Shown here: positions 1 through 41,348 of the stretch, piece after piece | Position numbering within the stretch: position 1 is the first letter of the stretch | How the letters are laid out: the number at the start of each line of letters is the position of its first letter | Notes under the pieces: model-generated | Seen by the model: the letters and a program-made list of their open reading frames with translations, nothing else | Told to the model about the DNA's origin: nothing | Databases searched by the model: none | Translations under genes and position numbers: made by a program | Source of the DNA: a virus | Length of the DNA: 41,348 nt | Virus record (IMG/VR): IMGVR_UViG_3300048609_000070 | Direction: 5' to 3' (one strand)

Positions 1-120
1 GCAACCGCAGTCCTGGATGCTGCTTTAGTAGATAAACAACGGGACGACGAGAGAACTTGGGAAATCGTAAAGGCTGATTTGCAGAAGAACCGAATGTCCT
101 CCCGGAAATTAATAAAATAA
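1..120 (+). CDS. 3' end of an upstream gene (partial, ...SSRKLIK*)
   Basis: Open frame runs from the window edge to TAA at 118-120. Confidence 0.35.
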   Translation, partial: ATAVLDAALVDKQRDDERTWEIVKADLQKNRMSSRKLIK

Positions 121-128
121 GGATCCGA

Positions 129-148
129 CCTGCAGCGGAACCTGCAGG
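129..148 (+). terminator. GC hairpin CCTGCAG-N6-CTGCAGG after the upstream gene, weak T tract
   Basis: 7-bp inverted repeat directly downstream of the stop; followed by a T-rich stretch, not a clean U-run. Confidence 0.25.
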
Positions 149-237
149 ATGTTCTTTGACGCCTTGTGCATACGACTGTGTATTAGGATCGGCCGTGGCC
201 CCGGGTGACGGGGCATTAATAATGGAGAGGATTGATT

Positions 238-2070
238 ATGTATTCGACTGATGATCTCAAAAAAAGAATCAGGGACAGAGAGATTTGTATTGGTATCTTG
301 GGACTAGGATACGTTGGTCTTCCCTTGGCCGGAGCGTTTGCGGAAGCTAACTTCAAAGTCATTGGCTACGATACGGACTCTCACAAGATTGATGCGTTCT
401 TCGGAAAAGAAAATTATTTGACCCATATTGACTTTGAGAAGTTCAGGACTTTTATTGTGGAAAGTAAATTTATTCCGGTCAAGAACCATCAAGGACTGGA
501 GAGCTGTAATGTTTATATTATCTGTGTTCCGACACCTTTGACTGCTGCGCGGGAGCCCGATCTGGTATACGTTATTACATCCTGTAAGGTGATTGGAAAG
601 TACCTGAAGCGGGACGACATCGTGGTGCTGGAGTCTACGACTTACCCAGGGACAACACGGACTCTAGTCAAAGATCTCTTGAATAAACTAAGCGGACTTC
701 ATGCAGGAGTTGACTATGTTTTAGCGTTTTCTCCTGAGAGAGAGGACCCAGGAAATCCAAAATATAATCTAAAGAACACCCCCAAGGTAGTGGGTGGATT
801 GACGCCTGGATGCACGGATGTTGTCTCTTTTCTTTACTCTCATATTTGCACGGATCTGGTAGAAGTGTCTTCTCCGGATACAGCGGAGATTGTCAAGATC
901 TTTGAGAATGTATACCGATCTGTGAACATTGCTTTGGTGAATGAGCTCAAGCTTCTCTGCCACCGGATGGGAATTGATGTCTGGGAAGTCATAAGAGCTG
1001 CAGCGACCAAGCCCTTTGGCTTTCAAAAATTTGAGCCGAGTGCTGGCGTGGGTGGCCATTGCGTTGACGGTCATGAGCTTATTACATTAAAAACGAAAAA
1101 TCATCTGACGATAGATACAATAGAAAATGTTTTTATGATATACGCCAAGAGATTCAAATTTGAGGATGTGATCAACGATGTTGCTGTCATTCAACCCGTG
1201 GATGTAGAAATCCTTTCATTTGATCCTAAAGATAAAGACGTCTGTTGGAGAAAACTGACGCATCTTTTCCGGAGGTCTGGAAGTTTCAATATACTAGAAT
1301 TTGAATTTATGGGTGGAGAGAAATTGTCTGTAACGGATGGACATCCTGTATTTGACATCCAGAAAATGCCTTGGAAGATTATTTTGGCCAGACAGCTTAA
1401 CCGTGATGATCTATTTCCTCAAGTGGATGTGAGTAAGTATCTTCGATCAGACAACTTTGAGGATACAAGCGTTGTCGAATTTACGTGTGCGAGAATCAAA
1501 GACATCCAGAAGAAAGAAACAGAGTTGGTTTATTCCGTTGAAGTGGACGGAACAAAGACGTTTGTAACTTCCCATGGGTTTGTCCTCCACAACTGTATTC
1601 CGCTCGATCCTTTCTACTTGACGTGGAGGGCGAGAGAGTTTGGGATGCAGACCAAGTTTATCGAGCTCTCTGGAGAAATAAATTCAAAGATGCCTGAGTA
1701 TGTGTTTTCTAGGATCCAGTATGCGCTCAACTTGGTCAAGAAGAGTGTCAGTGGATCAGATGTCCTTGTGATGGGTGTTGCTTATAAGAAGAATATTGGA
1801 GATATTCGAGAAAGCCCATCTCTTACTATTCTAGAAATGCTCGTGGAATCTCACGCTAACGTTTTTTGGTGTGACCCTTATGTAGAATCTGTCCCTGTTG
1901 CCGGTGTACAAAAGGTTCCTGATACAACCGATGTTACAATCTTTGACTGTGTGATCATATTGACAGCGCATGATTGCATTGAATACAAAAAGTTTACTAA
2001 AAATAATTGCTTGATTGTAGATACCCGTGGAGTAATTCCAAGAGAGTATCCAAAGTTGGTGCCTGCGTGA
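238..2070 (+). CDS. UDP-glucose/GDP-mannose dehydrogenase-family nucleotide-sugar dehydrogenase carrying an intein
   Basis: N-terminal Rossmann motif GILGLGYVGLPLA. C-terminal UDPG_MGDP_dh_C-like VMGVAYKKNIGDIRESPS. The catalytic GGxC motif is split (GVGGH | intein | CIPLDPFYL). RBS GGAGAGG 7 nt before ATG 238 (the ORF track starts at TTG 232). Confidence 0.85.
   Translation: MYSTDDLKKRIRDREICIGILGLGYVGLPLAGAFAEANFKVIGYDTDSHKIDAFFGKENYLTHIDFEKFRTFIVESKFIPVKNHQGLESCNVYIICVPTPLTAAREPDLVYVITSCKVIGKYLKRDDIVVLESTTYPGTTRTLVKDLLNKLSGLHAGVDYVLAFSPEREDPGNPKYNLKNTPKVVGGLTPGCTDVVSFLYSHICTDLVEVSSPDTAEIVKIFENVYRSVNIALVNELKLLCHRMGIDVWEVIRAAATKPFGFQKFEPSAGVGGHCVDGHELITLKTKNHLTIDTIENVFMIYAKRFKFEDVINDVAVIQPVDVEILSFDPKDKDVCWRKLTHLFRRSGSFNILEFEFMGGEKLSVTDGHPVFDIQKMPWKIILARQLNRDDLFPQVDVSKYLRSDNFEDTSVVEFTCARIKDIQKKETELVYSVEVDGTKTFVTSHGFVLHNCIPLDPFYLTWRAREFGMQTKFIELSGEINSKMPEYVFSRIQYALNLVKKSVSGSDVLVMGVAYKKNIGDIRESPSLTILEMLVESHANVFWCDPYVESVPVAGVQKVPDTTDVTIFDCVIILTAHDCIEYKKFTKNNCLIVDTRGVIPREYPKLVPA
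1060..1593 (+). other. Mini-intein (178 aa, no homing-endonuclease domain) in the dehydrogenase active site
   Basis: Starts with Cys (CVDGHELITL, block A-like). Block B GEKLSVTDGHPVF (TxxH). C-terminal VYSVEVDGTKTFVTSHGFVLHN followed by +1 Cys. Removing it restores GVGGH-CIPLDPFYL, matching the GGSCFPKD catalytic motif of UDP-glucose dehydrogenases. Confidence 0.8.
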
Positions 2071-2508
2071 ATATATTATTTACAGATGAGAGTGCATCCA
2101 GGCATGACTTCTTTTGTTTCAAGCATCATGTGAATTTTCCCTGTACGTGTCGGCATAAAGATTATTGGATTTACCATGCGCTGAATCTTTATCATGCACA
2201 AAGATATCTGGACTATCAGGACTTTGGGTTCGACCTTGTATACTTGGGTATTTCCCGAAAAGGAAATGAGGAGGAGCTTCCTGTCTTTATAAATAAACTT
2301 TCGCAGATAGATAAGATTCCGCTTCGTGTCGTGATCCACACAAATGAGTCCTTTTCCGCAGATTTCTTACGAAATCTCTGCGCGTCTCATTCCTTGGAAG
2401 TTTGTTTTTCGCCTTTTCCTGTAAAATAATGTTTGACAAAAATCTCCTGGATGCTAGAATACTGCTCGGAAAAGTAGCTGCAGGAACGTCTGCAAGATTG
2501 GGCAAAGG

Positions 2509-2964
2509 ATGACTGAACTGGAACCAGAGGCAGAAGCGACGGGAGGGAGTGTAGAAAAATCGGATTATTTGGATGGGACAATCATCGAGATTATCCCGAA
2601 GAGGATCACGAGAGAAGAACTGAAAAATAGGATCGTTGCGATCGTGAGCAGATGGGAAGCTCAGAATCCAAATGCTTGTTTGGGGGATGGAGAACAGATC
2701 CAGTATTACTTATCTCGGAAGGTAGCGAGGCGAACGATCTATGAGCTATTGGTAGAGCTCGGCAAAGAAGAACGACTATTTGTCGAGAAGTACAGCTATC
2801 TACCTCCAGGAAAGAAGAAACTTGCGAAGAATCCCATGAGCTATTTCCTTGTGGGGGCTTCTTTTTGGGGAGAACATGGATATTTTGAGCGCACTGTGCG
2901 CGTGCTTGACGACAATTTCTTCAGAGATTCCAGCGGAAGGCTCCTGAAAATAAGCATTGACTAA
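2509..2964 (+). CDS. hypothetical protein
   Basis: 151-aa ORF with protein-like composition; weak RBS. Confidence 0.45.
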   Translation: MTELEPEAEATGGSVEKSDYLDGTIIEIIPKRITREELKNRIVAIVSRWEAQNPNACLGDGEQIQYYLSRKVARRTIYELLVELGKEERLFVEKYSYLPPGKKKLAKNPMSYFLVGASFWGEHGYFERTVRVLDDNFFRDSSGRLLKISID

Positions 2965-2982
2965 TGTGAATTCACCGCTATA

Positions 2983-3429
2983 ATGCTTTCTGGAAGGAGA
3001 ATTACGGTGTACGGAATAGAAGATCCTACGACCGGAGATTTCGAGGTATTCTTTTTAACTGACGAGAAAACAGGAGCGCGCATTTACGATAGCGTATGCA
3101 AAGTTGCCTGCGGTGCATGCTGTAGGCATTGGACAAAGGTTAGGGAGCTGCAGCACCTTGTTGGAGGGAATCTAACGAAGAAATGTCCAATGCTCCGTGA
3201 GAACGGATGCCGTTTGAAGCGGCAAAAGATGCCTGGTATTTGCAAATCATATTTGTGTGAGCTTGGGATGCTTGTGAAGGTGGGTCTGGCTACATTGGAA
3301 GAAGCAAATAAGTGTGTTGAGCTTGGTATGCAAGATCATGCAGCACGGGAGTTGAGGAAAAAGTTTCCTGTGCAGCGTAGGGAGACGATCGATGCTAAAA
3401 AAATCTTGTCAGATCTTGGGTGGAGCTGA
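2983..3429 (+). CDS. YkgJ/UPF0153-type putative Zn/Fe-chelating Cys-cluster protein
   Basis: CKVACGACC ... CPMLRENGCRLKRQKMPGICKSYLC matches the CxxCGxCC ... CPFL..gC...RP.C pattern of the family. Confidence 0.55.
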   Translation: MLSGRRITVYGIEDPTTGDFEVFFLTDEKTGARIYDSVCKVACGACCRHWTKVRELQHLVGGNLTKKCPMLRENGCRLKRQKMPGICKSYLCELGMLVKVGLATLEEANKCVELGMQDHAARELRKKFPVQRRETIDAKKILSDLGWS

Positions 3430-3430
3430 C

Positions 3431-3682
3431 ATGGACTCTTTTGTAAAATGTGTGATCTGGCCGAAAGAACCCAGAGGTGATGCGAATCGTTACGTTGTGG
3501 TGGGTATGATCGTCACTTCAAAACCTATAGCGCGTTTGGAAAAGAAAAATAAGGAGGGTATTACAGAGTGGATCGGAGAAGGAATTCTGTTGGATAATTT
3601 TCTTGAAACGATTCCTGTTCGTTCGTCAAGGATAAGAACGGGTGATGCGACAGATGTTCTTCTCAGCCTGACCGACCTTTGA
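3431..3682 (+). CDS. hypothetical protein
   Basis: ATG 2 nt after the previous stop, RBS GGTGGAG; ends 6 nt before the tRNA. Confidence 0.45.
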   Translation: MDSFVKCVIWPKEPRGDANRYVVVGMIVTSKPIARLEKKNKEGITEWIGEGILLDNFLETIPVRSSRIRTGDATDVLLSLTDL

Positions 3683-3688
3683 AAATTT

Positions 3689-3760
3689 GCCCTGGTAGCT
3701 CAATGGTAGAGCGGCGGACTGTTAATCCGCGTATAGATGTTCGATCCATCTCCGGGGCGT
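3689..3760 (+). tRNA. tRNA-Asn (anticodon GTT)
   Basis: Cloverleaf read by eye: acceptor GCCCTGG/CCGGGGC (one G-U), D arm TAGCTCAATGGTAGAGC, anticodon stem GCGGA/TCCGC with loop CTGTTAA, T arm AGATG-TTCGATC-CATCT. No encoded CCA. Confidence 0.8.
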
Positions 3761-3783
3761 TGCCTACGTATTAGGGAGGAAAA

Positions 3784-4035
3784 ATGACAAAGGAAAAAAT
3801 GATCACCGAATTTCAGTGCCCTGGGTGTGTAAACGGAATAGAAGTTTCGACGTGTAAAAATTACATGTTTGCGGATTCTCTTGATGGTGCATTTCGATGC
3901 GCAATGCATGTTCCTGGAACAGGTAAGCTTGGTGCTGGTTTATTTTTTCTCGGACTACCAAACGGTTTTAATAAAGTTAGCCACATGGTGCAATCTTTTG
4001 GATGGTCCATTCGACTTTGGAAGTCCCGTGATTGA
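3784..4035 (+). CDS. hypothetical Cys-containing small protein; probably continues in the +1 frame to 4111 (see finding)
   Basis: Strong RBS AGGGAGGAAAAATG. Frame-1 ORF 3784-4035 and frame-2 ORF 3869-4111 overlap; their protein-like parts join at a T4 run near 3996-3999. Confidence 0.45.
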   Translation: MTKEKMITEFQCPGCVNGIEVSTCKNYMFADSLDGAFRCAMHVPGTGKLGAGLFFLGLPNGFNKVSHMVQSFGWSIRLWKSRD

Positions 4036-4112
4036 ATCAGCGAAACTTAGTGATATTCCGGAAATTTTCAAGGTCTTGAACGTTGCAGATTTTATGGATA
4101 AGATCGATTAAA

Positions 4113-4487
4113 ATGTCTGCATTCACGCTCGCAAGCTTTCGTTATCCTCGGTTGTGGGATCGTGTTGTCAACCGCTCTCACCTCATTAATAATCTCTTGA
4201 ATTCTCGTTACGCAGCAATTAGCATTTGCAGCAATGTTTGTTCGAAAAAAGATATTACAGAAGTGCTCATTGCGCTCAGGTCTGCTATCTCTTCTGATTT
4301 TTTTCTTCCGAAGGTTATTCACATCCACGAAACAGACCAAAAAACTCACGATAAAATTGTCCGTGCTGTTGCATTTCTTATCGAGAAGGCAAAGTCCAAA
4401 AATCCTGCGTATGCGAAAAGCGGACCTAATATTATATCGTGGGACACAGTTATTAAAGGGAAATTTTATGCGGTTAATTACTGGTGA
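4113..4487 (+). CDS. hypothetical protein
   Basis: ATG follows the preceding TAA directly (TAAAATG); 125 aa. Confidence 0.45.
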   Translation: MSAFTLASFRYPRLWDRVVNRSHLINNLLNSRYAAISICSNVCSKKDITEVLIALRSAISSDFFLPKVIHIHETDQKTHDKIVRAVAFLIEKAKSKNPAYAKSGPNIISWDTVIKGKFYAVNYW

Positions 4488-5037
4488 TATTTTTGATCCA
4501 AAGACATATCTTTCGAAAATTGGAACGAAGAATTTTGCCATTGCGATCACGACCAATGGCTTTATAAAAAACACGGGTGAGTCCGTAATGGGAAGAGGAG
4601 TTGCTGCACAAGCATGCCGTTTATTTCCGAATCTTCCTGCTTGTGTTGGTCTTGCAACGAGAGAGACAAAGAACCGTCCTGCTTTTTTATTCTACTGGCT
4701 CCGTGAGAATATATCTATTGGAGTTTTTACTTTTCCTGTCAAACCTGACAAGGTAGTCGTTAACAGCAATAATATTGTTAGTTGGAACAGAGACAAGTTT
4801 AGTGAAGGAGATACCGCTCCTGGGTGGGCAGCGAAGGCAGATCTTTCTATTATCGTCCGCTCTTGGAAATGCCTGCAGTACCTGATTGCAGCATGCCCAA
4901 GATTCCGTAAATTTGAAGCAGTGATTATTCCAAAGCCAGGTTGTGGAGCCGGAGAGCTAGAGTGGGAAGAAGTAGAATCTGCACTTGATTCTACGAAGAT
5001 ACTCCACAGAAAATTTTATATTATAGATAGGGAATAA
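4468..5037 (+). CDS. macro-domain-like (ADP-ribose-binding/processing) protein
   Basis: MRLITGDIF...FAIAITTNGFIKNTGESVMGRGVAAQA parallels macro-domain GDIT...AIVNAAN..LLGGGGVDGAI. ATG 4468 with AAAGGG upstream; overlaps the previous gene end. Confidence 0.5.
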   Translation: MRLITGDIFDPKTYLSKIGTKNFAIAITTNGFIKNTGESVMGRGVAAQACRLFPNLPACVGLATRETKNRPAFLFYWLRENISIGVFTFPVKPDKVVVNSNNIVSWNRDKFSEGDTAPGWAAKADLSIIVRSWKCLQYLIAACPRFRKFEAVIIPKPGCGAGELEWEEVESALDSTKILHRKFYIIDRE

Positions 5038-5038
5038 T

Positions 5039-5221
5039 ATGATTGCTATTCTCTGCTTCTTTATGTCGATGCTTCTTTTGATAGCGATACGGGAAAATTT
5101 GGTTGAAAGAGAACTGCCTGGTTGGCAAAGAAAAACCCGTATACGTTATTTTATTGTTGGGATTCTTTTTCTAGCTGCATCTGTTTTATTACTTTTTCAG
5201 CTACTGAAGATTAACTGCTAG
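5039..5221 (+). CDS. small membrane protein (2 predicted TM helices)
   Basis: 60-aa hydrophobic ORF starting 2 nt after the previous stop. Confidence 0.45.
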   Translation: MIAILCFFMSMLLLIAIRENLVERELPGWQRKTRIRYFIVGILFLAASVLLLFQLLKINC

Positions 5222-5265
5222 GTTTGGAAAGAGCTTGGAGTCGTTCGATCACAGATGGCTTTGTC

Positions 5266-5487
5266 CTAATTATCTTTTTCAAAATCTTGATTATTTTTTT
5301 TCGGAACATGGGGCCTCCAAAGCTCTTTGTAGCCCAAGCCACAAAATAGCATGAGCGCAAACATGTGGCTGATTGCATCGATTGGGTTCACGCACTCGTG
5401 CCCCCATGCAGCTACGCCATATTGTATAAGAATGCCTATGGGGAGAAGCACCAGAGTAGCTATCAAAAACGTTTTTCTGAATTTCAT
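5266..5487 (-). CDS. small membrane protein
   Basis: 73 aa with two hydrophobic segments; ends next to the preceding gene's start. Confidence 0.5.
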   Translation of the reverse strand: MKFRKTFLIATLVLLPIGILIQYGVAAWGHECVNPIDAISHMFALMLFCGLGYKELWRPHVPKKNNQDFEKDN

Positions 5488-5491
5488 TAGA

Positions 5492-6355
5492 TTACTCCCT
5501 TCCTGCTGTTATAACACACGTATCGTCTTCCCCGTCTCCGTCTGTGTCCATCCAATAGCTGGATGACTCTGAATCGTGGAAAGGATCGATGGGTCCGACA
5601 GGACCCATTCCTTCGTAAAGTGGAGTACAAGAGTGTCCTGGAGGACAAAAGTGGTGGTCTGCTCCATAAGGACCAGGGGATACCGGCTCTGGTCTATTTT
5701 TCCATTCCTGTTCTCGTCTTTCTTCGATGGCAACTCGTTCGACCCGATCGGACAATCGGATCATGTTTCTTGCAGAGCACGAGATTGTTGCAATCACCGC
5801 TGCGCTGCAGACCCAGCCAGCGCTTAGTCCACATGCGAGGGCTGTTCCAACGAACTCGGCAGTGAGATCTACGCTGATTCCAAATGCTTCTATTCCTAGT
5901 TTTGCTTTTTCATAGGGCAGGCTACGCAAAGAATTGTAATATTGTCGGTATGCATCTAATGATTCTTTGATTTCCTGAAGCGTAGTCTCGAATCCTGGAG
6001 TCATCTTATTTCTAAGAACCAGTCCTTTGTTGATATCGATGACGATGCTGGAGTTTCCTTTGACTCCCATCCATGTTGAGATTGTGAGGATTCCATTCTT
6101 TTCGGAGAACATCCCGAGAAAGAGTTCGTCTGCTTTTTCCATACTGCCATAGACTCCGAGGCTATGTCCGGTAGCTGAGACTGAAGTATAGTCTCCCGGG
6201 ATTGCCTCAGTGGTTGAGAAGACTTTCCATTCAAGGTTCTTGATCCCTGTCCTTGCCTCCAGGGTCTTGGAGACGAAGTGGGCGTCAACAGGGAAAGCTC
6301 TGCTTTCTTCTATGGGGACAACCCCAAGTAGAAGGATGCTGATTGCGGCTATCAT
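5492..6355 (-). CDS. secreted or membrane-anchored protein, unknown function
   Basis: N-terminal signal peptide MIAAISILLLGVVP; RBS AAAGGAG 7 nt upstream; 287 aa with an acidic C-terminus. Confidence 0.6.
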   Translation of the reverse strand: MIAAISILLLGVVPIEESRAFPVDAHFVSKTLEARTGIKNLEWKVFSTTEAIPGDYTSVSATGHSLGVYGSMEKADELFLGMFSEKNGILTISTWMGVKGNSSIVIDINKGLVLRNKMTPGFETTLQEIKESLDAYRQYYNSLRSLPYEKAKLGIEAFGISVDLTAEFVGTALACGLSAGWVCSAAVIATISCSARNMIRLSDRVERVAIEERREQEWKNRPEPVSPGPYGADHHFCPPGHSCTPLYEGMGPVGPIDPFHDSESSSYWMDTDGDGEDDTCVITAGRE

Positions 6356-6461
6356 GCGGTACTCCTTTTAAAGATAAATTAGCTCAACTCCGTATTTAGG
6401 TAACGTTTCCTCCTTTCGTCTTCTGTCATACCAGTTAGATTCTTCTTTTGCAAAAAAATTC

Positions 6462-6490
6462 TTGACAGCTCCTTGCCTTTCTGCTAACCT
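6462..6490 (+). promoter_or_regulatory. sigma70-like promoter TTGACA-17-TAACCT
   Basis: Consensus -35 hexamer at 6462-6467, TAACCT at 6485-6490, upstream of gene 6623-6895. Confidence 0.3.
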
Positions 6491-6537
6491 TCCAGATTGC
6501 GTGGGTTGCTGGCGACGACCCTCCCTCCCTGACAACG

Positions 6538-6570
6538 CCCCCATCGTTCTTGGTGGGGGCACTTTTTTGT
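6538..6570 (+). other. leader hairpin CCCCCA-N10-TGGGGG followed by a T6 run (attenuator/terminator-like)
   Basis: G/C stem with T-run sits between the putative promoter and the RBS of 6623-6895. Confidence 0.3.
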
Positions 6571-6622
6571 CCTTGACTTCTGGTGAAATTTCCTGCAAGA
6601 CTAATGGACAAGGAGGTTCAAG

Positions 6623-6895
6623 ATGGGCGACATTATTTCTATCCCGCAAGACTGCGGGTCTTCCGGTGAAATTGAAGTCAAGGCAGGGCAGATCTGGGAG
6701 AACACAGATCGAAGGTCCAAGTACCCAAAGCTTCAGATCGTAGAAGTGGTCACGGTTGATGGCGTTGGGTATGCAGTCGTGAAATACCTCGACTATCACC
6801 AAATGAAGGTCCGCCTCGACCGATTCAAAAAGAGCAGTCGCGGATACCGGCTTATCCAGGACGCACCAACCAGCACGTCAGCGCAAGCTGTCTAG
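6623..6895 (+). CDS. hypothetical protein
   Basis: Excellent RBS AAGGAGG 6 nt before ATG; 90 aa. Confidence 0.6.
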   Translation: MGDIISIPQDCGSSGEIEVKAGQIWENTDRRSKYPKLQIVEVVTVDGVGYAVVKYLDYHQMKVRLDRFKKSSRGYRLIQDAPTSTSAQAV

Positions 6896-7095
6896 CACGT
6901 ATTTTGTCGGGGGTATCCAAAGATAAGCTCTTCGACTACAATGTTCGCTCTCCATCCGATCGATTCCTTCGATAGCGCCTTTGAGTAAGTCCAGCACGCG
7001 AAATAGGGGTAATACTTCTGGAGTGCCTCCGACATGGCTGTTCGGACATCCTGTTCTAGCATCTCTTTTGGGAAAATGAAGCAGATTGTTTCCAT
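6892..7095 (-). CDS. hypothetical small protein
   Basis: 67-aa ORF convergent with 6623-6895; weak RBS. Its start lies 25 bp from the palindrome at 7121-7140. Confidence 0.35.
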   Translation of the reverse strand: METICFIFPKEMLEQDVRTAMSEALQKYYPYFACWTYSKALSKESIGWRANIVVEELIFGYPRQNTC

Positions 7096-7120
7096 GCTAT
7101 ATTATCGCATCTGACTTTAT

Positions 7121-7140
7121 TTTTGTCCAATTGGACAAAA
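7121..7140. promoter_or_regulatory. perfect 20-bp palindrome TTTTGTCCAATTGGACAAAA (operator-like)
   Basis: Read directly; in the divergent region between 6892-7095(-) and 7206-7562(+), next to a TATAAT at 7181-7186. The half-site TTGTCCAATT recurs at 9052-9061. Confidence 0.5.
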
Positions 7141-7205
7141 CCCCTCCAAGATACGATAACCTAAAGGAAGCGAATCGTGCTATAATGAAAGAAGGAGACG
7201 AAGCC

Positions 7206-7562
7206 ATGCTCCGATTAGTGAAGGAGGTCGATCATGTTCTGGAGACAACGACGGGAGAGATTCCGGATCAAGAGACGGCCTTTTCGACCGGCAAAACTGA
7301 TGCTATCATCCGATTACGACAGTTTATTTCTCAAGCTGTCGGTCAACTTTTTCTGGGTTTTGATGGAAAAACGTGGAGTTTCCGAGGCCCCGGTCTATCT
7401 GGCAAGGCTCGGGCGCTGCTAGAGAGCCAGATGCCATTTTACCTGGAGCATCTCGATCGGCATTTCAATGCGGATCAGATTTTGACCTGCATCTTCCGCT
7501 ACCCGAGAGTCTGGAAAAATTTTTGGGATCACAAGGAAAAACTGCACCTGAAATCATTTTAG
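7206..7562 (+). CDS. hypothetical protein
   Basis: RBS GAAGGAG 8 nt before ATG 7206 (the ORF track begins earlier at 7086); 118 aa. Confidence 0.55.
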   Translation: MLRLVKEVDHVLETTTGEIPDQETAFSTGKTDAIIRLRQFISQAVGQLFLGFDGKTWSFRGPGLSGKARALLESQMPFYLEHLDRHFNADQILTCIFRYPRVWKNFWDHKEKLHLKSF

Positions 7563-8567
7563 ATATACTACACTGGTTCCCCGAACGAGCTTCCTGTTAA
7601 CCGAAGTACTCTGAACGAAAATGTCCCAATTTGCGTGATTTCCTGGCTTGACCTTGACATTCCCAGCCGGAAGGCCCAAGATCTTTCTTGCGTCCTCTCC
7701 TGCGTACACCGCGTCTTTTCCTTTCTCGATCAGAATAATTTGTTTGTAGGATTGCACGGTTTCAGTTTTCATCAGTTGGTAGAAGGCATTCCCTTTCTTG
7801 TAGGTCTGCTTGCTTTTTTCTTCGCAGAAGATCCGGATCTCACATTCACGCGGAACCTGCCAAATGTTTACTTTACTCCGGATGTCTTCCAGCGTTTTTT
7901 GTATGGTCGTTGGAGAGATCTTGCTGAGGTCTGTCACGAAGAAATCTTTGACGGAGCTCTTCCCGGAGGACCGGTGCGTGTAGTAGGAACTGATCCCCGT
8001 CGAGACAGCTTGGGAGGCGTCTTGCAACCCCCTGGCGGTCAATGCCCACTCCTTTACGTTCCCATCCGGGATACTGAATGTGGCGCAGAACCGCTTGGCG
8101 TGCCCTGGAGGCAGAAGAAAAGCGAAGCTCCACCTATCTGTCTTTTGCACTTCATGGATGAGGTTGTTGAGAACCGCTGAATCGTTGAACTCAAACGAAG
8201 CGTTCTCTTCCCCGTCGGTGATGATCACAAGCATGAAGGAAACATTCTTATCTTCGACATCTGGTCTCTGGAGGAGCTTTTTGACAGTCTTGCCCACTGC
8301 ATCAAAGAGTGGCGTTCCTCCGCTTGGTTGATATTCCTGGTAGTCGTAAGTCTTGAGTGTTTTTGCATTTTGGCAAAAGTACTCTTCTTTAATGTCTCCT
8401 CCGAAGGTAACCAATGTGACCGTAGCTTCTTGGTCGCTCTTTTCTGCTCCTTCACGGATTGCCGTTGCGTTCATGTTGAAAGCGTCAACGGCTTGCCGTT
8501 GAATCGGCTGCATCGAACCGCTGCGATCTAGGAAAACCACAAAATGGTTTATGAGCTTTTCAGCCAT
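7554..8567 (-). CDS. von Willebrand factor A (vWA) domain protein with MIDAS motif
   Basis: VVFLDRSGSM (DxSxS) ... GGTPL ... VIITDGEEN. RBS AAGGAG upstream; 337 aa. Confidence 0.8.
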   Translation of the reverse strand: MAEKLINHFVVFLDRSGSMQPIQRQAVDAFNMNATAIREGAEKSDQEATVTLVTFGGDIKEEYFCQNAKTLKTYDYQEYQPSGGTPLFDAVGKTVKKLLQRPDVEDKNVSFMLVIITDGEENASFEFNDSAVLNNLIHEVQKTDRWSFAFLLPPGHAKRFCATFSIPDGNVKEWALTARGLQDASQAVSTGISSYYTHRSSGKSSVKDFFVTDLSKISPTTIQKTLEDIRSKVNIWQVPRECEIRIFCEEKSKQTYKKGNAFYQLMKTETVQSYKQIILIEKGKDAVYAGEDARKILGLPAGNVKVKPGNHANWDIFVQSTSVNRKLVRGTSVVYLK

Positions 8568-8611
8568 CGTATTTCTCCTTGTTTTTTGGAGATTATACGA
8601 TTTAATTGGAT

Positions 8612-8646
8612 TAAATGCAAAAAGAACGGGCCACCTGGCCCGTTCT
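8612..8646 (-). terminator. rho-independent terminator for 8673-8990
   Basis: Perfect 11-bp stem AAGAACGGGCC/GGCCCGTTCTT with loop ACCT. On the minus strand the stem is followed by TTTTTGCATTT. Confidence 0.6.
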
Positions 8647-8672
8647 TCGTAAAAGATGAAATTGAAAATCTG

Positions 8673-8990
8673 CTAGGCGATGGCTTCATAGACCGCTGGG
8701 AGCACTTCCAAGGGGCATTCGATAACGAGCCCTCCCGGTGTGGTGAGCTTGATGACTGTTGCCAAGCTGACCTTCTTTGTCTGCGGTGGGATGACAGCCA
8801 CGGCTGGAGCTTTCTTTGGTGCGTTCGCTTGGGTTTCCCAGGAGTACAAGTTCATGTACGGGATTCCGAGCTCCTCCGCTGCTTTCTTCTTTTTCGTGCC
8901 ACCCTTGATCATCTTGTGCCATTTCTCCAAGAGTTCTTTTCGCTCTTCCGGTGTCCTTAGCGTCTTCTTTGCGTTTGAATAGTTTACCAT
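8673..8990 (-). CDS. HTH DNA-binding protein (IS3-OrfA/transposase-N-like HTH); candidate regulator
   Basis: AAEELGIPYMNLYSWETQ resembles the HTH_Tnp_1 recognition region. RBS GAAGGAGG before ATG 8990. The TTGTCCAATT motif sits about 60 bp upstream. Confidence 0.55.
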   Translation of the reverse strand: MVNYSNAKKTLRTPEERKELLEKWHKMIKGGTKKKKAAEELGIPYMNLYSWETQANAPKKAPAVAVIPPQTKKVSLATVIKLTTPGGLVIECPLEVLPAVYEAIA

Positions 8991-9051
8991 GGTCAGACCT
9001 CCTTCGGTTTTCAAACCCTTCTTCTATAGTTTATCGCATTCGGGAGATTTT

Positions 9052-9061
9052 TTGTCCAATT
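9052..9061. promoter_or_regulatory. second copy of the TTGTCCAATT operator half-site, upstream of the HTH gene
   Basis: Exact 10-mer shared with the palindrome at 7121-7140; followed by GTGTTGACTAAA. Confidence 0.35.
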
Positions 9062-9087
9062 ATTTTTTGTGTTGACTAAACTTAGGA

Positions 9088-9165
9088 TTTTTTTGAAGAA
9101 AAATGCATCCGTGCGAGGGACCCATTGGCGGGGAGGGACCAACCGGGGGAACCGGGCACGGATGC
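9088..9165 (-). terminator. rho-independent terminator for 9165-9653
   Basis: 10-bp stem GCATCCGTGC (9104-9113) / GCACGGATGC (9156-9165) with a GC-rich internal loop. The minus strand then reads TTTTTCTTCAAAAAAA. The stem overlaps the stop codon. Confidence 0.55.
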
Positions 9166-9653
9166 TAATCGGGCGGGAACACCTTCAGGATTTTCCTTGC
9201 GACAGGAATCGTGTGCTCTTTGATCCATTCCCTGAAGCGCTCTTTGATTTTTTCTGCGCTCCCTGGGAACATCTGCTCCACGATCCCTACGAGTCCCATG
9301 GCCTTCTGCTCCCCGTTTGGAGGGACCATTTCTATTCTTTTCTCGACGTAGATCATGATCCCATCCATCTGGAAGAAATCAGGCGCATCTTTCGCAAGGG
9401 TCTCCGCTAAGATACTTGCAATCTCGTGCTGGGCCTTTTTTACCTCCAGAAAGGGGATCAGATGCTCCTGCTTGTACTTGTCGTAGACTTCCTCTTTGAC
9501 CTTCCCGATGGTGCAGAAGTCCAGATGAAGGTCGATGAGCTCCTGAATCGATGTACGGTGCTCCTCAGGGATGTCCTTGACGGTATCCAGATCTGGGATT
9601 GGTTTCGCTAAGTCTGGCTGGCTATCGAGTACTATTTCGTCGTGTTCTTGCAT
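9165..9653 (-). CDS. hypothetical protein
   Basis: RBS AAGGAGG 7 nt before ATG; 162 aa. Confidence 0.65.
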   Translation of the reverse strand: MQEHDEIVLDSQPDLAKPIPDLDTVKDIPEEHRTSIQELIDLHLDFCTIGKVKEEVYDKYKQEHLIPFLEVKKAQHEIASILAETLAKDAPDFFQMDGIMIYVEKRIEMVPPNGEQKAMGLVGIVEQMFPGSAEKIKERFREWIKEHTIPVARKILKVFPPD

Positions 9654-9709
9654 GTAATTTCCTCCTTAATAGATTATCGCATCCGGAGGAAATTTGCACA
9701 AGAGAGGAT

Positions 9710-9901
9710 TCAGAAATCTTCTGACCATGCGGGACTGAAGAGGTCTTTTTCTTTGAGGACGAAGCGATCTCCAGGTTTTGCTTTGGACTTTCCCGGGTCC
9801 ACTACCTGGCATCGGTAGCCTTTTTGTTGACCTTCGTACAGGATGTGTGTAATCTCGACGACTTTTCCAGTGTAGTTGGAACGGTACTTTGTAGCCTGCA
9901 T
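9710..9901 (-). CDS. hypothetical small protein
   Basis: RBS AAAAAGGAGGG before ATG; 63 aa. Confidence 0.55.
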   Translation of the reverse strand: MQATKYRSNYTGKVVEITHILYEGQQKGYRCQVVDPGKSKAKPGDRFVLKEKDLFSPAWSEDF

Positions 9902-9996
9902 CTTTCCCTCCTTTTTTATGAGCCAAGGAAGAATCTTTTTCTGGCATCGGAGAGAATCGGAGTCTCCCCCGGCTCTTTTTCTTTATAGACCGTGCT

Positions 9997-10017
9997 GGGA
10001 AATTGTCAAGAGGAAAT
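9997..10017 (-). promoter_or_regulatory. 21-bp direct repeat copy 1 (TGGGAAATTGTCAAGAGGAAA); minus-strand promoter TTGACA-16-TATAAA
   Basis: The reverse complement holds a perfect -35 TTGACA, and TATAAA lies 16 bp downstream, upstream of the RBS of 9710-9901. Confidence 0.5.
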
Positions 10018-10107
10018 TTCAGATGAGCCAGAGAGGAGGGAGTCCTCGTGGGGGACGCGGTTGGGTATCCTACCTCTCCAGCTCTACGCTTTCCTTGTAG
10101 CCTATTT

Positions 10108-10128
10108 TGGGAAATTGTCAAGAGGAAA
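10108..10128 (-). promoter_or_regulatory. 21-bp direct repeat copy 2, identical; TTGACA overlaps the stop codon of 10118-10618, weaker -10 TACAAG
   Basis: Identical 21-mer 111 bp from copy 1; sequences diverge immediately outside the repeat. Confidence 0.4.
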
Positions 10129-10618
10129 GTTTAGCGAGGATTTTTTCTGCTTCCTCAAAGGTGATGTGGATCGTTGCTGTCTGCTGATCTATCCCGACGA
10201 GCATTCCTAATTTTTCGAGGAAGCCATCCCGGAGACTCTTCGCTTGGGATGCTGTTTTTTCGAGAAGGGCTTTTTCCTTGGCGATTTTTTCTTCGCACTC
10301 GGCTATTTTTTGCTTACGGAGTATGACATATTCTTCCCATGGCATCTGGATATCGCGTATTTTAACAACACTGGGTTCCCATGTATAGTAATCAATTTCT
10401 CCATCTGGCCCGGAGTGATCTTTTCTGCCAGCGATTGCGATGTCTCCTCCTCCATTGGGATCGAAATACGTCTTCGTCTTGTAGGTCTTTGGTTTTGCAA
10501 AGTTCCCGATGTTTATTATTATTGCATGCTGGCAGTTCCAAGAGAATGGACTCCCCCTCTCAGGGAGTTTATCTCCGACAGCAACAGCCATTCCTACAAT
10601 GAGATCAGATCTTTTCAT
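10118..10618 (-). CDS. hypothetical protein
   Basis: RBS AGGAGGAG before the internal ATG at 10618 (the ORF track starts at 10669); translationally coupled to the upstream gene. Confidence 0.55.
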   Translation of the reverse strand: MKRSDLIVGMAVAVGDKLPERGSPFSWNCQHAIIINIGNFAKPKTYKTKTYFDPNGGGDIAIAGRKDHSGPDGEIDYYTWEPSVVKIRDIQMPWEEYVILRKQKIAECEEKIAKEKALLEKTASQAKSLRDGFLEKLGMLVGIDQQTATIHITFEEAEKILAKLSS

Positions 10619-10866
10619 TTCTCTCCTCCTAAGTATTTTATCCTGTCCGTGTTTAGTGGCGCGCAGCATCCTTCGCCGATGTATAGTTGTATCGTGTATG
10701 TTTCTGCCAGTCCACAGTTATATTTTTCTCCATTGAAGGATAGATACGGACATGGAGATCCTGGATCTGCGTTTGGTCCTTCTACCATTTGTGAAAGAAC
10801 ACAACGTGCTTTCTTGCAGCAATATCCACATTGAACGCACGGTCTAGAAAATATCTTAGGACTCAT
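10615..10866 (-). CDS. YkgJ/UPF0153-type Cys-cluster small protein
   Basis: CVQCGYCC ... CPYLSFNGEKYNC; ATGA-type overlap with both neighbouring genes. Confidence 0.5.
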   Translation of the reverse strand: MSPKIFSRPCVQCGYCCKKARCVLSQMVEGPNADPGSPCPYLSFNGEKYNCGLAETYTIQLYIGEGCCAPLNTDRIKYLGGEK

Positions 10867-12113
10867 GGAGGATCCTTCTTTACCTGATAAATTGTTGGAA
10901 TAATCTTGTCTCCTCCTACCAGAAGAGGATGTATCCATTTGAGTACAATAGCCTGCTTCTTTGGATCATCTCTAGGACCTGTCCAATATGAATGCCAATG
11001 CGCCCGTCTTACATGGGGTCTCGGTGACGCATGCGTTCCTTCGCCTCGAATGGACTCTGCCTCTCTGTGGCTCCTTAACACAGCCCCCACCTTATATCCA
11101 ACATCCCATTGAGTTGGATTTGCAGGCGGAAAAAACTTGGGTCCAGTAGCGGTTGATACAGGTGGAGGAGGACCCGGCTTTCTCCTCTTTCCAGCGTGAT
11201 CGATTATGTCAGGCTGTTCCGAGCAGAGGTACAAGAGAATAGAGACAACAGAGCGCAAAGCGTTAACGACGTACCCGCGCGCGCTCTTAACCGCATCAGT
11301 CAATACCCCAAGACCTCGATCCTCTATTTCTCGTTCCGTACCAATGACCATTTCTTCGATTGTTGCTTTAGGGTAAAGATGAGCAACAAGATGCACAGGT
11401 TTACCATTTCCCAATAAAACAACTGCTAACTCTGCATGCTGCTGACCAACATCCCAATCAAGATTTGCAAAAAAAGAAAACTCTTCTCCTAACTCAACGT
11501 ATACGCACCACTCCGGGAGGCGGAAAAGAACTTCAGAGGGAATTGGCCCTGAAATAGGTGCTTCAAGGAGCTCCTCTGCGAGATCAATATCAATACGATA
11601 AATACCCTGTGTTTGCCTCCATGTCGCGACAGCTCCAAGAATTGGAATATCGTCCAGCAATTCATCTGGCACTTTTGAACTTCCGCCAGAAACAATTGCA
11701 TAAGCAGCGTGCAAGGGAACCCAGCACCAAGAAGGCCAATCGTCGAAATCTGGAGAGCCTTTACGCGCCCGAAATTTTGCGTAATCTTGCCATGCATTGG
11801 GATATTTCTCTGACATCACGCGCATCAGATCAACTGGTATCGTGTGCTGCATTTTTTTCAAAATTTGTTTTCCTCTCCTGCAAGGACTATCCGGTTTTCC
11901 TACTTGCGTAAATTCTGCACAGGGTGTTTCTTCGTACCATGTATAGTTGTGTATTGCACAGGAGTACTCTCCTGGAGCTGCCCCAATCAGATGTTTACAT
12001 TTCTCCCCTGAAGTTTTCGGAAGGATATTACCTTCTGAAATTCCAAGTTCTGGGTTGTTGACAATCCCAACAACGTATTCGATGCAACAATATCCACACC
12101 TGAGACAGATCAT
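10863..12113 (-). CDS. large protein with N-terminal YkgJ-type Cys cluster; C-terminal region unknown
   Basis: MICLRCGYCC...CKHL...YSCAIH at the N-terminus; 416 aa. Confidence 0.6.
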   Translation of the reverse strand: MICLRCGYCCIEYVVGIVNNPELGISEGNILPKTSGEKCKHLIGAAPGEYSCAIHNYTWYEETPCAEFTQVGKPDSPCRRGKQILKKMQHTIPVDLMRVMSEKYPNAWQDYAKFRARKGSPDFDDWPSWCWVPLHAAYAIVSGGSSKVPDELLDDIPILGAVATWRQTQGIYRIDIDLAEELLEAPISGPIPSEVLFRLPEWCVYVELGEEFSFFANLDWDVGQQHAELAVVLLGNGKPVHLVAHLYPKATIEEMVIGTEREIEDRGLGVLTDAVKSARGYVVNALRSVVSILLYLCSEQPDIIDHAGKRRKPGPPPPVSTATGPKFFPPANPTQWDVGYKVGAVLRSHREAESIRGEGTHASPRPHVRRAHWHSYWTGPRDDPKKQAIVLKWIHPLLVGGDKIIPTIYQVKKDPP

Positions 12114-12121
12114 TTTCTTGC

Positions 12122-12895
12122 CTATGGTTTTGGATTCAACTGTTTAGCCCCGTTTGTCAAAGATCCTCGGGCGCTATTGATAGATATTTCCTTCCCTGTT
12201 TCTATCCCATGGTTGTATGCACCTCTATCGGATCGCACGTTAGATTTCGTATACGTGAGTTTCAGATTCTTTTTTGCGAATTGTGCTGCATCTGAATATC
12301 TACAAGCAACTTTTGCAAGTGCTTGATCCAATCTCACGAGCGCTGTAGTGTTGTTGCTATATTCCGATTTCATATTTTCAAAGGTTTGTTTCCGTGCTTC
12401 ACTAAGTTTAATTCCTATGGTATGGATAACACCAAGCCTGAACTGATTGCGCCATGTTTTCCCGCAACCCGATCCTTCCCGCACGGTAAGTCTTTCCACT
12501 TCGTTGCAGAGCAAAGGAAAGAGATACCGGACCTTCTCTGCATCGGAGGGTCTCCCAACAATCTCAAGTGTACTCTTCCTATTGCAGATATAGGTCGTAT
12601 TGGTATAGATAAAGCACCCATTGGCTTTTGCTAAATGCCCGGCAAGAATAGATTTCCAGCGCTGCTTGTTCTTTCCCATGTCGCTCAGCGAAGCACCTTT
12701 ACTCTCGAAGTTTATAATTTCCTCTCCTGGCTCATGCGGCTCCTTTTCAGCGTCCTGCAACATGGCATGGGTTATCTCGTAACGGTCAAGGATCTCCTGG
12801 GCTCTCTGCGCGGCGATGGCGGCTTCTTCAGGGTAATTGCTCTGTGATAGCCTGAGCAGCTTCATTGCCTTCAGGATAGCTTCGTCTCTTGTCAT
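12122..12895 (-). CDS. DUF2786-domain protein (plasmid/phage-associated)
   Basis: N-terminus DEAILKAMKLLRLSQSNYPEEAAIAAQRAQEILDRYEIT matches the DUF2786 signature (KLLaLa.s.n..EA..A...Aq.L...). 257 aa. Confidence 0.65.
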   Translation of the reverse strand: MTRDEAILKAMKLLRLSQSNYPEEAAIAAQRAQEILDRYEITHAMLQDAEKEPHEPGEEIINFESKGASLSDMGKNKQRWKSILAGHLAKANGCFIYTNTTYICNRKSTLEIVGRPSDAEKVRYLFPLLCNEVERLTVREGSGCGKTWRNQFRLGVIHTIGIKLSEARKQTFENMKSEYSNNTTALVRLDQALAKVACRYSDAAQFAKKNLKLTYTKSNVRSDRGAYNHGIETGKEISINSARGSLTNGAKQLNPKP

Positions 12896-12907
12896 TGAAT
12901 CTTCCTT

Positions 12908-13189
12908 TCAATATTCCGATGGGAACAGAATTGTGGTAACGGTCCGGTCGTCTTCTGTTACGATCCAGACTTTGGTTTCCGTGTCGAAGTGATACTCGGA
13001 GAGTATCCGAGTTCCTTCCAGTAGTGCTTTATCATTGGCTTCCTTATCGTGCGCGTCCAGATCTCCCCAATCTCCGCGTGCGTGCCTGACGAGGCAGACC
13101 GCGATGAACTGAAGGAAGGCCGGATCTTGCGATGCCTTCTGCTCGATCGATGGAGTCAAGCGGAGTGTTCCTAGAAAAAATCCTGCCAT
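12908..13189 (-). CDS. conserved small hypothetical protein (GDWGDLDAHD motif); family name not asserted
   Basis: 93 aa; composition and motif resemble small proteins often found near DUF2786 genes in plasmid/phage accessory regions (from memory). Confidence 0.5.
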   Translation of the reverse strand: MAGFFLGTLRLTPSIEQKASQDPAFLQFIAVCLVRHARGDWGDLDAHDKEANDKALLEGTRILSEYHFDTETKVWIVTEDDRTVTTILFPSEY

Positions 13190-13302
13190 TTTCGACCTCC
13201 TATCATTACTTCATTAGTTTATCGTAGGATCCCCTGGGTCTGTCAAACATTATTTTTATTTATTTGCAGAGCAAGCGGTATCCTGACTTCAGGAGAAAGA
13301 CT

Positions 13303-13698
13303 ATGGGATTCTCGACAAATGCTTATTTATTCTGGGGGTTTACTTTTGACTCTCCGGACAGAGAAATTCGCCTCCGTCCGCTTTGGGCAGAAGATGGCCC
13401 ATGGGCAGAGGAGGGTGGAGAGCGCGTGTGGGGATATTGGCCCTACTGGTCCGATGTAGAAAAGGTAGCACGACTGAAGGAGATTCGGGTTGTGCTGGAT
13501 GCTTACTGCAGCAAGATCAATCCCTCGTGGTTCGTCTCGTTACAGGATGCTTGCCACAGAGCGTGGCGAGGCCATTCCCTGGAGCTCCCGGGCTTGGCCC
13601 TCCCGATGGACGCCAGAGAGCGCTTGCACGAAGCCTGCAACCTCATGGTCATCCCCTGGCAGGACCCCAAGTGGTGGCTGGTCTCCTACTGGGGTTGA
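13303..13698 (+). CDS. hypothetical protein (Trp-rich)
   Basis: RBS AGGAGA before ATG 13303; divergent from 12908-13189; locally higher GC. Confidence 0.5.
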   Translation: MGFSTNAYLFWGFTFDSPDREIRLRPLWAEDGPWAEEGGERVWGYWPYWSDVEKVARLKEIRVVLDAYCSKINPSWFVSLQDACHRAWRGHSLELPGLALPMDARERLHEACNLMVIPWQDPKWWLVSYWG

Positions 13699-13787
13699 TT
13701 TTTTTCTTGACTTTTTGTTTTTTCTGACTATACTCTCTGGGTATTGGCAGTCAAGGTGGTGTAGTGAGGGTGCCCCGTAGCGCGTTA

Positions 13788-14324
13788 CTAGGGCTTCAAC
13801 TGCCTAATTTGCTTCTCCGGGATCTCGGAGAGCCCCACATTGTTTCCCGTCCAAGCTCGGATGTCTCGCACCCATCGTTCGACCTGACTTCGCCATTGGG
13901 GGTTTTCCTCATCGACGTTCCCGGGCCGGACCAAGAAGATGTCGATGTCGCTGAATATGTCGCCATCCGCGCGCGCTGTCGAGCCGAAGAGAGATGCGTG
14001 ATGGGGGGCGATCTTCCATTTGCTCAGCGAATTCCGGAGCCGTCGCAAGAGTTCCTCACGCATCCCGGCCAACTTCTCGACGGCTTGCGCGGCGATGTGT
14101 TTTCTGTTGAGTGTGTAGAGAATGGCTTTTCCTGCTTCTTGCGCATTCACAATCCCGTGCTCTACGAGCCGATGCAGCGCTCGGTTTACCCCCGTCTGTG
14201 AACCGCCTTTTACGAGCTTTGCAACTTCACGCCCGGTCAGCGGCCGTGTTGTTCCTGCGAGCACGACAAGCAGCTCTCCGCTGAGATTCGAGCATACGGT
14301 ATGGTAGGGTCTAGAGACGTTCAT
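13788..14324 (-). CDS. winged-HTH + minimal nucleotidyltransferase (MNT/pol-beta superfamily) fusion protein
   Basis: N-terminal MarR-like wHTH (TGREVAKLVKGGSQTGVNRALHRLVEHGIV). C-terminal GSTARADGDIFSDIDIFLV matches the GSxaRGxx..SDIDLlV NTase motif. Confidence 0.7.
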   Translation of the reverse strand: MNVSRPYHTVCSNLSGELLVVLAGTTRPLTGREVAKLVKGGSQTGVNRALHRLVEHGIVNAQEAGKAILYTLNRKHIAAQAVEKLAGMREELLRRLRNSLSKWKIAPHHASLFGSTARADGDIFSDIDIFLVRPGNVDEENPQWRSQVERWVRDIRAWTGNNVGLSEIPEKQIRQLKP

Positions 14325-14326
14325 TC

Positions 14327-14593
14327 TTATTCGTCCATATTGGAAGAGAATAAATCTAAGTCATCCGCGCGCCTCCTAGCTACGCGCCGAGCATTTATCA
14401 AGGAAGGCGCTGCATTCTTTAGCAAGTCTTGTAGCGCCTTCCACTCTTTGTGCAAGTCTTCCGGTTCTGAGCACTCTAGTTTTAGAAGTTCTTTCAGAAC
14501 GTTATCGCAATCTCCTAAAGCCTTTTCTGCTGCATAAAGTAGTTCGACTGCTTTCTGTACTACGTCAATGGTGACCTTCGTATTTAGTTTCAT
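14327..14593 (-). CDS. hypothetical alpha-helical small protein, co-operonic with the wHTH-NTase
   Basis: Its stop abuts the next gene's start; 88 aa; no HEPN Rx4-6H motif. Confidence 0.5.
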   Translation of the reverse strand: MKLNTKVTIDVVQKAVELLYAAEKALGDCDNVLKELLKLECSEPEDLHKEWKALQDLLKNAAPSLINARRVARRRADDLDLFSSNMDE

Positions 14594-14619
14594 TTCTTAC
14601 CTCTCTTTCTCTTGAATCT

Positions 14620-14883
14620 TTACTCTTCCTCCTCTTCCTCCTCATCTTCCTCCTCTTCCACATCGAAAATCTCATCAATCTCATCTTCATCCGATTCCGC
14701 ATACAGATCGTGCATCAATTCAGCCGCCCGCCACATGCGATGCCTGGCATCTGCTGTCTGATATTGAGTGCCTACTTCGGAACCCTCTTCATCAACATAG
14801 AAAATAGGACTCGATGCCTCAGCAAGATTCGCTTCAAAATAAAATTGATAGCCACTGACCAGTGTCACAAGGTATCGTGTCAT
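14620..14883 (-). CDS. small protein with a poly-acidic tail (DEDEIDEIFDVEEEEDEEEEEEE)
   Basis: 87 aa; the last ~25 residues are almost all D/E. Confidence 0.5.
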   Translation of the reverse strand: MTRYLVTLVSGYQFYFEANLAEASSPIFYVDEEGSEVGTQYQTADARHRMWRAAELMHDLYAESDEDEIDEIFDVEEEEDEEEEEEE

Positions 14884-14895
14884 GTTCTTCTCCTT

Positions 14896-15141
14896 TTACC
14901 TTTCTTTGAATATTTGTAAATCAGGTTCAACACCATCATAAAAAAATCGATACCATACATACGCCCAATCTTTTCGATAATCTGCTATCTCTATCCTTCT
15001 AAGTTTAAGATTGGGATCGTATTCACAAACTAAAACCGGACATCGAAAACATATACTATTTTGTCCATACCGAGAAATGTCATCTTTATATTTACAATTC
15101 TCTGGACACTTATCTGGAAACTGCATTCCGTGAAGCATCAT
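14896..15141 (-). CDS. Cys-rich small protein
   Basis: CPENC...CFRCPVLVC motifs; 81 aa. Confidence 0.45.
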   Translation of the reverse strand: MMLHGMQFPDKCPENCKYKDDISRYGQNSICFRCPVLVCEYDPNLKLRRIEIADYRKDWAYVWYRFFYDGVEPDLQIFKER

Positions 15142-15164
15142 GTAAAATCCTCCCTTTCTTTGAG

Positions 15165-15383
15165 TTATTCATCCTCAAGCTTCTCGTTGGTTTCAGCGCT
15201 GTACTCTTGCCCAACTCCTAAGCCAACGCCTACGCCATACTCTTTGAAACACTCTTGGCAACATAATGCCCATGGTCCCATTTTGGTACGCGCGTCGTAG
15301 AATGTGTTTCCAGACTTGAGATCCTGCTTGCAAATATCGCAGGTCTCAGTCTGCCCCATCCAATATTTCTTTTTTACTACCAT
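15165..15383 (-). CDS. Zn-ribbon small protein
   Basis: CDICK...CCQEC; 72 aa. Confidence 0.5.
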   Translation of the reverse strand: MVVKKKYWMGQTETCDICKQDLKSGNTFYDARTKMGPWALCCQECFKEYGVGVGLGVGQEYSAETNEKLEDE

Positions 15384-16167
15384 TTTCTACTCCTGTCGGA
15401 ACTGTATTGTTGGGAATCTTTCCTTCTTTTTGCATGCTCTCAATCAACTTCAAATCGATTTTCATCCGATTCCAATTTCGTTTTATCTGCGTCCACTTTT
15501 CCCTAGTGTAGCGTGGAAGAAGAACGGTACGATATTCCCCTTGTCCTATTTCTTTTTGGATGTCTATTGGATACAACTTACGAGAGTGCTTGTAGGCTCC
15601 ACGCACGAATGCGATGAACTTACGGTCCAGCCAGGGAGGTGTCCAGCATCCGGATCTACAAATATGGATAGTAGAGATTTCAGCATCGGAAGGAATGGCG
15701 TCAAGTTTATTTTCAACCGTCAGCTGTTTGAACCGAGGAGGAACATCCTTCCAGTATTTGGTGACCCACCTCGGACGGATCCAGATTGCTTTTCTCTTTC
15801 TTGCAGCGACACCCCGCGTCAGTGCTACACGGAGCCAGTCTTGGCAATGCACCTGCCCTGGGTGGTTTTGCTTCCAGCAATCGTGGTGGGCATCGATATT
15901 GATGATTAGTTCACAATCGTTGTCCATGAGGGAATATGCGAAGACATGGGAGTCGGAAACGAAGAGTCCGCGCGTTTTTTTCAAGTCTACATGTCTGACC
16001 AGACACTCCCAGAATGTTTCTTCCAAACCAGTTGTCTTCATAGCCTCTTCTAGATGCATTTGGCTTTGCCAGATATGAAGAAAAAAGTTACTTTCCTGAT
16101 GCCCAAGGTCGTAGCTTGGTTTTTCTGGAACGAAGAAATCCCAATCGATTGTCAGGAGTGTCTTCAC
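15346..16167 (-). CDS. putative metal-dependent hydrolase, arginase/deacetylase-fold-like (tentative)
   Basis: SDSHV ... about 20 aa ... INIDAHHDCW resembles the GGDHS...DAHxD spacing of the arginase fold; 273 aa. Confidence 0.5.
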   Translation of the reverse strand: MKTLLTIDWDFFVPEKPSYDLGHQESNFFLHIWQSQMHLEEAMKTTGLEETFWECLVRHVDLKKTRGLFVSDSHVFAYSLMDNDCELIINIDAHHDCWKQNHPGQVHCQDWLRVALTRGVAARKRKAIWIRPRWVTKYWKDVPPRFKQLTVENKLDAIPSDAEISTIHICRSGCWTPPWLDRKFIAFVRGAYKHSRKLYPIDIQKEIGQGEYRTVLLPRYTREKWTQIKRNWNRMKIDLKLIESMQKEGKIPNNTVPTGVENGSKKEILDGAD

Positions 16168-16424
16168 GCATCCTCCTCGAAGATCTCAGAAAGGGCCATC
16201 TTTATTTCTGCACGTTCCCTTGCGGATAACGATTTCAGTTTTTCTTTTATTGCTTGAATTCTCCTTTCCTTTATATCATTCGTAATGTTAATGAGCGACG
16301 TCAGAAACAAAACAAAAGGTCCTGTGTAATCCATATCATCTGGCAATCGAAAGGAACATGCTCCCTCCGTTTTCCTGGATGGGTCTTTTTTAAATTTCTT
16401 CATGATCTTCTTCCATCTTTCCAT
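16164..16424 (-). CDS. hypothetical small protein
   Basis: 86 aa, overlaps adjacent genes (coupled). Confidence 0.45.
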   Translation of the reverse strand: MERWKKIMKKFKKDPSRKTEGACSFRLPDDMDYTGPFVLFLTSLINITNDIKERRIQAIKEKLKSLSARERAEIKMALSEIFEEDA

Positions 16425-16665
16425 GGCAATCGATCATGTGTCGTTCCATCCCACGCGCGAACTCTTGGCGCACGAGTTGGCGAATACGGGACGGCGTTCG
16501 GCCCTGCTGCTGTTGATACCACTTCGGATTAAACTTGTGAACCTCTCTCCAATAAAGATACGTTGTGCGAGGGATCGCATGCTCCTTGAGGTATTGCTCA
16601 AGGGCATCCTTCTTCATTCCCCGTGTCTCTGCAAGGACCTTTTTTCTTAGCTCCCTATCCCACAC
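16390..16665 (-). CDS. hypothetical small protein, possible HTH
   Basis: 91 aa; the ALEQYLKEHAIPRTTYLYW segment is HTH-like. Confidence 0.4.
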   Translation of the reverse strand: MWDRELRKKVLAETRGMKKDALEQYLKEHAIPRTTYLYWREVHKFNPKWYQQQQGRTPSRIRQLVRQEFARGMERHMIDCHGKMEEDHEEI

Positions 16666-16686
16666 TTTTGGACTCCCTTCTCCTTC

Positions 16687-17211
16687 TTACTTGACTCCAA
16701 ATTCGTCTAACAACTTTATTAGTTCCTCTCCGTTCTTCTTAAATGACTTTTGGATCTCTTCTATTTTTCCTTCTGTCAGCGTAGTCTCTATCTTTGTTAT
16801 TGCAAGCTCCGTCAGACGGTTCTTATTTTTGATGTAGATCTCTTTGAGTCCTTCTTTGATTGCAACGCGCCGTAAGAGATCATCATGCTCCACAGATTGT
16901 AATGCTCCATGCTCGTAACGTGACAAGTCTTCTTCATCTATCTGCAAGAGCAGAGAAAACTCAGCAAGAGAAAGCCCAAGATTTTCTCTACAGGCAAGGA
17001 TCTTTTCAGGTTGGATCATCCCGTGTTTATCTCGGTAAGCGCGATACGCTGCAGCGGCAAAGTCAAACCCTTCAATGCCCCATTCCGCGTTACACAGCGG
17101 ACACGTGTTAAAGTGGTCCTCGTAGAGAACATCTTCGTGTCTGACCACAACTAATCTTGGCGCTACTTGTAAGGATGGCGTTATTTCTTTATCGCAGTTT
17201 GGACAAAGCAT
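16687..17211 (-). CDS. MqsA-like Zn-ribbon + XRE-HTH protein with a C-terminal extension
   Basis: CPNC...CPLC N-terminal zinc ribbon. ILACRENLGLSLAEFSLLLQIDEEDLSRYEHG is an XRE-type HTH. Same domain order as antitoxin MqsA. Confidence 0.6.
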   Translation of the reverse strand: MLCPNCDKEITPSLQVAPRLVVVRHEDVLYEDHFNTCPLCNAEWGIEGFDFAAAAYRAYRDKHGMIQPEKILACRENLGLSLAEFSLLLQIDEEDLSRYEHGALQSVEHDDLLRRVAIKEGLKEIYIKNKNRLTELAITKIETTLTEGKIEEIQKSFKKNGEELIKLLDEFGVK

Positions 17212-17213
17212 AT

Positions 17214-17525
17214 CTACTCCTCTCTTTTTGTGCAGATCCTGAGCGCGGTGTTTCGCTCAACGCCGTGGCACAGGAGCTCTTCATAGTTTGTTTTCGTGTG
17301 CCTTTGATGTGCTTTGATTGCAGCAACAATGTCATTGGGGTCGAGATGCTTCGTCTCAACCCACTTTTTCCAAACCTTTCCTCTCTTTCTGGCGTTGGCT
17401 GTCAATGCTGCTACAGCGTCGTCGAACCATTTTGGGTCCGGAATTTGGCCAAGAACCTTGGCCAAGATTTGTGCAACGAAATTTTCTGAGTAATGTGTCT
17501 CTTCTAAAAATGCTTTCCAGGTCAT
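17214..17525 (-). CDS. hypothetical 103-aa protein immediately upstream of, and coupled to, the MqsA-like gene
   Basis: Its stop overlaps the downstream start (ATGA). Basic protein with no family recognised. Confidence 0.5.
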   Translation of the reverse strand: MTWKAFLEETHYSENFVAQILAKVLGQIPDPKWFDDAVAALTANARKRGKVWKKWVETKHLDPNDIVAAIKAHQRHTKTNYEELLCHGVERNTALRICTKREE

Positions 17526-17535
17526 GACCGTCCTT

Positions 17536-18957
17536 TCACGCGAGATGCCCTACCATATTCAGGTTACCTTGACAAGCCCTTCTTGGTCCAGAGCTTATTT
17601 TTCCAAGAATATCGAGTGCCCTGTCCGCAACCTCCTGTTTGGCGACAAGGACTTGTGCCATCCGAGCGTCAATGGATCCATCGACCACGAGGTGTTGGAT
17701 AAGCACGGGATTTTTGGTGCCAATTCTGTGGCAGCGGTCCTCTGCTTGGCTCATATTCGCGGGCACCCAATCGAGCTCGGCGAAGACCACCACCGACGCG
17801 GCGGTCAAAGTGATCCCGAGTCCGGCCGCCAGGAGGGACCCGATGAAGACGCGGACTCTTGCATCCTCTTGGAATGATCGAATCAGAGCCTCCCGCTGCA
17901 TGGCCGGAGTGTCCCCGGTCAGGATCACGGCTTCTCCTTTAAAGGAGGAGGCAATCCCGTCTATGACATCATGATGATGTGCAAACACCACAACTTTTTC
18001 TTCTGTCTCCAGGATGTCTCGGACGTGCCGCACGACCTGGGGGACCTTTGACAACGCCAGGGCATGTCGGGTCCGGGCGAGTTCGCCGAAAGCCACCTGT
18101 CGCATGTCCTGGAGGCTCAGGACGGCATCCTGGTAGGCATCCCCCGTGCTCTCCCTGACCTTGGACTCAGCGCCAACGATGGCCTGCTGAATCCGGTTCC
18201 AGATGCTTTGCTCCTGAGCGACGAGATCCTTGCTCCCCTGGAGGCAAACGATCTGCCGGCGCTTGGGTGGGAGGTCCCGCAGGACTTCTGCCTTGGACCT
18301 CCGGACCATGATCGTGGACCGAAGTTTTCGTTGGAGCTCGTCCAGGTGCTCGGCTCTTCCATACCTCGCTCGGAAGCTTTCGAAGCTCCCAAATGTCACC
18401 GGGTCAAGAGCACCCGCGATTCCTTGAATCTCGGTCGGGGTGTTGAGTAAGGGCGTTCCTGACAGGAAGACTTTCTTTCGGCATTTATCGATGAGACCCG
18501 GGATCCTTTTTCCATCTATCATATACCCCAAGATTGCTTTTGTCCGTCTGGTTTTCCTGCCCTTTAGTTTGTGAACTTCATCTACAATCAAGAGATCATA
18601 GGTTCTGTTGAAGAGAGTCCCTGCAACGATCTCGTTGAGGACTTTATCGTAGTTTATGACGATGAATGTTTTGTACTCCGGGATGGGGGAGTTGTCCATC
18701 ACGACATGAAATTTCCAGTCTCTGACTAGCCACTTCTTGGCTTCATGAATCCAGTTGAGCCGGACTGTTGCTGGACAGATCACGACAACGGACTTGATTG
18801 TTGAATCCCCATTGATGATCCCGAGCGCTTGGATTGTCTTCCCAAGCCCGGGAGGGTCTGCGATCAAAACATTTTTTCTGGCCAGACCGAAAGCGATCCC
18901 ATCTTTCTGGAACGGCAGATAGGAGAGATCTTTCGGTGCGGGAATAATATTAAACAT
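17536..18957 (-). CDS. SNF2-family helicase/ATPase (helicase core only)
   Basis: Motif I LIADPPGLGKT, motif II LLIVDEVHKLKG, motif III FLSGTPLLN, motif VI QAEDRCHRIGT; 473 aa. Confidence 0.85.
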   Translation of the reverse strand: MFNIIPAPKDLSYLPFQKDGIAFGLARKNVLIADPPGLGKTIQALGIINGDSTIKSVVVICPATVRLNWIHEAKKWLVRDWKFHVVMDNSPIPEYKTFIVINYDKVLNEIVAGTLFNRTYDLLIVDEVHKLKGRKTRRTKAILGYMIDGKRIPGLIDKCRKKVFLSGTPLLNTPTEIQGIAGALDPVTFGSFESFRARYGRAEHLDELQRKLRSTIMVRRSKAEVLRDLPPKRRQIVCLQGSKDLVAQEQSIWNRIQQAIVGAESKVRESTGDAYQDAVLSLQDMRQVAFGELARTRHALALSKVPQVVRHVRDILETEEKVVVFAHHHDVIDGIASSFKGEAVILTGDTPAMQREALIRSFQEDARVRVFIGSLLAAGLGITLTAASVVVFAELDWVPANMSQAEDRCHRIGTKNPVLIQHLVVDGSIDARMAQVLVAKQEVADRALDILGKISSGPRRACQGNLNMVGHLA

Positions 18958-18966
18958 TGGTCCCTC

Positions 18967-19455
18967 CTACGCTGCAAGGTCTTTCTTCAGGTACGCCCGC
19001 GCTCTCCGGATAGCTCTCTTGTGGCGCCACGAGATGAGAGCAGGGGAACAGCCCTTTGATGGTGCGATTTCTCGGATTGTCTTTTCTTCGAGGTACATCT
19101 GAGAGAGGACTTCGACATCCTCTGGGGTCAAGTGCTGATAGATGGCATGCACATCGATCACTGCATCATTCATTGGATACTGTACTATACCAGAACGTAT
19201 ACAGGAGCAGTTCTTATTTTCTCTACACTCATGTCGGCAGGCGTCCATGATGGCAGACTTCGCGCGCATGAGAAAGAACGTGGATGGAGCAGCACCTCTT
19301 GATGGATCGTAGTCTGAAATGGATTTCATGGAGGCTTCATTTCCGATTTGTATGAGGTCTGAGATATCAAAACGGTAGGCAGTCCAGCGGAGATACTTAG
19401 CGGCGAGTCTCCTTATCTTCTGTTGGAAATCGTTTGAAGCAATCAATTCCTTCAT
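18967..19455 (-). CDS. ECF-like sigma-70 family sigma factor
   Basis: Region 2: DLIQIGNEASMKSISDYDPSRGAAPSTFFLMRAKSAIMD. Region 4 HTH: LTPEDVEVLSQMYLEEKTIREIAPSKGCSPALISWRHKRAIRRAR. RBS AAGGAGAA before ATG 19455 (the ORF track extends to 19635). Confidence 0.7.
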   Translation of the reverse strand: MKELIASNDFQQKIRRLAAKYLRWTAYRFDISDLIQIGNEASMKSISDYDPSRGAAPSTFFLMRAKSAIMDACRHECRENKNCSCIRSGIVQYPMNDAVIDVHAIYQHLTPEDVEVLSQMYLEEKTIREIAPSKGCSPALISWRHKRAIRRARAYLKKDLAA

Positions 19456-19843
19456 TTTTATTCTCCTTGTCAATAAGGTAACGAATGAGCATGGATTCTT
19501 TGACGATCCGTTTCTTGTCCTGGTCCGCGAGGAGGCCCACCGCGCGTACTTCTCCACGTGTTCTGACTGTAATTTCCATTCCCCAGACAGCGGGACCCCA
19601 ACCAAATGGATGGCTGGAGAGACGGACTTGCGCAAGCTCGTCGTAGCTCTTGCCTGAGTCTATTTTTCGTTTGTCTTCTGGTGAGCATGGCATTGCCAAG
19701 ACGCCCTCAAAATCGCCATCGACATAGAGGAGCCTTATTCTGCATGCATCTTCGGGTTCTCGAACGATTTGTTTCAATTCTGCAAGGGTCTGATAGGGGA
19801 AATCCTCTTTGTTTATTTCGGGCTTTGTGTAGGTCTTTTTCAT
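19397..19843 (-). CDS. hypothetical protein; its start codon abuts the IS left end
   Basis: 148 aa beginning MKKTY. No RBS directly upstream. A perfect AAAGGAGG lies on the far side of the IS at 21255-21262. Confidence 0.55.
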   Translation of the reverse strand: MKKTYTKPEINKEDFPYQTLAELKQIVREPEDACRIRLLYVDGDFEGVLAMPCSPEDKRKIDSGKSYDELAQVRLSSHPFGWGPAVWGMEITVRTRGEVRAVGLLADQDKKRIVKESMLIRYLIDKENKNEGIDCFKRFPTEDKETRR

Positions 19844-19939
19844 CGGAAATTCGCCCGGGCGGAGACTCTGGCGTTTACGCCGGTGAGGAGCCCGGGCCTC
19901 CTTTCTCTGTCGTTATATGCCTTCCTGATCTGAATTCGC

Positions 19940-19969
19940 TTGACTTGTCTATAGATGCCAATCTATACT
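19940..19969 (+). promoter_or_regulatory. tnpB promoter TTGACT-18-TATACT
   Basis: -35 at 19940-19945 and -10 at 19964-19969, 8 bp before ATG 19977. Confidence 0.4.
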
Positions 19970-19976
19970 TTGACCC

Positions 19977-21233
19977 ATGCAGATTCGCAAGGGATTCCGC
20001 TACCGCATCTACCCTTCGCCCGAGCAGATCGAACGACTCGGGCAGTGGGAGAATGCGCTTCGGTTTCTTTGGAACCTCGCTCTCGATCAGCGTCTTTTGT
20101 GCCTCAACCGGACGCGGTACAACCGGGTCTTTCTGACAGCCTTCGACCAGATTAACGAACTGACCGAACTCCGTAAGGAAGTCGCTTGGCTCGCTGACGT
20201 TCCCAGGAACGTTTGTGCTCAGCTTCTGGTCGAGCTCGATAGGTCCTGGCAGCGCTGCTTCAAACGCATCGCAAAACAACCCCGCTGGAAGAAGAAGGGC
20301 CGGGACTCTATCGGGATCTGCGAGCCCCATCCGAAGGTGTGGCAGCTGGATGGGCGTACATTGCGCTTTCCCAAGCTCGGGGCAATCCCTGTAGTGCTGC
20401 ACCGGCCGCTCGAAGGCAAGCCCAAGACATGCACCATCCGCCGTGATGGGGACCAGTGGTTTGTGAGTATCTCGTGCGAGGTCGATGTGGCAGATCCTGT
20501 CCCTTCCAACAAACCCGCGATTGGCTTGGATCGGGGCGTCGTCAATCTGATCGCCGGTTCTGACGGGCGGCTCGTTCCCAACCCAAGACATCTCTCGGGA
20601 ACCCAGCGGCGGCTCCAACGAGCCCAACGGGTGGTGGCGAGAAGAAGAAGGGGTTCGAAGAATCAAACGAAAGCCAAGGGCCGCGTTGCCAGGCTGCATC
20701 GCAAAGTCCGCAGGCAGCGCGAGCACATCCTCCACGTCGAGTCCCACCGCATCGCCAAGAGCCACGGCCGTGTGGTGGTTGAAAAGCTCGATGTGAGGAA
20801 CATGTCCCGAAGTGCCAAGGGGACACTCGAAGTCCCGGGCAAGCGTGTGAAGCAGAAGGCCGGGTTGAACCGGGCCATCCTGGATTCGGGATGGGGCGCG
20901 TTCGTGGTCATGCTGCGGTACAAATTGGCCTGGGCCGGAGGGGTGCTGGTCGAGGTCCCCGCTGCCTACAGCTCGCAGACCTGCTTTCTCTGCGGGGCGG
21001 TAGATCCCCGAAGCCGTGTGTCGCAGTCGGAGTTTCGCTGCACGGCTTGCGGGCATGAAGCACACGCGGACATCAACGCGGCGAAAGTGTTGCTCAGCCG
21101 AGGAAACCTCGGTGGTGCTGTCTGTGGAGGATCCGCTGAAGTAGGGCGTCCTGTGAAGCAGGAACTCCGCGTCGTGAGGCGTGGACAACGGTCTAAGCAT
21201 GGTTCAGAGCTTCTCCAAAGCTCGGGCCTTTAG
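19977..21233 (+). CDS. tnpB: TnpB (OrfB) RuvC-like RNA-guided nuclease of IS200/IS605 family
   Basis: N-terminus FRYRIYPSPEQ. RuvC-I GLDRGV. Zn finger CFLCG...CTACGHEAHADINAAKVL. 418 aa. Confidence 0.85.
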   Translation: MQIRKGFRYRIYPSPEQIERLGQWENALRFLWNLALDQRLLCLNRTRYNRVFLTAFDQINELTELRKEVAWLADVPRNVCAQLLVELDRSWQRCFKRIAKQPRWKKKGRDSIGICEPHPKVWQLDGRTLRFPKLGAIPVVLHRPLEGKPKTCTIRRDGDQWFVSISCEVDVADPVPSNKPAIGLDRGVVNLIAGSDGRLVPNPRHLSGTQRRLQRAQRVVARRRRGSKNQTKAKGRVARLHRKVRRQREHILHVESHRIAKSHGRVVVEKLDVRNMSRSAKGTLEVPGKRVKQKAGLNRAILDSGWGAFVVMLRYKLAWAGGVLVEVPAAYSSQTCFLCGAVDPRSRVSQSEFRCTACGHEAHADINAAKVLLSRGNLGGAVCGGSAEVGRPVKQELRVVRRGQRSKHGSELLQSSGL

Positions 21234-21260
21234 GCCGGGGTAGTTTACGGGAGCCTCCTT
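21080..21260 (+). ncRNA. predicted omegaRNA (reRNA) scaffold spanning the 3' end of tnpB and the right end
   Basis: Inferred from the known TnpB architecture; only the right-end hairpins are seen directly. Confidence 0.3.
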
Positions 21261-21278
21261 TTGGGTGGGAAGGCTAAC

Positions 21279-21950
21279 TTACTTGAAAGAAAGAGGCAAG
21301 AGAAATTTTCGGTAGAATTCCTTGACGTTCTCAAAGTTCCGAGGAGCGAAGTGTCCCGTGGCGTAACGCCGTTTCCCTACGAGTCTGACCTTCACGGACT
21401 TTGCATAAGCGATCTTCCGGATTTGACTTGGTGTAATTTTGTAGAAGGCAAAATCTAAAATAAATCGTAGCCCGGAATCTACGACATCTTGCTGTGCTCC
21501 TTCAGTTTTTAGCTTTATTACTTTTCCATCCACGATGAGTTGCAGCGATTCACCGTCTGCAATGAAGAGACCGGCGTCACTCCGGAATGTTGCGGCAACG
21601 CTGATGTAAACGTAGCCCGTATCGAATTTGTGTACGTAAATGTCAAACCCGATTGGTAAGGAACTCTTGTCTTTATCATCTGACAAGATGAAATTTTTCT
21701 GCATGGAATTCGAAGTCATTTTGTCGAATTCGTCGTACTTGGATTTGTACTCCATGCTTGTTCCCGCGTAGTCAATTTCATCATCAATGTCATCATTCGA
21801 TGTTTCGTGTTGTCCAAGCTTCGTCTCTAGATTTTTTATTTCTTCTTGACGCTCCTTGATCTGCGTATTGAGATCTTTTACTCCCAGCGGTTGAGCGCTG
21901 GCTGCCATCGCGTGAAGCGTGGCAACGATCACACAAAAAATGTTCTTCAT
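21279..21950 (-). CDS. secreted protein, unknown function
   Basis: Signal peptide MKNIFCVIVATLHAMAASA; 223 aa. Confidence 0.6.
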   Translation of the reverse strand: MKNIFCVIVATLHAMAASAQPLGVKDLNTQIKERQEEIKNLETKLGQHETSNDDIDDEIDYAGTSMEYKSKYDEFDKMTSNSMQKNFILSDDKDKSSLPIGFDIYVHKFDTGYVYISVAATFRSDAGLFIADGESLQLIVDGKVIKLKTEGAQQDVVDSGLRFILDFAFYKITPSQIRKIAYAKSVKVRLVGKRRYATGHFAPRNFENVKEFYRKFLLPLSFK

Positions 21951-21961
21951 AACTTTCTCCT

Positions 21962-22192
21962 TTAGTACGTTCTTTTTTTATAGGGAATGCGTCTTTCGAG
22001 GTAGGCAACCCGATGCTCCAAAGCGTCACATCTAGCTTCCAGCTCATTAGCTCTTGCCTCAAGCTGTTCTTGCTCAGTCACGATGTCATCGACAACGCAT
22101 GCGAAGACATCTAGAATAAGCTGCTTTTCTTTTTTTGGGAGGTTGCAGTAGTTGACCAGCGGGATGATCACGTGTTCGAGCGCTTCGCGCAT
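21962..22192 (-). CDS. small coiled-coil protein
   Basis: 76 aa, heptad-like EQLEARANELEARCDALEHRVAYLERR. Confidence 0.45.
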   Translation of the reverse strand: MREALEHVIIPLVNYCNLPKKEKQLILDVFACVVDDIVTEQEQLEARANELEARCDALEHRVAYLERRIPYKKRTY

Positions 22193-22208
22193 GCTTTATC
22201 CTCGAAGT

Positions 22209-22856
22209 TTAGTTGACGTTTAGTCCTATCTCTTCTCCGCATTCTACACAAATCAAAGGTTCCGGGCAAGCACCACGTTCTTTAATCGTGCTTCCTACTA
22301 TTTCTTTCGAAAGTTTCGAGTTGGCCCACAGCACGCCAAGGCGTTGCAAGGGCCGGTTTGAATTCCAGTATAGTGCCTCCCCATCTGGAAATTGCTTTGG
22401 CGCACAATCCGCGCAAACAAACTGGCATTCCTTTGAAGCGTTTTTACCACAGGAACAATAACCAAGGAGCAAACGCCAGCCATCGCAGGTATGAACGTAA
22501 CCCAAAGACTCCGCAACGTCCGTTGTTGCGGGATCTGCGCCCCATCCATCTTCAATTCGAGATGCATCATTGAACTCTTCTTCTGCCTTTTCGATGTCTC
22601 CAGACTCATGCGATTCAATTGCTGACTTTATACAATCTTCATAACTTTCGGCGGAGTCCCATATTTCCATTTCTTCCTGGACGAGACACATAGCATCTTC
22701 CATCGAAATTTCCTCGTATATTTCTTGGAAGATCTGAAAGATTTCCTCGAACTCTTCATTGCGGAAGTGCTCGGCAATCTTTTTGAATTCTTCACCATTA
22801 AACCTCTGGCTTATGCTATGGAACCATTCTTCCTTTGTCTCGTATTTTACTGCCAT
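22209..22856 (-). CDS. hypothetical acidic protein with a Cys-rich C-terminus
   Basis: 215 aa; CSCG...CADC...CVEC. Confidence 0.55.
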   Translation of the reverse strand: MAVKYETKEEWFHSISQRFNGEEFKKIAEHFRNEEFEEIFQIFQEIYEEISMEDAMCLVQEEMEIWDSAESYEDCIKSAIESHESGDIEKAEEEFNDASRIEDGWGADPATTDVAESLGYVHTCDGWRLLLGYCSCGKNASKECQFVCADCAPKQFPDGEALYWNSNRPLQRLGVLWANSKLSKEIVGSTIKERGACPEPLICVECGEEIGLNVN

Positions 22857-22865
22857 GACTTCCTC

Positions 22866-23174
22866 CTATGGAATTTCTTTTAGTAGCCTTTGGATATCGC
22901 GTTCCGTGAGGGAGACATTTTCTCCTTCATCGTCGATTCTTACGATGAAGAAAGTCCCGTAAACTAGATCGAGATTTGGAATCACACGGTTTGCTTCCTT
23001 CGTGTATCGGCCTGTGCTATGACATATGACCATGAGACTCGGAAAGTTTGGAACAGCCCAACCTTCAATGTACCCTTCGACAACCTCTTGTGAAGCTTCC
23101 AAGGTGTTGTCAATCTCGGTCAGGATGGGTGGGAGTCCTACTTTGTAAACAAGCACTTTGATTTTTTTTGTCAC
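22866..23174 (-). CDS. hypothetical protein
   Basis: 102 aa, tightly packed with neighbouring genes. Confidence 0.5.
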   Translation of the reverse strand: MTKKIKVLVYKVGLPPILTEIDNTLEASQEVVEGYIEGWAVPNFPSLMVICHSTGRYTKEANRVIPNLDLVYGTFFIVRIDDEGENVSLTERDIQRLLKEIP

Positions 23175-23175
23175 T

Positions 23176-23379
23176 TTAGAACCTGCTTTCCATGACGTAA
23201 AGAACCGTGTGAAGTTTCAGGATCTCTTTCCCGATTTGCCGTCTATAGCTTGTTAGCTCTGAAACTTTTTCGTCGTCTTCCAAATCTTTCAGGATGTCCA
23301 TGGATGACGAGACAAATTCCATATGGCCAAGCAGCTCTTTGATCTTGTCCATGAGCATCCTTTCTAAATCTCTGTGCAT
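23176..23379 (-). CDS. hypothetical small protein
   Basis: 67 aa; RBS AAAAGGAGG upstream. Confidence 0.45.
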   Translation of the reverse strand: MHRDLERMLMDKIKELLGHMEFVSSSMDILKDLEDDEKVSELTSYRRQIGKEILKLHTVLYVMESRF

Positions 23380-23403
23380 TTTAGCCTCCTTTTGATTTCC
23401 AGC

Positions 23404-23431
23404 GGAGGGATGGAACTAAGTTCCATCCTCC
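23404..23431 (-). other. intergenic stem-loop GGAGGGATGGAAC-TAA-GTTCCATCCTCC (no U-tract)
   Basis: 12-bp imperfect inverted repeat between genes 23451-23822 and 23176-23379, just upstream of the latter's RBS. Confidence 0.35.
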
Positions 23432-23450
23432 CGTTGAATATCAATACTTT

Positions 23451-23822
23451 TTAGTTGGCCATTTCTGATTTTTCGGCGCTCAAAAGCCCGACAATTTTCT
23501 GTTCTAGCTTCTGGTCAATTTCGTCCGCAGCTTTTTCCATGCCATTCCGGATCAGATGGAACACTGTTGTAACTTCCGGTCCTTCTACATCCAATTCGAG
23601 TGCTTCAAATGCGCCAGTGAATGCCATGTGCATTTTGAGAAATGGATGGTCGGGATCTCCTGGGAAGAATCGGCCTGTCGAGTCCACGGCTACCAGGTAG
23701 AATCCACCTTTCTTCGCAGCCACAATCTCCCATCGTGTGACATCGGCGTCTATCGTGCATCCTTTCCGGATTGCCTCAGCGTCTTCTTTTGTTTCAGCGT
23801 GGACCCAATATTTATTTTCCAT
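23451..23822 (-). CDS. hypothetical protein
   Basis: 123 aa. Confidence 0.5.
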   Translation of the reverse strand: MENKYWVHAETKEDAEAIRKGCTIDADVTRWEIVAAKKGGFYLVAVDSTGRFFPGDPDHPFLKMHMAFTGAFEALELDVEGPEVTTVFHLIRNGMEKAADEIDQKLEQKIVGLLSAEKSEMAN

Positions 23823-24093
23823 GTTTAGCTCCTTTAGGTTTTACAAAGAAGAGGGTTCCATACCCTCTCCTTATGAATTCGTTCAGATCAACTCCCAGCG
23901 CATCAGCTTCCAGACTGCCCGGCCAGAAGCCTGTCCAGCGGGCGAAGAACCGATCATGATCCTCGCAACCGCAACCAATAAATTGTCCACCGCAAGAGCT
24001 GCAGCGCTCAACATCACAATTCCCTTTGTGGATTTCTCCTGGTCTGACTCCGCAGTCTGGGCAATTTCTCGATACCGGGACCTTCTTTGCCAT
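23812..24093 (-). CDS. Cys-rich Zn-binding small protein
   Basis: CPDC...CDVERC...CGCEDH; 93 aa. Confidence 0.5.
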   Translation of the reverse strand: MAKKVPVSRNCPDCGVRPGEIHKGNCDVERCSSCGGQFIGCGCEDHDRFFARWTGFWPGSLEADALGVDLNEFIRRGYGTLFFVKPKGAKHGK

Positions 24094-24205
24094 GTTTCGT
24101 TCCTCCTTAGTCTTCCAGTTCTCGCGTGTGCTTTAACACCTAGCTCTTTTTCGTTTTTGCAGTGTGGGCACTGTAAATCTATCAGCTAATTTTTGTTAGC
24201 CATTT

Positions 24206-24421
24206 TTATTCCTCCTCTTTGAATTCGATCAGGCCCATAATCAGAGCGTTCTCTGCGCCAACAACATTGTTATTTTTGCAGTCCGGGCAATCGTAGTGAT
24301 CCGCGTCTGGTTCTGTGCAATCTCTTGTGAACTCCTCGCAATCTGGACAAAACCCCAGATACGATTCTGCGGCTTCCTCGTAATCAGACAATGTTACCAT
24401 TGTAACTTTGAAGGCAACCAT
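24206..24421 (-). CDS. Zn-ribbon small acidic protein
   Basis: CPDC...CPDC; 71 aa. Confidence 0.5.
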   Translation of the reverse strand: MVAFKVTMVTLSDYEEAAESYLGFCPDCEEFTRDCTEPDADHYDCPDCKNNNVVGAENALIMGLIEFKEEE

Positions 24422-24423
24422 GT

Positions 24424-24708
24424 TTAGCTTCCCTCCACGAAATACAGAATGATCCTGTTCAGATCTTCCACGTACACATCATTGATTTCTTTCAGAACAA
24501 CGATGTCATACGTTTTCTTGTTCACCTCGTACAAGCGGACAAGGTAAGTGTCCGATGGTTCCAGCTCCACCGTGATGGCCAGTTGCTTTCCTTTGGGCGA
24601 TTGAATCTGAAATTGGATCCCTTTCTTTGTGAGCATTGGATGCTTGGCTCCAACAGTCCATTTCGTATTTTTTCCGATCTGCTTCCAGATGATTTCTCCC
24701 GGCTTCAT
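24424..24708 (-). CDS. hypothetical protein
   Basis: Internal ATG at 24708 forms an ATGA overlap with the upstream gene's stop; 94 aa. Confidence 0.45.
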   Translation of the reverse strand: MKPGEIIWKQIGKNTKWTVGAKHPMLTKKGIQFQIQSPKGKQLAITVELEPSDTYLVRLYEVNKKTYDIVVLKEINDVYVEDLNRIILYFVEGS

Positions 24709-25049
24709 GACTTTTCCTTTTCTTTGACTCGGCGTTGGCACTCTTCGACGATGGCTTGGCAACAACTATCTACAAAAGTAAAAGGATCGTCACCTAATTC
24801 GTAACGCTCCACAATTTCGGAGATGAACTCTTTATCATCGGAGGACAGACCTTCTTTTGCTGTCAATTCTATGCATGACGGATCGGGCCAACTTTCCATG
24901 ATCATCGATACGATTGCATCGATGAAATCGTTGTGGCTGACAACAGAATGACATGTCTGATATCCAAGTAACTTTCGATGTTGGAGTAAATATCCAAGCA
25001 CGCAACTGGGGTGCCAACTGTATTCTTTCATGATCTCCTCCTCTTTCAA
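24705..25049 (-). CDS. hypothetical protein
   Basis: RBS GAGGAGGAG before ATG; 114 aa. Confidence 0.5.
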   Translation of the reverse strand: MKEEEIMKEYSWHPSCVLGYLLQHRKLLGYQTCHSVVSHNDFIDAIVSMIMESWPDPSCIELTAKEGLSSDDKEFISEIVERYELGDDPFTFVDSCCQAIVEECQRRVKEKEKS

Positions 25050-25060
25050 GTTCTCCCCTC

Positions 25061-25104
25061 GGGATTCTCAGGAATCCCCAAGGGAATCCTCGAACGGATT
25101 CCTT
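25061..25104. promoter_or_regulatory. two adjacent palindromes GGGATTC-N4-GAATCCC and AGGGAATCC-N6-GGATTCCTT (four GGAATCC-type half-sites)
   Basis: Read directly in the 68-bp gap upstream of 24705-25049. Confidence 0.4.
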
Positions 25105-25116
25105 TGTTTATTTAGG

Positions 25117-25302
25117 CTACAATCCAGCCCTGCGGTCTTCCTGCAGTTGTCTGACATGATTTGTCAGTGTGGCTACTTGCGCCTGTAGCTCAAGGATTGC
25201 TTTCTCGAACCGGTCTATGACTTGCTCCGCGTTATCCGCTAAATCGTTTGTGTCACTGAGCGGTTTGACAGAATCACGAAAAATTTTTGATAGCTTTGAC
25301 AT
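25117..25302 (-). CDS. small coiled-coil protein
   Basis: 61 aa. Confidence 0.45.
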   Translation of the reverse strand: MSKLSKIFRDSVKPLSDTNDLADNAEQVIDRFEKAILELQAQVATLTNHVRQLQEDRRAGL

Positions 25303-25314
25303 TTAGTTCCTCCT

Positions 25315-25581
25315 TTATCTTTGAGCCTGCTTCACACATTCCTCATATGCTGGAAGGAACGCAACGGTTGCATCACAATTCGTGAGGGACGCGATCTTCG
25401 ACGCATACATGACGGCAATCGGATGGTTGTTCTTCCAGTCCGTTCCACGCTTGTTATCGTGATCCTCATTGCAGATCTTTTTCATGACCTCTGCGAAGGC
25501 GAACACGACACCTGAAAGGTTGCAGGCGTCTTGCACATCGATTGCGTTTTTGTAATCTTCTCTGGTCAACTTATCTCCCAT
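25315..25581 (-). CDS. hypothetical protein
   Basis: 88 aa. Confidence 0.5.
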   Translation of the reverse strand: MGDKLTREDYKNAIDVQDACNLSGVVFAFAEVMKKICNEDHDNKRGTDWKNNHPIAVMYASKIASLTNCDATVAFLPAYEECVKQAQR

Positions 25582-25583
25582 GG

Positions 25584-25799
25584 TTATTCCTCCTCTGGAT
25601 ATTTTCGGCAGCGCTCTGCTTCTGCCTCATCCATTTTCTTGATCTCTGCCTCACACTTTTTGGGATCTTCGCAGCCATCGTCTGACCATTTGCCACAAAC
25701 CGGACATTTGAAAAATCCCTGGAGTGGGCCGCAAATCCAACAGTGTGGGTCTCCACACATGCACGGTTCTTTCATGATGCGTCTCTCTTTATCCAGCAT
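25584..25799 (-). CDS. Zn-finger small protein
   Basis: CMCGDPHCWICG...CPVCG; 71 aa. Confidence 0.5.
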   Translation of the reverse strand: MLDKERRIMKEPCMCGDPHCWICGPLQGFFKCPVCGKWSDDGCEDPKKCEAEIKKMDEAEAERCRKYPEEE

Positions 25800-26299
25800 T
25801 CATCGGTCAGTGTATCAAGATGTTTGGGCTGGATCCGGTAGATTTTCCCTGTGGGAGTTGCGCCAAGTAAAGGTTTGATGGATGTGATGATGACTTTTGT
25901 CAGCGTGCAATTTTTCAGAGTCCATACCTGATCCACCGCAAGGATGTCCAGTTTATGTTTCTGGATGATTCTTTCGGCATGGTAGGCTCGAACCCTTTCG
26001 CGCCATTCCTCGTTCTCTACCGGCACTCTATTGAGAAAGTGAAGTGGACAGGAACACTCGTCGGGTCCAACTGACTCGCACATTCCGTTGTATCCCCACC
26101 CTCCGTTTTTCCTGAGAAGGTCGCAAGCAATGTGCAGTTCATGGGATACCTGTATCTCGATCACGCGCCAGAGGACGTTACCAACGACAGCATGATCGAG
26201 GGTGACGATGCACCCTTGATCTGCGTCTGGAGATCCGGAGATCAGTGCTTTGACGACATCCTTCTTTGTCTTCCAAGCTTCACAAAAATCCCAGCCCAT
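25772..26299 (-). CDS. hypothetical protein
   Basis: RBS AGAGGAGC before the internal ATG at 26299; 175 aa. Confidence 0.5.
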   Translation of the reverse strand: MGWDFCEAWKTKKDVVKALISGSPDADQGCIVTLDHAVVGNVLWRVIEIQVSHELHIACDLLRKNGGWGYNGMCESVGPDECSCPLHFLNRVPVENEEWRERVRAYHAERIIQKHKLDILAVDQVWTLKNCTLTKVIITSIKPLLGATPTGKIYRIQPKHLDTLTDECWIKRDAS

Positions 26300-26375
26300 G
26301 GTTAGCTCCTCTCTAAGAGTGCTTCTACTCTTGCGTTTGCTTCCTGCAGAATTTTGATTGCTTTTTTGAGGGCTT

Positions 26376-26720
26376 TCATGTGTGAACGCTCCATCCATCA
26401 TTTGGATTCACCGTGACGGAAAAGGTTGGCCCGGCGCATGACCCAAAGCCATCGACGGCTCCGTGATAGATCAGCCCGCCATGGAACCATTGGACGTAAG
26501 TTCCCTGATCATTTTTCAGGTACATGGTGAAGCCGAAAGAATAGGGCGCGAAGTCTTTGAAGAGGACACACATGGATTTTGCCCGCTCTCCATGCTCCGC
26601 GTATGTGTCTAGGTAGTCAAGCTCCGCCTTCAACTGATCGGACTTGCCAATTTTCGCCGCGAAAGCCTCAACCTCCGCGAAGTACTTTTCAATTTCCAGT
26701 GAATATTCAAGCATTTCCAA
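26376..26720 (-). CDS. hypothetical protein
   Basis: RBS AAGGAGG before ATG; 114 aa. Confidence 0.55.
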   Translation of the reverse strand: MEMLEYSLEIEKYFAEVEAFAAKIGKSDQLKAELDYLDTYAEHGERAKSMCVLFKDFAPYSFGFTMYLKNDQGTYVQWFHGGLIYHGAVDGFGSCAGPTFSVTVNPNDGWSVHT

Positions 26721-26789
26721 CCTCCTTCACTAAGTTTATTTCGTCGGATTCTTTTTTTCAAGAGATTTTTTGATGGGCAAATTGCGTGG

Positions 26790-26942
26790 TTATTTCGTGG
26801 GTTCCAGCACGGACACCTTGATGGAGAGCAACCCTCTTGTCTTTTTCCGAGCATCCTGGATGCAGACCACACAAGCGCCAACCGTGCTACGGGTCAAGTT
26901 GAACTTGGCCCCGTCATCGTAGGCTAATTCTATTTTGAACAT
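26790..26942 (-). CDS. small ORF (50 aa, MFKIELAYDDGAKFNL...)
   Basis: Below the ORF-track length cutoff; RBS GGAGGAGAAAT 7 nt before ATG. Confidence 0.35.
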   Translation of the reverse strand: MFKIELAYDDGAKFNLTRSTVGACVVCIQDARKKTRGLLSIKVSVLEPTK

Positions 26943-27370
26943 GATTTTATTTCTCCTCCAAAAATTGTTAGTTCCGAATCCTTTGACAATGGGCAGTATC
27001 GAACGCCTGGGGAGAAACTTATGTCTGGATATTCAGCGGCATTGTCCATGAGGAACGCACATTCGTTTGGCGTACACTGGATGATGTAGACGGAATGCGT
27101 GACAACTTCGATGGTCTCAATGTTGGGGCACATCTGGTCAATTGCGTTGAAGAGTTGACGTTGTTCTAAGATGTTCAACCATCGTTCTGGATACCAGAAT
27201 TGGATATTCTTTATTTCTGGTATGGAAGATCCCTTGTCAAACAGTTTTTCGAGCATGCCATATCCGATATACATGTTCGTTTCTTCCGCCGTGCATCTCA
27301 GATTCGGACGGGTCCGGATAAAGACTTTGAGGGTTACTTTCCCATCCTTTACTTTTTGAAATAGCTGCAT
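26930..27370 (-). CDS. hypothetical protein
   Basis: RBS AAGGTGG before ATG 27370; 146 aa. Confidence 0.55.
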   Translation of the reverse strand: MQLFQKVKDGKVTLKVFIRTRPNLRCTAEETNMYIGYGMLEKLFDKGSSIPEIKNIQFWYPERWLNILEQRQLFNAIDQMCPNIETIEVVTHSVYIIQCTPNECAFLMDNAAEYPDISFSPGVRYCPLSKDSELTIFGGEIKSCSK

Positions 27371-27385
27371 GTTTTCCACCTTATC

Positions 27386-27469
27386 TTAGAGTTTTTCTCT
27401 TACTTTAGCTCCTCTGGTATATGTTACAGGCTTTTCCGTTTCCTTCCCGCACAGATCACACTTTGCCAT
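27386..27469 (-). CDS. 27-aa Zn-ribbon-like peptide (MAKCDLCGKETEKPV...)
   Basis: Perfect RBS AAAGGAGGAGCAA before ATG; its stop lies 14 nt before the next gene's RBS. Confidence 0.3.
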   Translation of the reverse strand: MAKCDLCGKETEKPVTYTRGAKVREKL

Positions 27470-27543
27470 TTGCTCCTCCTTTGATCTCAACCTTGGGGTC
27501 CTGATCATTCAGAACGCCAAGGAAGCTTTCAAAGCTTCCTTCT

Positions 27544-27759
27544 CTAGTCTTGCCGGTAAATGCAAAATTGAGTTTTTCCCAATTTTATTTTTCCCCAAAA
27601 GAATCGTCCTACCTTACCCTTTGTCACAATCTTATGCTCTGTCAAACGCTCTATCAAAACAACGTATACTTTGCTTCCATGCTTGAAAGTGCCATGGTCT
27701 AGCTCAAGATCATCAACATTACATTCCAGATACTTCGCAAGGGCTTTGATTTTTGACAT
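27544..27759 (-). CDS. hypothetical small protein
   Basis: RBS AAAGGAAC before ATG 27759; a 19-nt perfect palindrome GGAAGCTTTCAAAGCTTCC lies just downstream (27521-27539). Confidence 0.45.
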   Translation of the reverse strand: MSKIKALAKYLECNVDDLELDHGTFKHGSKVYVVLIERLTEHKIVTKGKVGRFFWGKIKLGKTQFCIYRQD

Positions 27760-27825
27760 TTTAGTTCCTTTCTTTAGTTTTTGACTGCCCATGGAGTGGC
27801 CCTTTTGTGGCCCTCCCATCGAAAG

Positions 27826-28005
27826 TCAAATATCTTTTAATCCGAGAGCTGTATAGATGCCAGAATCCGAGAAGTAGGATGTATCTTTCTTGCATGTGAA
27901 GCGATATCTGGTGATATTGTCTCCAGGCGAATATGTATCGAAGTACAATCCTACCTTGGCGCAATCAGCTCTCAACTCTTCCAATCGGGATAATTTCTTT
28001 GACAT
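27826..28005 (-). CDS. hypothetical small protein
   Basis: RBS AAGGAGAA before ATG 28005. Confidence 0.45.
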   Translation of the reverse strand: MSKKLSRLEELRADCAKVGLYFDTYSPGDNITRYRFTCKKDTSYFSDSGIYTALGLKDI

Positions 28006-28007
28006 TT

Positions 28008-28391
28008 TTATTTCTCCTTGGTTCTTTTGCAATGGCAGATCCGGGTGTTATTTCCTAATGTCACACCATGCCAGGTTTTTCCATCGGGACCTCGAAACCA
28101 GACGTCATAGCGGACTCGTGCTATGTTGTGCTTTCCGATCTTGATCCTGCAAGGATAGCTCATTGTCCCAGGCCAATTACTGACTTTGCCTGATGTAGCA
28201 TCCAAACGGGTGAGGTAAAGCGTAATTGCACCCGTCTCGATCATGTAAGCTTTGTCCTCTATAGCGCAACAGTCAAAGCAGAGATCTCCGGCAGGACCAT
28301 ATTCATTTGCAGAGTTTCTCCGGCCATAACCTGGAGTATTTCCGGCTGGCACGATTTCTTTCTTACAGTCCACGCAAACGAATGCTTTCAT
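28008..28391 (-). CDS. Zn-ribbon protein (start uncertain, 28391 or 28442)
   Basis: CVDC...CFDCC; RBS GGGAGAG before ATG 28391. Confidence 0.45.
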   Translation of the reverse strand: MKAFVCVDCKKEIVPAGNTPGYGRRNSANEYGPAGDLCFDCCAIEDKAYMIETGAITLYLTRLDATSGKVSNWPGTMSYPCRIKIGKHNIARVRYDVWFRGPDGKTWHGVTLGNNTRICHCKRTKEK

Positions 28392-28507
28392 TTTTCTCTC
28401 CCATAAACAAAATAGCTTGTTCAAATTCCCCGGTTTTGACATTTTTGAGGCTATTCCCCCGTCTTTTCTCCACCCGCTGGGGAAACGTCGGAGCTTCCCT
28501 ACTTCCT

Positions 28508-29197
28508 TTAATAGATGCGAATCCCCTGGCAAGCATTCTTTCCTTCGGGTGTGATCTTGGCGCCTCCGAGGTCGTATGGATGAGCGAACGGCGTGTTGTA
28601 CTCTCCGCTCTTCCCGTAGCCAATGAACTTTGGCTCTCCGAGCAATCTACAAATCGTTCTTCCCTTATGCACCCGGAGGAAGTCCTTGCTGACCAACTCC
28701 TGCAGCTCTTCTGTCGTCGCCTGCATCTCCCAGAGAGCATGTTTCCGCGCCGCTGCTGTGATCGACCCAAACACTGCGAGGATCTTCTGCAGTCTTTCCG
28801 AGAGCTCTGGTTTTGGAAGCAACAGGTTTTTGTTCTCAGGATGCAAATAGATGGTTGCCCATCTCCCTTTGTAGTGAACACGGACTGACAAGATCGCGCA
28901 CCCGGGCATGATCGGTGTGCCGACCAAACCAGCGGCGGCCTGCCCGGGCAGTCCATTGCACGCAAACATTGCAGCCGACGATCCACCATAGGATCCCCGC
29001 CAACCGCCGATTTGTCCCGTCTCATTGTAAGCGTAAACATCTGTCCGGTCATGATCGTTTGAGCTCCCGAGGTTATGCACCTCTGTCTTGAACTCCACAT
29101 CGATTTGTCCACGAAAGGACAGACCCTCCAACGTCCTTCGGATGTGCCGGAAGACTCCAACATCCGGAAGATCTTTTCTCCAATTGATTGCCAGCAT
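28508..29197 (-). CDS. hypothetical protein
   Basis: RBS AAGGGAGAAAG before ATG; 229 aa. Confidence 0.6.
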   Translation of the reverse strand: MLAINWRKDLPDVGVFRHIRRTLEGLSFRGQIDVEFKTEVHNLGSSNDHDRTDVYAYNETGQIGGWRGSYGGSSAAMFACNGLPGQAAAGLVGTPIMPGCAILSVRVHYKGRWATIYLHPENKNLLLPKPELSERLQKILAVFGSITAAARKHALWEMQATTEELQELVSKDFLRVHKGRTICRLLGEPKFIGYGKSGEYNTPFAHPYDLGGAKITPEGKNACQGIRIY

Positions 29198-29258
29198 CTC
29201 TTTCTCCCTTCTAAGAAATCAAGCAAAGGATCCACCGGGTGGATCCCTTGATCATTAC

Positions 29259-30464
29259 TTAGTCAAGGATTTTGCATCTTGTCAAGGTTGTCTGCTTGAC
29301 TCCCTGATATTCGTCGTGTTTTTTGACGGTGGCTTTGACCTTATAGGTCCCTCCAATTTCCACCTTTGGATCCTTCGACGAAAACCAGACGGCGCGGTTC
29401 CCTTCTTCCGACAAGAATTTGACGATCCGCGTCACCCCCCACTGATTTTCGGTCTCAAAGATCGTGCTCACAGTCAAGGTGAAAACTTCTCTCTTGCCAA
29501 CTTCCCCGAAGTGATTCGATGTCTCTGCAGCATGCTTTCGTTCTACTTCCTTTCCCACCCATCGGCGGTAGCCAGCCACAGCAGAAGCGGCAATCCCAAA
29601 CAGCCGGTCATTGACTCTTCCGAGTCCTTCAACCGTTTTCAGGTTGTACTCGTAATCCGACACCGCTTTCTCGGTTCCTAAGTTCCGGATCCATTCTCTT
29701 GTCGCAAGTGCCATATCGATGTCTTCCTGCGTGGGCTCTCGTTCTGTGCAGAATTTCCGGATGTCTGGATCCTCCCGTCTGTCGAAGAACATCGTTCCGC
29801 ATATGTTTGCCGTGGACTGCACTCCATGAGTCATTGCTTGCGATTTTGACAGCCAGCCATCGATCCGGATGAGCGCTGCCGTCACTGCAAGGAACTTGTC
29901 AAGATTGATCCAAGCTTCTGTGCGCGGACCACCAGAACGTTCGCTTTCTTCTCTTGCTTCGTCACATAGATCGAGCACCATTTCACAGTAAGCCGCTGCG
30001 CTCTCCGGATCGAATCCGGCACCTGTGAAATCCGACAAGCATGTTGATCCAACGATCTTGTACGTCAAGCTCTCATCCTGCAAGACATAAGTCTTTACTC
30101 TTTTCCGGATTTGATGGCAGTGCTCACAGATCGGCCCGATTGTCCGGAACCGTTCCGGAAGATCCATCCCAGGAACGACACGCAGGATTGTGATCGGCTT
30201 TCCCTCATCATCGACCAAATGATCGAGCGCCGCGACGAAGGCACACCCGGCAATCCTTGGCGTCTCTCCAGAGATCTCCACCTCGATAGCTTTCCACTCA
30301 TGTCTGATCTCCGTGAATGGATCGATCTTGGACTTGAAAACCTCTCGGATCGTGGTCATAGACACCAAAGGGAATCCGAGCTTGACCGCTTTTTTGTTGA
30401 TTTTTTCCAGCTTGATCTCTAGTTTTCCCATGCTCTGCTCTGGGATCGTATAGATCGTTTTCAT
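29259..30464 (-). CDS. hypothetical protein (401 aa)
   Basis: RBS AGGAGGT 6 nt before the internal ATG at 30464; contains CEHCH. Confidence 0.6.
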   Translation of the reverse strand: MKTIYTIPEQSMGKLEIKLEKINKKAVKLGFPLVSMTTIREVFKSKIDPFTEIRHEWKAIEVEISGETPRIAGCAFVAALDHLVDDEGKPITILRVVPGMDLPERFRTIGPICEHCHQIRKRVKTYVLQDESLTYKIVGSTCLSDFTGAGFDPESAAAYCEMVLDLCDEAREESERSGGPRTEAWINLDKFLAVTAALIRIDGWLSKSQAMTHGVQSTANICGTMFFDRREDPDIRKFCTEREPTQEDIDMALATREWIRNLGTEKAVSDYEYNLKTVEGLGRVNDRLFGIAASAVAGYRRWVGKEVERKHAAETSNHFGEVGKREVFTLTVSTIFETENQWGVTRIVKFLSEEGNRAVWFSSKDPKVEIGGTYKVKATVKKHDEYQGVKQTTLTRCKILD

Positions 30465-30706
30465 GGAATACCTCCTGTTTCCCTCGATTGCCTTGTAAGA
30501 AGCAATCCAGGGAAACCCTGGAATCATTCCAGCGCGTTTCCTCAAAAGAAAGAATTTAGTTTTTTGTGTATCAGGGCCAAGTCATGGCACTCTCCATCTG
30601 TTACTGGGTTGATTGAAAAACGGCGGTAGGCAATCGAGGCTTGTTGACTCTACCGATCATTTCAGGCCAGCGTTACTGCCAAACCATGGAATCCTCCTCT
30701 TGAGAT

Positions 30707-30880
30707 TCAAACACCATATTCTTTTTTGTAATTCAAAGCGCGAGTGTACCTGTGCTCTAGCTCATCCTTTGGTTTTTGGATTAATTGCGAAGCTCTCACA
30801 CGCATCGAATACATCAATGGTCCCGTCCAATAACTGTACTCGTACCGGACGATCATCTCCACCATCTCCTGTTTGTGCAT
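30707..30880 (-). CDS. hypothetical small protein
   Basis: 57 aa; its start directly abuts the stop of 30883-31197. Confidence 0.3.
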   Translation of the reverse strand: MHKQEMVEMIVRYEYSYWTGPLMYSMRVRASQLIQKPKDELEHRYTRALNYKKEYGV

Positions 30881-30882
30881 TG

Positions 30883-31197
30883 CTAAACCCCGTATTTTTG
30901 TTTGAGCTCTTTGGCGAGTCTTCGTCTGTACGTTGAAATGGGAATCAAGTAGGGGCCTTCCCATCCATCGACGATTTTTCTGGTCAAGACATCCAACCTC
31001 TTTTCTAGTTTCTTTACAAGACGTCTTGCCTGTTTGAGCTGGTACTCGATTTCCGATTGTGTCTCTCGCATCAAACCCTCCGTGTCTTTTTGACGGCTCT
31101 TTTCTCCTGCGCTTTCCTCCATGCCAGCACGTTTTGAACCAGCATGCCGCGCTTGCGCCAGTCTTCCATCGATTGCCAATTCTGAACAACGATACAC
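30883..31197 (-). CDS. hypothetical basic coiled-coil protein (start uncertain)
   Basis: 104-aa ORF. A competing 44-aa ORF (31071-31205, RBS GAGGAGAAAAG) overlaps it in another frame. Confidence 0.3.
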   Translation of the reverse strand: MYRCSELAIDGRLAQARHAGSKRAGMEESAGEKSRQKDTEGLMRETQSEIEYQLKQARRLVKKLEKRLDVLTRKIVDGWEGPYLIPISTYRRRLAKELKQKYGV

Positions 31198-31266
31198 TTT
31201 TCCATGATCTTTTCTCCTCTGAGTGGTTCAACAGGCGGATCAATCTTTGATCCGCCGATCAACCTC

Positions 31267-32043
31267 TTAGACTTGGAACCAGTCTGGCTTTGGTTCATTC
31301 CCACTCTTGACCGAGACGCCCATGCGATACCCTTCTTTGTAGGCGTCAGCCAGATCTTTATCTGACCCACCTTTTCCCGATCCGGAGATTGCATCCATAA
31401 ACCCGGCATAGTAGGCGATTGGATCATCCGAAGGAATCTTTCCCAGCTTGACTCTTGTCACGATCGGAATGGTCTGAACTTTCTCAGGTGTAATCCCGGA
31501 GATCTTCGCAGCCAACTTCCCGGCAGGATCAGTTCCCATTGCAGCGCGGCAAAGCCCACTCTGAAGATCTCCCTGCCCGAATTCTCTTGCTGTACTTCCC
31601 AGCCGATTGACCGGTCTCTGCATTCTTTCCTCGTATGCATCCCGATCAGAGGAGAGCAGGTAGCTTTCTTTTCTTGCCTCCCGAAACAGGCGCCCACGAT
31701 CATTTCCCATTTTTGAGAAAAGAGGAGCAGAAACACCATAGTCAACCAAACACTGAACAAGACATGCATCCACATCTTTGTCAGCGACGATTTGACCGTT
31801 GTGTTCCTGAACAACGATCCCATTGTCCATTTTCCATCCACAGGATCTCAGAGCCGATTCCATTTCTTTCAACGGAACGACGTCGATGTCAACTTCTTTC
31901 AGAGCGATTTCGTAGGCTTCTTCTGCGTCACTTCCACATGCATCCACCATGTCAGTCAAATGGATGATGTGGAACCGGCGGCCTTCGATCTTTCTCATCC
32001 ACCGTGCATCTCTGTCTTCGTAAACTACTTTAAATTTTCCCAT
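31267..32043 (-). CDS. hypothetical protein
   Basis: RBS AGAGGAGAAAG before the internal ATG at 32043; 258 aa. Confidence 0.6.
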   Translation of the reverse strand: MGKFKVVYEDRDARWMRKIEGRRFHIIHLTDMVDACGSDAEEAYEIALKEVDIDVVPLKEMESALRSCGWKMDNGIVVQEHNGQIVADKDVDACLVQCLVDYGVSAPLFSKMGNDRGRLFREARKESYLLSSDRDAYEERMQRPVNRLGSTAREFGQGDLQSGLCRAAMGTDPAGKLAAKISGITPEKVQTIPIVTRVKLGKIPSDDPIAYYAGFMDAISGSGKGGSDKDLADAYKEGYRMGVSVKSGNEPKPDWFQV

Positions 32044-32110
32044 GATCTTTCTCCTCTTTTTTGACCTGTCATGTTTGGAGTTTAGCAACTAAACTCCAAC
32101 GGTTGACATT

Positions 32111-32431
32111 TCAAACGCTGCTCACTTGCTGGAACAAGAACCACATCATGGAAGCTTGCACCATGACGTTGTGATCCGAATGTTCGATCCTTTCGAGGCA
32201 ATGCGCATAAAACGCCCCGATTGCCTCCGGGTTTTGCTTGACTCCAACTCGGTAGGCTCCCCGCCCACACCGCTGTTTGCCGATCTTGTGACTCCATTCT
32301 TGGATCTGCAATTTCTCGCAGTACCATGGATCCACGTCAAAGAAGCTAGACACGCAATCCAAACCAAAGAACGCTTTTTCCGTTCTTTCGTCTGGTTTGA
32401 TTCTACGGCATGACGGCGCTTTCAAAAACAT
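32111..32431 (-). CDS. hypothetical protein
   Basis: RBS AGGAGGTG before ATG 32431; 106 aa. Confidence 0.5.
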   Translation of the reverse strand: MFLKAPSCRRIKPDERTEKAFFGLDCVSSFFDVDPWYCEKLQIQEWSHKIGKQRCGRGAYRVGVKQNPEAIGAFYAHCLERIEHSDHNVMVQASMMWFLFQQVSSV

Positions 32432-32493
32432 GGGGCACCTCCTGTGAAAGTTCGAGCTGCAAAAGGACATCTGTCCTTTGGCAGATCCAACTG

Positions 32494-32763
32494 TCAGTTA
32501 TTTTTTTCTTTCCCATAAAGATCCTCATCCCAAAGGTACACCCCATCGGCGATTTCATGGTAGCCAGCACCAATATCTCCCATTTGCGGGGGATTCCTTC
32601 GTGCGCCAAGGCAATCCCCACAGAGGCATCCTTCTTTCCAGCTTGGACAAAGTTTGGACCTTATTCGGCGCATCCATGCTTTTGATCGTGTCGTTCCGTT
32701 TGGGTCAATCCGAATGACAACTTCAGTATTGTGGAAATTATTTTCTAGTAGGTACTTTTTCAT
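32494..32763 (-). CDS. Cys-containing small protein
   Basis: RBS GGGAGGT before ATG; CPSWKEGCLCGDC. Confidence 0.5.
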   Translation of the reverse strand: MKKYLLENNFHNTEVVIRIDPNGTTRSKAWMRRIRSKLCPSWKEGCLCGDCLGARRNPPQMGDIGAGYHEIADGVYLWDEDLYGKEKNN

Positions 32764-32765
32764 TT

Positions 32766-32848
32766 GTTACCTCCCGAGGTAAAGGACAAAGCAGATGAAT
32801 CCAACTGGGATCAGCTGGATTCCAAAAAGAAACAATCCGAGCTCCATG
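32766..32848 (-). CDS. 26-aa hydrophobic peptide (MELGLFLFGIQLIPVGFICFVLYLGR)
   Basis: RBS AAAGGAGAAAAG before ATG; single predicted TM helix. Confidence 0.3.
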
Positions 32849-32867
32849 GCTTTTCTCCTTTGATCTG

Positions 32868-33089
32868 TTATGGCATGTCTTTTGTAATCGCGGCCGATCG
32901 GCCATTTCCGGTATACCGCGCGATCTGATTGTCAGGGGAATTTTCACATCTTGACAACCTGGCGTTTTTCCCACAATAGCGGCGCGCTTCTTTTCGCGCA
33001 TTTTTTTCTGATCTGAAATACAGGTGTGTTTCAGGCCAGCCGTTGTTGACCACTTCGGAAACGCAAAATAGCTCTTCTGATTTTTTCAT
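32868..33089 (-). CDS. hypothetical small protein
   Basis: RBS AGAGGAGCAG before the internal ATG at 33089; 73 aa. Confidence 0.45.
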   Translation of the reverse strand: MKKSEELFCVSEVVNNGWPETHLYFRSEKNARKEARRYCGKNARLSRCENSPDNQIARYTGNGRSAAITKDMP

Positions 33090-33155
33090 TTGTTTACTGC
33101 TCCTCTTTTGATCTGTCACGTCAATGGACGAAAGCTTCGTCCATTGCCTGACATC

Positions 33156-33665
33156 TCAATTGAAGTCAACCCACGGAACCTCCGGGGCATGCCCCCAAAG
33201 GTTCACCTGGATCCCATAGCCAGCGAAGGCCGTCGCCACGCGGAGCGCGGCATGGTTGCTTTCCCGGTGGAAATTGATCGAACACCGCGTTTCCTCGATT
33301 GCCACCGTGACTCCACCTGGCGTCTTGAACATGACCTCCAGGAACGATGGGGGATCCTGATCGGCACCATCTTGCTCCACCGTGACTTGCGCCCTTTGGG
33401 GGTGTGGATTTCCTTCCTCCGGAACCGCCGATTCGACGATTTCCTGAGCTATCGTGCAGGCCCATCCATGGATGCCCGATCCGATGCTCCGGGCATTCAC
33501 GGCTCTTTGGTCAGGACCAGACATCGTTCCTGTCAACACCCCGAGCAGCTCCGCCCATTTCTCCCGGTTTGCCTTGAGCGACCCAAAGATCGCCAAAGCC
33601 TCTGCTAAGGCTCCAGCATTGTCTTTGTCCGGACTAAAATTCACAACGAATCTTGTATCGTTCAT
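33156..33665 (-). CDS. hypothetical protein
   Basis: RBS GGGAGAGAAAT before the internal ATG at 33665; 169 aa. Confidence 0.55.
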   Translation of the reverse strand: MNDTRFVVNFSPDKDNAGALAEALAIFGSLKANREKWAELLGVLTGTMSGPDQRAVNARSIGSGIHGWACTIAQEIVESAVPEEGNPHPQRAQVTVEQDGADQDPPSFLEVMFKTPGGVTVAIEETRCSINFHRESNHAALRVATAFAGYGIQVNLWGHAPEVPWVDFN

Positions 33666-33750
33666 ATTTCTCTCCCGATCCACACGGCCAACCATGTGAG
33701 ACCCACCAAGCTAAAGTTTAGTGCTAATACCGCCAATGTAACCCCTTGAG

Positions 33751-33984
33751 TCATTTTCTTTCCTTTCTTGAAAGTTCGATCTGGCGCAAGACCTCTCTTG
33801 CGTCAGGCCCAACTGTCAATTCCATCGGATCGAAACATAGTACCAGACATCTTCCATCCCAGCAGCAGCCCCAACCGTCTGGTGTTCCACCCTTGCCTCC
33901 ACAGGCGGGGCAGGCCGTCGCCAGAACTTCTGGTGCAAAATCAGGCCATTTGACAATAACTTTAACTTTTTTAACCTTTTTCAT
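33751..33984 (-). CDS. Cys-rich small protein; last gene before the noncoding region
   Basis: RBS GGAGGT before the internal ATG at 33984; CPACGG...GCCWDGRC. Confidence 0.45.
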   Translation of the reverse strand: MKKVKKVKVIVKWPDFAPEVLATACPACGGKGGTPDGWGCCWDGRCLVLCFDPMELTVGPDAREVLRQIELSRKERK

Positions 33985-34599
33985 GTTACCTCCAAGTTTA
34001 GGTCTAAAACTTCCGATCCTGATCTCTAGCATCTCACCACGCCACAGATCAAGATCGGAAAGACACTGGGATTGATTCTGCGAACTCTGAAGTTGTCTAG
34101 ATTGCGCTTGCTTATCCAAGCGGATTGAGTCTTTACACCCCGTAGACCTCGATCTTCCACACTCCGGAAAACGCCTTTCCCTGTGCGCCAGGGTAGCTAT
34201 GTGAGCCGCGTCACTTGAGCACTTCAGATCTCAGTTTGACCAGACTGTCCATTTGGTCCTGACTCCCGGAGTCAGTCTGATCCCGTCAGATGTAAAGCCG
34301 ACCGGTTTTCAAAGAGCAGCTGGAATCCGAAGTTCCAGTTCCGTTGGATCCAGTGACTTAGGATCCTCTGGTTTTTCCCTTTCCTTTCCCCTGCAGACAT
34401 CCAGCTGCAGGTTCTGATGGCCGTGGTCCTCTCGTTTTCTGTGGAGGACCGTTTTCCCAGGTGCCGTACCTACCATCCATTGCACTCCGCGTGCCAAGTT
34501 TAGTCGCCAGGAAAATCAACCCCACATGTTTTTGCGATGCGAACCGTTCTACACTCCTCTCTAGCAAATCCACAACGAAGGATGTGAACTAAACTGCGC

Positions 34600-35100
34600 T
34601 CTCCGTGTAAACTTATGCTCAAAGAGAGAAGGAAAGAACCCTCCGGGTCGATGCCAAAAGCTAAGGAAGGCCCTCCGGGGCCAAAAACTAAAGAGGAGCA
34701 CGCAGGAAGGGGGAAACCTAAAGACGCACCCCCGGAAAGAACCTTGGCAAGCGGGATCTTTAGTCGGAAAGAACATGACCCCCAGCGAAGGAAAGGAACC
34801 TCGCGGAAAAAGAACCGGAGGAATCCTTTGCCGGAGCGCAACAAAAACGAAAGCTGCGAGGAAACCACCCGAGGCAACGAAACCGCTCTGGCCAACATCG
34901 GGGAAAGCTAAACCTGAAGGAAGGAACCCAGGAAGGATGCAAAGGCAAGACGCGCAATCTAGCCTCGGAGGAAACGAAAGGACGCTCCCATGGAAAGAAG
35001 GGAAACCGAAAAAGCTACCAGGGGAATCTAAACTGGGAAGGAACCTGCCAAAAGACTTCCATGAGACTAACCTTAGAACGAGGATCCATCGGAAGGAACG
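34600..35100 (+). repeat. purine-rich degenerate tandem array of GGAAAGGAACC-like units (about 15 copies, spacing about 20-35 bp)
   Basis: By eye: ggaaagaacc, ggaaaggaacc, ggaaggaacc, gaaaccacc, ggaaacgaaagg and similar recur; plus strand about 75% purine. Only low-complexity K/E/R/P-rich ORFs cross it. Confidence 0.5.
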
Positions 35101-35679
35101 AGAGTAGGCTTACAGCGTTTAGTCACAGAAGGAATGAAAGGATCCTATGGAGCTTCCCCTGTACGAACCTAAGCGAGAGCCTACTCTAGCCTGTGGAACT
35201 AACCTGTGCTAACCTTGTATGCCTTGCCTGCTACCCTACCGATGGCCGTAACTAACCTTCAACATCATCTTGCTACGGGCTTTCCATACGAGGGTGCACT
35301 TTCCATGAGACTAAACTTTAGCACTAACCTGTTAGCGTGAGACGGGTGCGTGCTACTCCGCGGAGCGGGTTGACCCTCCGGGCATGTCTATGGGGATCCC
35401 TCACACATGCTGTCCGCTGGCTGTACAGGCTATCTTGTTACATTCTGTGCGAGTAACCGCGCGTGGGGGGTCAGTTGCAGATAAACTTTAGAGTCATCCA
35501 TAGTTGTATTTTACAACTAAACTTCGATTAACGAGCCTATGTGCGCCCTTTGAAGCCCCCTCTCCCGAAAAATGTAGGCCATTTCCTGACGTTTGGTTTA
35601 GCTCAAACCGCGTATTGTTTAGTCTTTTGATTAGTTTTATCGGAACTAAACTAAAGTGTGTATCCCGCTGCACGGAGGT

Positions 35680-35910
35680 AACGCCGGGCGGTTGGCGCCC
35701 GGGCTCCCGGGCCAGCGTGGTCAACCCTCCGGCGCGCTGATCGGCGCAAGACGCGGGGCCTTCCCGCGCAGCACGCGGAGCTCCGCGCCGTCGCCTCCGG
35801 CGCTTGGATGCGCGTCTTGAGCGCTTAGGAGCCCACGCAAGCGCTATCGGCGCGCGGAGCCTTATCCGCGCTGGCCAGCGCATGCTCTCAGCGCCTGCAG
35901 GCTCCTCTGG
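35680..35910. other. isolated ~230-bp GC-rich island (>70% GC) with nested inverted repeats
   Basis: GCGCAAGACGCG...CGCGTCTTGAGCGC and GCGCTT-N12-AAGCGC inverted repeats. CGCCGGGCGG ... CTCCCGGGCC resembles the IS left-end motifs CGCCCGGGCGG ... AGCCCGGGCC at 19852-19900. Confidence 0.4.
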
Positions 35911-36239
35911 CTAATCTCGCTTTCCTTCCCTACTGAGAGGAGAGCAAGTTGCGAACCCTACGATTGCCAGACCCGTTACCAGACGAACGGAAAGGCCCCT
36001 TCCCTGCGTTCCAATGACTGGGGGGCCATCATGGTATTCCTTTGGGGGTCCAATCGATTCTAGGCCCCTTGGAACGCTCCACAGGGCCTATCGAGGAAAA
36101 CTTCAATGATTTCAAGGGTAGGATTTCCAATGATGTAGTAGCAGCTTTATCCCTGTATCAGGAGAGATACAGTCTACCTCTGAAAATTGGCCTAACATAC
36201 AAGCATTGTTTATGTTTATCTTTTTGTTCACATAACTGA

Positions 36240-37240
36240 TGTTATCGGACTTTGGACTAATGTTTAGTTATTCTCATTAGTTATCTTTGTGTAAGTTTCA
36301 GGATTTTGCTGTAGCTACGAAGAGACATCAATCGTACAGGAGTGCTTCATGGGATTCAGACCCCCATGCTTAGGTCCGGGAATGTTTAGTTATTTTTGGG
36401 GAGTGTAGTTTAGTTCCTGGAGGTGTTCCAGGGGTGGGATCCAAACCTCCCGGTTTAGTCTAGTGGATTTGCTATAGTTTAGTTAGTGCCGCATTAAAAT
36501 CCCTGCCTCTTGGGGAGGCTCCGCCCCCCAGGGTTACCCCCGCAGTATGGATGGATTAATTTTTAGATCTGTGTTTAGCATATATAGCTCCTATCCGCAT
36601 GCGAGAGTAGAAAGCAAGCAGACGGCATATTCCCCTTCGGACCTACCCGTTCGTCGCGCAAATAAAGTGACAAAAAATTTTGGGAATTTCTGGAAAAATC
36701 TTGTTTAGCTTATTAAGTTACATCCCTTTGCCGAGCCTATTGCCCTTTGTTCTTCCAAGCAGAAGAAATACCTCCTGCCTCCTCATGAGGCTGGGGTTAC
36801 CCCCACTTCTAGAAATTAATTTTTTGGAAACCTATGTTTAGCATATTCCTTCTTCTTCCGTTCCTTCTTATGGCTACACCCCTTTTTTCTTTCATGCCTT
36901 CTTCCTTCAGGTCTTTAGAGCTCTTTCTCCTTTTTTGGGTCTTTCCTTTGGTAGATCTTTAGTTTTTGGTTCTTTCCCTTTGTTCAGCTAATAAGTGTAC
37001 AAAAAATTTCGAAAAAATTGGGTAGAATCTTGTATAGTATATTTAGTACCATACTTTTTGGTAGGTGTTTCCTTCCTCGTAGTTTTTGGATGTCTCTCCT
37101 TGGAAATCAAGAAAGGGATTGTTTAGCTTTTCCTTCGTGTTTAGCTAATAAAGTTACAAAAAATTTTGGAAAACTGGAAGAAAACCTTGTATAGGTTATT
37201 TAGGTACACTTTCCTTAGAATTTATTTTTAAGGAGGAAAA
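36240..37240. repeat. iteron-like region: at least 10 copies of TGTTTAG(C/T)TA-type motifs, three copies of a ~70-bp repeat, two copies of a GGGGTTACCCCC module
   Basis: ~70-bp repeat (core TAATAA(A)GTKACAAAAAATTTYG...CTTGTWTA...TTTAG) at 36655-36725, 36982-37053, 37136-37208. Module GGGGTTACCCCC-N-ATTAATTTTT-N-TGTTTAGCATAT at 36527-36585 and 36794-36848. The strand here is pyrimidine-rich, the reverse of 34600-35100. Confidence 0.55.
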
Positions 37241-37348
37241 ATATAGTTTTTTTCAGAATCTGAGGGAAAAATTTGGGAGGCTGGTAGTGGGTGGGGCCGA
37301 GTTCCCGTAGGAGCTCGACTGCAGCCTGTCGAAGAGTCTTCGACGTGT

Positions 37349-37525
37349 CGCTCATGACACCCCCGAATTCGACACCGCCACAGCGGCGACCGCGTTAGCA
37401 ACGACTGTCATACGCAAAAACCCCGCGCCGTTCTGTCGAAGCCACTCTTTCCGCTCTCGGACCACAAAGTCGATGATGGTCAAGAGGCCATCATGCTCTT
37501 TCAGTGGAGCGTGAGCTTCCAGCAT
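37349..37525 (-). CDS. 58-aa ORF overlapping the hsdR stop (TAATG), at the GC/AT junction
   Basis: [20 protein letters not shown]...; followed by a 46-aa ORF (MSDTSKTLRQAAVELLRELG...) that runs into the AT-rich DNA and degenerates. Confidence 0.25.
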
Positions 37526-40500
37526 TAGCTCAACACTCCTTCCGCCATCAGTTCGGCCTGGCGGATCACCAACTGCGTTGCGGATTCCTGCGCATCGGGC
37601 GGATAGCCGTACTTCGTTAGCAAGCGGCGTACGGTCCGGCGCATGTCTGCTCGAACCGTCTCCCTTTGCGTCCAGTCCAGAGACGCCTTAGCCTTGATCC
37701 GATCAGCGAGTTCCCGAGCGATTAGCTTCAGCGTGTCGTCCTGCATCACATTGCGAGCTGATTCGTTGTCGGCGAGGGCGTCATAGAACGCGACCTCGTC
37801 TTCGCCGAGCCCAGACTCCTCGCCACGATGTACAGCCTCGCGGATCGCCCTGGCCAGACCGATTAGTTCCTCGATAACTTGCGCTGTCGTGAGAGCCCGG
37901 TTGGTGTAACGGGTGAGTGTTGCCTCCAACGATTCGCGGAAGCCTCGCGACTGTACGATATTGACTCGTTCCCGGCTACGTATCTGGTCGTTGAGAAGCT
38001 TTCGCAGTGTCTCAAGAGCAAGGTTTCTGTGCGGCAACGAAGCCAACCGTTCCAGGAAATCCTCGGACAGAATGCCAACGTTCTGTTCCGGCAATCCGGC
38101 AGCCTGGAAGAGGTCAATAACACCGTCCGAAGCGATCGCGCCCGAGATCACCTGCCGCACAGCCGCTCGTGAATCCGGCGGTGGCGGCGGGCCATCGTCC
38201 GCGAGCCGCTTGCGTATCGCCGCCCGCACGGACTGAAAGTACGCCAAGTCGTCTCGAATGACCTCGGTCTCTTTGCGCGGCACAGACAGTGCAAACGCCT
38301 TCGACAGGCCTGCGACCATTGTCATGAACCGCCGCTTGCCGTCCTCCTGCTGGAACACGTAGTCCGCACCGGCCGACACGGCGTGCAGTTGATCCGCCTC
38401 CATGCCTTTGAAAAACCCGCTGTAGTCGAAACTGTTGAAAAAGTCCTTGAGGACCTCGAATTGTCGCTCCATCAGCGGAACGGCTTCATCTTGAATCTTC
38501 TCGACGGGGTTACCCTCGCCGCCCGCTTGAGTGTATGTCTGCACTGCGTCACGGAGCTGATCGGCGATTCCGAGAAAATCGACCACGACGCCGCCGGGCT
38601 TCTCACCAAACACACGGTTCACACGGGCGATAGCCTGCATTAGGTTGTGGCCGGCAAGTGGCTTATCGAGATACATCGTGTGCATCGGTGGGCAGTCGAA
38701 TCCCGTCAGCCACATATCGCAGACGATCACGAGCCGCAGCTCATCCTCGGGGTCCTTGAACCGCCTTGCCAAGGCTTCCCGTCGAGCCTTCGTCCTGGCG
38801 TGCTGAGCGACGCGGTTCCCTTCGCCCGCTGAGCCGGTCATCACCACCTTGATGAACCCGGCATCGTCTTCGTCCGCGTGCCAATCCGGCCGGAGCGTCA
38901 CGATCTCATCGTACAGATCCATGCAGATGCCGCGACTCATGCACACTGCCATGGCCTTGCCCTCGATTACCTCCCGCCGCTTGACGAAGTGCTCGACGGC
39001 CTCTCTGGCCACCAGCTTGAGCCGCTCCTTTGCGCCGACGAGCTCTGCCAGCGGCACCTCGATGTCCGCCGGAATCTCGCGGCCTTCCTTCTCGGCCTCT
39101 GTGGCGGCGCTGAGTATCTGTTCGGCTTCAGCGATGCCAGCTTCGTCCGGCAGCAGCTTCACCAGCCGCATCTCGTAGTAGATCGGTACCGTCGCGTTGT
39201 CGTTTATGGCCTGGCGGATATCATATATGTCCGCGTAGTCGCCGAAGACGGCCGGCGTACTGCGGTCGTCACGTTCCAGCGGAGTGCCCGTGAAACCGAC
39301 GAAGGTCGCGTTCGGGATCGCGTCCCGCATCCATCGAGCGCCGCCGTCGAGGAACCCGTACTGGCTGCGATGAGCCTCGTCAGCCATGACCACGATGTTC
39401 GACCGCCCACTGACTGCCTCGCCGCGCTCCTTGAATTTCTGGATGGTCGTAAACACCACGCCCCCGGAGGCGCGTTGCAAACGAGAGGCGAGGTCGTCGC
39501 GGCTCGCGGCCTGCTCCGGTTCCTGGCGCAGTAGGGCCCGTCCCGCCGCGAAGGTGCCAAAGAGCTGGCCGTCAAGGTCGTTGCGGTCCGTCACAACGAC
39601 AACGGTCGGATTCGCCAGTTGATCGTCGCCGATCAACGACCCGGCCAACATCAACATGGTTAGGCTCTTGCCCGACCCCTGTGTATGCCAGATTACTCCG
39701 CCGCGACCGTCGCCCCCGCCGACCGGCGGCTTCAGTGCCGCCTTCACCGACGCCCGCGCATTGCGTACCGCCCGAAATTGGTGATACCCCGCTACCTTCT
39801 TGACTATTTCGCCGCTGCGGTCGTCCTCCTCAAACGTCACGCAGTGCCGCACGTAGTCCAGCAGCCGCGACGGATCGAGCAGCCCCTTGATGAGCACTTC
39901 CAGAACGGGCCGACCGGGCTCCCGATAGTCTTCGATGGATCGCCACGGCGAGAAGCGGTCCGAGCCAGCTGTCAGCGACCCAACCCGCGTAGTGTCACCG
40001 TCGCTGACCACCATCAATTCGTTGTAGACGAACAATGGTGAGATGTGCTGCTTGTAATCTTGAAGCTGGCGGTACGCCTTCCAGATATCTGCTTGCTCGT
40101 TGGTCGAGTCCTTCAGTTCGACCACCACCACCGGCAGACCGTTGAGGAACACGACGAGGTCCCCCCGACGCGTACTGTTGCCGCACTTGACCGTGAACTG
40201 GTTGACCGCCAGTAGGTCATTTCGCTCGGGCCGGGCGAAGTCCACCAGCCACGCCTTGTCGCCGCGAGTATCGCCAGCCTTTGTGCGGTACTCCACGTCG
40301 ATGCCGTCGGTCAGCAGGAGATGGAACCAACGGTTGTTTTGCGCAAGCGTTGGCTCGGGCGGGCGTGTGACAGCGCGCACAGCCTGCTCGATGGCATCTT
40401 CGGGTAGCTTCTCGTTGATTTTTCGTAACGACGCCCGCAGGCGCGGCTCCAAAACCACATGCTCGTGACTCTCCCTAAGCGGCGTCTCCGCACCGGGCGA

Positions 40501-40581
40501 GATATCGGCGCCCCGAGCGATGTCGAAACCGAGGAACTCGAACCAGGCGAGGGCAGCCTTTTCCACGATGTTTTCGTTCAT
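37525..40581 (-). CDS. hsdR: type I restriction-modification system R subunit (HsdR)
   Basis: HSDR_N-type N-terminus [19 protein letters not shown]. Helicase motifs GSGKS, DEAH box [19 protein letters not shown]. 1018 aa, about 63% GC. Confidence 0.9.
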
Positions 40582-41183
40582 TCAACGTTCTCCCCGGCCT
40601 CTGGCTCGTCAGCGCCCACTTCTTGTTCTTCCTTGAACTCGATCAACGCGGCCCGGTACGCCGAGAAATCCGTGCGGAACAGCGCCTCGCTAGCAATCAG
40701 CGAAACATTCAGCACTGCAAATGGCCCGTAGTCGTTATCGATATGTTCGTCGAAATCCGAGTGGACTCCGTACCGGAAGCGCGTCAGCGGATCACGTTGC
40801 GCTGAACTCAAGTGCGTCTTGAACAGCAAGCCAACAACCGCATCCGTTGCTCGCGCCAGAATTTCGGCGTAGCGCGCATCGAGAAGCGGCGAGTAGGCGT
40901 CCGCCCCATGGGCTGCAGAGCCGTGGGCATTCCGGATTTCGACCACCCCTTGGACAATCTGATTCAACCCGCGGACCAATGATTCAGCGCCGCCGCGCAA
41001 CTTAGCGTCAACACCTCCATCTTCAGTTAGCCCGAGATTGAGATACTTGAGCGCTTCGGAAACGAGCTTCGGTGCCTCCCATCCGGCATCTACCGGCACG
41101 CTGCGGTCCGCGAGGATGGTCTTACAGGTCGTCTCTATGATCGTTCTGCAAAACGAGACGACAACACCGGGCCGGGCCGGCAT
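40578..41183 (-). CDS. Abi_C-domain (abortive-infection C-terminal domain) protein embedded in the type I R-M operon
   Basis: Conserved [11 protein letters not shown] motif typical of Abi_C; ATGA overlap with the hsdR start. Confidence 0.65.
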
Positions 41184-41207
41184 TGCCTCCTCTAGCGCCT
41201 CGACTTG

Positions 41208-41297
41208 CTAGCGGATTCGCAGTGATTCAGGGTGCGCATCCAGTAGTTCGCGGCATGCCGCAAGGAGCACGGGAGAACTAGTCGGGTTATCCGCCAT
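41208..41297 (-). pseudogene. in-frame 29-codon N-terminal extension of the Abi_C gene, separated from it by a single TAG
   Basis: ATG 41297 with RBS GAGGGGGT 6 nt upstream. Reads [46 protein letters not shown]... in the same frame as 40578-41183. Confidence 0.35.
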
Positions 41298-41348
41298 AGT
41301 TCACCCCCTCGTCCCTGGAGACTCGGAGCTCTCCTGACGTCAGTTTTG

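Follow-up and report, generated by a model that had tools for sequence, protein, structure and literature searches.

A probable class-1 mini-intein interrupting a nucleotide-sugar dehydrogenase at its catalytic cysteine in a phage-like stretch of DNA

Positions 238 to 2070 (plus strand) of a 41,348-nucleotide stretch of DNA from an IMG/VR virus record (IMGVR_UViG_3300048609_000070), referred to here as the window, very probably hold a dehydrogenase gene of the UDP-HexNAc branch with a class-1 mini-intein situated between His274 and the catalytic cysteine (numbering of the 610-residue product). The insert lies at positions 1060 to 1593 on the plus strand, and its 534 nucleotides are read in frame and free of stop codons, within the reading frame of 238 to 2070, as 178 amino acids (20.7 kDa). 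Intein profiles, a predicted HINT fold, and alleles found at the same site identify it as a mini-intein without a homing endonuclease. The original prediction had placed the insert at exactly these coordinates; the TGC, CAC AAC, and TGT codons at its borders are confirmed, and the quoted peptides are all present (GVGGH followed by CVDGHELITL, the internal TDGHPVF, and SHGFVLHN followed by CIPLDPFYL). The insert probably still splices as a class-1 intein, with the catalytic cysteine of the host enzyme as its +1 nucleophile. It is a fairly ordinary further example of an intein family already described, whose members often occupy precisely this site in bacteria.

Host enzyme and gene boundaries

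The precursor matches three dehydrogenase domains, PF03721 (residues 20 to 196), PF00984 (residues 217 to 300), and PF03720 (residues 512 to 602), all above cutoff, as well as TIGR03026. The N-extein (positions 238 to 1059, plus strand; 274 residues from the ATG) comprises the Rossmann NAD-binding domain with GILGLGYVGLP and the central domain as far as GVGGH, and its GLGYVG and GGH motifs are invariant in the homolog alignment. The C-extein (positions 1594 to 2070, plus strand; 158 residues and the stop codon) completes the central domain and adds the UDP-binding domain matched by PF03720. Conceptual splicing changes the TIGR03026 match from two stretches (381 bits) to a single one (396.7 bits; cutoff, 189.8) that covers positions 3 to 412 of the 413 in the model. 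Only after conceptual splicing does the GGxC(L/I/F)PxD motif exist, as GVGGH-CIPLDP, and the extein-only protein aligns end to end with a UDP-HexNAc dehydrogenase, PDB 4r16 (E value, 1e-63), with GVGGHC aligned; the rebuilding of the GGHC motif at the extein junction, which had been anticipated, is borne out. The first C-extein residue, Cys+1 (TGT, positions 1594 to 1596, plus strand), is the splicing nucleophile and is invariant in both the allele and the homolog alignments. It is also the invariant cysteine of the dehydrogenase motif GGHC(I/L)PxDP, aligned with GVGGHCLPKDP of 4r16; in the UDP-glucose/GDP-mannose dehydrogenase family, the cysteine of this motif is established as the catalytic thiol.

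By its sequence, the spliced protein would belong with the WecC/WbpA/TviB-like nucleotide-sugar 6-dehydrogenases (UDP-HexNAc branch), closer to UDP-GlcNAc and UDP-ManNAc dehydrogenases than to UDP-glucose dehydrogenases. It scored 130 against UDP-glucose dehydrogenase models with cutoffs of 670 to 700, and among the NCBIfam equivalogs none was reached (score/cutoff, 260/750 for NF040825, 250/459 for NF008286, and 222/592 for NF011729).

The longest open reading frame runs from 232 to 2070 on the plus strand and would give 612 residues from TTG 232, whereas ATG 238 gives 610. Translation probably begins at ATG 238, because a Shine-Dalgarno-like GGAGAGG (positions 224 to 230, plus strand, by direct reading) lies 7 nucleotides upstream of it and independent gene calls give the 610-residue product; gene callers place the start at this ATG both in L027 and in the relative L028, and P0125 and the L027 gene call both have exactly this product. 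With this start, the residue numbering of exteins and intein moves by 2. The predicted masses are 68.9 kDa for the precursor, 48.3 kDa for the spliced enzyme, and 20.7 kDa for the intein, near the approximately 48 and 20 kDa estimated beforehand. Upstream, a terminator-like hairpin (positions 129 to 148, plus strand; a pattern match from a consensus scan) follows a partial open reading frame with its stop codon at 118 to 120 and suggests that the dehydrogenase begins its own transcription unit. Downstream, a 120-residue open reading frame (positions 2067 to 2429, plus strand) is called in both L027 and L028, and its GTG start overlaps the dehydrogenase stop codon (GTGA). It had no family match in the Pfam scan, is kept in L028, and is probably cotranslated with the dehydrogenase.

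Profile, fold, and selection evidence for an intein

Cys1 (TGC, positions 1060 to 1062, plus strand), the block A residue and nucleophile of the N-S acyl shift, is invariant in 26 aligned alleles. Block B (T92-D-G-H95-P96, the TxxH motif; positions 1333 to 1347, plus strand) was identified from its codons and the allele alignment: every allele has H95 and P96, and T92 and D93 are kept in 90% or more of them. Blocks F and G (VYSVEVDGTKTFVTSHGFVLHN; positions 1528 to 1593, plus strand) match TIGR01443 and contain V157, S159, E161, G173, H177, and N178, all invariant in the 26 alleles; the last two, the penultimate His177 and terminal Asn178, are read directly from CAC AAC at positions 1588 to 1593 (plus strand). 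The residue set of a class-1 intein (C1, TxxH, His-Asn, and C+1) is present, and these residues are either fixed in the alleles or shared by at least 90% of them. Intein residues ~121 to 140 form a short linker (positions 1420 to 1479, plus strand), which is where the ~300-residue LAGLIDADG endonuclease of the full-length alleles P0002, P0006, and P0017 enters in the alignment. One point against the intein reading is that block F carries Ser159 at a position that is Asp in many inteins; within its own allele family, however, this Ser is invariant.

Profile and fold searches of the insert agree, well beyond what chance would give, with the proposal that it is an intein. TIGR01445 (intein_Nterm) matched at 30.2 bits (E value, 6.7e-7; cutoff, 24.5) and TIGR01443 (intein_Cterm) at 24.0 bits (cutoff, 15.6), and PF14890 reached 31.3 bits, short of its gathering score of 35.8. 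Scans with Pfam and NCBIfam profiles found no LAGLIDADG (PF14528) or HNH domain in the insert, in line with the original observation that it has no endonuclease domain, and a 178-residue insert lacking an endonuclease is therefore a mini-intein rather than a homing intein. An Rfam scan yielded just a tRNA; the interruption is therefore not an intron-type RNA element. The AlphaFold2 model of the insert (pLDDT, 91.9; pTM, 0.86) is a confident, compact predicted HINT fold in which the linker is the least confident part (pLDDT, 83 for residues 121 to 130 and 65 for residues 131 to 140). Foldseek against the PDB returned a best E value of 1.8e-13, to a solved mini-intein, and the top 50 matches were all inteins, Hedgehog domains, or BIL HINT domains. 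The best matches were the mini-inteins of Pyrococcus horikoshii RadA (2lqm/4e2t; TM score, 0.86 to 0.87), TFIIB (5o9i/5o9j), PolII (2lcj and 7oec), and CDC21 (6rpp). These solved archaeal mini-inteins (168 to 185 residues) have the same HINT fold as the window model (TM score, 0.77 to 0.87; root mean square deviation, ~2 to 4 Å) but are only 16 to 24% identical to the window intein and sit in other host proteins. A profile of the allelic family matched PI-PkoII (1e-31) and the TFIIB intein (1e-16). In a single-sequence search of the PDB with the intein, matches were weak (E values of 0.006 to 0.1), and the top one, a repeat match to designed TIM barrels, was spurious.

BIL and Hedgehog domains, which appear lower in the Foldseek list, also have a HINT fold, and the insert might in principle be a nonsplicing HINT/BIL-type domain, or an unrelated one, working inside the mature enzyme. 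The full signature of Cys1, TxxH, HN, and Cys+1 argues against such a domain, as do the same-site relatives that bear LAGLIDADG homing endonucleases, a hallmark of true inteins. The insert would also fall in the middle of an active-site loop that is contiguous in the alignment of inteinless homologs, between GGH and CIP. We regard this reading as largely refuted and extremely improbable.

Selection bears on whether the intein still splices. The window intein and that of the 91%-identical relative L028 differ by 30 synonymous and 19 nonsynonymous changes, none of which touches a catalytic residue, and the resulting dN/dS ratios, from this one sequence pair, are 0.14 for the intein and 0.06 for the exteins. 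On the evidence of this comparison, the intein is under purifying selection, and the ratio of 0.14 indicates that it is probably active. We also considered a decayed, splicing-dead relic inside a nonfunctional dehydrogenase that is passively carried. The absence of the endonuclease, which comes late in the life cycle of inteins, would fit such a relic, as would the PF14890 score below its gathering cutoff, the long branch of the window intein (at most 38% identity to alleles outside its own cluster), and the lack of nearby glycan-pathway partners, none of which are visible within the 41-kb window. Yet every catalytic position is intact, two genomes 9% apart in nucleotides both keep the 1,833-nucleotide frame open, and neither the low dN/dS ratios nor the compact predicted fold is what a relic would lead one to expect. 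Decay is in our view quite unlikely, and an active intein remains the preferred reading.

Predicted splicing pathway and conditional splicing

The anatomy, the predicted fold, the conserved residues, the site shared with allelic inteins, and purifying selection are shown; that splicing takes place, the substrate, and what the enzyme does for the element are inferred. The proposed steps follow the standard class-1 pathway. In the 68.9-kDa precursor, the HINT domain would fold first, and Cys1 would attack the His-Cys1 peptide bond in an N-S acyl shift. The N-extein would then be transferred to Cys+1 by trans-thioesterification, and cyclization of Asn178, assisted by His177, would free the 20.7-kDa intein. 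A final S-N shift would restore a normal peptide bond at the junction GVGGH-CIPLDPFYLTWR (GVGGH-CIPLDPFYL), leaving a 48.3-kDa product in which one cysteine has first acted as splicing nucleophile and then provides the active-site thiol. Before splicing, the precursor cannot be active, because 178 residues lie between the catalytic cysteine and the half of the active-site loop that comes before it. As the LAGLIDADG endonuclease has been lost, the intein is no longer self-mobile, and it would persist only through precise splicing that keeps the host gene working. A compact 178-residue Cys1/Cys+1 mini-intein whose +1 residue is the catalytic thiol of the enzyme would be a convenient model for splicing-dependent activation.

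A more elaborate proposal is that the window belongs to a large phage (at least 136 kb) and that the intein gates a phage sugar-nucleotide dehydrogenase posttranslationally. Because Cys1 and the catalytic Cys+1 lie on either side of the splice junction, a Cys1-Cys+1 disulfide, as reported for other Cys1/Cys+1 inteins, a temperature cue, or a substrate cue could block the enzyme until conditions in the infected cell permit splicing. If true, this would be the first intein-gated phage auxiliary metabolic enzyme and the first phage-borne 'udp' intein allele, but we consider the proposal quite improbable.

Same-site alleles and genomic context

Among the best 120 homologs, 32 have an intein at the identical site, between GGH and C, as do 37 GTDB species, almost all of them bacterial (two are Woesearchaeota, and a complete Singulisphaera genome is included); 12 further representatives carry an intein at the same site. 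The 37 GTDB copies share with the window the exact site and the blocks VYSxEV...HN followed by C. Bacterial carriers include Planctomycetota, Acidobacteriota, Eisenbacteria, Elusimicrobia, Armatimonadota, Bipolaricaulota, Thermotogota, and CPR. It is usual for inteins to sit at the catalytic nucleophile of a conserved enzyme. The 'udp' (UDP-GD) allele of InBase, in the UDP-glucose dehydrogenase of Methanocaldococcus jannaschii and relatives, presumably lies at this same site, as the archaeal MAG copies suggest. Like the window intein, the 'udp' allele sits in a UDP-sugar dehydrogenase; the window intein differs from these alleles as a 178-residue mini-intein with at most 38% identity outside its own cluster. 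Published carriers of the allele are Halobacteria, other Euryarchaeota, and two bacteria, Dictyoglomus and Fervidibacteria (Soucy et al. 2014, PMC4071816). In view of these bacterial carriers and our own counts, the original statement that such inteins are known in a few archaeal UDP-glucose dehydrogenases falls short. Because the site is widely occupied in bacteria, rarity is no ground for interest, and the finding adds little to intein biology, as the site was already known; the survey does indicate that the 'udp' allele is spread far more widely among Bacteria than published lists suggest.

Mini versions at this site range from 159 to 292 residues and include those of Singulisphaera sp. Ch08 (196 residues), an Acidobacteriota MAG (167), Abditibacteriales (175), Thermotoga (201), and Gemmataceae P0008 (252). 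They share host family, site, catalytic residues, and endonuclease loss with the window intein, but they lie in recognizable cellular genomes, whereas the window copy lies in a phage-like, ORFan-rich context. The full-length alleles of P0002, P0006, P0017, and IMG/VR L002 (463 to 504 residues) have the same site and the same splicing blocks and hold a PF14528 endonuclease where the window intein has a linker of ~20 residues. Full-length LAGLIDADG inteins are likely the ancestral state at the site, and the scattering of mini-inteins among full-length clades in a quick neighbor-joining tree built without support values suggests that mini versions arose repeatedly by independent endonuclease losses. 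Extein identity fails to separate intein-bearing from inteinless homologs (means of 47.7% and 50.3%, respectively) and so gives no clue to the lineage that donated the intein. These alleles were recovered by local phmmer and a full HMMER scan; an intein-only search of an index of 5.8 billion proteins was empty and missed even the 95% relative, which we attribute to a limitation of the word index rather than to absence. A literature search returned nothing usable on MJ1054 with intein or on phage-intein surveys naming this enzyme.

Searches of phage and plasmid collections found the enzyme but not the intein. Homologous dehydrogenases occur in Aphanizomenon and Planktothrix phages, Bacillus phage SP-15, and Maribacter phages, among others, and none of the 30 INPHARED dehydrogenase matches has an insertion at the catalytic cysteine. 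Inteinless copies are present on 25 IMG/VR contigs, none of the 942 plasmid records with a homolog covers the intein part of the intein-containing query, and an intein-only search had no match in either the phage or the plasmid collection. An exact 40-mer of the intein was absent from IMG/VR, and one taken at the start of the window was absent from the metagenome contigs. Among metagenome contigs, nothing exceeded 50% identity to the spliced protein, and no inteinless close allele (an empty homing site) was found there. The L002 copy is unconvincing as a viral precedent, since its neighbors encode ClpX, DnaX, and TnpB.

The dehydrogenase plausibly lies on a mobile element, given a window content of a RecT-like protein, an SNF2 helicase, a sigma factor, a tRNA, and many ORFans. 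The window has phage-type replication and recombination genes, in keeping with the original claim that such an element encodes it, but among the ~45 open reading frames scanned there were no genes for virion parts (capsid, portal, terminase, or tail), an integrase, or a relaxase, nor did the window show a replication initiator. Megablast of positions 1 to 12000 against phages and 5000 to 29000 against plasmids gave no matches, and exact lookups of the HsdR and SNF2 proteins returned no records. The gene may instead lie on a bacterial chromosomal island or a large plasmid that is neither a phage nor self-mobile, the intein being another cellular copy; we hold this to be a considerable possibility, somewhat short of an even chance. 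The missing virion, integrase, and relaxase genes favor it, as does the derivation of the window from a 136.5-kb contig. Genes for Abi_C and the R subunit of a type I restriction system (59 to 65% GC) adjoin the region of 43 to 52% GC, all 37 genome copies of the allele are in cellular MAGs or genomes, and the sole IMG/VR copy, L002, has the neighbors noted above. Against this alternative, the RecT-like protein is best matched in jumbo phages, and the SNF2 helicase, VWA protein, and DUF2786 protein have PHROG matches. The region also has a sigma-70-like factor, a lone tRNA-Asn, and long series of short same-strand ORFans, and its composition is unlike that of the flanking high-GC block. If the element is a phage, the window would hold the sole copy of the allele in the searched phage and plasmid collections, and its intein would interrupt a gene of sugar metabolism, whereas phage inteins usually lie in replication or packaging genes.

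Intein at the active-site cysteine of a nucleotide-sugar dehydrogenase

All of the insert peptides quoted in the original prediction lie in a single open reading frame (ORF) at 232..2070 (+). As read from the sequence, the insert opens with a TGC codon (Cys1; 1060-1062, +), closes with His-Asn encoded by CAC AAC (1588-1593, +), and is followed by a TGT codon (1594-1596, +) for the first C-extein residue, Cys+1. Its 534 nt encode 178 amino acids, in frame and stop-free. The sequence GGAGAGG at 224-230 ends 7 nt upstream of ATG 238 and just 1 nt upstream of TTG 232, and in two other assemblies the gene was independently called from ATG 238; therefore, the dehydrogenase precursor is most likely a 610-aa product beginning at this ATG. 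The residue numbering first proposed is off by 2 for this product, which is immaterial. The precursor has a predicted mass of 68.9 kDa, and splicing would yield an enzyme of 48.3 kDa and an intein of 20.7 kDa.

The claim that the insert splits a GGxC active site was confirmed by removing it. The 432-aa extein-only sequence aligns over its length to 4r16, the structure of the Pyrococcus horikoshii UDP-ManNAcA dehydrogenase (E 1e-63), with 'gvgghcipldpfyl' at the junction placed over 'gvgghclpkdpyll'. TIGR03026 matches in two stretches with the insert present (381 bits); once the insert is removed, a single match runs from model position 3 to 412 of 413 (396.7 bits). In an alignment of dehydrogenase homologs, inteinless members have an ungapped GGH-CIP with an invariant Cys. 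This residue is the thiol nucleophile in UDP-glucose, GDP-mannose, and UDP-ManNAc dehydrogenases. Because the junction Cys is the nucleophile of the family, the intein is predicted to sit directly N-terminal to the catalytic Cys and to borrow it as its own +1 nucleophile. None of the NCBIfam models reaches its equivalog cutoff for the spliced enzyme; the UDP-ManNAc/UDP-GlcNAc dehydrogenase models give about double the score of those for UDP-glucose dehydrogenase, and the closest inteinless homologs (~50% identity) carry the JGI label UDP-N-acetyl-D-glucosamine dehydrogenase.

The mini-intein assignment held in every testable detail, including profile searches, conserved residues, and predicted fold. 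Using Pfam, three dehydrogenase domains flank the insert and PF14890 (Intein_splicing) falls inside it at 31.3 bits, a little below the gathering score of 35.8. The NCBIfam models for the intein N-terminal region (TIGR01445; 30.2 versus a curated cutoff of 24.5) and C-terminal region (TIGR01443; 24.0 versus 15.6) both exceed their cutoffs. As predicted, neither Pfam nor NCBIfam models detect an endonuclease domain in the insert. When the insert was aligned with 25 homologous proteins bearing an insertion at the same place, C1, E6, H95, P96, V157, S159, E161, G173, H177, N178, and the next Cys were invariant, and T92 and D93 were at least 90% conserved. By sequence, this set (Cys1, block B TxxH, blocks F/G, terminal HN, and Cys+1) corresponds to the canonical class-1 intein set. 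An AlphaFold2 model built from this alignment is confident and all-beta (mean pLDDT, 91.9; pTM, 0.86), with a single weak segment at about intein residues 121-140. The top 50 Foldseek matches to the model in the PDB are exclusively HINT domains. The RadA mini-intein of P. horikoshii ranks first (TM 0.86-0.87, rmsd 1.9-2.3 A, E 1.8e-13), ahead of the TFIIB, PolII, CDC21, and VMA inteins. Solved inteins are likewise recovered with a sequence profile built from the allelic family (PI-PkoII, 1e-31; TFIIB intein, 1e-16).

Distribution of the insertion site

Same-site inteins are present in 32 of the 120 best database homologs, either as minis of 178-292 aa or as 472-481-aa forms with a LAGLIDADG domain. 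A GTDB search with a degenerate DNA pattern of the junction H-N-C-I-P-x-D-P-F-Y hit 37 species-level genomes, all with true junctions and VYSxEV...HN/C blocks. The carriers belong to Planctomycetia, Acidobacteriota, Eisenbacteria, Saccharibacteria, Elusimicrobia/Endomicrobia, Armatimonadota, Abditibacteriales, Bipolaricaulota, Fraserbacteria, Thermotoga, and Limnocylindria, plus two Woesearchaeota. Judging by the archaeal MAG copies, the site is probably that of the published 'udp' allele. Published hosts of that allele are the UDP-glucose 6-dehydrogenases of Halobacteria, of other Euryarchaeota (M. jannaschii and its relatives), and of two bacteria (PMC4071816), and reviews list UDP-glucose dehydrogenase as an intein host (PMC2874743). 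The supposed restriction to a few archaea is thus contradicted by both the mostly bacterial GTDB carriers and the literature, and the frequency of the site removes rarity as a reason for interest.

Mini-inteins among the GTDB carriers measure 167, 175, 182, 187, 196, 201, and 237 aa, and an HMMER scan of 1.84 billion representatives added minis of 159, 169, 183, and 210 aa. In a quick neighbor-joining tree of the splicing domains, constructed without support values, minis are dispersed among full-length clades, which implies that the endonuclease would have been lost repeatedly and independently. Among the 1.84 billion representatives, only P0001 and P0125, protein records of the window's own cluster, are close to its intein, with the next best match 34-38% identical; divergence is what sets this copy apart. 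We conclude that this copy, divergent and without an endonuclease, is a new member of an intein allele that is known and widespread. The complete chromosome of the cultured planctomycete Singulisphaera sp. Ch08 (NZ_CP155447.1), one of the GTDB carriers, has a same-site 196-aa mini-intein, and this organism would offer a ready experimental system for the allele.

Precedents in mobile elements were sought separately. The Cys site has no insertion in any of the 30 deposited phage records that carry a dehydrogenase homolog, no plasmid record out of 942 extends over the intein part of a full-length allele, and the intein alone as a query found no match in deposited phage or plasmid collections. The enzyme occurs on 26 IMG/VR contigs, of which a single one, classified as viral (IMGVR_UViG_3300037424_002587), contains an intein: its 920-aa dehydrogenase at 5953-8715 is interrupted at this site (GGH/C) by a full-length LAGLIDADG intein. 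Its viral label is doubtful because the neighbors, ClpX, DnaX, and IS605 OrfB/TnpB, are cellular-looking.

Splicing and selection

We propose standard class-1 protein splicing, in which an N-S acyl shift at Cys1 would be followed by trans-thioesterification onto Cys+1, cyclization of Asn178, and an S-N shift. The only close relative, locus L028, shares 91% nucleotide identity across 2.6 kb. Between the two inteins there are 30 synonymous and 19 nonsynonymous changes (dN/dS 0.14, compared with 0.06 for the exteins), and none of the 14 amino acid changes falls at a catalytic position. Since the estimate comes from one sequence pair, it suggests, but does not establish, that the intein remains active and is not a relic; the intein is probably splicing competent. 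Cys1/Cys+1-type pairs form redox traps in other inteins, hence the idea that splicing could, by analogy, gate dehydrogenase activity. This idea and a possible phage context are what remain of interest.

Genomic context of the dehydrogenase

The window's dehydrogenase is identical to P0125, encoded on a 136,545-bp JGI contig, and window positions 1-7370 are identical to a Logan contig. A 120-aa ORF at 2067-2429 (+) starts with a GTG that overlaps the stop codon of the dehydrogenase (GTGA) and is kept in L028 (2559-2921); a family search returned no match for it, and its product may be functionally tied to the enzyme.

The prediction of a mobile element is made plausible by phage-type genes and ORFans; no hallmark gene was found in the window. 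A 427-aa RecT-like annealing protein (29259-30545, -; PHROG 2319) has its best matches in jumbo phages, with 36% identity to the 'RecT-like ssDNA annealing protein' of Tunturiibacter jumbo phage Tunturi_5 and homology to hypothetical proteins of many others. An SNF2 helicase (matching phrog_62), a VWA protein, a DUF2786/DUF7168 protein, a sigma-70-like factor, dozens of short same-strand ORFs without a family match, and a lone tRNA-Asn (GTT; 3688-3760, +) among ORFans downstream of the dehydrogenase also point to phage. The region may instead be a chromosomal island or megaplasmid: no capsid, portal, terminase, tail, integrase, or relaxase gene was found within the window, and GC rises from 43-52% to 59-65% from 37.5 kb on. 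That rise spans a type I restriction R subunit (HsdR, 1017 aa) and a translationally overlapping Abi_C-domain gene (37525-41183, -), which look like a defense module of other origin or flanking host DNA. Overall, the region is phage-like.

Several other features of the window were observed. A Cys-rich 148-aa ORF at 2983-3429 (+; CKVACGACCRHW ... CPMLRENGC ... CKSYLC), without a match in Pfam or PHROG, may encode a metal- or Fe-S-binding protein. The spacer at 36000-37500 is non-coding with 43% GC, lies exactly where the ORFan region (43-52% GC) gives way to the 59-65% GC block, and contains an approximately 66-nt repeat in three copies (36652, 36981, and 37138) and short arrays of TGTTTA and TCCTTTTTTGGATCTT; it may represent an origin, iterons, or the boundary of an element. 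The motif RCTAAMCYT occurs 13 times in the window versus 1.5 expected, a count reached in 0 of 100 shuffles. Six of these copies fall, on the + strand, in a purine-rich, non-coding-looking stretch at 34560-35530 (AT skew of +0.47 at 34500-34999). Several other copies, on the - strand, precede - strand ORF starts by 10-20 nt (10127, 22205, and 33714), and the motif may serve the element as a promoter or leader sequence.

Follow-up and report, generated by a model that had tools for sequence, protein, structure and literature searches.

In the 41,348-nucleotide stretch of viral DNA analyzed here (the window), positions 19844–21248 are occupied by an insertion sequence (IS) of the IS200/IS605 family that carries tnpB and an omegaRNA, without tnpA. 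The best overall explanation for its position, to which we assign a probability of about 90%, is that the element inserted 3′ of a TTCAT motif and parted the Shine–Dalgarno (SD) sequence of a phage gene from its ATG start codon. The features involved are collected in Table 1.

Table 1. Features of the element and of the interrupted phage locus (window coordinates)
Feature	Position	Strand	Remarks
Interrupted-leader phage gene, 148 aa	19397-19843	-	ORF intact; ATG at 19843 directly abuts the element
Target site / predicted TAM TTCAT	19839-19843	+	reads ATGAA on the other strand, the opening 5 nt of gene 19397-19843
Insertion sequence	19844-21248	+	1,405 bp; tnpB only, IS1341-type, non-autonomous, 60% G+C
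Left end (LE), 133 nt	19844-19976	+	matched by left-end profile HMM
LE outer stem, 8 bp	19853-19860 / 19890-19897	+	architecture as in relatives, compensatory changes
LE inner hairpin CTGGCG-TTTA-CGCCGG	19868-19883	+	architecture as in relatives, compensatory changes
Stop-free antisense frame, 441 codons	19875-21200	-	codon-aligned with tnpB; ends at TAA
Second perfect AAAGGAGG, inside LE	19897-19904	-	directly 5′ of the outer stem, 53 nt from ATG 19843
Sigma-70-like promoter TTGACT-N18-TATACT (predicted)	19940-19969	+	10/12 matches; ends 7 nt before the tnpB ATG
tnpB, 418 aa	19977-21233	+	Pfam OrfB_IS605, Cas12f1-like_TNB, HTH_OrfB_IS605
Predicted omegaRNA scaffold	21098-21248	+	overlaps tnpB 3′ end; covariation in relatives
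Predicted omegaRNA local hairpin	21098-21112	+	
Predicted omegaRNA helices	21121-21125/21158-21162, 21129-21131/21149-21151, 21135-21137/21145-21147	+	RNAalifold
Right-end hairpin	21220-21241	+	
Right-end terminus GTTTAC	21243-21248	+	other strand GTAAAC = G+TAA
Predicted omegaRNA guide / TnpB target half-site GGGAGCCTCCTTTTGGGTGG	21249-21268	+	first bases 3′ of the right end
Native SD-ATG spacer CTCCC	21253-21249	-	reads GGGAG (21249-21253) on +
Orphaned native SD AAAGGAGG of gene 19397-19843	21254-21261	-	same SD in the empty allele
Upstream phage gene, 223 aa	21279-21950	-	stop codon 31 nt before the ATG in the empty allele

Empty allele and displaced Shine–Dalgarno sequence

The decisive comparison is with a single empty allele, on a related phage contig (L028; ENA ERZ27247852) about 4% diverged from the phage of the window, which contains the same gene and the same neighbors and no insertion sequence. 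The 148-aa protein shares 96% amino-acid identity with its counterpart there (P0001), with 11 synonymous and 6 non-synonymous codon differences. The extra DNA of the window is exactly 19844–21248, apart from the 5–6 nt spacer. While the empty junction reads TAAGTTAGCCTTCCCACCCAAAAGGAGG TTACCC ATGAAAAAG, i.e., AAAAGGAGG-TTACCC-ATG, the window reads ...AAAAGGAGG CTCCC, followed by the 1,405-bp element and ATGAAAAAG. The same SD is situated 6 nt from the ATG in L028 and about 1.4 kb from the ATG (19843) in the window. TTCAT is kept directly at the junction of the empty allele, and no target duplication was observed at either junction of the element. Since the two spacers differ (TTACCC and CTCCC), we can only infer the ancestral spacer of the window's lineage.

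The displaced AAAGGAGG is the favored SD of this phage, with 8 copies in the window compared with 2.45 expected, and 7 of these 8 lie on the coding strand. In the 20 nt before the ATG of the interrupted gene, the best SD:anti-SD duplex now reaches -2.9 kcal/mol, compared with -11.6 kcal/mol natively and -12.3 kcal/mol in L028. The preliminary description of this DNA had proposed a TnpB element lodged between SD and start codon, to be checked against an uninterrupted homologous locus. The empty allele bears this out, showing the SD beside the ATG with no insertion sequence. The same description had stated that the gene has no ribosome-binding site, which is true of the 20 nt before the ATG. It had also correctly placed the SD on the minus strand beyond the right end, although at 21255–21262, one base off. 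The insertion was seamless and moved AAAGGAGG together with the CTCCC spacer some 1.4 kb from the ATG, and the direct consequence for the phage gene would be the loss of SD-dependent initiation.

The interrupted gene matches no Pfam and no PHROG family, its protein has a single homologue in the protein database, and an IMG/VR scan with the 148-aa protein returned no relative. The phage context is evident from PHROG matches to a helicase, a sigma factor and several phage-only families. A distant BLAST of 17500–23500 against INPHARED phages gave short helicase and sigma-factor matches only, and no related phage.

Identity and boundaries of the insertion sequence

The G+C content of the element is 60%, compared with 48.6% in the rest of the window. 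It has no terminal inverted repeats, and its two ends bear subterminal imperfect hairpins, each conserved by compensatory changes in relatives, and the inner hairpin of the LE resembles the right-end hairpin (GGCxTTTAxGCC). The TnpB protein, these hairpins and the insertion at a fixed target without duplication all place the element in the IS200/IS605 family, while the family's TnpA is absent. No sequence resembling this Y1 (HUH) transposase was detected in the 41-kb window (best tblastn E = 0.8), and this copy is therefore a non-autonomous, IS1341-like derivative. Many relatives do carry a Y1 tnpA, either divergent or co-oriented.

About 90 relatives place the right end at 21248. It is defined by the (A/T)TTAC terminus, which is conserved in about 60 relatives whose flanks diverge after it, and by identical IS copies with different flanks (L079, L080 and L088; L039 and L040). 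No copy identical to the window's element was found in viral, genome or metagenome collections, where the closest TnpB is 68% identical. The left-end boundary is therefore based on homology in addition to the empty site. Among relatives, the left-end junctions read NTCAT in 38 of 41 cases and TTCAT in 23 of 41, and TTCAT is an experimentally verified TAM/target in the IS200/IS605 family, namely that of ISGst5 (Meers et al. 2023).

Two details of the preliminary description had to be revised on this basis. The right end, previously put at about 21254, lies 6 nt further left, and GGGAG (21249–21253) is native spacer. A TTAC/TTTAC-like target motif had been expected at the left junction, where the actual motif is TTCAT. 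Such a target was rejected, as GTTTAC at 19873–19878 forms the loop of the LE hairpin and TTTAC at 21244–21248 is the right-end terminus.

TnpB, omegaRNA and the predicted guide

TnpB matches PF01385, PF07282 and PF12323, each above the cut-off, and aligns to the solved ISDra2-type TnpB chains 8h1j/8exa with E about 5e-36; the exact protein is not on record. The RuvC residues D185, E269 and D365 are intact, as are the zinc-finger cysteines C336, C339, C355 and C358 of both CxxC pairs. With the catalytic triad intact and both IS ends present, a nuclease-dead, TldR-like regulator was ruled out. No SD precedes the tnpB ATG at 19977, and two sigma-70-like sites were found compared with 0.5 expected. 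The tnpB mRNA is probably leaderless and transcribed from the predicted promoter at 19940–19969.

Comparison with relatives reveals a conserved structured RNA at the 3′ end of the element, which fits the predicted omegaRNA. In the RNAalifold consensus of 35 relatives, 16 of 19 pairs carry compensatory changes. Paired cells amount to 96.4%, compared with 79% after shuffling (a value of 96.4% was reached in 0 of 500 shuffles) and at most 57% when slid. Sequence conservation stops exactly at the right-end terminus, after the scaffold. A scan of 19000–22000 against Rfam at E ≤ 1 returned nothing, i.e., no curated omegaRNA or IS605-orfB covariance model matches.

According to established TnpB logic, the guide corresponds to the flank 3′ of the right end (Karvelis 2021; Meers 2023). 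The guide predicted from 21249 (GGGAGCCTCC...) covers the orphaned SD, and the right-end boundary together with the conserved RNA structure supports the earlier suggestion that the guide would include this SD. In the reconstructed empty site of the window's lineage, TTCAT/GGGAGCCTCC..., TAM and guide match are reconstituted, while the L028 allele, TTCAT/GGGTAACCTCC, shows mismatches at guide positions 4–6. Extrapolating from established TnpB biology, the left-end promoter would drive the leaderless tnpB mRNA, the omegaRNA would carry the guide GGGAGCCTCCTTTTGG..., and the TnpB-omegaRNA complex would cut any IS-free copy bearing TTCAT followed by GGGAGCCTCCTTTTGG.... The element would then be restored or spread through recombination with a genome that carries it, whether following its excision by a TnpA provided in trans or when phages co-infect. 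The locus with the element would be safe from its own TnpB because TTTAC, not TTCAT, precedes the guide match there.

Consequences for the interrupted gene

With a probability just short of even, the 148-aa gene is effectively silenced: it has no SD, a GC-rich LE stem lies by its ATG, and its intact ORF would indicate a recent insertion. The weak SD:anti-SD duplex given above argues for this reading. In addition, no outward promoter was found in the LE, and the LE tip of the window is without the GGAG that 22 of 39 relatives carry 5–7 nt before the host ATG. On the other hand, the ORF is intact and its differences from L028 are mostly synonymous, although these mostly predate the insertion. 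Furthermore, sigma-factor and helicase genes lie downstream in the same operon, and an open antisense frame reaches to 31 nt from the ATG.

This antisense frame could provide a partial rescue, which we consider unlikely. Ribosomes would translate the 441 codons from 21200 to 19875 and re-initiate at ATG 19843, whereby the translation would prevent Rho-type polarity, melt the LE hairpins and terminate 31 nt upstream of the ATG. The frame stays open over 1,326 nt in the window, a stop-free antisense frame is under clade-wide selection, and in 17 of 28 relatives it closes with the TGA of the target, which overlaps the host ATG. However, the frame of the window is out of phase with ATGA and stops early, at a TAA that the inner hairpin of the LE carries in its loop, and the only GGAG before its start ATG at 21200 is distant, at 12 nt. 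Moreover, in every member the frame is known from sequence alone.

It is quite improbable that the gene instead uses a split SD, in which the 8-bp LE stem would bring the second AAAGGAGG next to the ATG, as a stem does in phage T4 gene 38. This 8-mer is perfect, is the favored SD of the phage and is found, correctly oriented, just 5′ of the stem; RNA and DNA folds both predict the stem, and the motif falls at its base. Nevertheless, the fold z-scores are modest (-1.1 to -1.9), GAAA is paired to UUUC in the minimum-energy fold, where GGAG lies in an internal loop, and relatives have no such motif at that position. The motif could be due to chance.

Finally, it is hardly credible that assembly joined host-borne IS reads into the phage contig. 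Both Logan contigs of SRR33185868 do break off within tnpB, near 21032–21041, a pattern that similar IS copies at other places in the sample would be expected to produce. However, a contig runs across each of the two junctions (L029 left, L110 right; these may share the window's sample and are not independent confirmation of the assembly). Both junctions are also exact, showing the TTCAT target, the TTTAC terminus and a seamless match with the empty site, and a chimera would not reproduce the insertion rules of the family.

Insertion habits of related elements

As with the insertion 3′ of TTCAT in the window, relatives are inserted 3′ of TCAT. In most cases this places them at a start codon of the opposite strand, and frequently at a stop/start overlap of the form ATGA. 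Of the 32 junctions flanked by at least 200 nt, 27 begin an ORF on the opposite strand that is 60 codons or longer; for other TCAT sites the proportion is 47% (p = 1e-5). Among 26 empty sites that were reconstructed, 12 have no earlier possible start between an in-frame stop and the ATG. Since TCAT is the complement of ATGA, surviving copies in the clade are situated directly 5′ of start codons and antisense to the gene; the position of the element at a gene start is not accidental. The LE tips bind the anti-SD more strongly than shuffled tips (p = 6e-6) and no more strongly than their own reverse complements.

In relatives, the entire element (1.2–1.7 kb) can be read without a stop in one antisense frame, which also runs through tnpA in a second frame. 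TTA, CTA and TCA codons occur once in the window's tnpB compared with 9.6 expected, and this depletion is clade-wide. The antisense ORF matches no Pfam family, and a literature search on antisense ORFs or translational coupling in tnpB elements found nothing relevant. An antisense SD and ATG created by codon choice at the HAD(L)NA motif (CAT in 45 of 56, background 0.24) was considered and rejected: the motif lies within the omegaRNA region, so its CAT preference is not attributable to an antisense start.

Tentatively, and with the odds somewhat against it, these sequence patterns may be read as a TnpB clade built for low-damage insertion at gene starts and operon junctions through four features. 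The target TCAT is the complement of ATGA, the classic stop/start overlap. At the right end, G-TAA would give a stop back to the upstream gene, whose last codon would undergo a synonymous A-to-G change. The left tip usually offers GGAG ahead of the host ATG, and translation of the antisense frame could bridge the insertion and re-couple the downstream gene. The copy in the window, with no SD at its tip and a frame that ends 31 nt early, would be a partly degenerate example of this design.

Comparison with known systems

Like ISDra2 and IS1341-type elements (Karvelis 2021; 8exa, 8h1j), the window's element combines a TnpB with HTH, RuvC D-E-D triad and zinc ribbon, an omegaRNA that extends over the 3′ end of tnpB and the right end and takes its guide from the 3′ flank, a TAM equal to the target 5′ of the left end, and subterminal hairpins without inverted repeats or target duplication. 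In contrast, its TnpB shares only about 30% identity with the ISDra2-type chains, its predicted TAM is TTCAT instead of TTGAT, it has no tnpA and no Rfam model for its RNA, and its clade has a stop-free antisense frame. ISGst5 from Geobacillus stearothermophilus shares the target/TAM 5′-TTCAT-3′ and the logic of cutting the empty site and restoring the element by recombination, but encodes IscB instead of TnpB (Meers et al. 2023); in that work the term start codon occurs once, in an unrelated context, and neither a start-codon habit nor an antisense frame is described for ISGst5.

IS608 from Helicobacter pylori follows the same Y1-transposase rules: it inserts 3′ of a short motif, and its two ends have similar hairpins. 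However, TTAC is the target at the left end in IS608, while it is the right-end terminus in the window's element, whose target is TCAT. The TTAC terminus and the AAAG 5′ of the hairpin at the window's right end correspond to the left-end pairing of IS608.

Phage homing-endonuclease genes likewise encode a nuclease directed at the element-free allele, but they are protein-guided, whereas the window's element is RNA-guided. In engineered "non-polar" cassettes, the insert gives the upstream gene a stop and the downstream gene an SD and start context; the low-damage features of the TnpB clade differ in that we infer them from sequence statistics.

Significance

This locus presents a guide-RNA nuclease element in a phage whose predicted guide is the ribosome-binding region of a phage gene. 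The predicted target of its TnpB is the IS-free competitor allele, which makes the element a possible RNA-guided counterpart of phage homing endonucleases. If the clade statistics reflect function, adaptation of its choice of target and of both its ends would allow this transposon to preserve flanking ORFs and translational coupling. If true, this would help to explain the high copy numbers of TnpB elements in compact genomes, and the antisense open frame would represent a previously unnoticed constraint on tnpB evolution and TnpB engineering.

Comparison with an uninterrupted allele

The 148-aa product of minus-strand gene 19397-19843 has one database homologue, P0001 (96% identity), which is encoded on L028, an ENA contig of 1,654 bp with the same order of upstream gene, 148-aa gene, sigma factor and helicase as the window. 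Window positions 21455-21254 and 19843-18398 align with L028, and between them lie 6 bases of its own in L028 and 1,410 extra bases in the window. The gene-strand sequence at this point is TAAGTTAGCCTTCCCACCCAAAAGGAGG-TTACCC-ATGAAAAAG in L028 and TAAGTTAGCCTTCCCACCCAAAAGGAGG-CTCCC-IS-ATGAAAAAG in the window. Therefore, the insertion sequence (IS) truly sits between a strong Shine-Dalgarno (SD) sequence and its ATG. The preliminary description had proposed this separation and suggested comparison with an uninterrupted homologous locus; L028 is such a locus, in which SD and ATG are adjacent at a junction without the IS. The AAAGGAGG beyond the right end, also assigned to this gene at the time, is on sequence comparison its native SD, and the same SD is found in L028. 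The earlier interpretation is thus essentially correct, while the IS ends and the target motif required correction.

Exact ends and target of the element

The ends were defined using about 100 loci with TnpB relatives (50-68% identity), which came from IMG/VR, GTDB genomes and metagenomes. Their 3' regions can be aligned through a conserved ...CTTTAGGGCGGGGTTGATTAC and diverge directly 3' of TTAC; IS copies that are identical but occupy separate sites (L079, L080 and L088; L039 and L040) likewise have flanks that differ straight after TTAC. This boundary places the right end of the window element at 21248 (...GGGGTAGTTTAC) instead of about 21254 as first described, and GGGAG (21249-21253) is therefore native spacer. 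At the other side, a profile of the left end (LE) found it in about 45 loci, where the base 5' of the LE is always the T of CAT, usually within TCAT and most often within TTCAT. Since L028 retains TTCAT at its empty junction, TTCAT is the target and lies outside the IS, replacing the TTAC/TTTAC-like motif anticipated at the left junction.

The IS200/IS605 family makes no target duplications. In one relative (L015), the LE tip (2351-2359) and the right flank (4067-4077) begin with the same 8 nt (ACCACCTC). In L003 (about 640-680), the LE directly adjoins the TTTAC with which another right end terminates, with no TCAT between, and in L002/L071 (about 3520) the first element is followed ~280 nt downstream by a second LE-like sequence; these arrangements look like tandem or adjacent insertions. 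Two short-read Logan contigs with the junctions of the window IS (L029 and L110, SRR33185868) both end within tnpB, ~10 nt apart (window 21032-21041), which suggests a graph branch, i.e., that the sample contains further IS copies or variants of a similar kind, which may belong to the host.

Features of the element and its right flank
Feature	Coordinates	Strand	Remarks
IS	19844-21248		1,405 bp; no duplication
Second perfect AAAGGAGG	19897-19904	- (phage coding strand)	the phage's favoured SD 8-mer; within the foreign LE, at the base of its stem; not followed by a start codon
Sigma-70-like promoter	19940-19969	+	TTGACT-18-TATACT; 3' edge 7 nt from tnpB ATG
tnpB ORF	19977-21233	+	418 aa; Pfam OrfB_IS605, Cas12f1-like TNB zinc ribbon, OrfB HTH domain
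Additional hairpin	21098-21112	+	in the window
omegaRNA helices	21121-21162 and 21220-21241	+	consensus structure
Predicted guide	from 21249 (GGGAGCCTCCTTTTGGGTGG)	+	TnpB rule; includes SD complement
Native SD (AAAGGAGG)	21254-21261	-	of gene 19397-19843

TnpB and the phage surroundings

Solved ISDra2-type TnpB chains align to residues 4-371 of the window TnpB (E about 5e-36), in which the RuvC residues D185 (GLDRG), E269 (VVVEKL) and D365 (HADINA) and both CxxC pairs are intact. The element, with 60% G+C in its 1.4-kb segment versus 48.6% in the remainder of the window, adds a new member to an already well-known family. Many relatives carry tnpA, the Y1 transposase gene, either divergent from or co-oriented with tnpB; none was found in the window, and this IS copy is therefore non-autonomous. 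The proximity of the promoter to the tnpB ATG, together with the lack of an SD before it, suggests a leaderless mRNA. Relatives share this promoter and start layout, with TATGCT-like boxes 7-9 nt 5' of GTG or ATG, so that leaderless tnpB mRNAs are probable across the clade.

The neighbouring genes, nearly all on the minus strand, match phage families, including PHROG helicases, a sigma factor and several phage-only families without known function; no close relative of the window was found among deposited phages. The SNF2-type helicase gene (17536-18957, minus) holds a stretch of 56-62% G+C at 17600-18400 (window mean 49%), which may be a mosaic segment. The mechanically called sigma-factor ORF (18967-19635, TTG start) and the 148-aa gene share ~240 nt at the 3' end of the latter (19397-19635). 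Because the L028 call starts later, with an overlap of 59 nt, the true start is probably an internal ATG.

omegaRNA and targeting

An alignment of 35 non-redundant right-end regions yielded a consensus structure of 19 pairs, 16 of them with compensatory changes, in which 96.4% of cells are paired, compared with 79% after shuffling (0 of 500 shuffles are as high) and no more than 57% with partners slid. No Rfam family matches this RNA. By the established TnpB rule, the guide corresponds to the flank 3' of the right end; the predicted guide contains the SD complement, which agrees with the original proposal. From published TnpB work (Meers 2023; also Karvelis 2021), TnpB-omegaRNA would recognise TTCAT followed by the guide sequence, that is, the element-free site, and cleavage there followed by recombination with an IS-bearing copy would retain or spread the element. 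At the occupied locus, the guide match is preceded by TTTAC, not TTCAT, and would therefore not be a target.

L028 is the sole known empty allele, and its differences from the ancestral site as inferred fall exactly on guide positions 4-6 (GGGTAA versus GGGAG). Within the 33-nt intergenic region, TTACCC (L028 203-208) versus CTCCC (window 21249-21253) is the only difference, the other 28 nt being identical. These changes would be expected to block TnpB cleavage; they could represent escape from targeting or chance, two changes being too few for claiming selection.

Insertion at gene starts

Read on the other strand, TCAT is ATGA, the usual stop/start overlap within operons. At 27 of 32 independent left-end junctions whose flank spans 200 nt or more, the junction ATG opens an ORF of 60 codons or longer on the opposite strand, versus 47% at other TCAT sites in the same flanks (p = 1e-5). 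Most of the reconstructed empty sites have the upstream frame closed within a few tens of codons, and the junction ATG is the first possible start in 12 of 26. At about 12 of 27 sites, the TGA of ATGA is the stop codon of a long upstream ORF; L050, L005, L076, L059, L039, L006 and L107 are examples of relatives at such overlaps. Insertion there leaves the downstream ATG unchanged, while the last codon of the upstream gene changes from nnA to nnG, synonymous in every inspected case, and is followed by TAA. Both the G and the TAA come from the right-end terminus, whose TTAC reads GTAA on the gene strand, and the upstream ORF thus ends in the same amino acid as before, followed by a new stop. GGAG or GGAGG lies 4-7 nt 5' of the host ATG in 22 of 39 distinct LE tips; the window LE tip has neither.

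A stop-free antisense frame

Antisense to the window tnpB runs an ORF of 441 codons (19875-21200, minus). In 65 non-redundant clade members (from relatives L001-L109), which like all sequences behind these antisense-frame statistics are related and non-independent, the antisense-stop codons TTA, CTA and TCA occur 79 times, while the third-position usage of the individual genes predicts 577 (ratio 0.14). The ratio is 0.52 for flanking host ORFs and 0.47 for more distant TnpBs. Members near 50% G+C have none of these codons versus 14-17 expected; the depletion is not merely a G+C effect. Stops occur at 0.32 per 100 codons in the codon-aligned antisense frame, compared with 2.2-2.7 in the four other alternative frames, and the remaining stops are concentrated in the right-end-proximal tenth of tnpB. 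The segment comprising LE and tnpA is likewise depleted (16 stops versus 74 and 61 in the other frames).

Both ends are defined in 28 elements. In 17 of these, the frame that reads nnA-TGA across the left junction has no stop over 1,000 nt or more leading to the junction, where it ends in the TGA belonging to the target ATGA, compared with 2 and 0 elements for the other two frames. In several elements it is open over the whole 1,347-1,710 bp; one more IMG/VR element behaves in the same way. The HAD(L)NA motif shows a strong synonymous preference (CAT in 45 of 56 versus a background of 0.24; CTC in 29 of 35 versus 0.41) that produces antisense GAGGTCNGC-ATG, the cause being ambiguous because this site lies within the omegaRNA region. 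The most economical reading of these patterns would be selection for an open or translated frame across the element, favoured because it ends at the host ATGA and would re-couple the downstream gene. In the searchable literature, no description of a selected antisense open frame across tnpB elements was found.

Fate of the 148-aa gene

In the window, the 148-aa ORF is intact. The best SD:anti-SD pairing within 20 nt 5' of its ATG weakens from -11.6 to -2.9 kcal/mol after insertion, and no outward promoter is predicted in the LE. Of three readings, silencing is the likeliest, with a probability of roughly 0.45. Partial rescue through read-through translation is somewhat less likely; the window antisense frame is open, but out of phase, the element length being 1 mod 3, and it ends at a TAA (19877-19875) 31 nt from the ATG. 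That the second AAAGGAGG in the LE takes over the SD role, bridged to the ATG by the stem, is improbable.

The gene-start targeting, the end features and the antisense frame of this clade look like a new variant and merit experimental attention.

Follow-up and report, generated by a model that had tools for sequence, protein, structure and literature searches.

The genomes of large phages are generally considered to leave very little DNA unused, and untranslated regions of kilobase scale are rare. The viral DNA analysed here (the window, 41,348 nt in full; contig of 136.5 kb, a low-GC, phage-like genome) carries such a region between the first gene of a leftward gene block and a GC-rich restriction-modification (R-M) island. 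What does this region do, and does it act as DNA or as RNA? The original prediction took it for a replication origin plus a partition or regulatory hub, and/or for the locus of one or more long structured non-coding RNAs.

The left limit of the region is the start of the first leftward gene (33,751-33,987; ATG at 33,985-33,987, with a GGAGG Shine-Dalgarno (SD) sequence). The right limit, at about 37,280, is marked by a jump in GC, and 37,215-37,525, which holds two small ORFs, is part of the GC-rich island. The claim that about 3.4 kb holds no credible ORF was borne out for the whole untranslated region in Table 1. There is no 3-base periodicity at any point of 33.8-37.3 kb, no ORF inside the region has a Pfam or PHROG match, and reading through TAG, TGA or TAA yields no ORF. 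The best ORF, 110 codons in the purine block, has a weak frame preference and a single marginal, low-complexity match among 1.84 billion protein representatives. Hidden genes were rejected on the absent periodicity, the absent family matches and this lone marginal match. Mis-assembly is excluded by an independent assembly, Logan contig L032, which is 100% identical over 8.3 kb spanning the region. The 3.3-kb gene-free region is thus confirmed as real.

Table 1. Positions of the features in and beside the untranslated region
Feature	Position	Strand	Description
Whole untranslated region	33,988-37,280	.	3,293 bp, GC 0.486
Hairpin	34,011-34,062	-	Long, almost perfect, then UUUU; 12 nt upstream of the first gene's SD
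Purine block	34,576-35,100	+	T-poor, low-complexity; GGAA(A/G)GAACC units with CTAAA(C) sites between
Cluster of five ACTAACCT sites	35,060-35,335	+	GGTTAGT variant of the word on the - strand
Palindrome CTAAACTTTAG	35,311-35,321		Within the 35,060-35,335 cluster segment
Centre	35,480-35,655	.	AT-richer; switch of motif orientation; small hairpins
GC island	35,655-35,905	.	About 250 bp, 73% GC, folds on either strand
AT-rich stretch	36,200-36,500	+	TGTTTA x3.7 in tandem (36,207-36,228) and five GTTTAGT sites
Module M1	36,531-36,583	+	Small hairpins including GGGTTACCCCC, next ATTAATTTTT, next TGTTTAGCATAT
Repeat R1	36,652-36,722	+	67-nt promoter-like repeat: A-tract, TTGGGA, N18, TTTAGC
Pyrimidine-rich block	36,750-36,985	+	25-39% purine; purine-block units inverted (TTCCTTCAGGTCTTTAG, GGTTCTTTCC)
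Module M2	36,794-36,846	+	Repeats M1 with 75% identity across 56 nt
Repeat R2	36,972-37,046	+	Promoter-like repeat: TCGAAA-N18-TATAGT
Repeat R3	37,127-37,208	+	GTTTAGC at about -60, A-tract, TTGGAA, N18, TATAGG
GC-rich type I R-M and Abi_C island, left part	37,280-41,348	-	GC 0.55-0.65, about 7 kb in all

Besides its two small ORFs, the R-M island encodes hsdR (37,525-40,581) and abiC (40,578-41,183). The hsdS and hsdM genes lie beyond the window's end and are followed by low-GC phage-like ORFs (contig L033). Because such ORFs resume past the island, the gene-free region is internal to the genome. These ORFs and the lack of an att repeat also led us to reject the region as the right end of a prophage in a host R-M locus. 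A search for a prophage or ICE end found no integrase and no tRNA-Asn 3' repeat at the junction. The blastn search against phages or plasmids returned no DNA relative of the region, and its specific 23-base pattern had none in viral or genome collections. The flanking ORFan genes, among them a 179-aa neighbour, likewise had no relatives in any collection searched. A 428-aa RecT-like gene was tried as an anchor and dropped: it is promiscuous, and its relatives show neither synteny nor a gene-free region. The gene-free gap beside a RecT-like homologue in phage Tunturi_5 proved to be a tRNA array. With no relatives, the function of the region is inferred. Elsewhere in the window there is an insertion sequence (IS) with TnpB, whose best matches are 61-62% identical and occur in unrelated MAGs.

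The hairpin at the left edge is the only strongly structured element of the region (-40.5 kcal/mol, z = -5.8; 0 of 200 shuffles as stable). It may serve in attenuation or termination, be cut by RNase III, or act as a 5' stabiliser. The predicted purine-rich array was recovered in the purine block. Over 525 bp, purines make up 63-69% and T 8-12%, and units of the GGAARGRAAC type are concentrated there. In 535 nt, GGA (n = 32, z = 3.6), AGGA (n = 18, z = 4.4) and AAGGAA (n = 8, z = 4.8) exceeded their frequency in dinucleotide shuffles. Its - strand form is GGTTCYTTCC-N2-10-(G/C)TTTAG-N-TTTCCCC. An ECF-type (GGAAC-N16-CGT) or sigma-54-type reading of the block fits in one or two places by eye and was dropped. 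In the centre, sites at 35,596 and 35,617 on the + strand face sites at 35,646 and 35,651 on the - strand, giving GTTTAGT-N20-ACTAAAC. The adjacent structured island, first described as about 230 bp at >70% GC, is also present (73.4% GC over 35,660-35,900; fold z = -2.75 and -2.25 on the two strands). This island, probably of foreign origin, resembles no fetched locus, and its derivation from the TnpB IS or the R-M island was rejected because it is similar to neither.

The GTTTAGT sites of the AT-rich stretch (36,262, 36,384, 36,408, 36,453 and 36,477) are all on the + strand. The two modules running from GGGTTACCCCC to TGTTTAGCATAT and the three repeats of about 70 bp, all part of the original prediction, were found again as M1, M2 and R1-R3. 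The three repeats are 66-67 nt long, are 73-81% identical to one another and share the layout A-tract, TTGGAA, N18, TATAGK; the R2 site is the only one in the region that passes a sigma-70 consensus scan. R3 is followed by an orphan SD (AAGGAGG, 37,229-37,235), then by ATA and not ATG, with no gene behind. The R cassettes have a common layout of GTTTAG, A-tract and -35-like box with ig9, which is promoter-like and lies within the neighbouring gene block, upstream of a gene in sense orientation. Promoter-like boxes at a fixed offset are absent for most copies of the word, and the region has no canonical terminators. The flip of purine/pyrimidine strand bias across the region is real. The proposed 1-kb pyrimidine-rich iteron region held only in part. 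Its TGTTTAG motifs are present (8 copies, right arm), the bias is strong only in the pyrimidine-rich block and not over the full kilobase, and the iteron label fails because the unit is 6-8 bp, irregular and unphased.

The most distinctive feature of the region is the word GTTTAG. There are 20 exact copies within 2.9 kb (about 1 expected) and 34 in the whole window (14 expected), which places the word above background. Together with the variants CTTTAG and GGTTAG, the region has about 33 sites of a 6-7-bp word, (G/C)TTTAG or GGTTAG, usually followed by Y. Their density is 11.4 per kb, versus 0.84 per kb elsewhere, and no enrichment was found elsewhere in the genome. Just 2 of the 18 one-mismatch variants of GTTTAG are enriched, which indicates selection on the word itself and not duplicates in decay. 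All 12 sites to the right of 35.66 kb are on the + strand, and of the 21 sites to its left 14 are on the - strand, a polarity of only 2:1 (difference between the arms, Fisher p = 1.6e-4). The spacing is irregular, without helical phasing at 10.4-11 bp, and there is no longer consensus around the 6-8-bp recurring unit. The word also stands upstream of ig9 and beside several translation starts, and it forms palindromic pairs in intergenic spacers. The expected palindromic CTAAA(S)TTTAG sites are present above chance: CTAAANTTTAG, 11 bp each, occurs in 2 exact (33,711; 35,311) and 3 one-mismatch copies versus 1.2 expected. The literature search on the word returned nothing relevant. The word fits neither an integron attC (GTTRRRY) nor a Xer/dif site.

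The checks for an origin were mostly negative. Iteron origins have at least three direct repeats of about 17-22 bp, usually helically phased, and no phased iterons of 17-22 bp were found in the region, nor any DnaA box at up to one mismatch. AT-rich stretches are present (36,150-36,300 and 36,900-37,250, GC 0.28-0.39). The cumulative GC skew forms a plateau across the region and falls on either side, without an inflection. Among the roughly 45 window proteins scanned, no Rep, ParA or ParB domain was found, and no primase or helicase-loader domain. Because the neighbouring genes are ORFans, a novel initiator is possible. As to a partition centromere (parS/parC), there is no Par-family domain in the window, and the 11-bp CTAAANTTTAG palindromes have only the two exact copies. 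Of the hub that was first proposed, the regulatory part is supported, within the limits of sequence evidence, by the strand-polarised motif array, the promoter-like cassettes and the word at ig9 and at gene starts; the origin and partition parts may hold, with most of their hallmarks (iterons, DnaA boxes, Rep/Par proteins, skew inflection) missing.

The proposed long structured RNA was not supported. A large gene-free stretch within a phage-like genome, the local hairpins and the GC island at z = -2.75 would suit one or more long non-coding RNAs of a new family. The Rfam 15 covariance-model search of the region gave no match at the gathering score or at E <= 5, and ARAGORN found no tRNA or tmRNA in it. 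The fold z-scores of most 120-nt windows were near 0, between -1.5 and +1.5, on both strands, and those of 35,100-35,345 were only -0.7 and +0.4. The GC island folds alike on both strands, which points to symmetry at the DNA level. With no Rfam match and unexceptional folding save for the hairpin, a long structured RNA is unsupported, and we consider it highly improbable.

From the sequence by itself, a DNA control or replication hub is more plausible than an RNA gene, but the matter is not settled. Our leading, still tentative reading (probability roughly 0.35) is that the region may be a cis-acting control or origin-like hub at the DNA level, with a GTTTAG-binding factor and early-promoter cassettes, and neither a gene nor a structured RNA. 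A single sequence-specific factor, which either the element or the host encodes, would recognise the word, and its loading on the two arms would be oppositely oriented about a centre at 35.5-36.2 kb. R1-R3, judged by their consensus resemblance, may be early-type promoters firing rightward, and the hairpin may gate the entry of transcripts into the leftward gene block, which is 28 kb long. The most likely job of such a hub would be to organise early transcription at the point of divergence. Origin-like loading of a replication factor at the word arrays is possible, by analogy, since some phage and satellite origins are opposed arrays of short sites flanking an AT-rich core. Several points count against the hub: neither the region nor its ORFan flanks have a relative in the collections searched, no candidate protein binding GTTTAG was identified, the spacing is irregular and unphased, boxes at a fixed offset are lacking, and the origin hallmarks are absent. 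It accounts neither for the low-complexity GGAAGGAACC arrays nor for the GC island. In addition, the strict polarity of the right arm and the sense bias of CTAAAC suit a process at the level of RNA or single-stranded DNA at least as well as binding to double-stranded DNA.

These last features would suit arms transcribed into unstructured regulatory RNAs, GA-rich decoys or sponges one way and CU-rich GUUUAG(C) antisense RNAs the other way, a reading that we hold to be rather unlikely. As sponges, the transcripts, with their GGA/AGGA sites and with RR-CUAAAC stretches resembling translation-initiation regions, would bind and titrate 30S subunits or a regulator of translation; as antisense RNAs, the GUUUAG(C) transcripts would pair with SD-CUAAAC-AUG starts in the adjacent block. 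GGA/AGGA occurs once per 17 nt in the purine block, enriched over shuffles, and the arms are unstructured, like most of the sequence between the sites of sponge RNAs. Apart from SD hexamers, none is associated with start-codon windows more than sense-strand CTAAAC (scripted count 5 of 10, visual count 7 of 10), with 10 sense versus 3 antisense copies at gene starts, and GUUUAGC, present five times in the right arm, complements GCUAAAC where two genes start (23,823 and 24,422). However, three of the start-associated CTAAAC copies merely include the TAA stop of the upstream gene, canonical terminators are absent, and no Rfam sponge family matched. Long-range pairing of the two arms was also rejected, the complementarity being no better than composition predicts (z = -2.4). 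In its fullest form, the whole 3 kb would be a non-coding multi-site decoy, whose unstructured RNAs would offer some 30 GGA/AGGA sites and some 30 sites of CUAAAC (or, in antisense, GUUUAG). With these sites they would imitate or cover the SD-CUAAAC-AUG regions at which the early genes of the phage itself are initiated, titrating a translational regulator or ribosomal subunits or silencing the starts. This version is distinctly improbable; if true, the phage would carry a counterpart of CsrB-type sponges at a hitherto undescribed scale.

Two further explanations concern genome ends and erosion. Polar words are known from Chi sites, which are short, sharp and orientation-dependent, as GTTTAG is. 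If the region were a genome-end structure (a terminal-repeat boundary, pac/cos, or a T5-like injection-stop zone), the word, which as CTAAAC faces outward from a central break, could shield two ends from RecBCD/AddAB. The switch of orientation around one point and a 136.5-kb genome of the T5/T4 class agree with this, and T5-like phages do carry large, conserved, repeat-laden untranslated regions in the terminal repeat (bioRxiv 10.1101/866236). We nevertheless regard it as very unlikely, as the paired DnaA boxes of T5 are absent, 50 kb nearby holds no terminase gene, the word is unenriched in the rest of the genome and the left arm is polar by just 2:1. The region could also be an eroded hyperplastic zone, a graveyard of PeSL-like promoters and terminators left by deletion of small early genes and scarred by insertions, with no collective function. 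Deletions between tandem cassettes mediated by PeSL are documented in T4-type phages (PMC4122927), and the geneless SD with ATA for ATG after R3 looks like such a remnant. The 7-kb R-M island beside the region and probably the 250-bp GC island in it are GC-rich foreign pieces, and with the TnpB IS elsewhere in the window they indicate that the genome takes up insertions. Neutral decay, however, does not yield 20 exact hexamers almost without one-mismatch neighbours, nor strict polarity, nor 500 bp of purine bias built from units. It is rare for a phage genome to retain as much as 3.3 kb of junk DNA, and no residual protein similarity was found (Pfam, PHROG, the 1.84 billion representatives). 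On balance, erosion seems unlikely.

We return to the DNA-level hub as the preferred reading. The region offers one countable, polar word of 6-7 bp that also marks starts in the neighbouring early block, so that what reads the word, on DNA or on RNA, can be tested directly. Should an initiator, a regulator or a nuclease modulator be loaded at the word, this would represent a new class of cis-element in a mostly ORFan phage lineage.

Known systems resemble the region in parts. CsrB/RsmZ sponge RNAs have a GGA density comparable to that of the purine block, where roughly 0.5 kb holds one motif per 17 nt or so. Unlike them, the region has no Rfam match, its motifs do not appear to lie in hairpin loops (z of about 0), and no promoter or terminator delimits a transcript. 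In the ori/crr octamers of P4 and the hexamer/octamer sets of SaPI origins, which flank an AT-rich core, the sites are read by the element's own initiator/helicase. Like our region, these origins carry many copies of a 6-8-bp word, placed in both orientations to the left and right of a core. Such origins are 0.1-0.5 kb long and either adjoin the initiator gene or are contained in it, whereas here the array covers about 2.9 kb, with irregular spacing, no recognisable initiator and no skew inflection.

The PeSL of T4-type phages are repeated cassettes of about 60 bp with an AT-rich upstream part, sigma-70-like boxes and a 3' SD, in plastic regions next to indels (PMC4122927). R1-R3 share this layout, R3 with its orphan SD but without a start codon or gene, and only R2 passes the consensus scan. 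PeSL lie between ORFs, and here there are none; their stem-loop is directly upstream of the promoter, whereas the stem-loops of M1 and M2 are 110-170 nt from the R cassettes. The PeSL model also leaves the GTTTAG array and the purine block unexplained. The repeat regions of T5 are the best-known example of untranslated phage DNA, still without mechanistic understanding; they are a candidate injection-stop signal, a function that is still hypothetical (10.1101/866236). They are 0.2-1.2 kb long against 3.3 kb here, have paired DnaA boxes in 131-bp inverted repeats where our region has neither, are conserved in 25 phages where ours has no relative, and belong to the left terminal repeat, where an injection-stop signal would lie just left of the first-step-transfer shear point, whereas ours is placed on an assembled contig. 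Nevertheless, both are protein-free on the kilobase scale, lie beside early genes in a virulent-type phage genome of >100 kb, and combine nested direct repeats, inverted repeats, palindromes and short protein-binding words.

A repeat-rich stretch of about 3.4 kb (34,100-37,520) was originally predicted to be free of protein-coding genes. Analysis of periodicity, recoding, Pfam/PHROGs and protein searches agreed, and no credible gene was found from 33,988 to about 37,280. Its left edge is the first gene of the leftward block (ATG at 33,985-33,987 on the minus strand, with GGAGG upstream), and its right edge is a jump in GC content at about 37,280. Fourier 3-periodicity was at background (≤1.2) in all 351-nt windows of the region, compared with 2-12 in the flanking genes. 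Readthrough of TAG, TGA or TAA opened nothing convincing, and the ORFs internal to the region had no match in Pfam or PHROGs, permissive thresholds included. The gene-like codon usage of the ORFs in the purine block simply reflects a purine richness that they share with real genes; frame preference in these ORFs was weak (0.02 and 0.095; genes score 0.186 ± 0.095). The best ORF of the region (110 codons) gave one marginal low-complexity match among 1.84 billion representative proteins. The independently assembled Logan contig L032 (8,298 bp) was 100% identical over the region and both flanks, so the region is not an assembly artefact; this contig contributes no sequence variation. What we infer about function comes from a single sequence without relatives.

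The hexamer GTTTAG (complement CTAAAC) occurred 34 times in the window, compared with 14 expected, and 20 of the 34 copies lay within 2.9 kb where about one is expected. The concern that the motifs might occur only at background frequency did not apply to this word, which reached 11.4 per kb inside the region and 0.84 per kb outside. Across 8.4 kb to the right of the window its frequency was at background. Enrichment extended to just two of the 18 one-mismatch variants, CTTTAG (8) and GGTTAG (5). A pyrimidine was preferred on the 3′ side only, no longer consensus was seen, and the spacing was irregular, without helical phasing. Right of 35,655 all 12 sites were on the plus strand, and left of it 14 were on the minus and 7 on the plus strand (Fisher p = 1.6e-4). 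Five copies of ACTAACCT clustered at 35.06-35.33 kb. The predicted palindromic sites CTAAANTTTAG were also present, with two exact and three near copies against 1.2 expected. Separately, CCCTCCGG occurred four times on the plus strand of the region and five times in the window (1.5 expected), with one copy within the GC island.

The word was also found in the gene block. In the sense of the leftward genes, CTAAAC was counted 10 times and its complement 3 times. Five of the ten sense copies by script (seven by eye) precede a start codon by no more than about 30 nt, and CTAAAC was the highest-ranked hexamer, Shine-Dalgarno (SD) motifs aside, for start-codon association. In three start-associated copies, the TAA serves as the stop codon of the gene that comes before. 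One CTAAAC is part of a hairpin, GGAGTTTAG-TTG-CTAAACTCC, which would sequester an SD-like GGAG. The block also holds three promoter-like sites. One of them, ig9 (~9.05 kb), is preceded by GTTTAG and an A-tract, arranged relative to each other as they are in R2 and R3. A 20-bp operator-like palindrome, TTTTGTCCAATTGGACAAAA, overlaps the site at ~7.0 kb.

The other repeat classes of the original prediction were recovered. Repeats R1-R3, 67 nt each and 73-81% identical, consist of an A-tract, a TTGGAA-like box, N18 and TATAGK, and R2 is the sole sigma-70 consensus match in the region. R3 is followed on its 3′ side by AAGGAGG-N6-ATA and then by the foreign island. Both M modules are made of small hairpins (GGGTTACCCCC) followed by TGTTTAGCATAT. 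The purine block (63-69% purine) is built of GGAA(A/G)GAACC units; GGA, AGGA and AAGGAA exceeded dinucleotide shuffles in it (z = 3.6-4.8), and the units recur inverted in a 235-bp pyrimidine block. On its two strands the GC island (250 bp, 73% GC) folded to about the same extent (z = -2.75 and -2.25), and it showed no similarity to other fetched sequences. One arm of the leader hairpin has a perfect 16-nt inverted match inside the gene block, 5.9 kb downstream (chance predicts about 0.06). In the leftward transcript, this site could compete for the 5′ arm of the hairpin.

Positions of features in the window
Feature	Position	Strand	Details
Leader hairpin	34,011-34,062	-	-40.5 kcal/mol, z = -5.8; UUUU after it; SD of first gene 12 nt on
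16-nt inverted match	34,047-34,062 with 28,131-28,146		
Purine block	34,576-35,100		
GC island	35,655-35,905		
Pyrimidine block	36,750-36,985		
R1; R2; R3	36,652-36,722; 36,972-37,046; 37,127-37,208		
M1; M2	36,531-36,583; 36,794-36,846		
CCCTCCGG in region	34,639; 34,671; 35,374; 35,725	+	
CTAAAC at stop-start junctions or just before leftward starts	22,207-22,223; 23,823; 24,422; 32,080-32,094; 33,711-33,721; 33,996		example GGAGCTAAACATG
Hairpin with CTAAAC	32,075-32,097		
Promoter-like sites	~7,000; ~9,050; ~13,230	-	TTGACA or TTGGAC, N17-18, GATAAW
tRNA-Asn (GTT)	3,688-3,760		
UDP-glucose/GDP-mannose dehydrogenase	232-2,070		broken by intein
IS200/IS605-type insertion	~19,850-21,270		GC 0.6
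TnpB	19,977-21,233	+	
R-M + Abi_C island	37,280-41,348, plus L033 5,467-9,154		~7 kb, GC 0.55-0.65

The window is part of a low-GC (~0.45) mobile genome, and its source contig is 136.5 kb. For those proteins that could be recognised, the best matches come from phages of 150-300 kb; the set comprises a RecT-like annealing protein, a VWA protein, an SNF2 helicase, a sigma-70-family protein, DUF2786/DUF7168, DUF3846 and DUF4120. HTH proteins of the element are encoded at 13,788-14,324, 16,687-17,211 and 18,967-19,635, the last of them sigma-like. A tRNA-Asn, an intein-bearing dehydrogenase and a TnpB insertion sequence are also present. No virion or terminase gene was found in the 50 kb seen, and the VWA protein also occurs on giant Streptomyces plasmids, so "phage-like" is what we infer. 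In Tunturiibacter phage Tunturi_5, a 309-kb Acidobacteria phage (20,900-23,130), a 1.8-kb "unannotated" gap adjoins a RecT-like gene; this gap is a dense minus-strand array of tRNA genes, absent from the record features shown. The intein, with a weak Intein_splicing match at residues 327-454, lies between the central and C-terminal domains of the dehydrogenase. The IS200/IS605-type insertion sits between leftward genes, and a 441-aa ORF opposite tnpB was rejected as spurious. The nearest genomic TnpB relatives are just 61-62% identical and come from unrelated Conexibacter, Polyangiales, Rokubacteria and Parcubacteria MAGs.

A host chromosome junction at the GC jump (37.28 kb) was ruled out by contig L033, which continues into low-GC phage-like ORFs. 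This contig overlaps the right end of the window at 100% identity and extends 8.4 kb further, through hsdS and hsdM and then 14 small co-oriented ORFs (GC 0.38-0.52), 3 of them with PHROG matches. The type I R-M and Abi_C block is therefore an island within the element, and the gene-free region thus lies inside the element, flanked left and right by leftward genes. The R-M system is complete (hsdM, hsdS and hsdR), with the Abi_C gene between hsdS and hsdR. The cassette recurs in contigs from many metagenomes at 72-76% DNA identity, and the homology ends exactly at the hsdR stop codon. It resembles a mobile defence cassette for which the phage-like element acts as carrier. No repeat of the tRNA-Asn 3′ end was found at the GC junction, so this tRNA is not an attachment site.

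We tentatively favour the explanation that the region is a DNA-level control hub (probability about 0.35). GTTTAG is so sharply defined that something presumably reads it, and a DNA-binding factor would fit its placement before promoter-like units and, as inverted pairs, in spacers. Such a factor would recognise the word, the R cassettes look like early promoters of this genome, and the leader hairpin may gate transcripts on their way into the gene block. Loading of a replication factor by the word arrays is a further possibility. Of the predicted origin and partition locus, an origin would be consistent with the AT-rich stretches and the site arrays in opposite orientation, though these do not establish one. 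The region has no DnaA boxes, the supposed iterons are not phased, no Rep or Par domain was found among the window proteins scanned, and cumulative GC skew has no inflection at the region.

Expression of the region as unstructured sponge or antisense RNAs is unlikely, though the CsrB-like GGA density, the tie of the word to translation starts and its strict polarity speak for it. We give somewhat less credence to an eroded hyperplastic region; the orphan SD after R3 and the foreign insertions suggest it, but so sharp a word is at odds with it. A genome-end, injection-stop or Chi-like structure seems improbable. The long structured RNA of the original prediction was not borne out and is very improbable: Rfam gave no match in the region at gathering score or at E ≤ 5, ARAGORN gave nothing there, only a handful of 84 sliding 120-nt fold windows went below z = -2.5 (in most cases on both strands), fold z in the arms was around 0, and the two arms did not pair beyond GA-versus-CU composition. 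The purine arrays and the GC island are explained by none of these models.

Its nearest described counterparts are the untranslated regions of the T5 terminal repeat (10.1101/866236) and, in T4-type phages, the PeSL cassettes (PMC4122927). Short-iteron origins, as in P4 and the SaPIs, and CsrB-type sponges also resemble the region. It belongs to none of these four kinds as they are defined. It is best filed under "untranslated repeat hub of a large phage" as a new variety, distinguished by how large it is, by having one polar word and by the recurrence of this word at gene starts.

Follow-up and report, generated by a model that had tools for sequence, protein, structure and literature searches.

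The window, that is, the whole stretch of 41,348 nt that was analysed, is a slice of the genome of a large uncultured phage, seen as a 136.5-kb contig. A 136,545-bp JGI contig encodes a protein 100% identical to the RecT-like protein at 29259-30545, for which identity drops to only 43% in the next relatives. Homologues of this protein were found in jumbo and T4-like phages. The genes from 5492 to 33984 are all on the minus strand and include those for a SNF2 helicase, a VWA protein, the RecT-like protein, a DUF2786 protein, and an MqsA-like HTH protein. The region is broken at about 19.8-21.3 kb by a TnpB insertion sequence whose GC content is 61%. The other features of the locus are as follows.

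18967 to 19635, minus strand: phage-encoded sigma-70-family factor with regions 2 and 4
33985 to 37290: ORF-free field of ~3.2 kb, between the leftward phage genes and the RM/Abi island
about 34480 to 35700: left arm of the field, purine-rich on the plus strand, where the words CTAAAC(T), CTAACCT, and GAAGGAA occur in both orientations
35650 to 36060: core of the field, GC-rich, with several 14-nt perfect palindromes
36200 to 37290: right arm of the field, pyrimidine-rich on the plus strand, with all TTTAG and TGTTTAGY words in plus orientation (CTAAACA on the minus strand)
37290 to 41348, minus strand: RM/Abi island, GC ~60%, with two small ORFs, hsdR, and the gene for an Abi_C protein
37525 to 40581, minus strand: hsdR
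40578 to 41183, minus strand: Abi_C protein

Beyond the window, a Logan contig carries hsdS and hsdM and then low-GC small phage-like genes, and another Logan contig matches 31052-39349 at 100% identity. Because these contigs span or extend the junction at 37290, the RM/Abi island lies within the phage genome and its junction is not chimeric. A prophage boundary or an assembly chimera at this position was rejected on the same grounds, the independent Logan contig being 100% identical and the low-GC phage genes resuming past hsdM. No att repeat with tRNA-Asn was found. The system is a type I RM, whose hsdR homologues at 82-83% identity are scattered over many phyla. The genes neighbouring the repeats described below are ORFans; a PDB sequence search with the two nearest ORFans gave no match. 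No homologue of the phage sigma factor was found in known phages. This factor is a candidate reader of some of the promoter-like motifs of the phage.

Between 33985 and ~37290 there is no credible ORF, either with the standard code or with any single stop-codon reassignment. The composition of the field is a mosaic. The repeats had been placed inside an iteron field, and such a one-orientation motif field is real: within 36251-37250, TTTAG occurs 15 times on the plus strand and CTAAA not once. With at most one mismatch, TGTTTAGC occurs 10 times on the plus strand in 36213-37145, where ~0.3 occurrences are expected, an estimate from the mean of 24.9 on both strands in shuffles of the whole window. 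Outside the field, GTTTAG is at background frequency, and near gene starts it mostly represents the TAA stop codon of the preceding gene. For the same reasons, CTAAAC was rejected as a motif that generally precedes genes. In the left arm, ECF-type GGAAC promoters were also rejected, as a consistent partner motif is absent.

Repeat finding revealed one family with three 66-nt copies (36652-36717, 36981-37046, and 37138-37203), 67-77% identical to the reference copy. The three copies align over 86 columns without any gap (36645-36730, 36974-37059, and 37131-37216) at 66-77% identity. In self-BLAST, their pairs are the top repeats of 33700-37300 (E = 3.6e-11, 1.1e-10, and 2.5e-8), and all other pairs there have E-values of 1e-5 or worse. 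The three-copy repeat of the original prediction is thus borne out by the ungapped alignment and by BLAST E-values of 1e-8 to 1e-11. Similarity limited to the A-tracts, which would have undermined it, is ruled out by the alignment, because the blocks conserved across the copies include GC.AATAA, ACAAAAAATTT, CTTGT.TAG, TATT.AG, and CA, and conserved flanks thus lie beyond the A-tracts. All 11 positions of the ACAAAAAATTT block are invariant, and the 17-nt centre of the unit is variable. Two details described as common to the copies are only partly so. The sequence TGTTTAGCT precedes copy 3 exactly, while copy 2 is preceded by TGTTCAGCT and copy 1 by CGTCGCGCA; and the TTTAG end is not shared by copy 1, which ends in TTAAG.

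The search for further copies covered the window and 8.4 kb to its right. A profile of the three copies recovered only these three, with nhmmer E-values of 3e-23 to 2e-21; there is no fourth copy, and the next match has an E-value of 0.8. Successive units are 329 and 157 bp apart, and the three occupy the final 650 bp of the ORF-free field, adjoining the 3' end of the island. Their parts are listed below.

36645 to 36730, plus strand: unit 1, the most degenerate copy
36652 to 36672, plus strand: left box of unit 1, CGTCGCGCAAATAAAGTGACA
36670 to 36678, plus strand: A-tract of unit 1, ACAAAAAAT
36680 to 36685, plus strand: putative -35 of unit 1, TTGGGA, then an 18-nt spacer
36704 to 36709, plus strand: putative -10 of unit 1, TTTAGC
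36702 to 36722, plus strand: right box of unit 1, TGTTTAGCTTATTAAGTTACA
36974 to 37059, plus strand: unit 2
36981 to 37001, plus strand: left box of unit 2, TGTTCAGCTAATAAGTGTACA
36999 to 37007, plus strand: A-tract of unit 2, ACAAAAAAT
37009 to 37014, plus strand: putative -35 of unit 2, TCGAAA, then an 18-nt spacer
37033 to 37038, plus strand: putative -10 of unit 2, TATAGT, the best sigma-70 match among the three units
37031 to 37051, plus strand: right box of unit 2
37131 to 37216, plus strand: unit 3
37138 to 37158, plus strand: left box of unit 3, TGTTTAGCTAATAAAGTTACA
37156 to 37164, plus strand: A-tract of unit 3, ACAAAAAAT
37166 to 37171, plus strand: putative -35 of unit 3, TTGGAA, then an 18-nt spacer
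37190 to 37195, plus strand: putative -10 of unit 3, TATAGG
37188 to 37208, plus strand: right box of unit 3, TGTATAGGTTATTTAGGTACA
36572 to 36592, plus strand: additional box not within a unit, TGTTTAGCATATATAGCTCCT, scoring 18 bits with the box matrix

Each unit is composed, in this order, of a 21-bp left box, an A6T3-4 tract that overlaps the end of the box, the variable 17-nt segment, and a 21-bp right box. The spacing from left to right box is exactly 50 bp in all three units. Reading the sequence directly, A-tracts lie at ~11-bp intervals inside the poorly conserved 17-nt segment. Left and right boxes form one family with pairwise identities of 9-19 of 21 positions; the closest pair is the right box of unit 1 and the left box of unit 3 (19/21). 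A matrix of the six boxes also matches 36572 (18 bits) and 35422 (14.6 bits), both on the plus strand. The box at 36572 belongs to another family, of two copies (36531-36583 and 36794-36846). Between 36473 and 37203 there are six occurrences of the 14-bp core TWTAGNWWATWWAG, all on the plus strand and two of them outside the units, against 0.63 expected. Within the unit, conservation is highest in the flanking boxes and lowest in a part that includes most of the putative -35 and the spacer. It is most likely, judging from these sequence patterns, that the family represents paralogous copies of one composite regulatory DNA module in the larger one-orientation motif field, with a role either as regulated promoters or as sites bound by a protein.

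The order of elements in the units recurs upstream of phage genes. Four intergenic or gene-end sites on the minus strand have an A-tract, TTGRNN, 16-20 nt, and TWWASN.

9028 to 9082, minus strand: promoter-like site of a gene, GTTTAG-N5-ACAAAAAAT-AA-TTGGAC-N20-TAAACT, preceded by a terminator and followed by an RBS and ATG
13216 to 13257, minus strand: promoter-like site of a gene, with an A-rich tract, TTGACA, 19 nt, and TAAACT, then an RBS and ATG
26733 to 26770, minus strand: promoter-like site of a gene, CAAAAAAT-CTC-TTGAAA-N17-TAAACT, then an RBS and ATG
27530 to 27592, minus strand: fourth match to the composite pattern, at a gene end, 60-120 nt upstream of an RBS and ATG

A terminator or gene end precedes three of the four sites, and an RBS and ATG follow closely in the orientation of the gene. 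A (C)AAAAAAT tract lies directly upstream in the sites at about 9033, 13221, and 26738. The composite pattern A5T-(0-5)-T[TCG]G[AG]NN-(16-20)-TWWA[CG]N has seven matches in the window, namely the three units on the plus strand and 9067, 13257, 26770, and 27592 on the minus strand, a count that is partly circular and supportive rather than proof, because the pattern was written after the sites had been seen; 27592 was not used in its design. Shuffled sequences contain 0.02 matches on average, and about 120 kb of other phage loci contain none. Exact ACAAAAAAT is found six times in the window, three times in the units and twice in the promoter-like site at ~9050, where GTTTAG stands just upstream of it as in the units.

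On the plus strand, unit 3 reads ACAAAAAAT-T-TTGGAA-18-TATAGG, and unit 2 was called independently by a generic sigma-70 scan (TCGAAA, 18 nt, TATAGT). The putative -35 hexamers TTGGGA, TCGAAA, and TTGGAA each match TTGACA at four of six positions, and the spacer is 18 nt in every unit. The two key bases of the -10, A at position 2 and T at position 6, are both present only in TATAGT of unit 2; TATAGG of unit 3 does not have T at position 6 and TTTAGC of unit 1 has neither. Because of these incomplete -10s, units 1 and 3 would be weak sigma-70 promoters. The minus-strand gene sites carry TAAACT as the -10, unlike the units. The units also point rightward, while the genes on either side, even past the island, are all encoded on the minus strand, so that the gene-oriented placement of the other sites is not repeated here. 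No clear terminators follow the units. Repeated promoters had been proposed among other functions, and this option is the most supported of them through the shared composite architecture, although the geometry differs from the one proposed and the units point away from all nearby genes. With T(A/T)TAG as the putative -10, transcription would start ~7 nt after it and therefore inside the right box.

Several other identities were rejected. The short structured ncRNAs that had been suggested as products are not supported: Rfam with gathering and E-value thresholds, RNAalifold on both strands, and sliding z-scores were all null over the units. Rfam matches were only tRNA and one chance miRNA hit, and there is no Rfam family or structured RNA downstream of the units. 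The consensus folds of the units have -3.2 and -1.7 kcal/mol, and the window z-scores are at or above 0. A protein-coding or recoded-stop repeat was excluded, as copy 2 is in a different frame and the translations are low-complexity; no long ORF covers the units under TAG, TGA, or TAA reassignment. Between copies 1 and 3 there is an apparent excess of third-position differences, which fails for the out-of-frame copy 2. MITEs or PATEs are characterized by many dispersed copies, terminal inverted repeats, and target duplications, and the family has only three clustered copies. The units show no similarity to the TnpB element at 19.8-21.3 kb and are not considered to originate from it.

We tentatively favour, with a probability of roughly 0.4, the reading of the units as repeated, box-regulated sigma-70-type promoters that would give noncoding or antisense transcripts. 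The promoter core would consist of the A6T3-4 tract as a UP-like element, a TTGGAA-type -35, the 18-nt spacer, and a T(A/T)TAG(N) -10. It would be bracketed by the two direct 21-bp boxes, putative protein-binding sites exactly 50 bp apart, with the left box just upstream of the A-tract and the right box over the -10 hexamer and the start site. A protein bound to the right box would therefore block or tune initiation, and the layout would be that of an operator-controlled promoter. The modules face opposite to every neighbouring gene, and thus their transcripts would be noncoding and run across the pyrimidine-rich right arm; those from unit 3 would enter the captured hsdR/Abi island at its 3' end, in antisense direction. 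Initiation by RNA polymerase, protein binding to the boxes, and a role of the transcripts are what we infer from the sequence.

A far-reaching version, which we regard as very improbable, makes the whole field a phage-built control cassette for the captured defence island. The box-regulated early promoters would fire antisense into the 3' end of hsdR and the two small downstream ORFs, and the ~20 one-orientation TGTTTAGY sites would act as protein roadblocks. The restriction subunit would thereby be timed or silenced, and the downstream phage operon would be insulated from read-through.

The orientation of the units, their weak -10s, the conservation of the boxes, and the A-rich minus strand trouble the promoter reading, so that the rival readings deserve serious consideration. 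Conservation that is higher in the boxes than in the -35 and spacer is a pattern that fits binding sites better than a promoter. It is possible, though doubtful, that the units are iteron-type sites of an origin, or belong to a partition or packaging locus, where the boxes would load an initiator, a centromere-binding protein, or a small terminase; in that case, the resemblance of the core to a promoter would be accidental, or the core would help to activate the origin by transcription. Within 1 kb there are 7-8 same-orientation 21-bp boxes and ~20 TGTTTAGY/TTTAG cores, and the six unit boxes together with 36572 and 35422 amount to several direct repeats of 17-22 bp in one orientation, as iterons do. 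The A-tracts phased at ~11 bp imply bent DNA in the otherwise variable centre of the unit, and compact phage genomes do not usually contain a large ORF-free mosaic region with a palindromic, GC-rich core. In phage P4, the ori/crr layout is comparable, with long direct repeats that each contain several copies of a short octamer iteron. The iteron option of the original proposal is also supported as far as a protein-binding component goes, by the paired boxes 50 bp apart and by the further same-orientation boxes outside the units, but rep, DnaA box, and terminase are not found nearby. Rep, primase/initiator, ParA/ParB, and terminase families were not found among the window ORFs, although a novel initiator could be encoded by one of the neighbouring ORFans. 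There are no DnaA boxes; TTATCCACA within one mismatch is absent from 33985-37290. The cumulative GC skew has no inflection at the field, the units, 329 and 157 bp apart, do not form a tight array, and a homologous field is absent from related phage loci.

The strand bias of the right arm can also be read in the opposite direction. Its A-rich strand is the minus strand, like the coding strands of the phage, which hints at leftward and not rightward transcription. It is unlikely that the units are leftward, minus-strand promoters with only a -10, read by a phage-specified sigma factor, the array driving strong transcription into the leftward genes. The minus strand of each unit carries CTAAATA, CTATACA, and GCTAAACA, which resemble the T4-type late promoter TATAAATA and the CTAAATA variant of Aeh1. 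CTAAATA is the late-promoter consensus of the T4-like Aeromonas phage Aeh1 (PMC1524935). In the window, CTA[AT]A[CT]A occurs 24 times on the minus strand and never on the plus strand; 13 of these occurrences are at 35622-37203, and 12 of the 13 are in the right arm. The minus strand is the sense strand for all flanking genes, the phage encodes its own sigma-70-family factor, and the related contig L091 carries TTGTCA-N12-TAAA(C/T)A in sense orientation. On the other hand, the motif is not enriched upstream of genes elsewhere, where most genic CTAAAC are TAA stops of upstream genes, and the bipartite minus-strand pattern is not general in the window. The TATAAATA/CTAAATA motif is present on the minus strand of units 2 and 3, in a window without late genes. 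Among the submitted window ORFs, most of those of at least 80 aa, no gp55, gp33, or T4 core genes were detected; the only sigma factor among them is a conventional sigma-70-family protein, which differs from gp55 in having regions 2 and 4. Leftward promoters also leave the A-tract and the 50-bp box geometry unexplained. Less probable still are functionless, decaying segmental duplications, junk or a recombination scar left by the acquisition of the RM/Abi island. This would fit three copies at only 66-77% identity with irregular spacing, the absence of homologues from the public viral and metagenome collections searched, and the compositional mosaic of the field. However, there are 0 indels over the 86 columns, length and the 50-bp box spacing are exact in all copies, and conservation is block-wise, with ACAAAAAATTT invariant at 11/11 positions versus the variable centre; neutral decay is disfavoured on these grounds. 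The one-orientation motif field is also far above chance, and the units resemble the promoter-like sites upstream of phage genes. Packaging limits weigh on phage genomes, which seldom retain as much as 3 kb of inert DNA.

Repeated promoters, operators, or iterons in a phage control region are a well-known kind of element, met here in an uncommon location and direction. Tandem sigma-70 early promoters with A-tract UP elements are exemplified by T7 A1/A2/A3. Like them, the units have an A/T-rich tract directly before a TTGNNN -35, a spacer in the range of 17-20 nt, and a TA-rich -10, and several equally oriented copies share a noncoding stretch of a few hundred bp. Sigma-70 promoters are, however, typically directed at genes, whereas the units have no downstream gene in their orientation. 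The -10s of units 1 and 3 without conserved T or A and the 18-nt spacer also differ from sigma-70/UP promoters, and bracketing by 21-bp boxes differs from T7-type tandem promoters. Cluster A mycobacteriophages have one-orientation arrays of stoperators, and repressible phage promoters are flanked by operators. The short asymmetric sites of the units, repeated many times in a single orientation, are similar to these, and, as in operator-flanked promoters, one box overlaps the -10 and start and the two boxes of a pair, 50 bp apart, lie on about the same helical face. Unlike stoperators, the boxes are concentrated in one ORF-free field and not scattered between genes, and their sequences are unrelated. 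No repressor or binding protein for the boxes was recognised among the neighbouring ORFans.

Iteron origins are known from phage P4 (ori/crr), P1, and lambda. The field shares with them ~20-bp direct repeats, longer repeats with short iterons, and bent A-tract DNA, but it has no nearby initiator gene and no DnaA boxes, and its spacing is irregular and wide. CTAAATA/CTAAACA heptamers on the sense (minus) strand of the field are a feature in common with T4-type late promoters. In contrast to those, the heptamers are not upstream of identified late genes, a gp55-type factor was not seen, and the heptamer is embedded in the larger conserved 21-bp box.

The novelty lies in the sequence of the unit, in its antisense direction, and in its location next to a type I RM/Abi island carried by a phage. 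If the units are regulated promoters, they would open a way into the transcription programme of a large uncultured phage with its own sigma factor and without close relatives, and would define a promoter class (A-tract, TTGRNN, TAAACT/TATAG) together with a candidate 21-bp operator. The most interesting aspect is the position at the 3' flank of the acquired island, pointing inward, which suggests how a phage might control a restriction system that it has borrowed. As iterons, the units would instead mark a replication or segregation locus of the phage lineage. In both cases, the type of element is familiar and the value lies mainly in annotation.

Homologues of the unit were searched for in several collections. 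The nucleotide search against INPHARED phages gave no match, and pattern scans of IMG/VR and metagenomes gave only chance AT-rich matches (L003-L005). Related loci were collected via the RecT-like protein and a neighbouring 258-aa protein, and none of them (L002, L007, L008, and L091-L107) contains a homologous unit. As the phage is nearly a singleton, the comparative evidence is thin. Other relatives have their own short repeated intergenic elements, and species-specific paired regulatory boxes seem typical of the phage group. In L091, whose neighbouring gene product is 47% identical, an intergenic region contains two identical 22-nt boxes of its own at a distance of exactly 50 bp, and paired boxes at 50-bp spacing therefore recur in this group.

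The ORF-free field (33985-37290) contains a second repeat family in addition to the three ~85-bp units, and its other parts have distinct sequence compositions. The features of the field are as follows.

34011-34060 (within 33985-34110), - strand: long, near-perfect hairpin followed by UUUU
34480-35700: left arm, purine-rich on the + strand
35650-36060: GC-rich core, GC ~68%
36531-36583 and 36794-36846: two copies of the second repeat family, GGGTTACCCCC...ATTAATTTTT...TGTTTAGCATAT

The two copies of the second family are interleaved with the three main units, and each is preceded by a GCCTC...GAGGC hairpin. The GC-rich core includes several perfect 14-nt palindromes, among them CGCGGAGCTCCGCG and GCGCTGGCCAGCGC; neither the TnpB element nor any other part of the window resembles this core. 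In the left arm, TAAACT, the same hexamer as the -10 element of the phage gene promoters, is observed seven times, in all cases without a -35 partner. CTAACCT and GAAGGAA(C) words are also present there. The hairpin at the left edge of the field has a folding energy of -45.8 kcal/mol (z -4.3), and the ribosome-binding site of the first leftward gene (33751-33984) is directly downstream of it. This hairpin could be a terminator or attenuator that closes the noncoding field, or else a processing site.

The features outside the field are as follows.

232-2070, + strand: gene for UDP-glucose dehydrogenase, split by an intein-like insertion
3688-3760: phage tRNA-Asn, after the UDP-glucose dehydrogenase gene
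10863-12113, - strand: AcrVA2-like protein (Pfam match on the identical Logan contig L001)
16687-17211, - strand: MqsA-family antitoxin-like HTH protein
18967-19635, - strand: sigma-70-family factor encoded by the phage, containing regions 2 and 4 and scoring above the TIGR02937 cut-off
19845-21275: TnpB (IS605 OrfB/Cas12f-like) element, GC 61%
37290-41348, onward in 5467-9146 of L006, the Logan contig that prolongs it past the window: type I restriction-modification and Abi_C island, GC 55-62%

The island is embedded in the leftward operon of the phage, and both of its flanks are low-GC phage genes. It is composed of hsdM-hsdS-abiC-hsdR and two small ORFs. Homologues of hsdR with 82-83% identity are distributed over Gammaproteobacteria, Planctomycetota, Kiritimatiellia, and Acidobacteriota. 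The TnpB element sits between phage genes as an insertion and its ends form hairpins; no tnpA was seen with it.

No homologue of the sigma-70-family factor was found among 50,697 deposited phage genomes. A Sigma70_r2 protein is also encoded in the relative represented by contigs L092 and L093, where it adjoins the homologue of the 258-aa gene. The AcrVA2-like protein and the MqsA-family protein are among the phage early genes. The intein-like insertion in UDP-glucose dehydrogenase shows a weak match to Intein_splicing at residues 327-454. The start of Logan contig L090 lies a single base to the left of window position 1; thus, the window may start at the end of the assembled contig.
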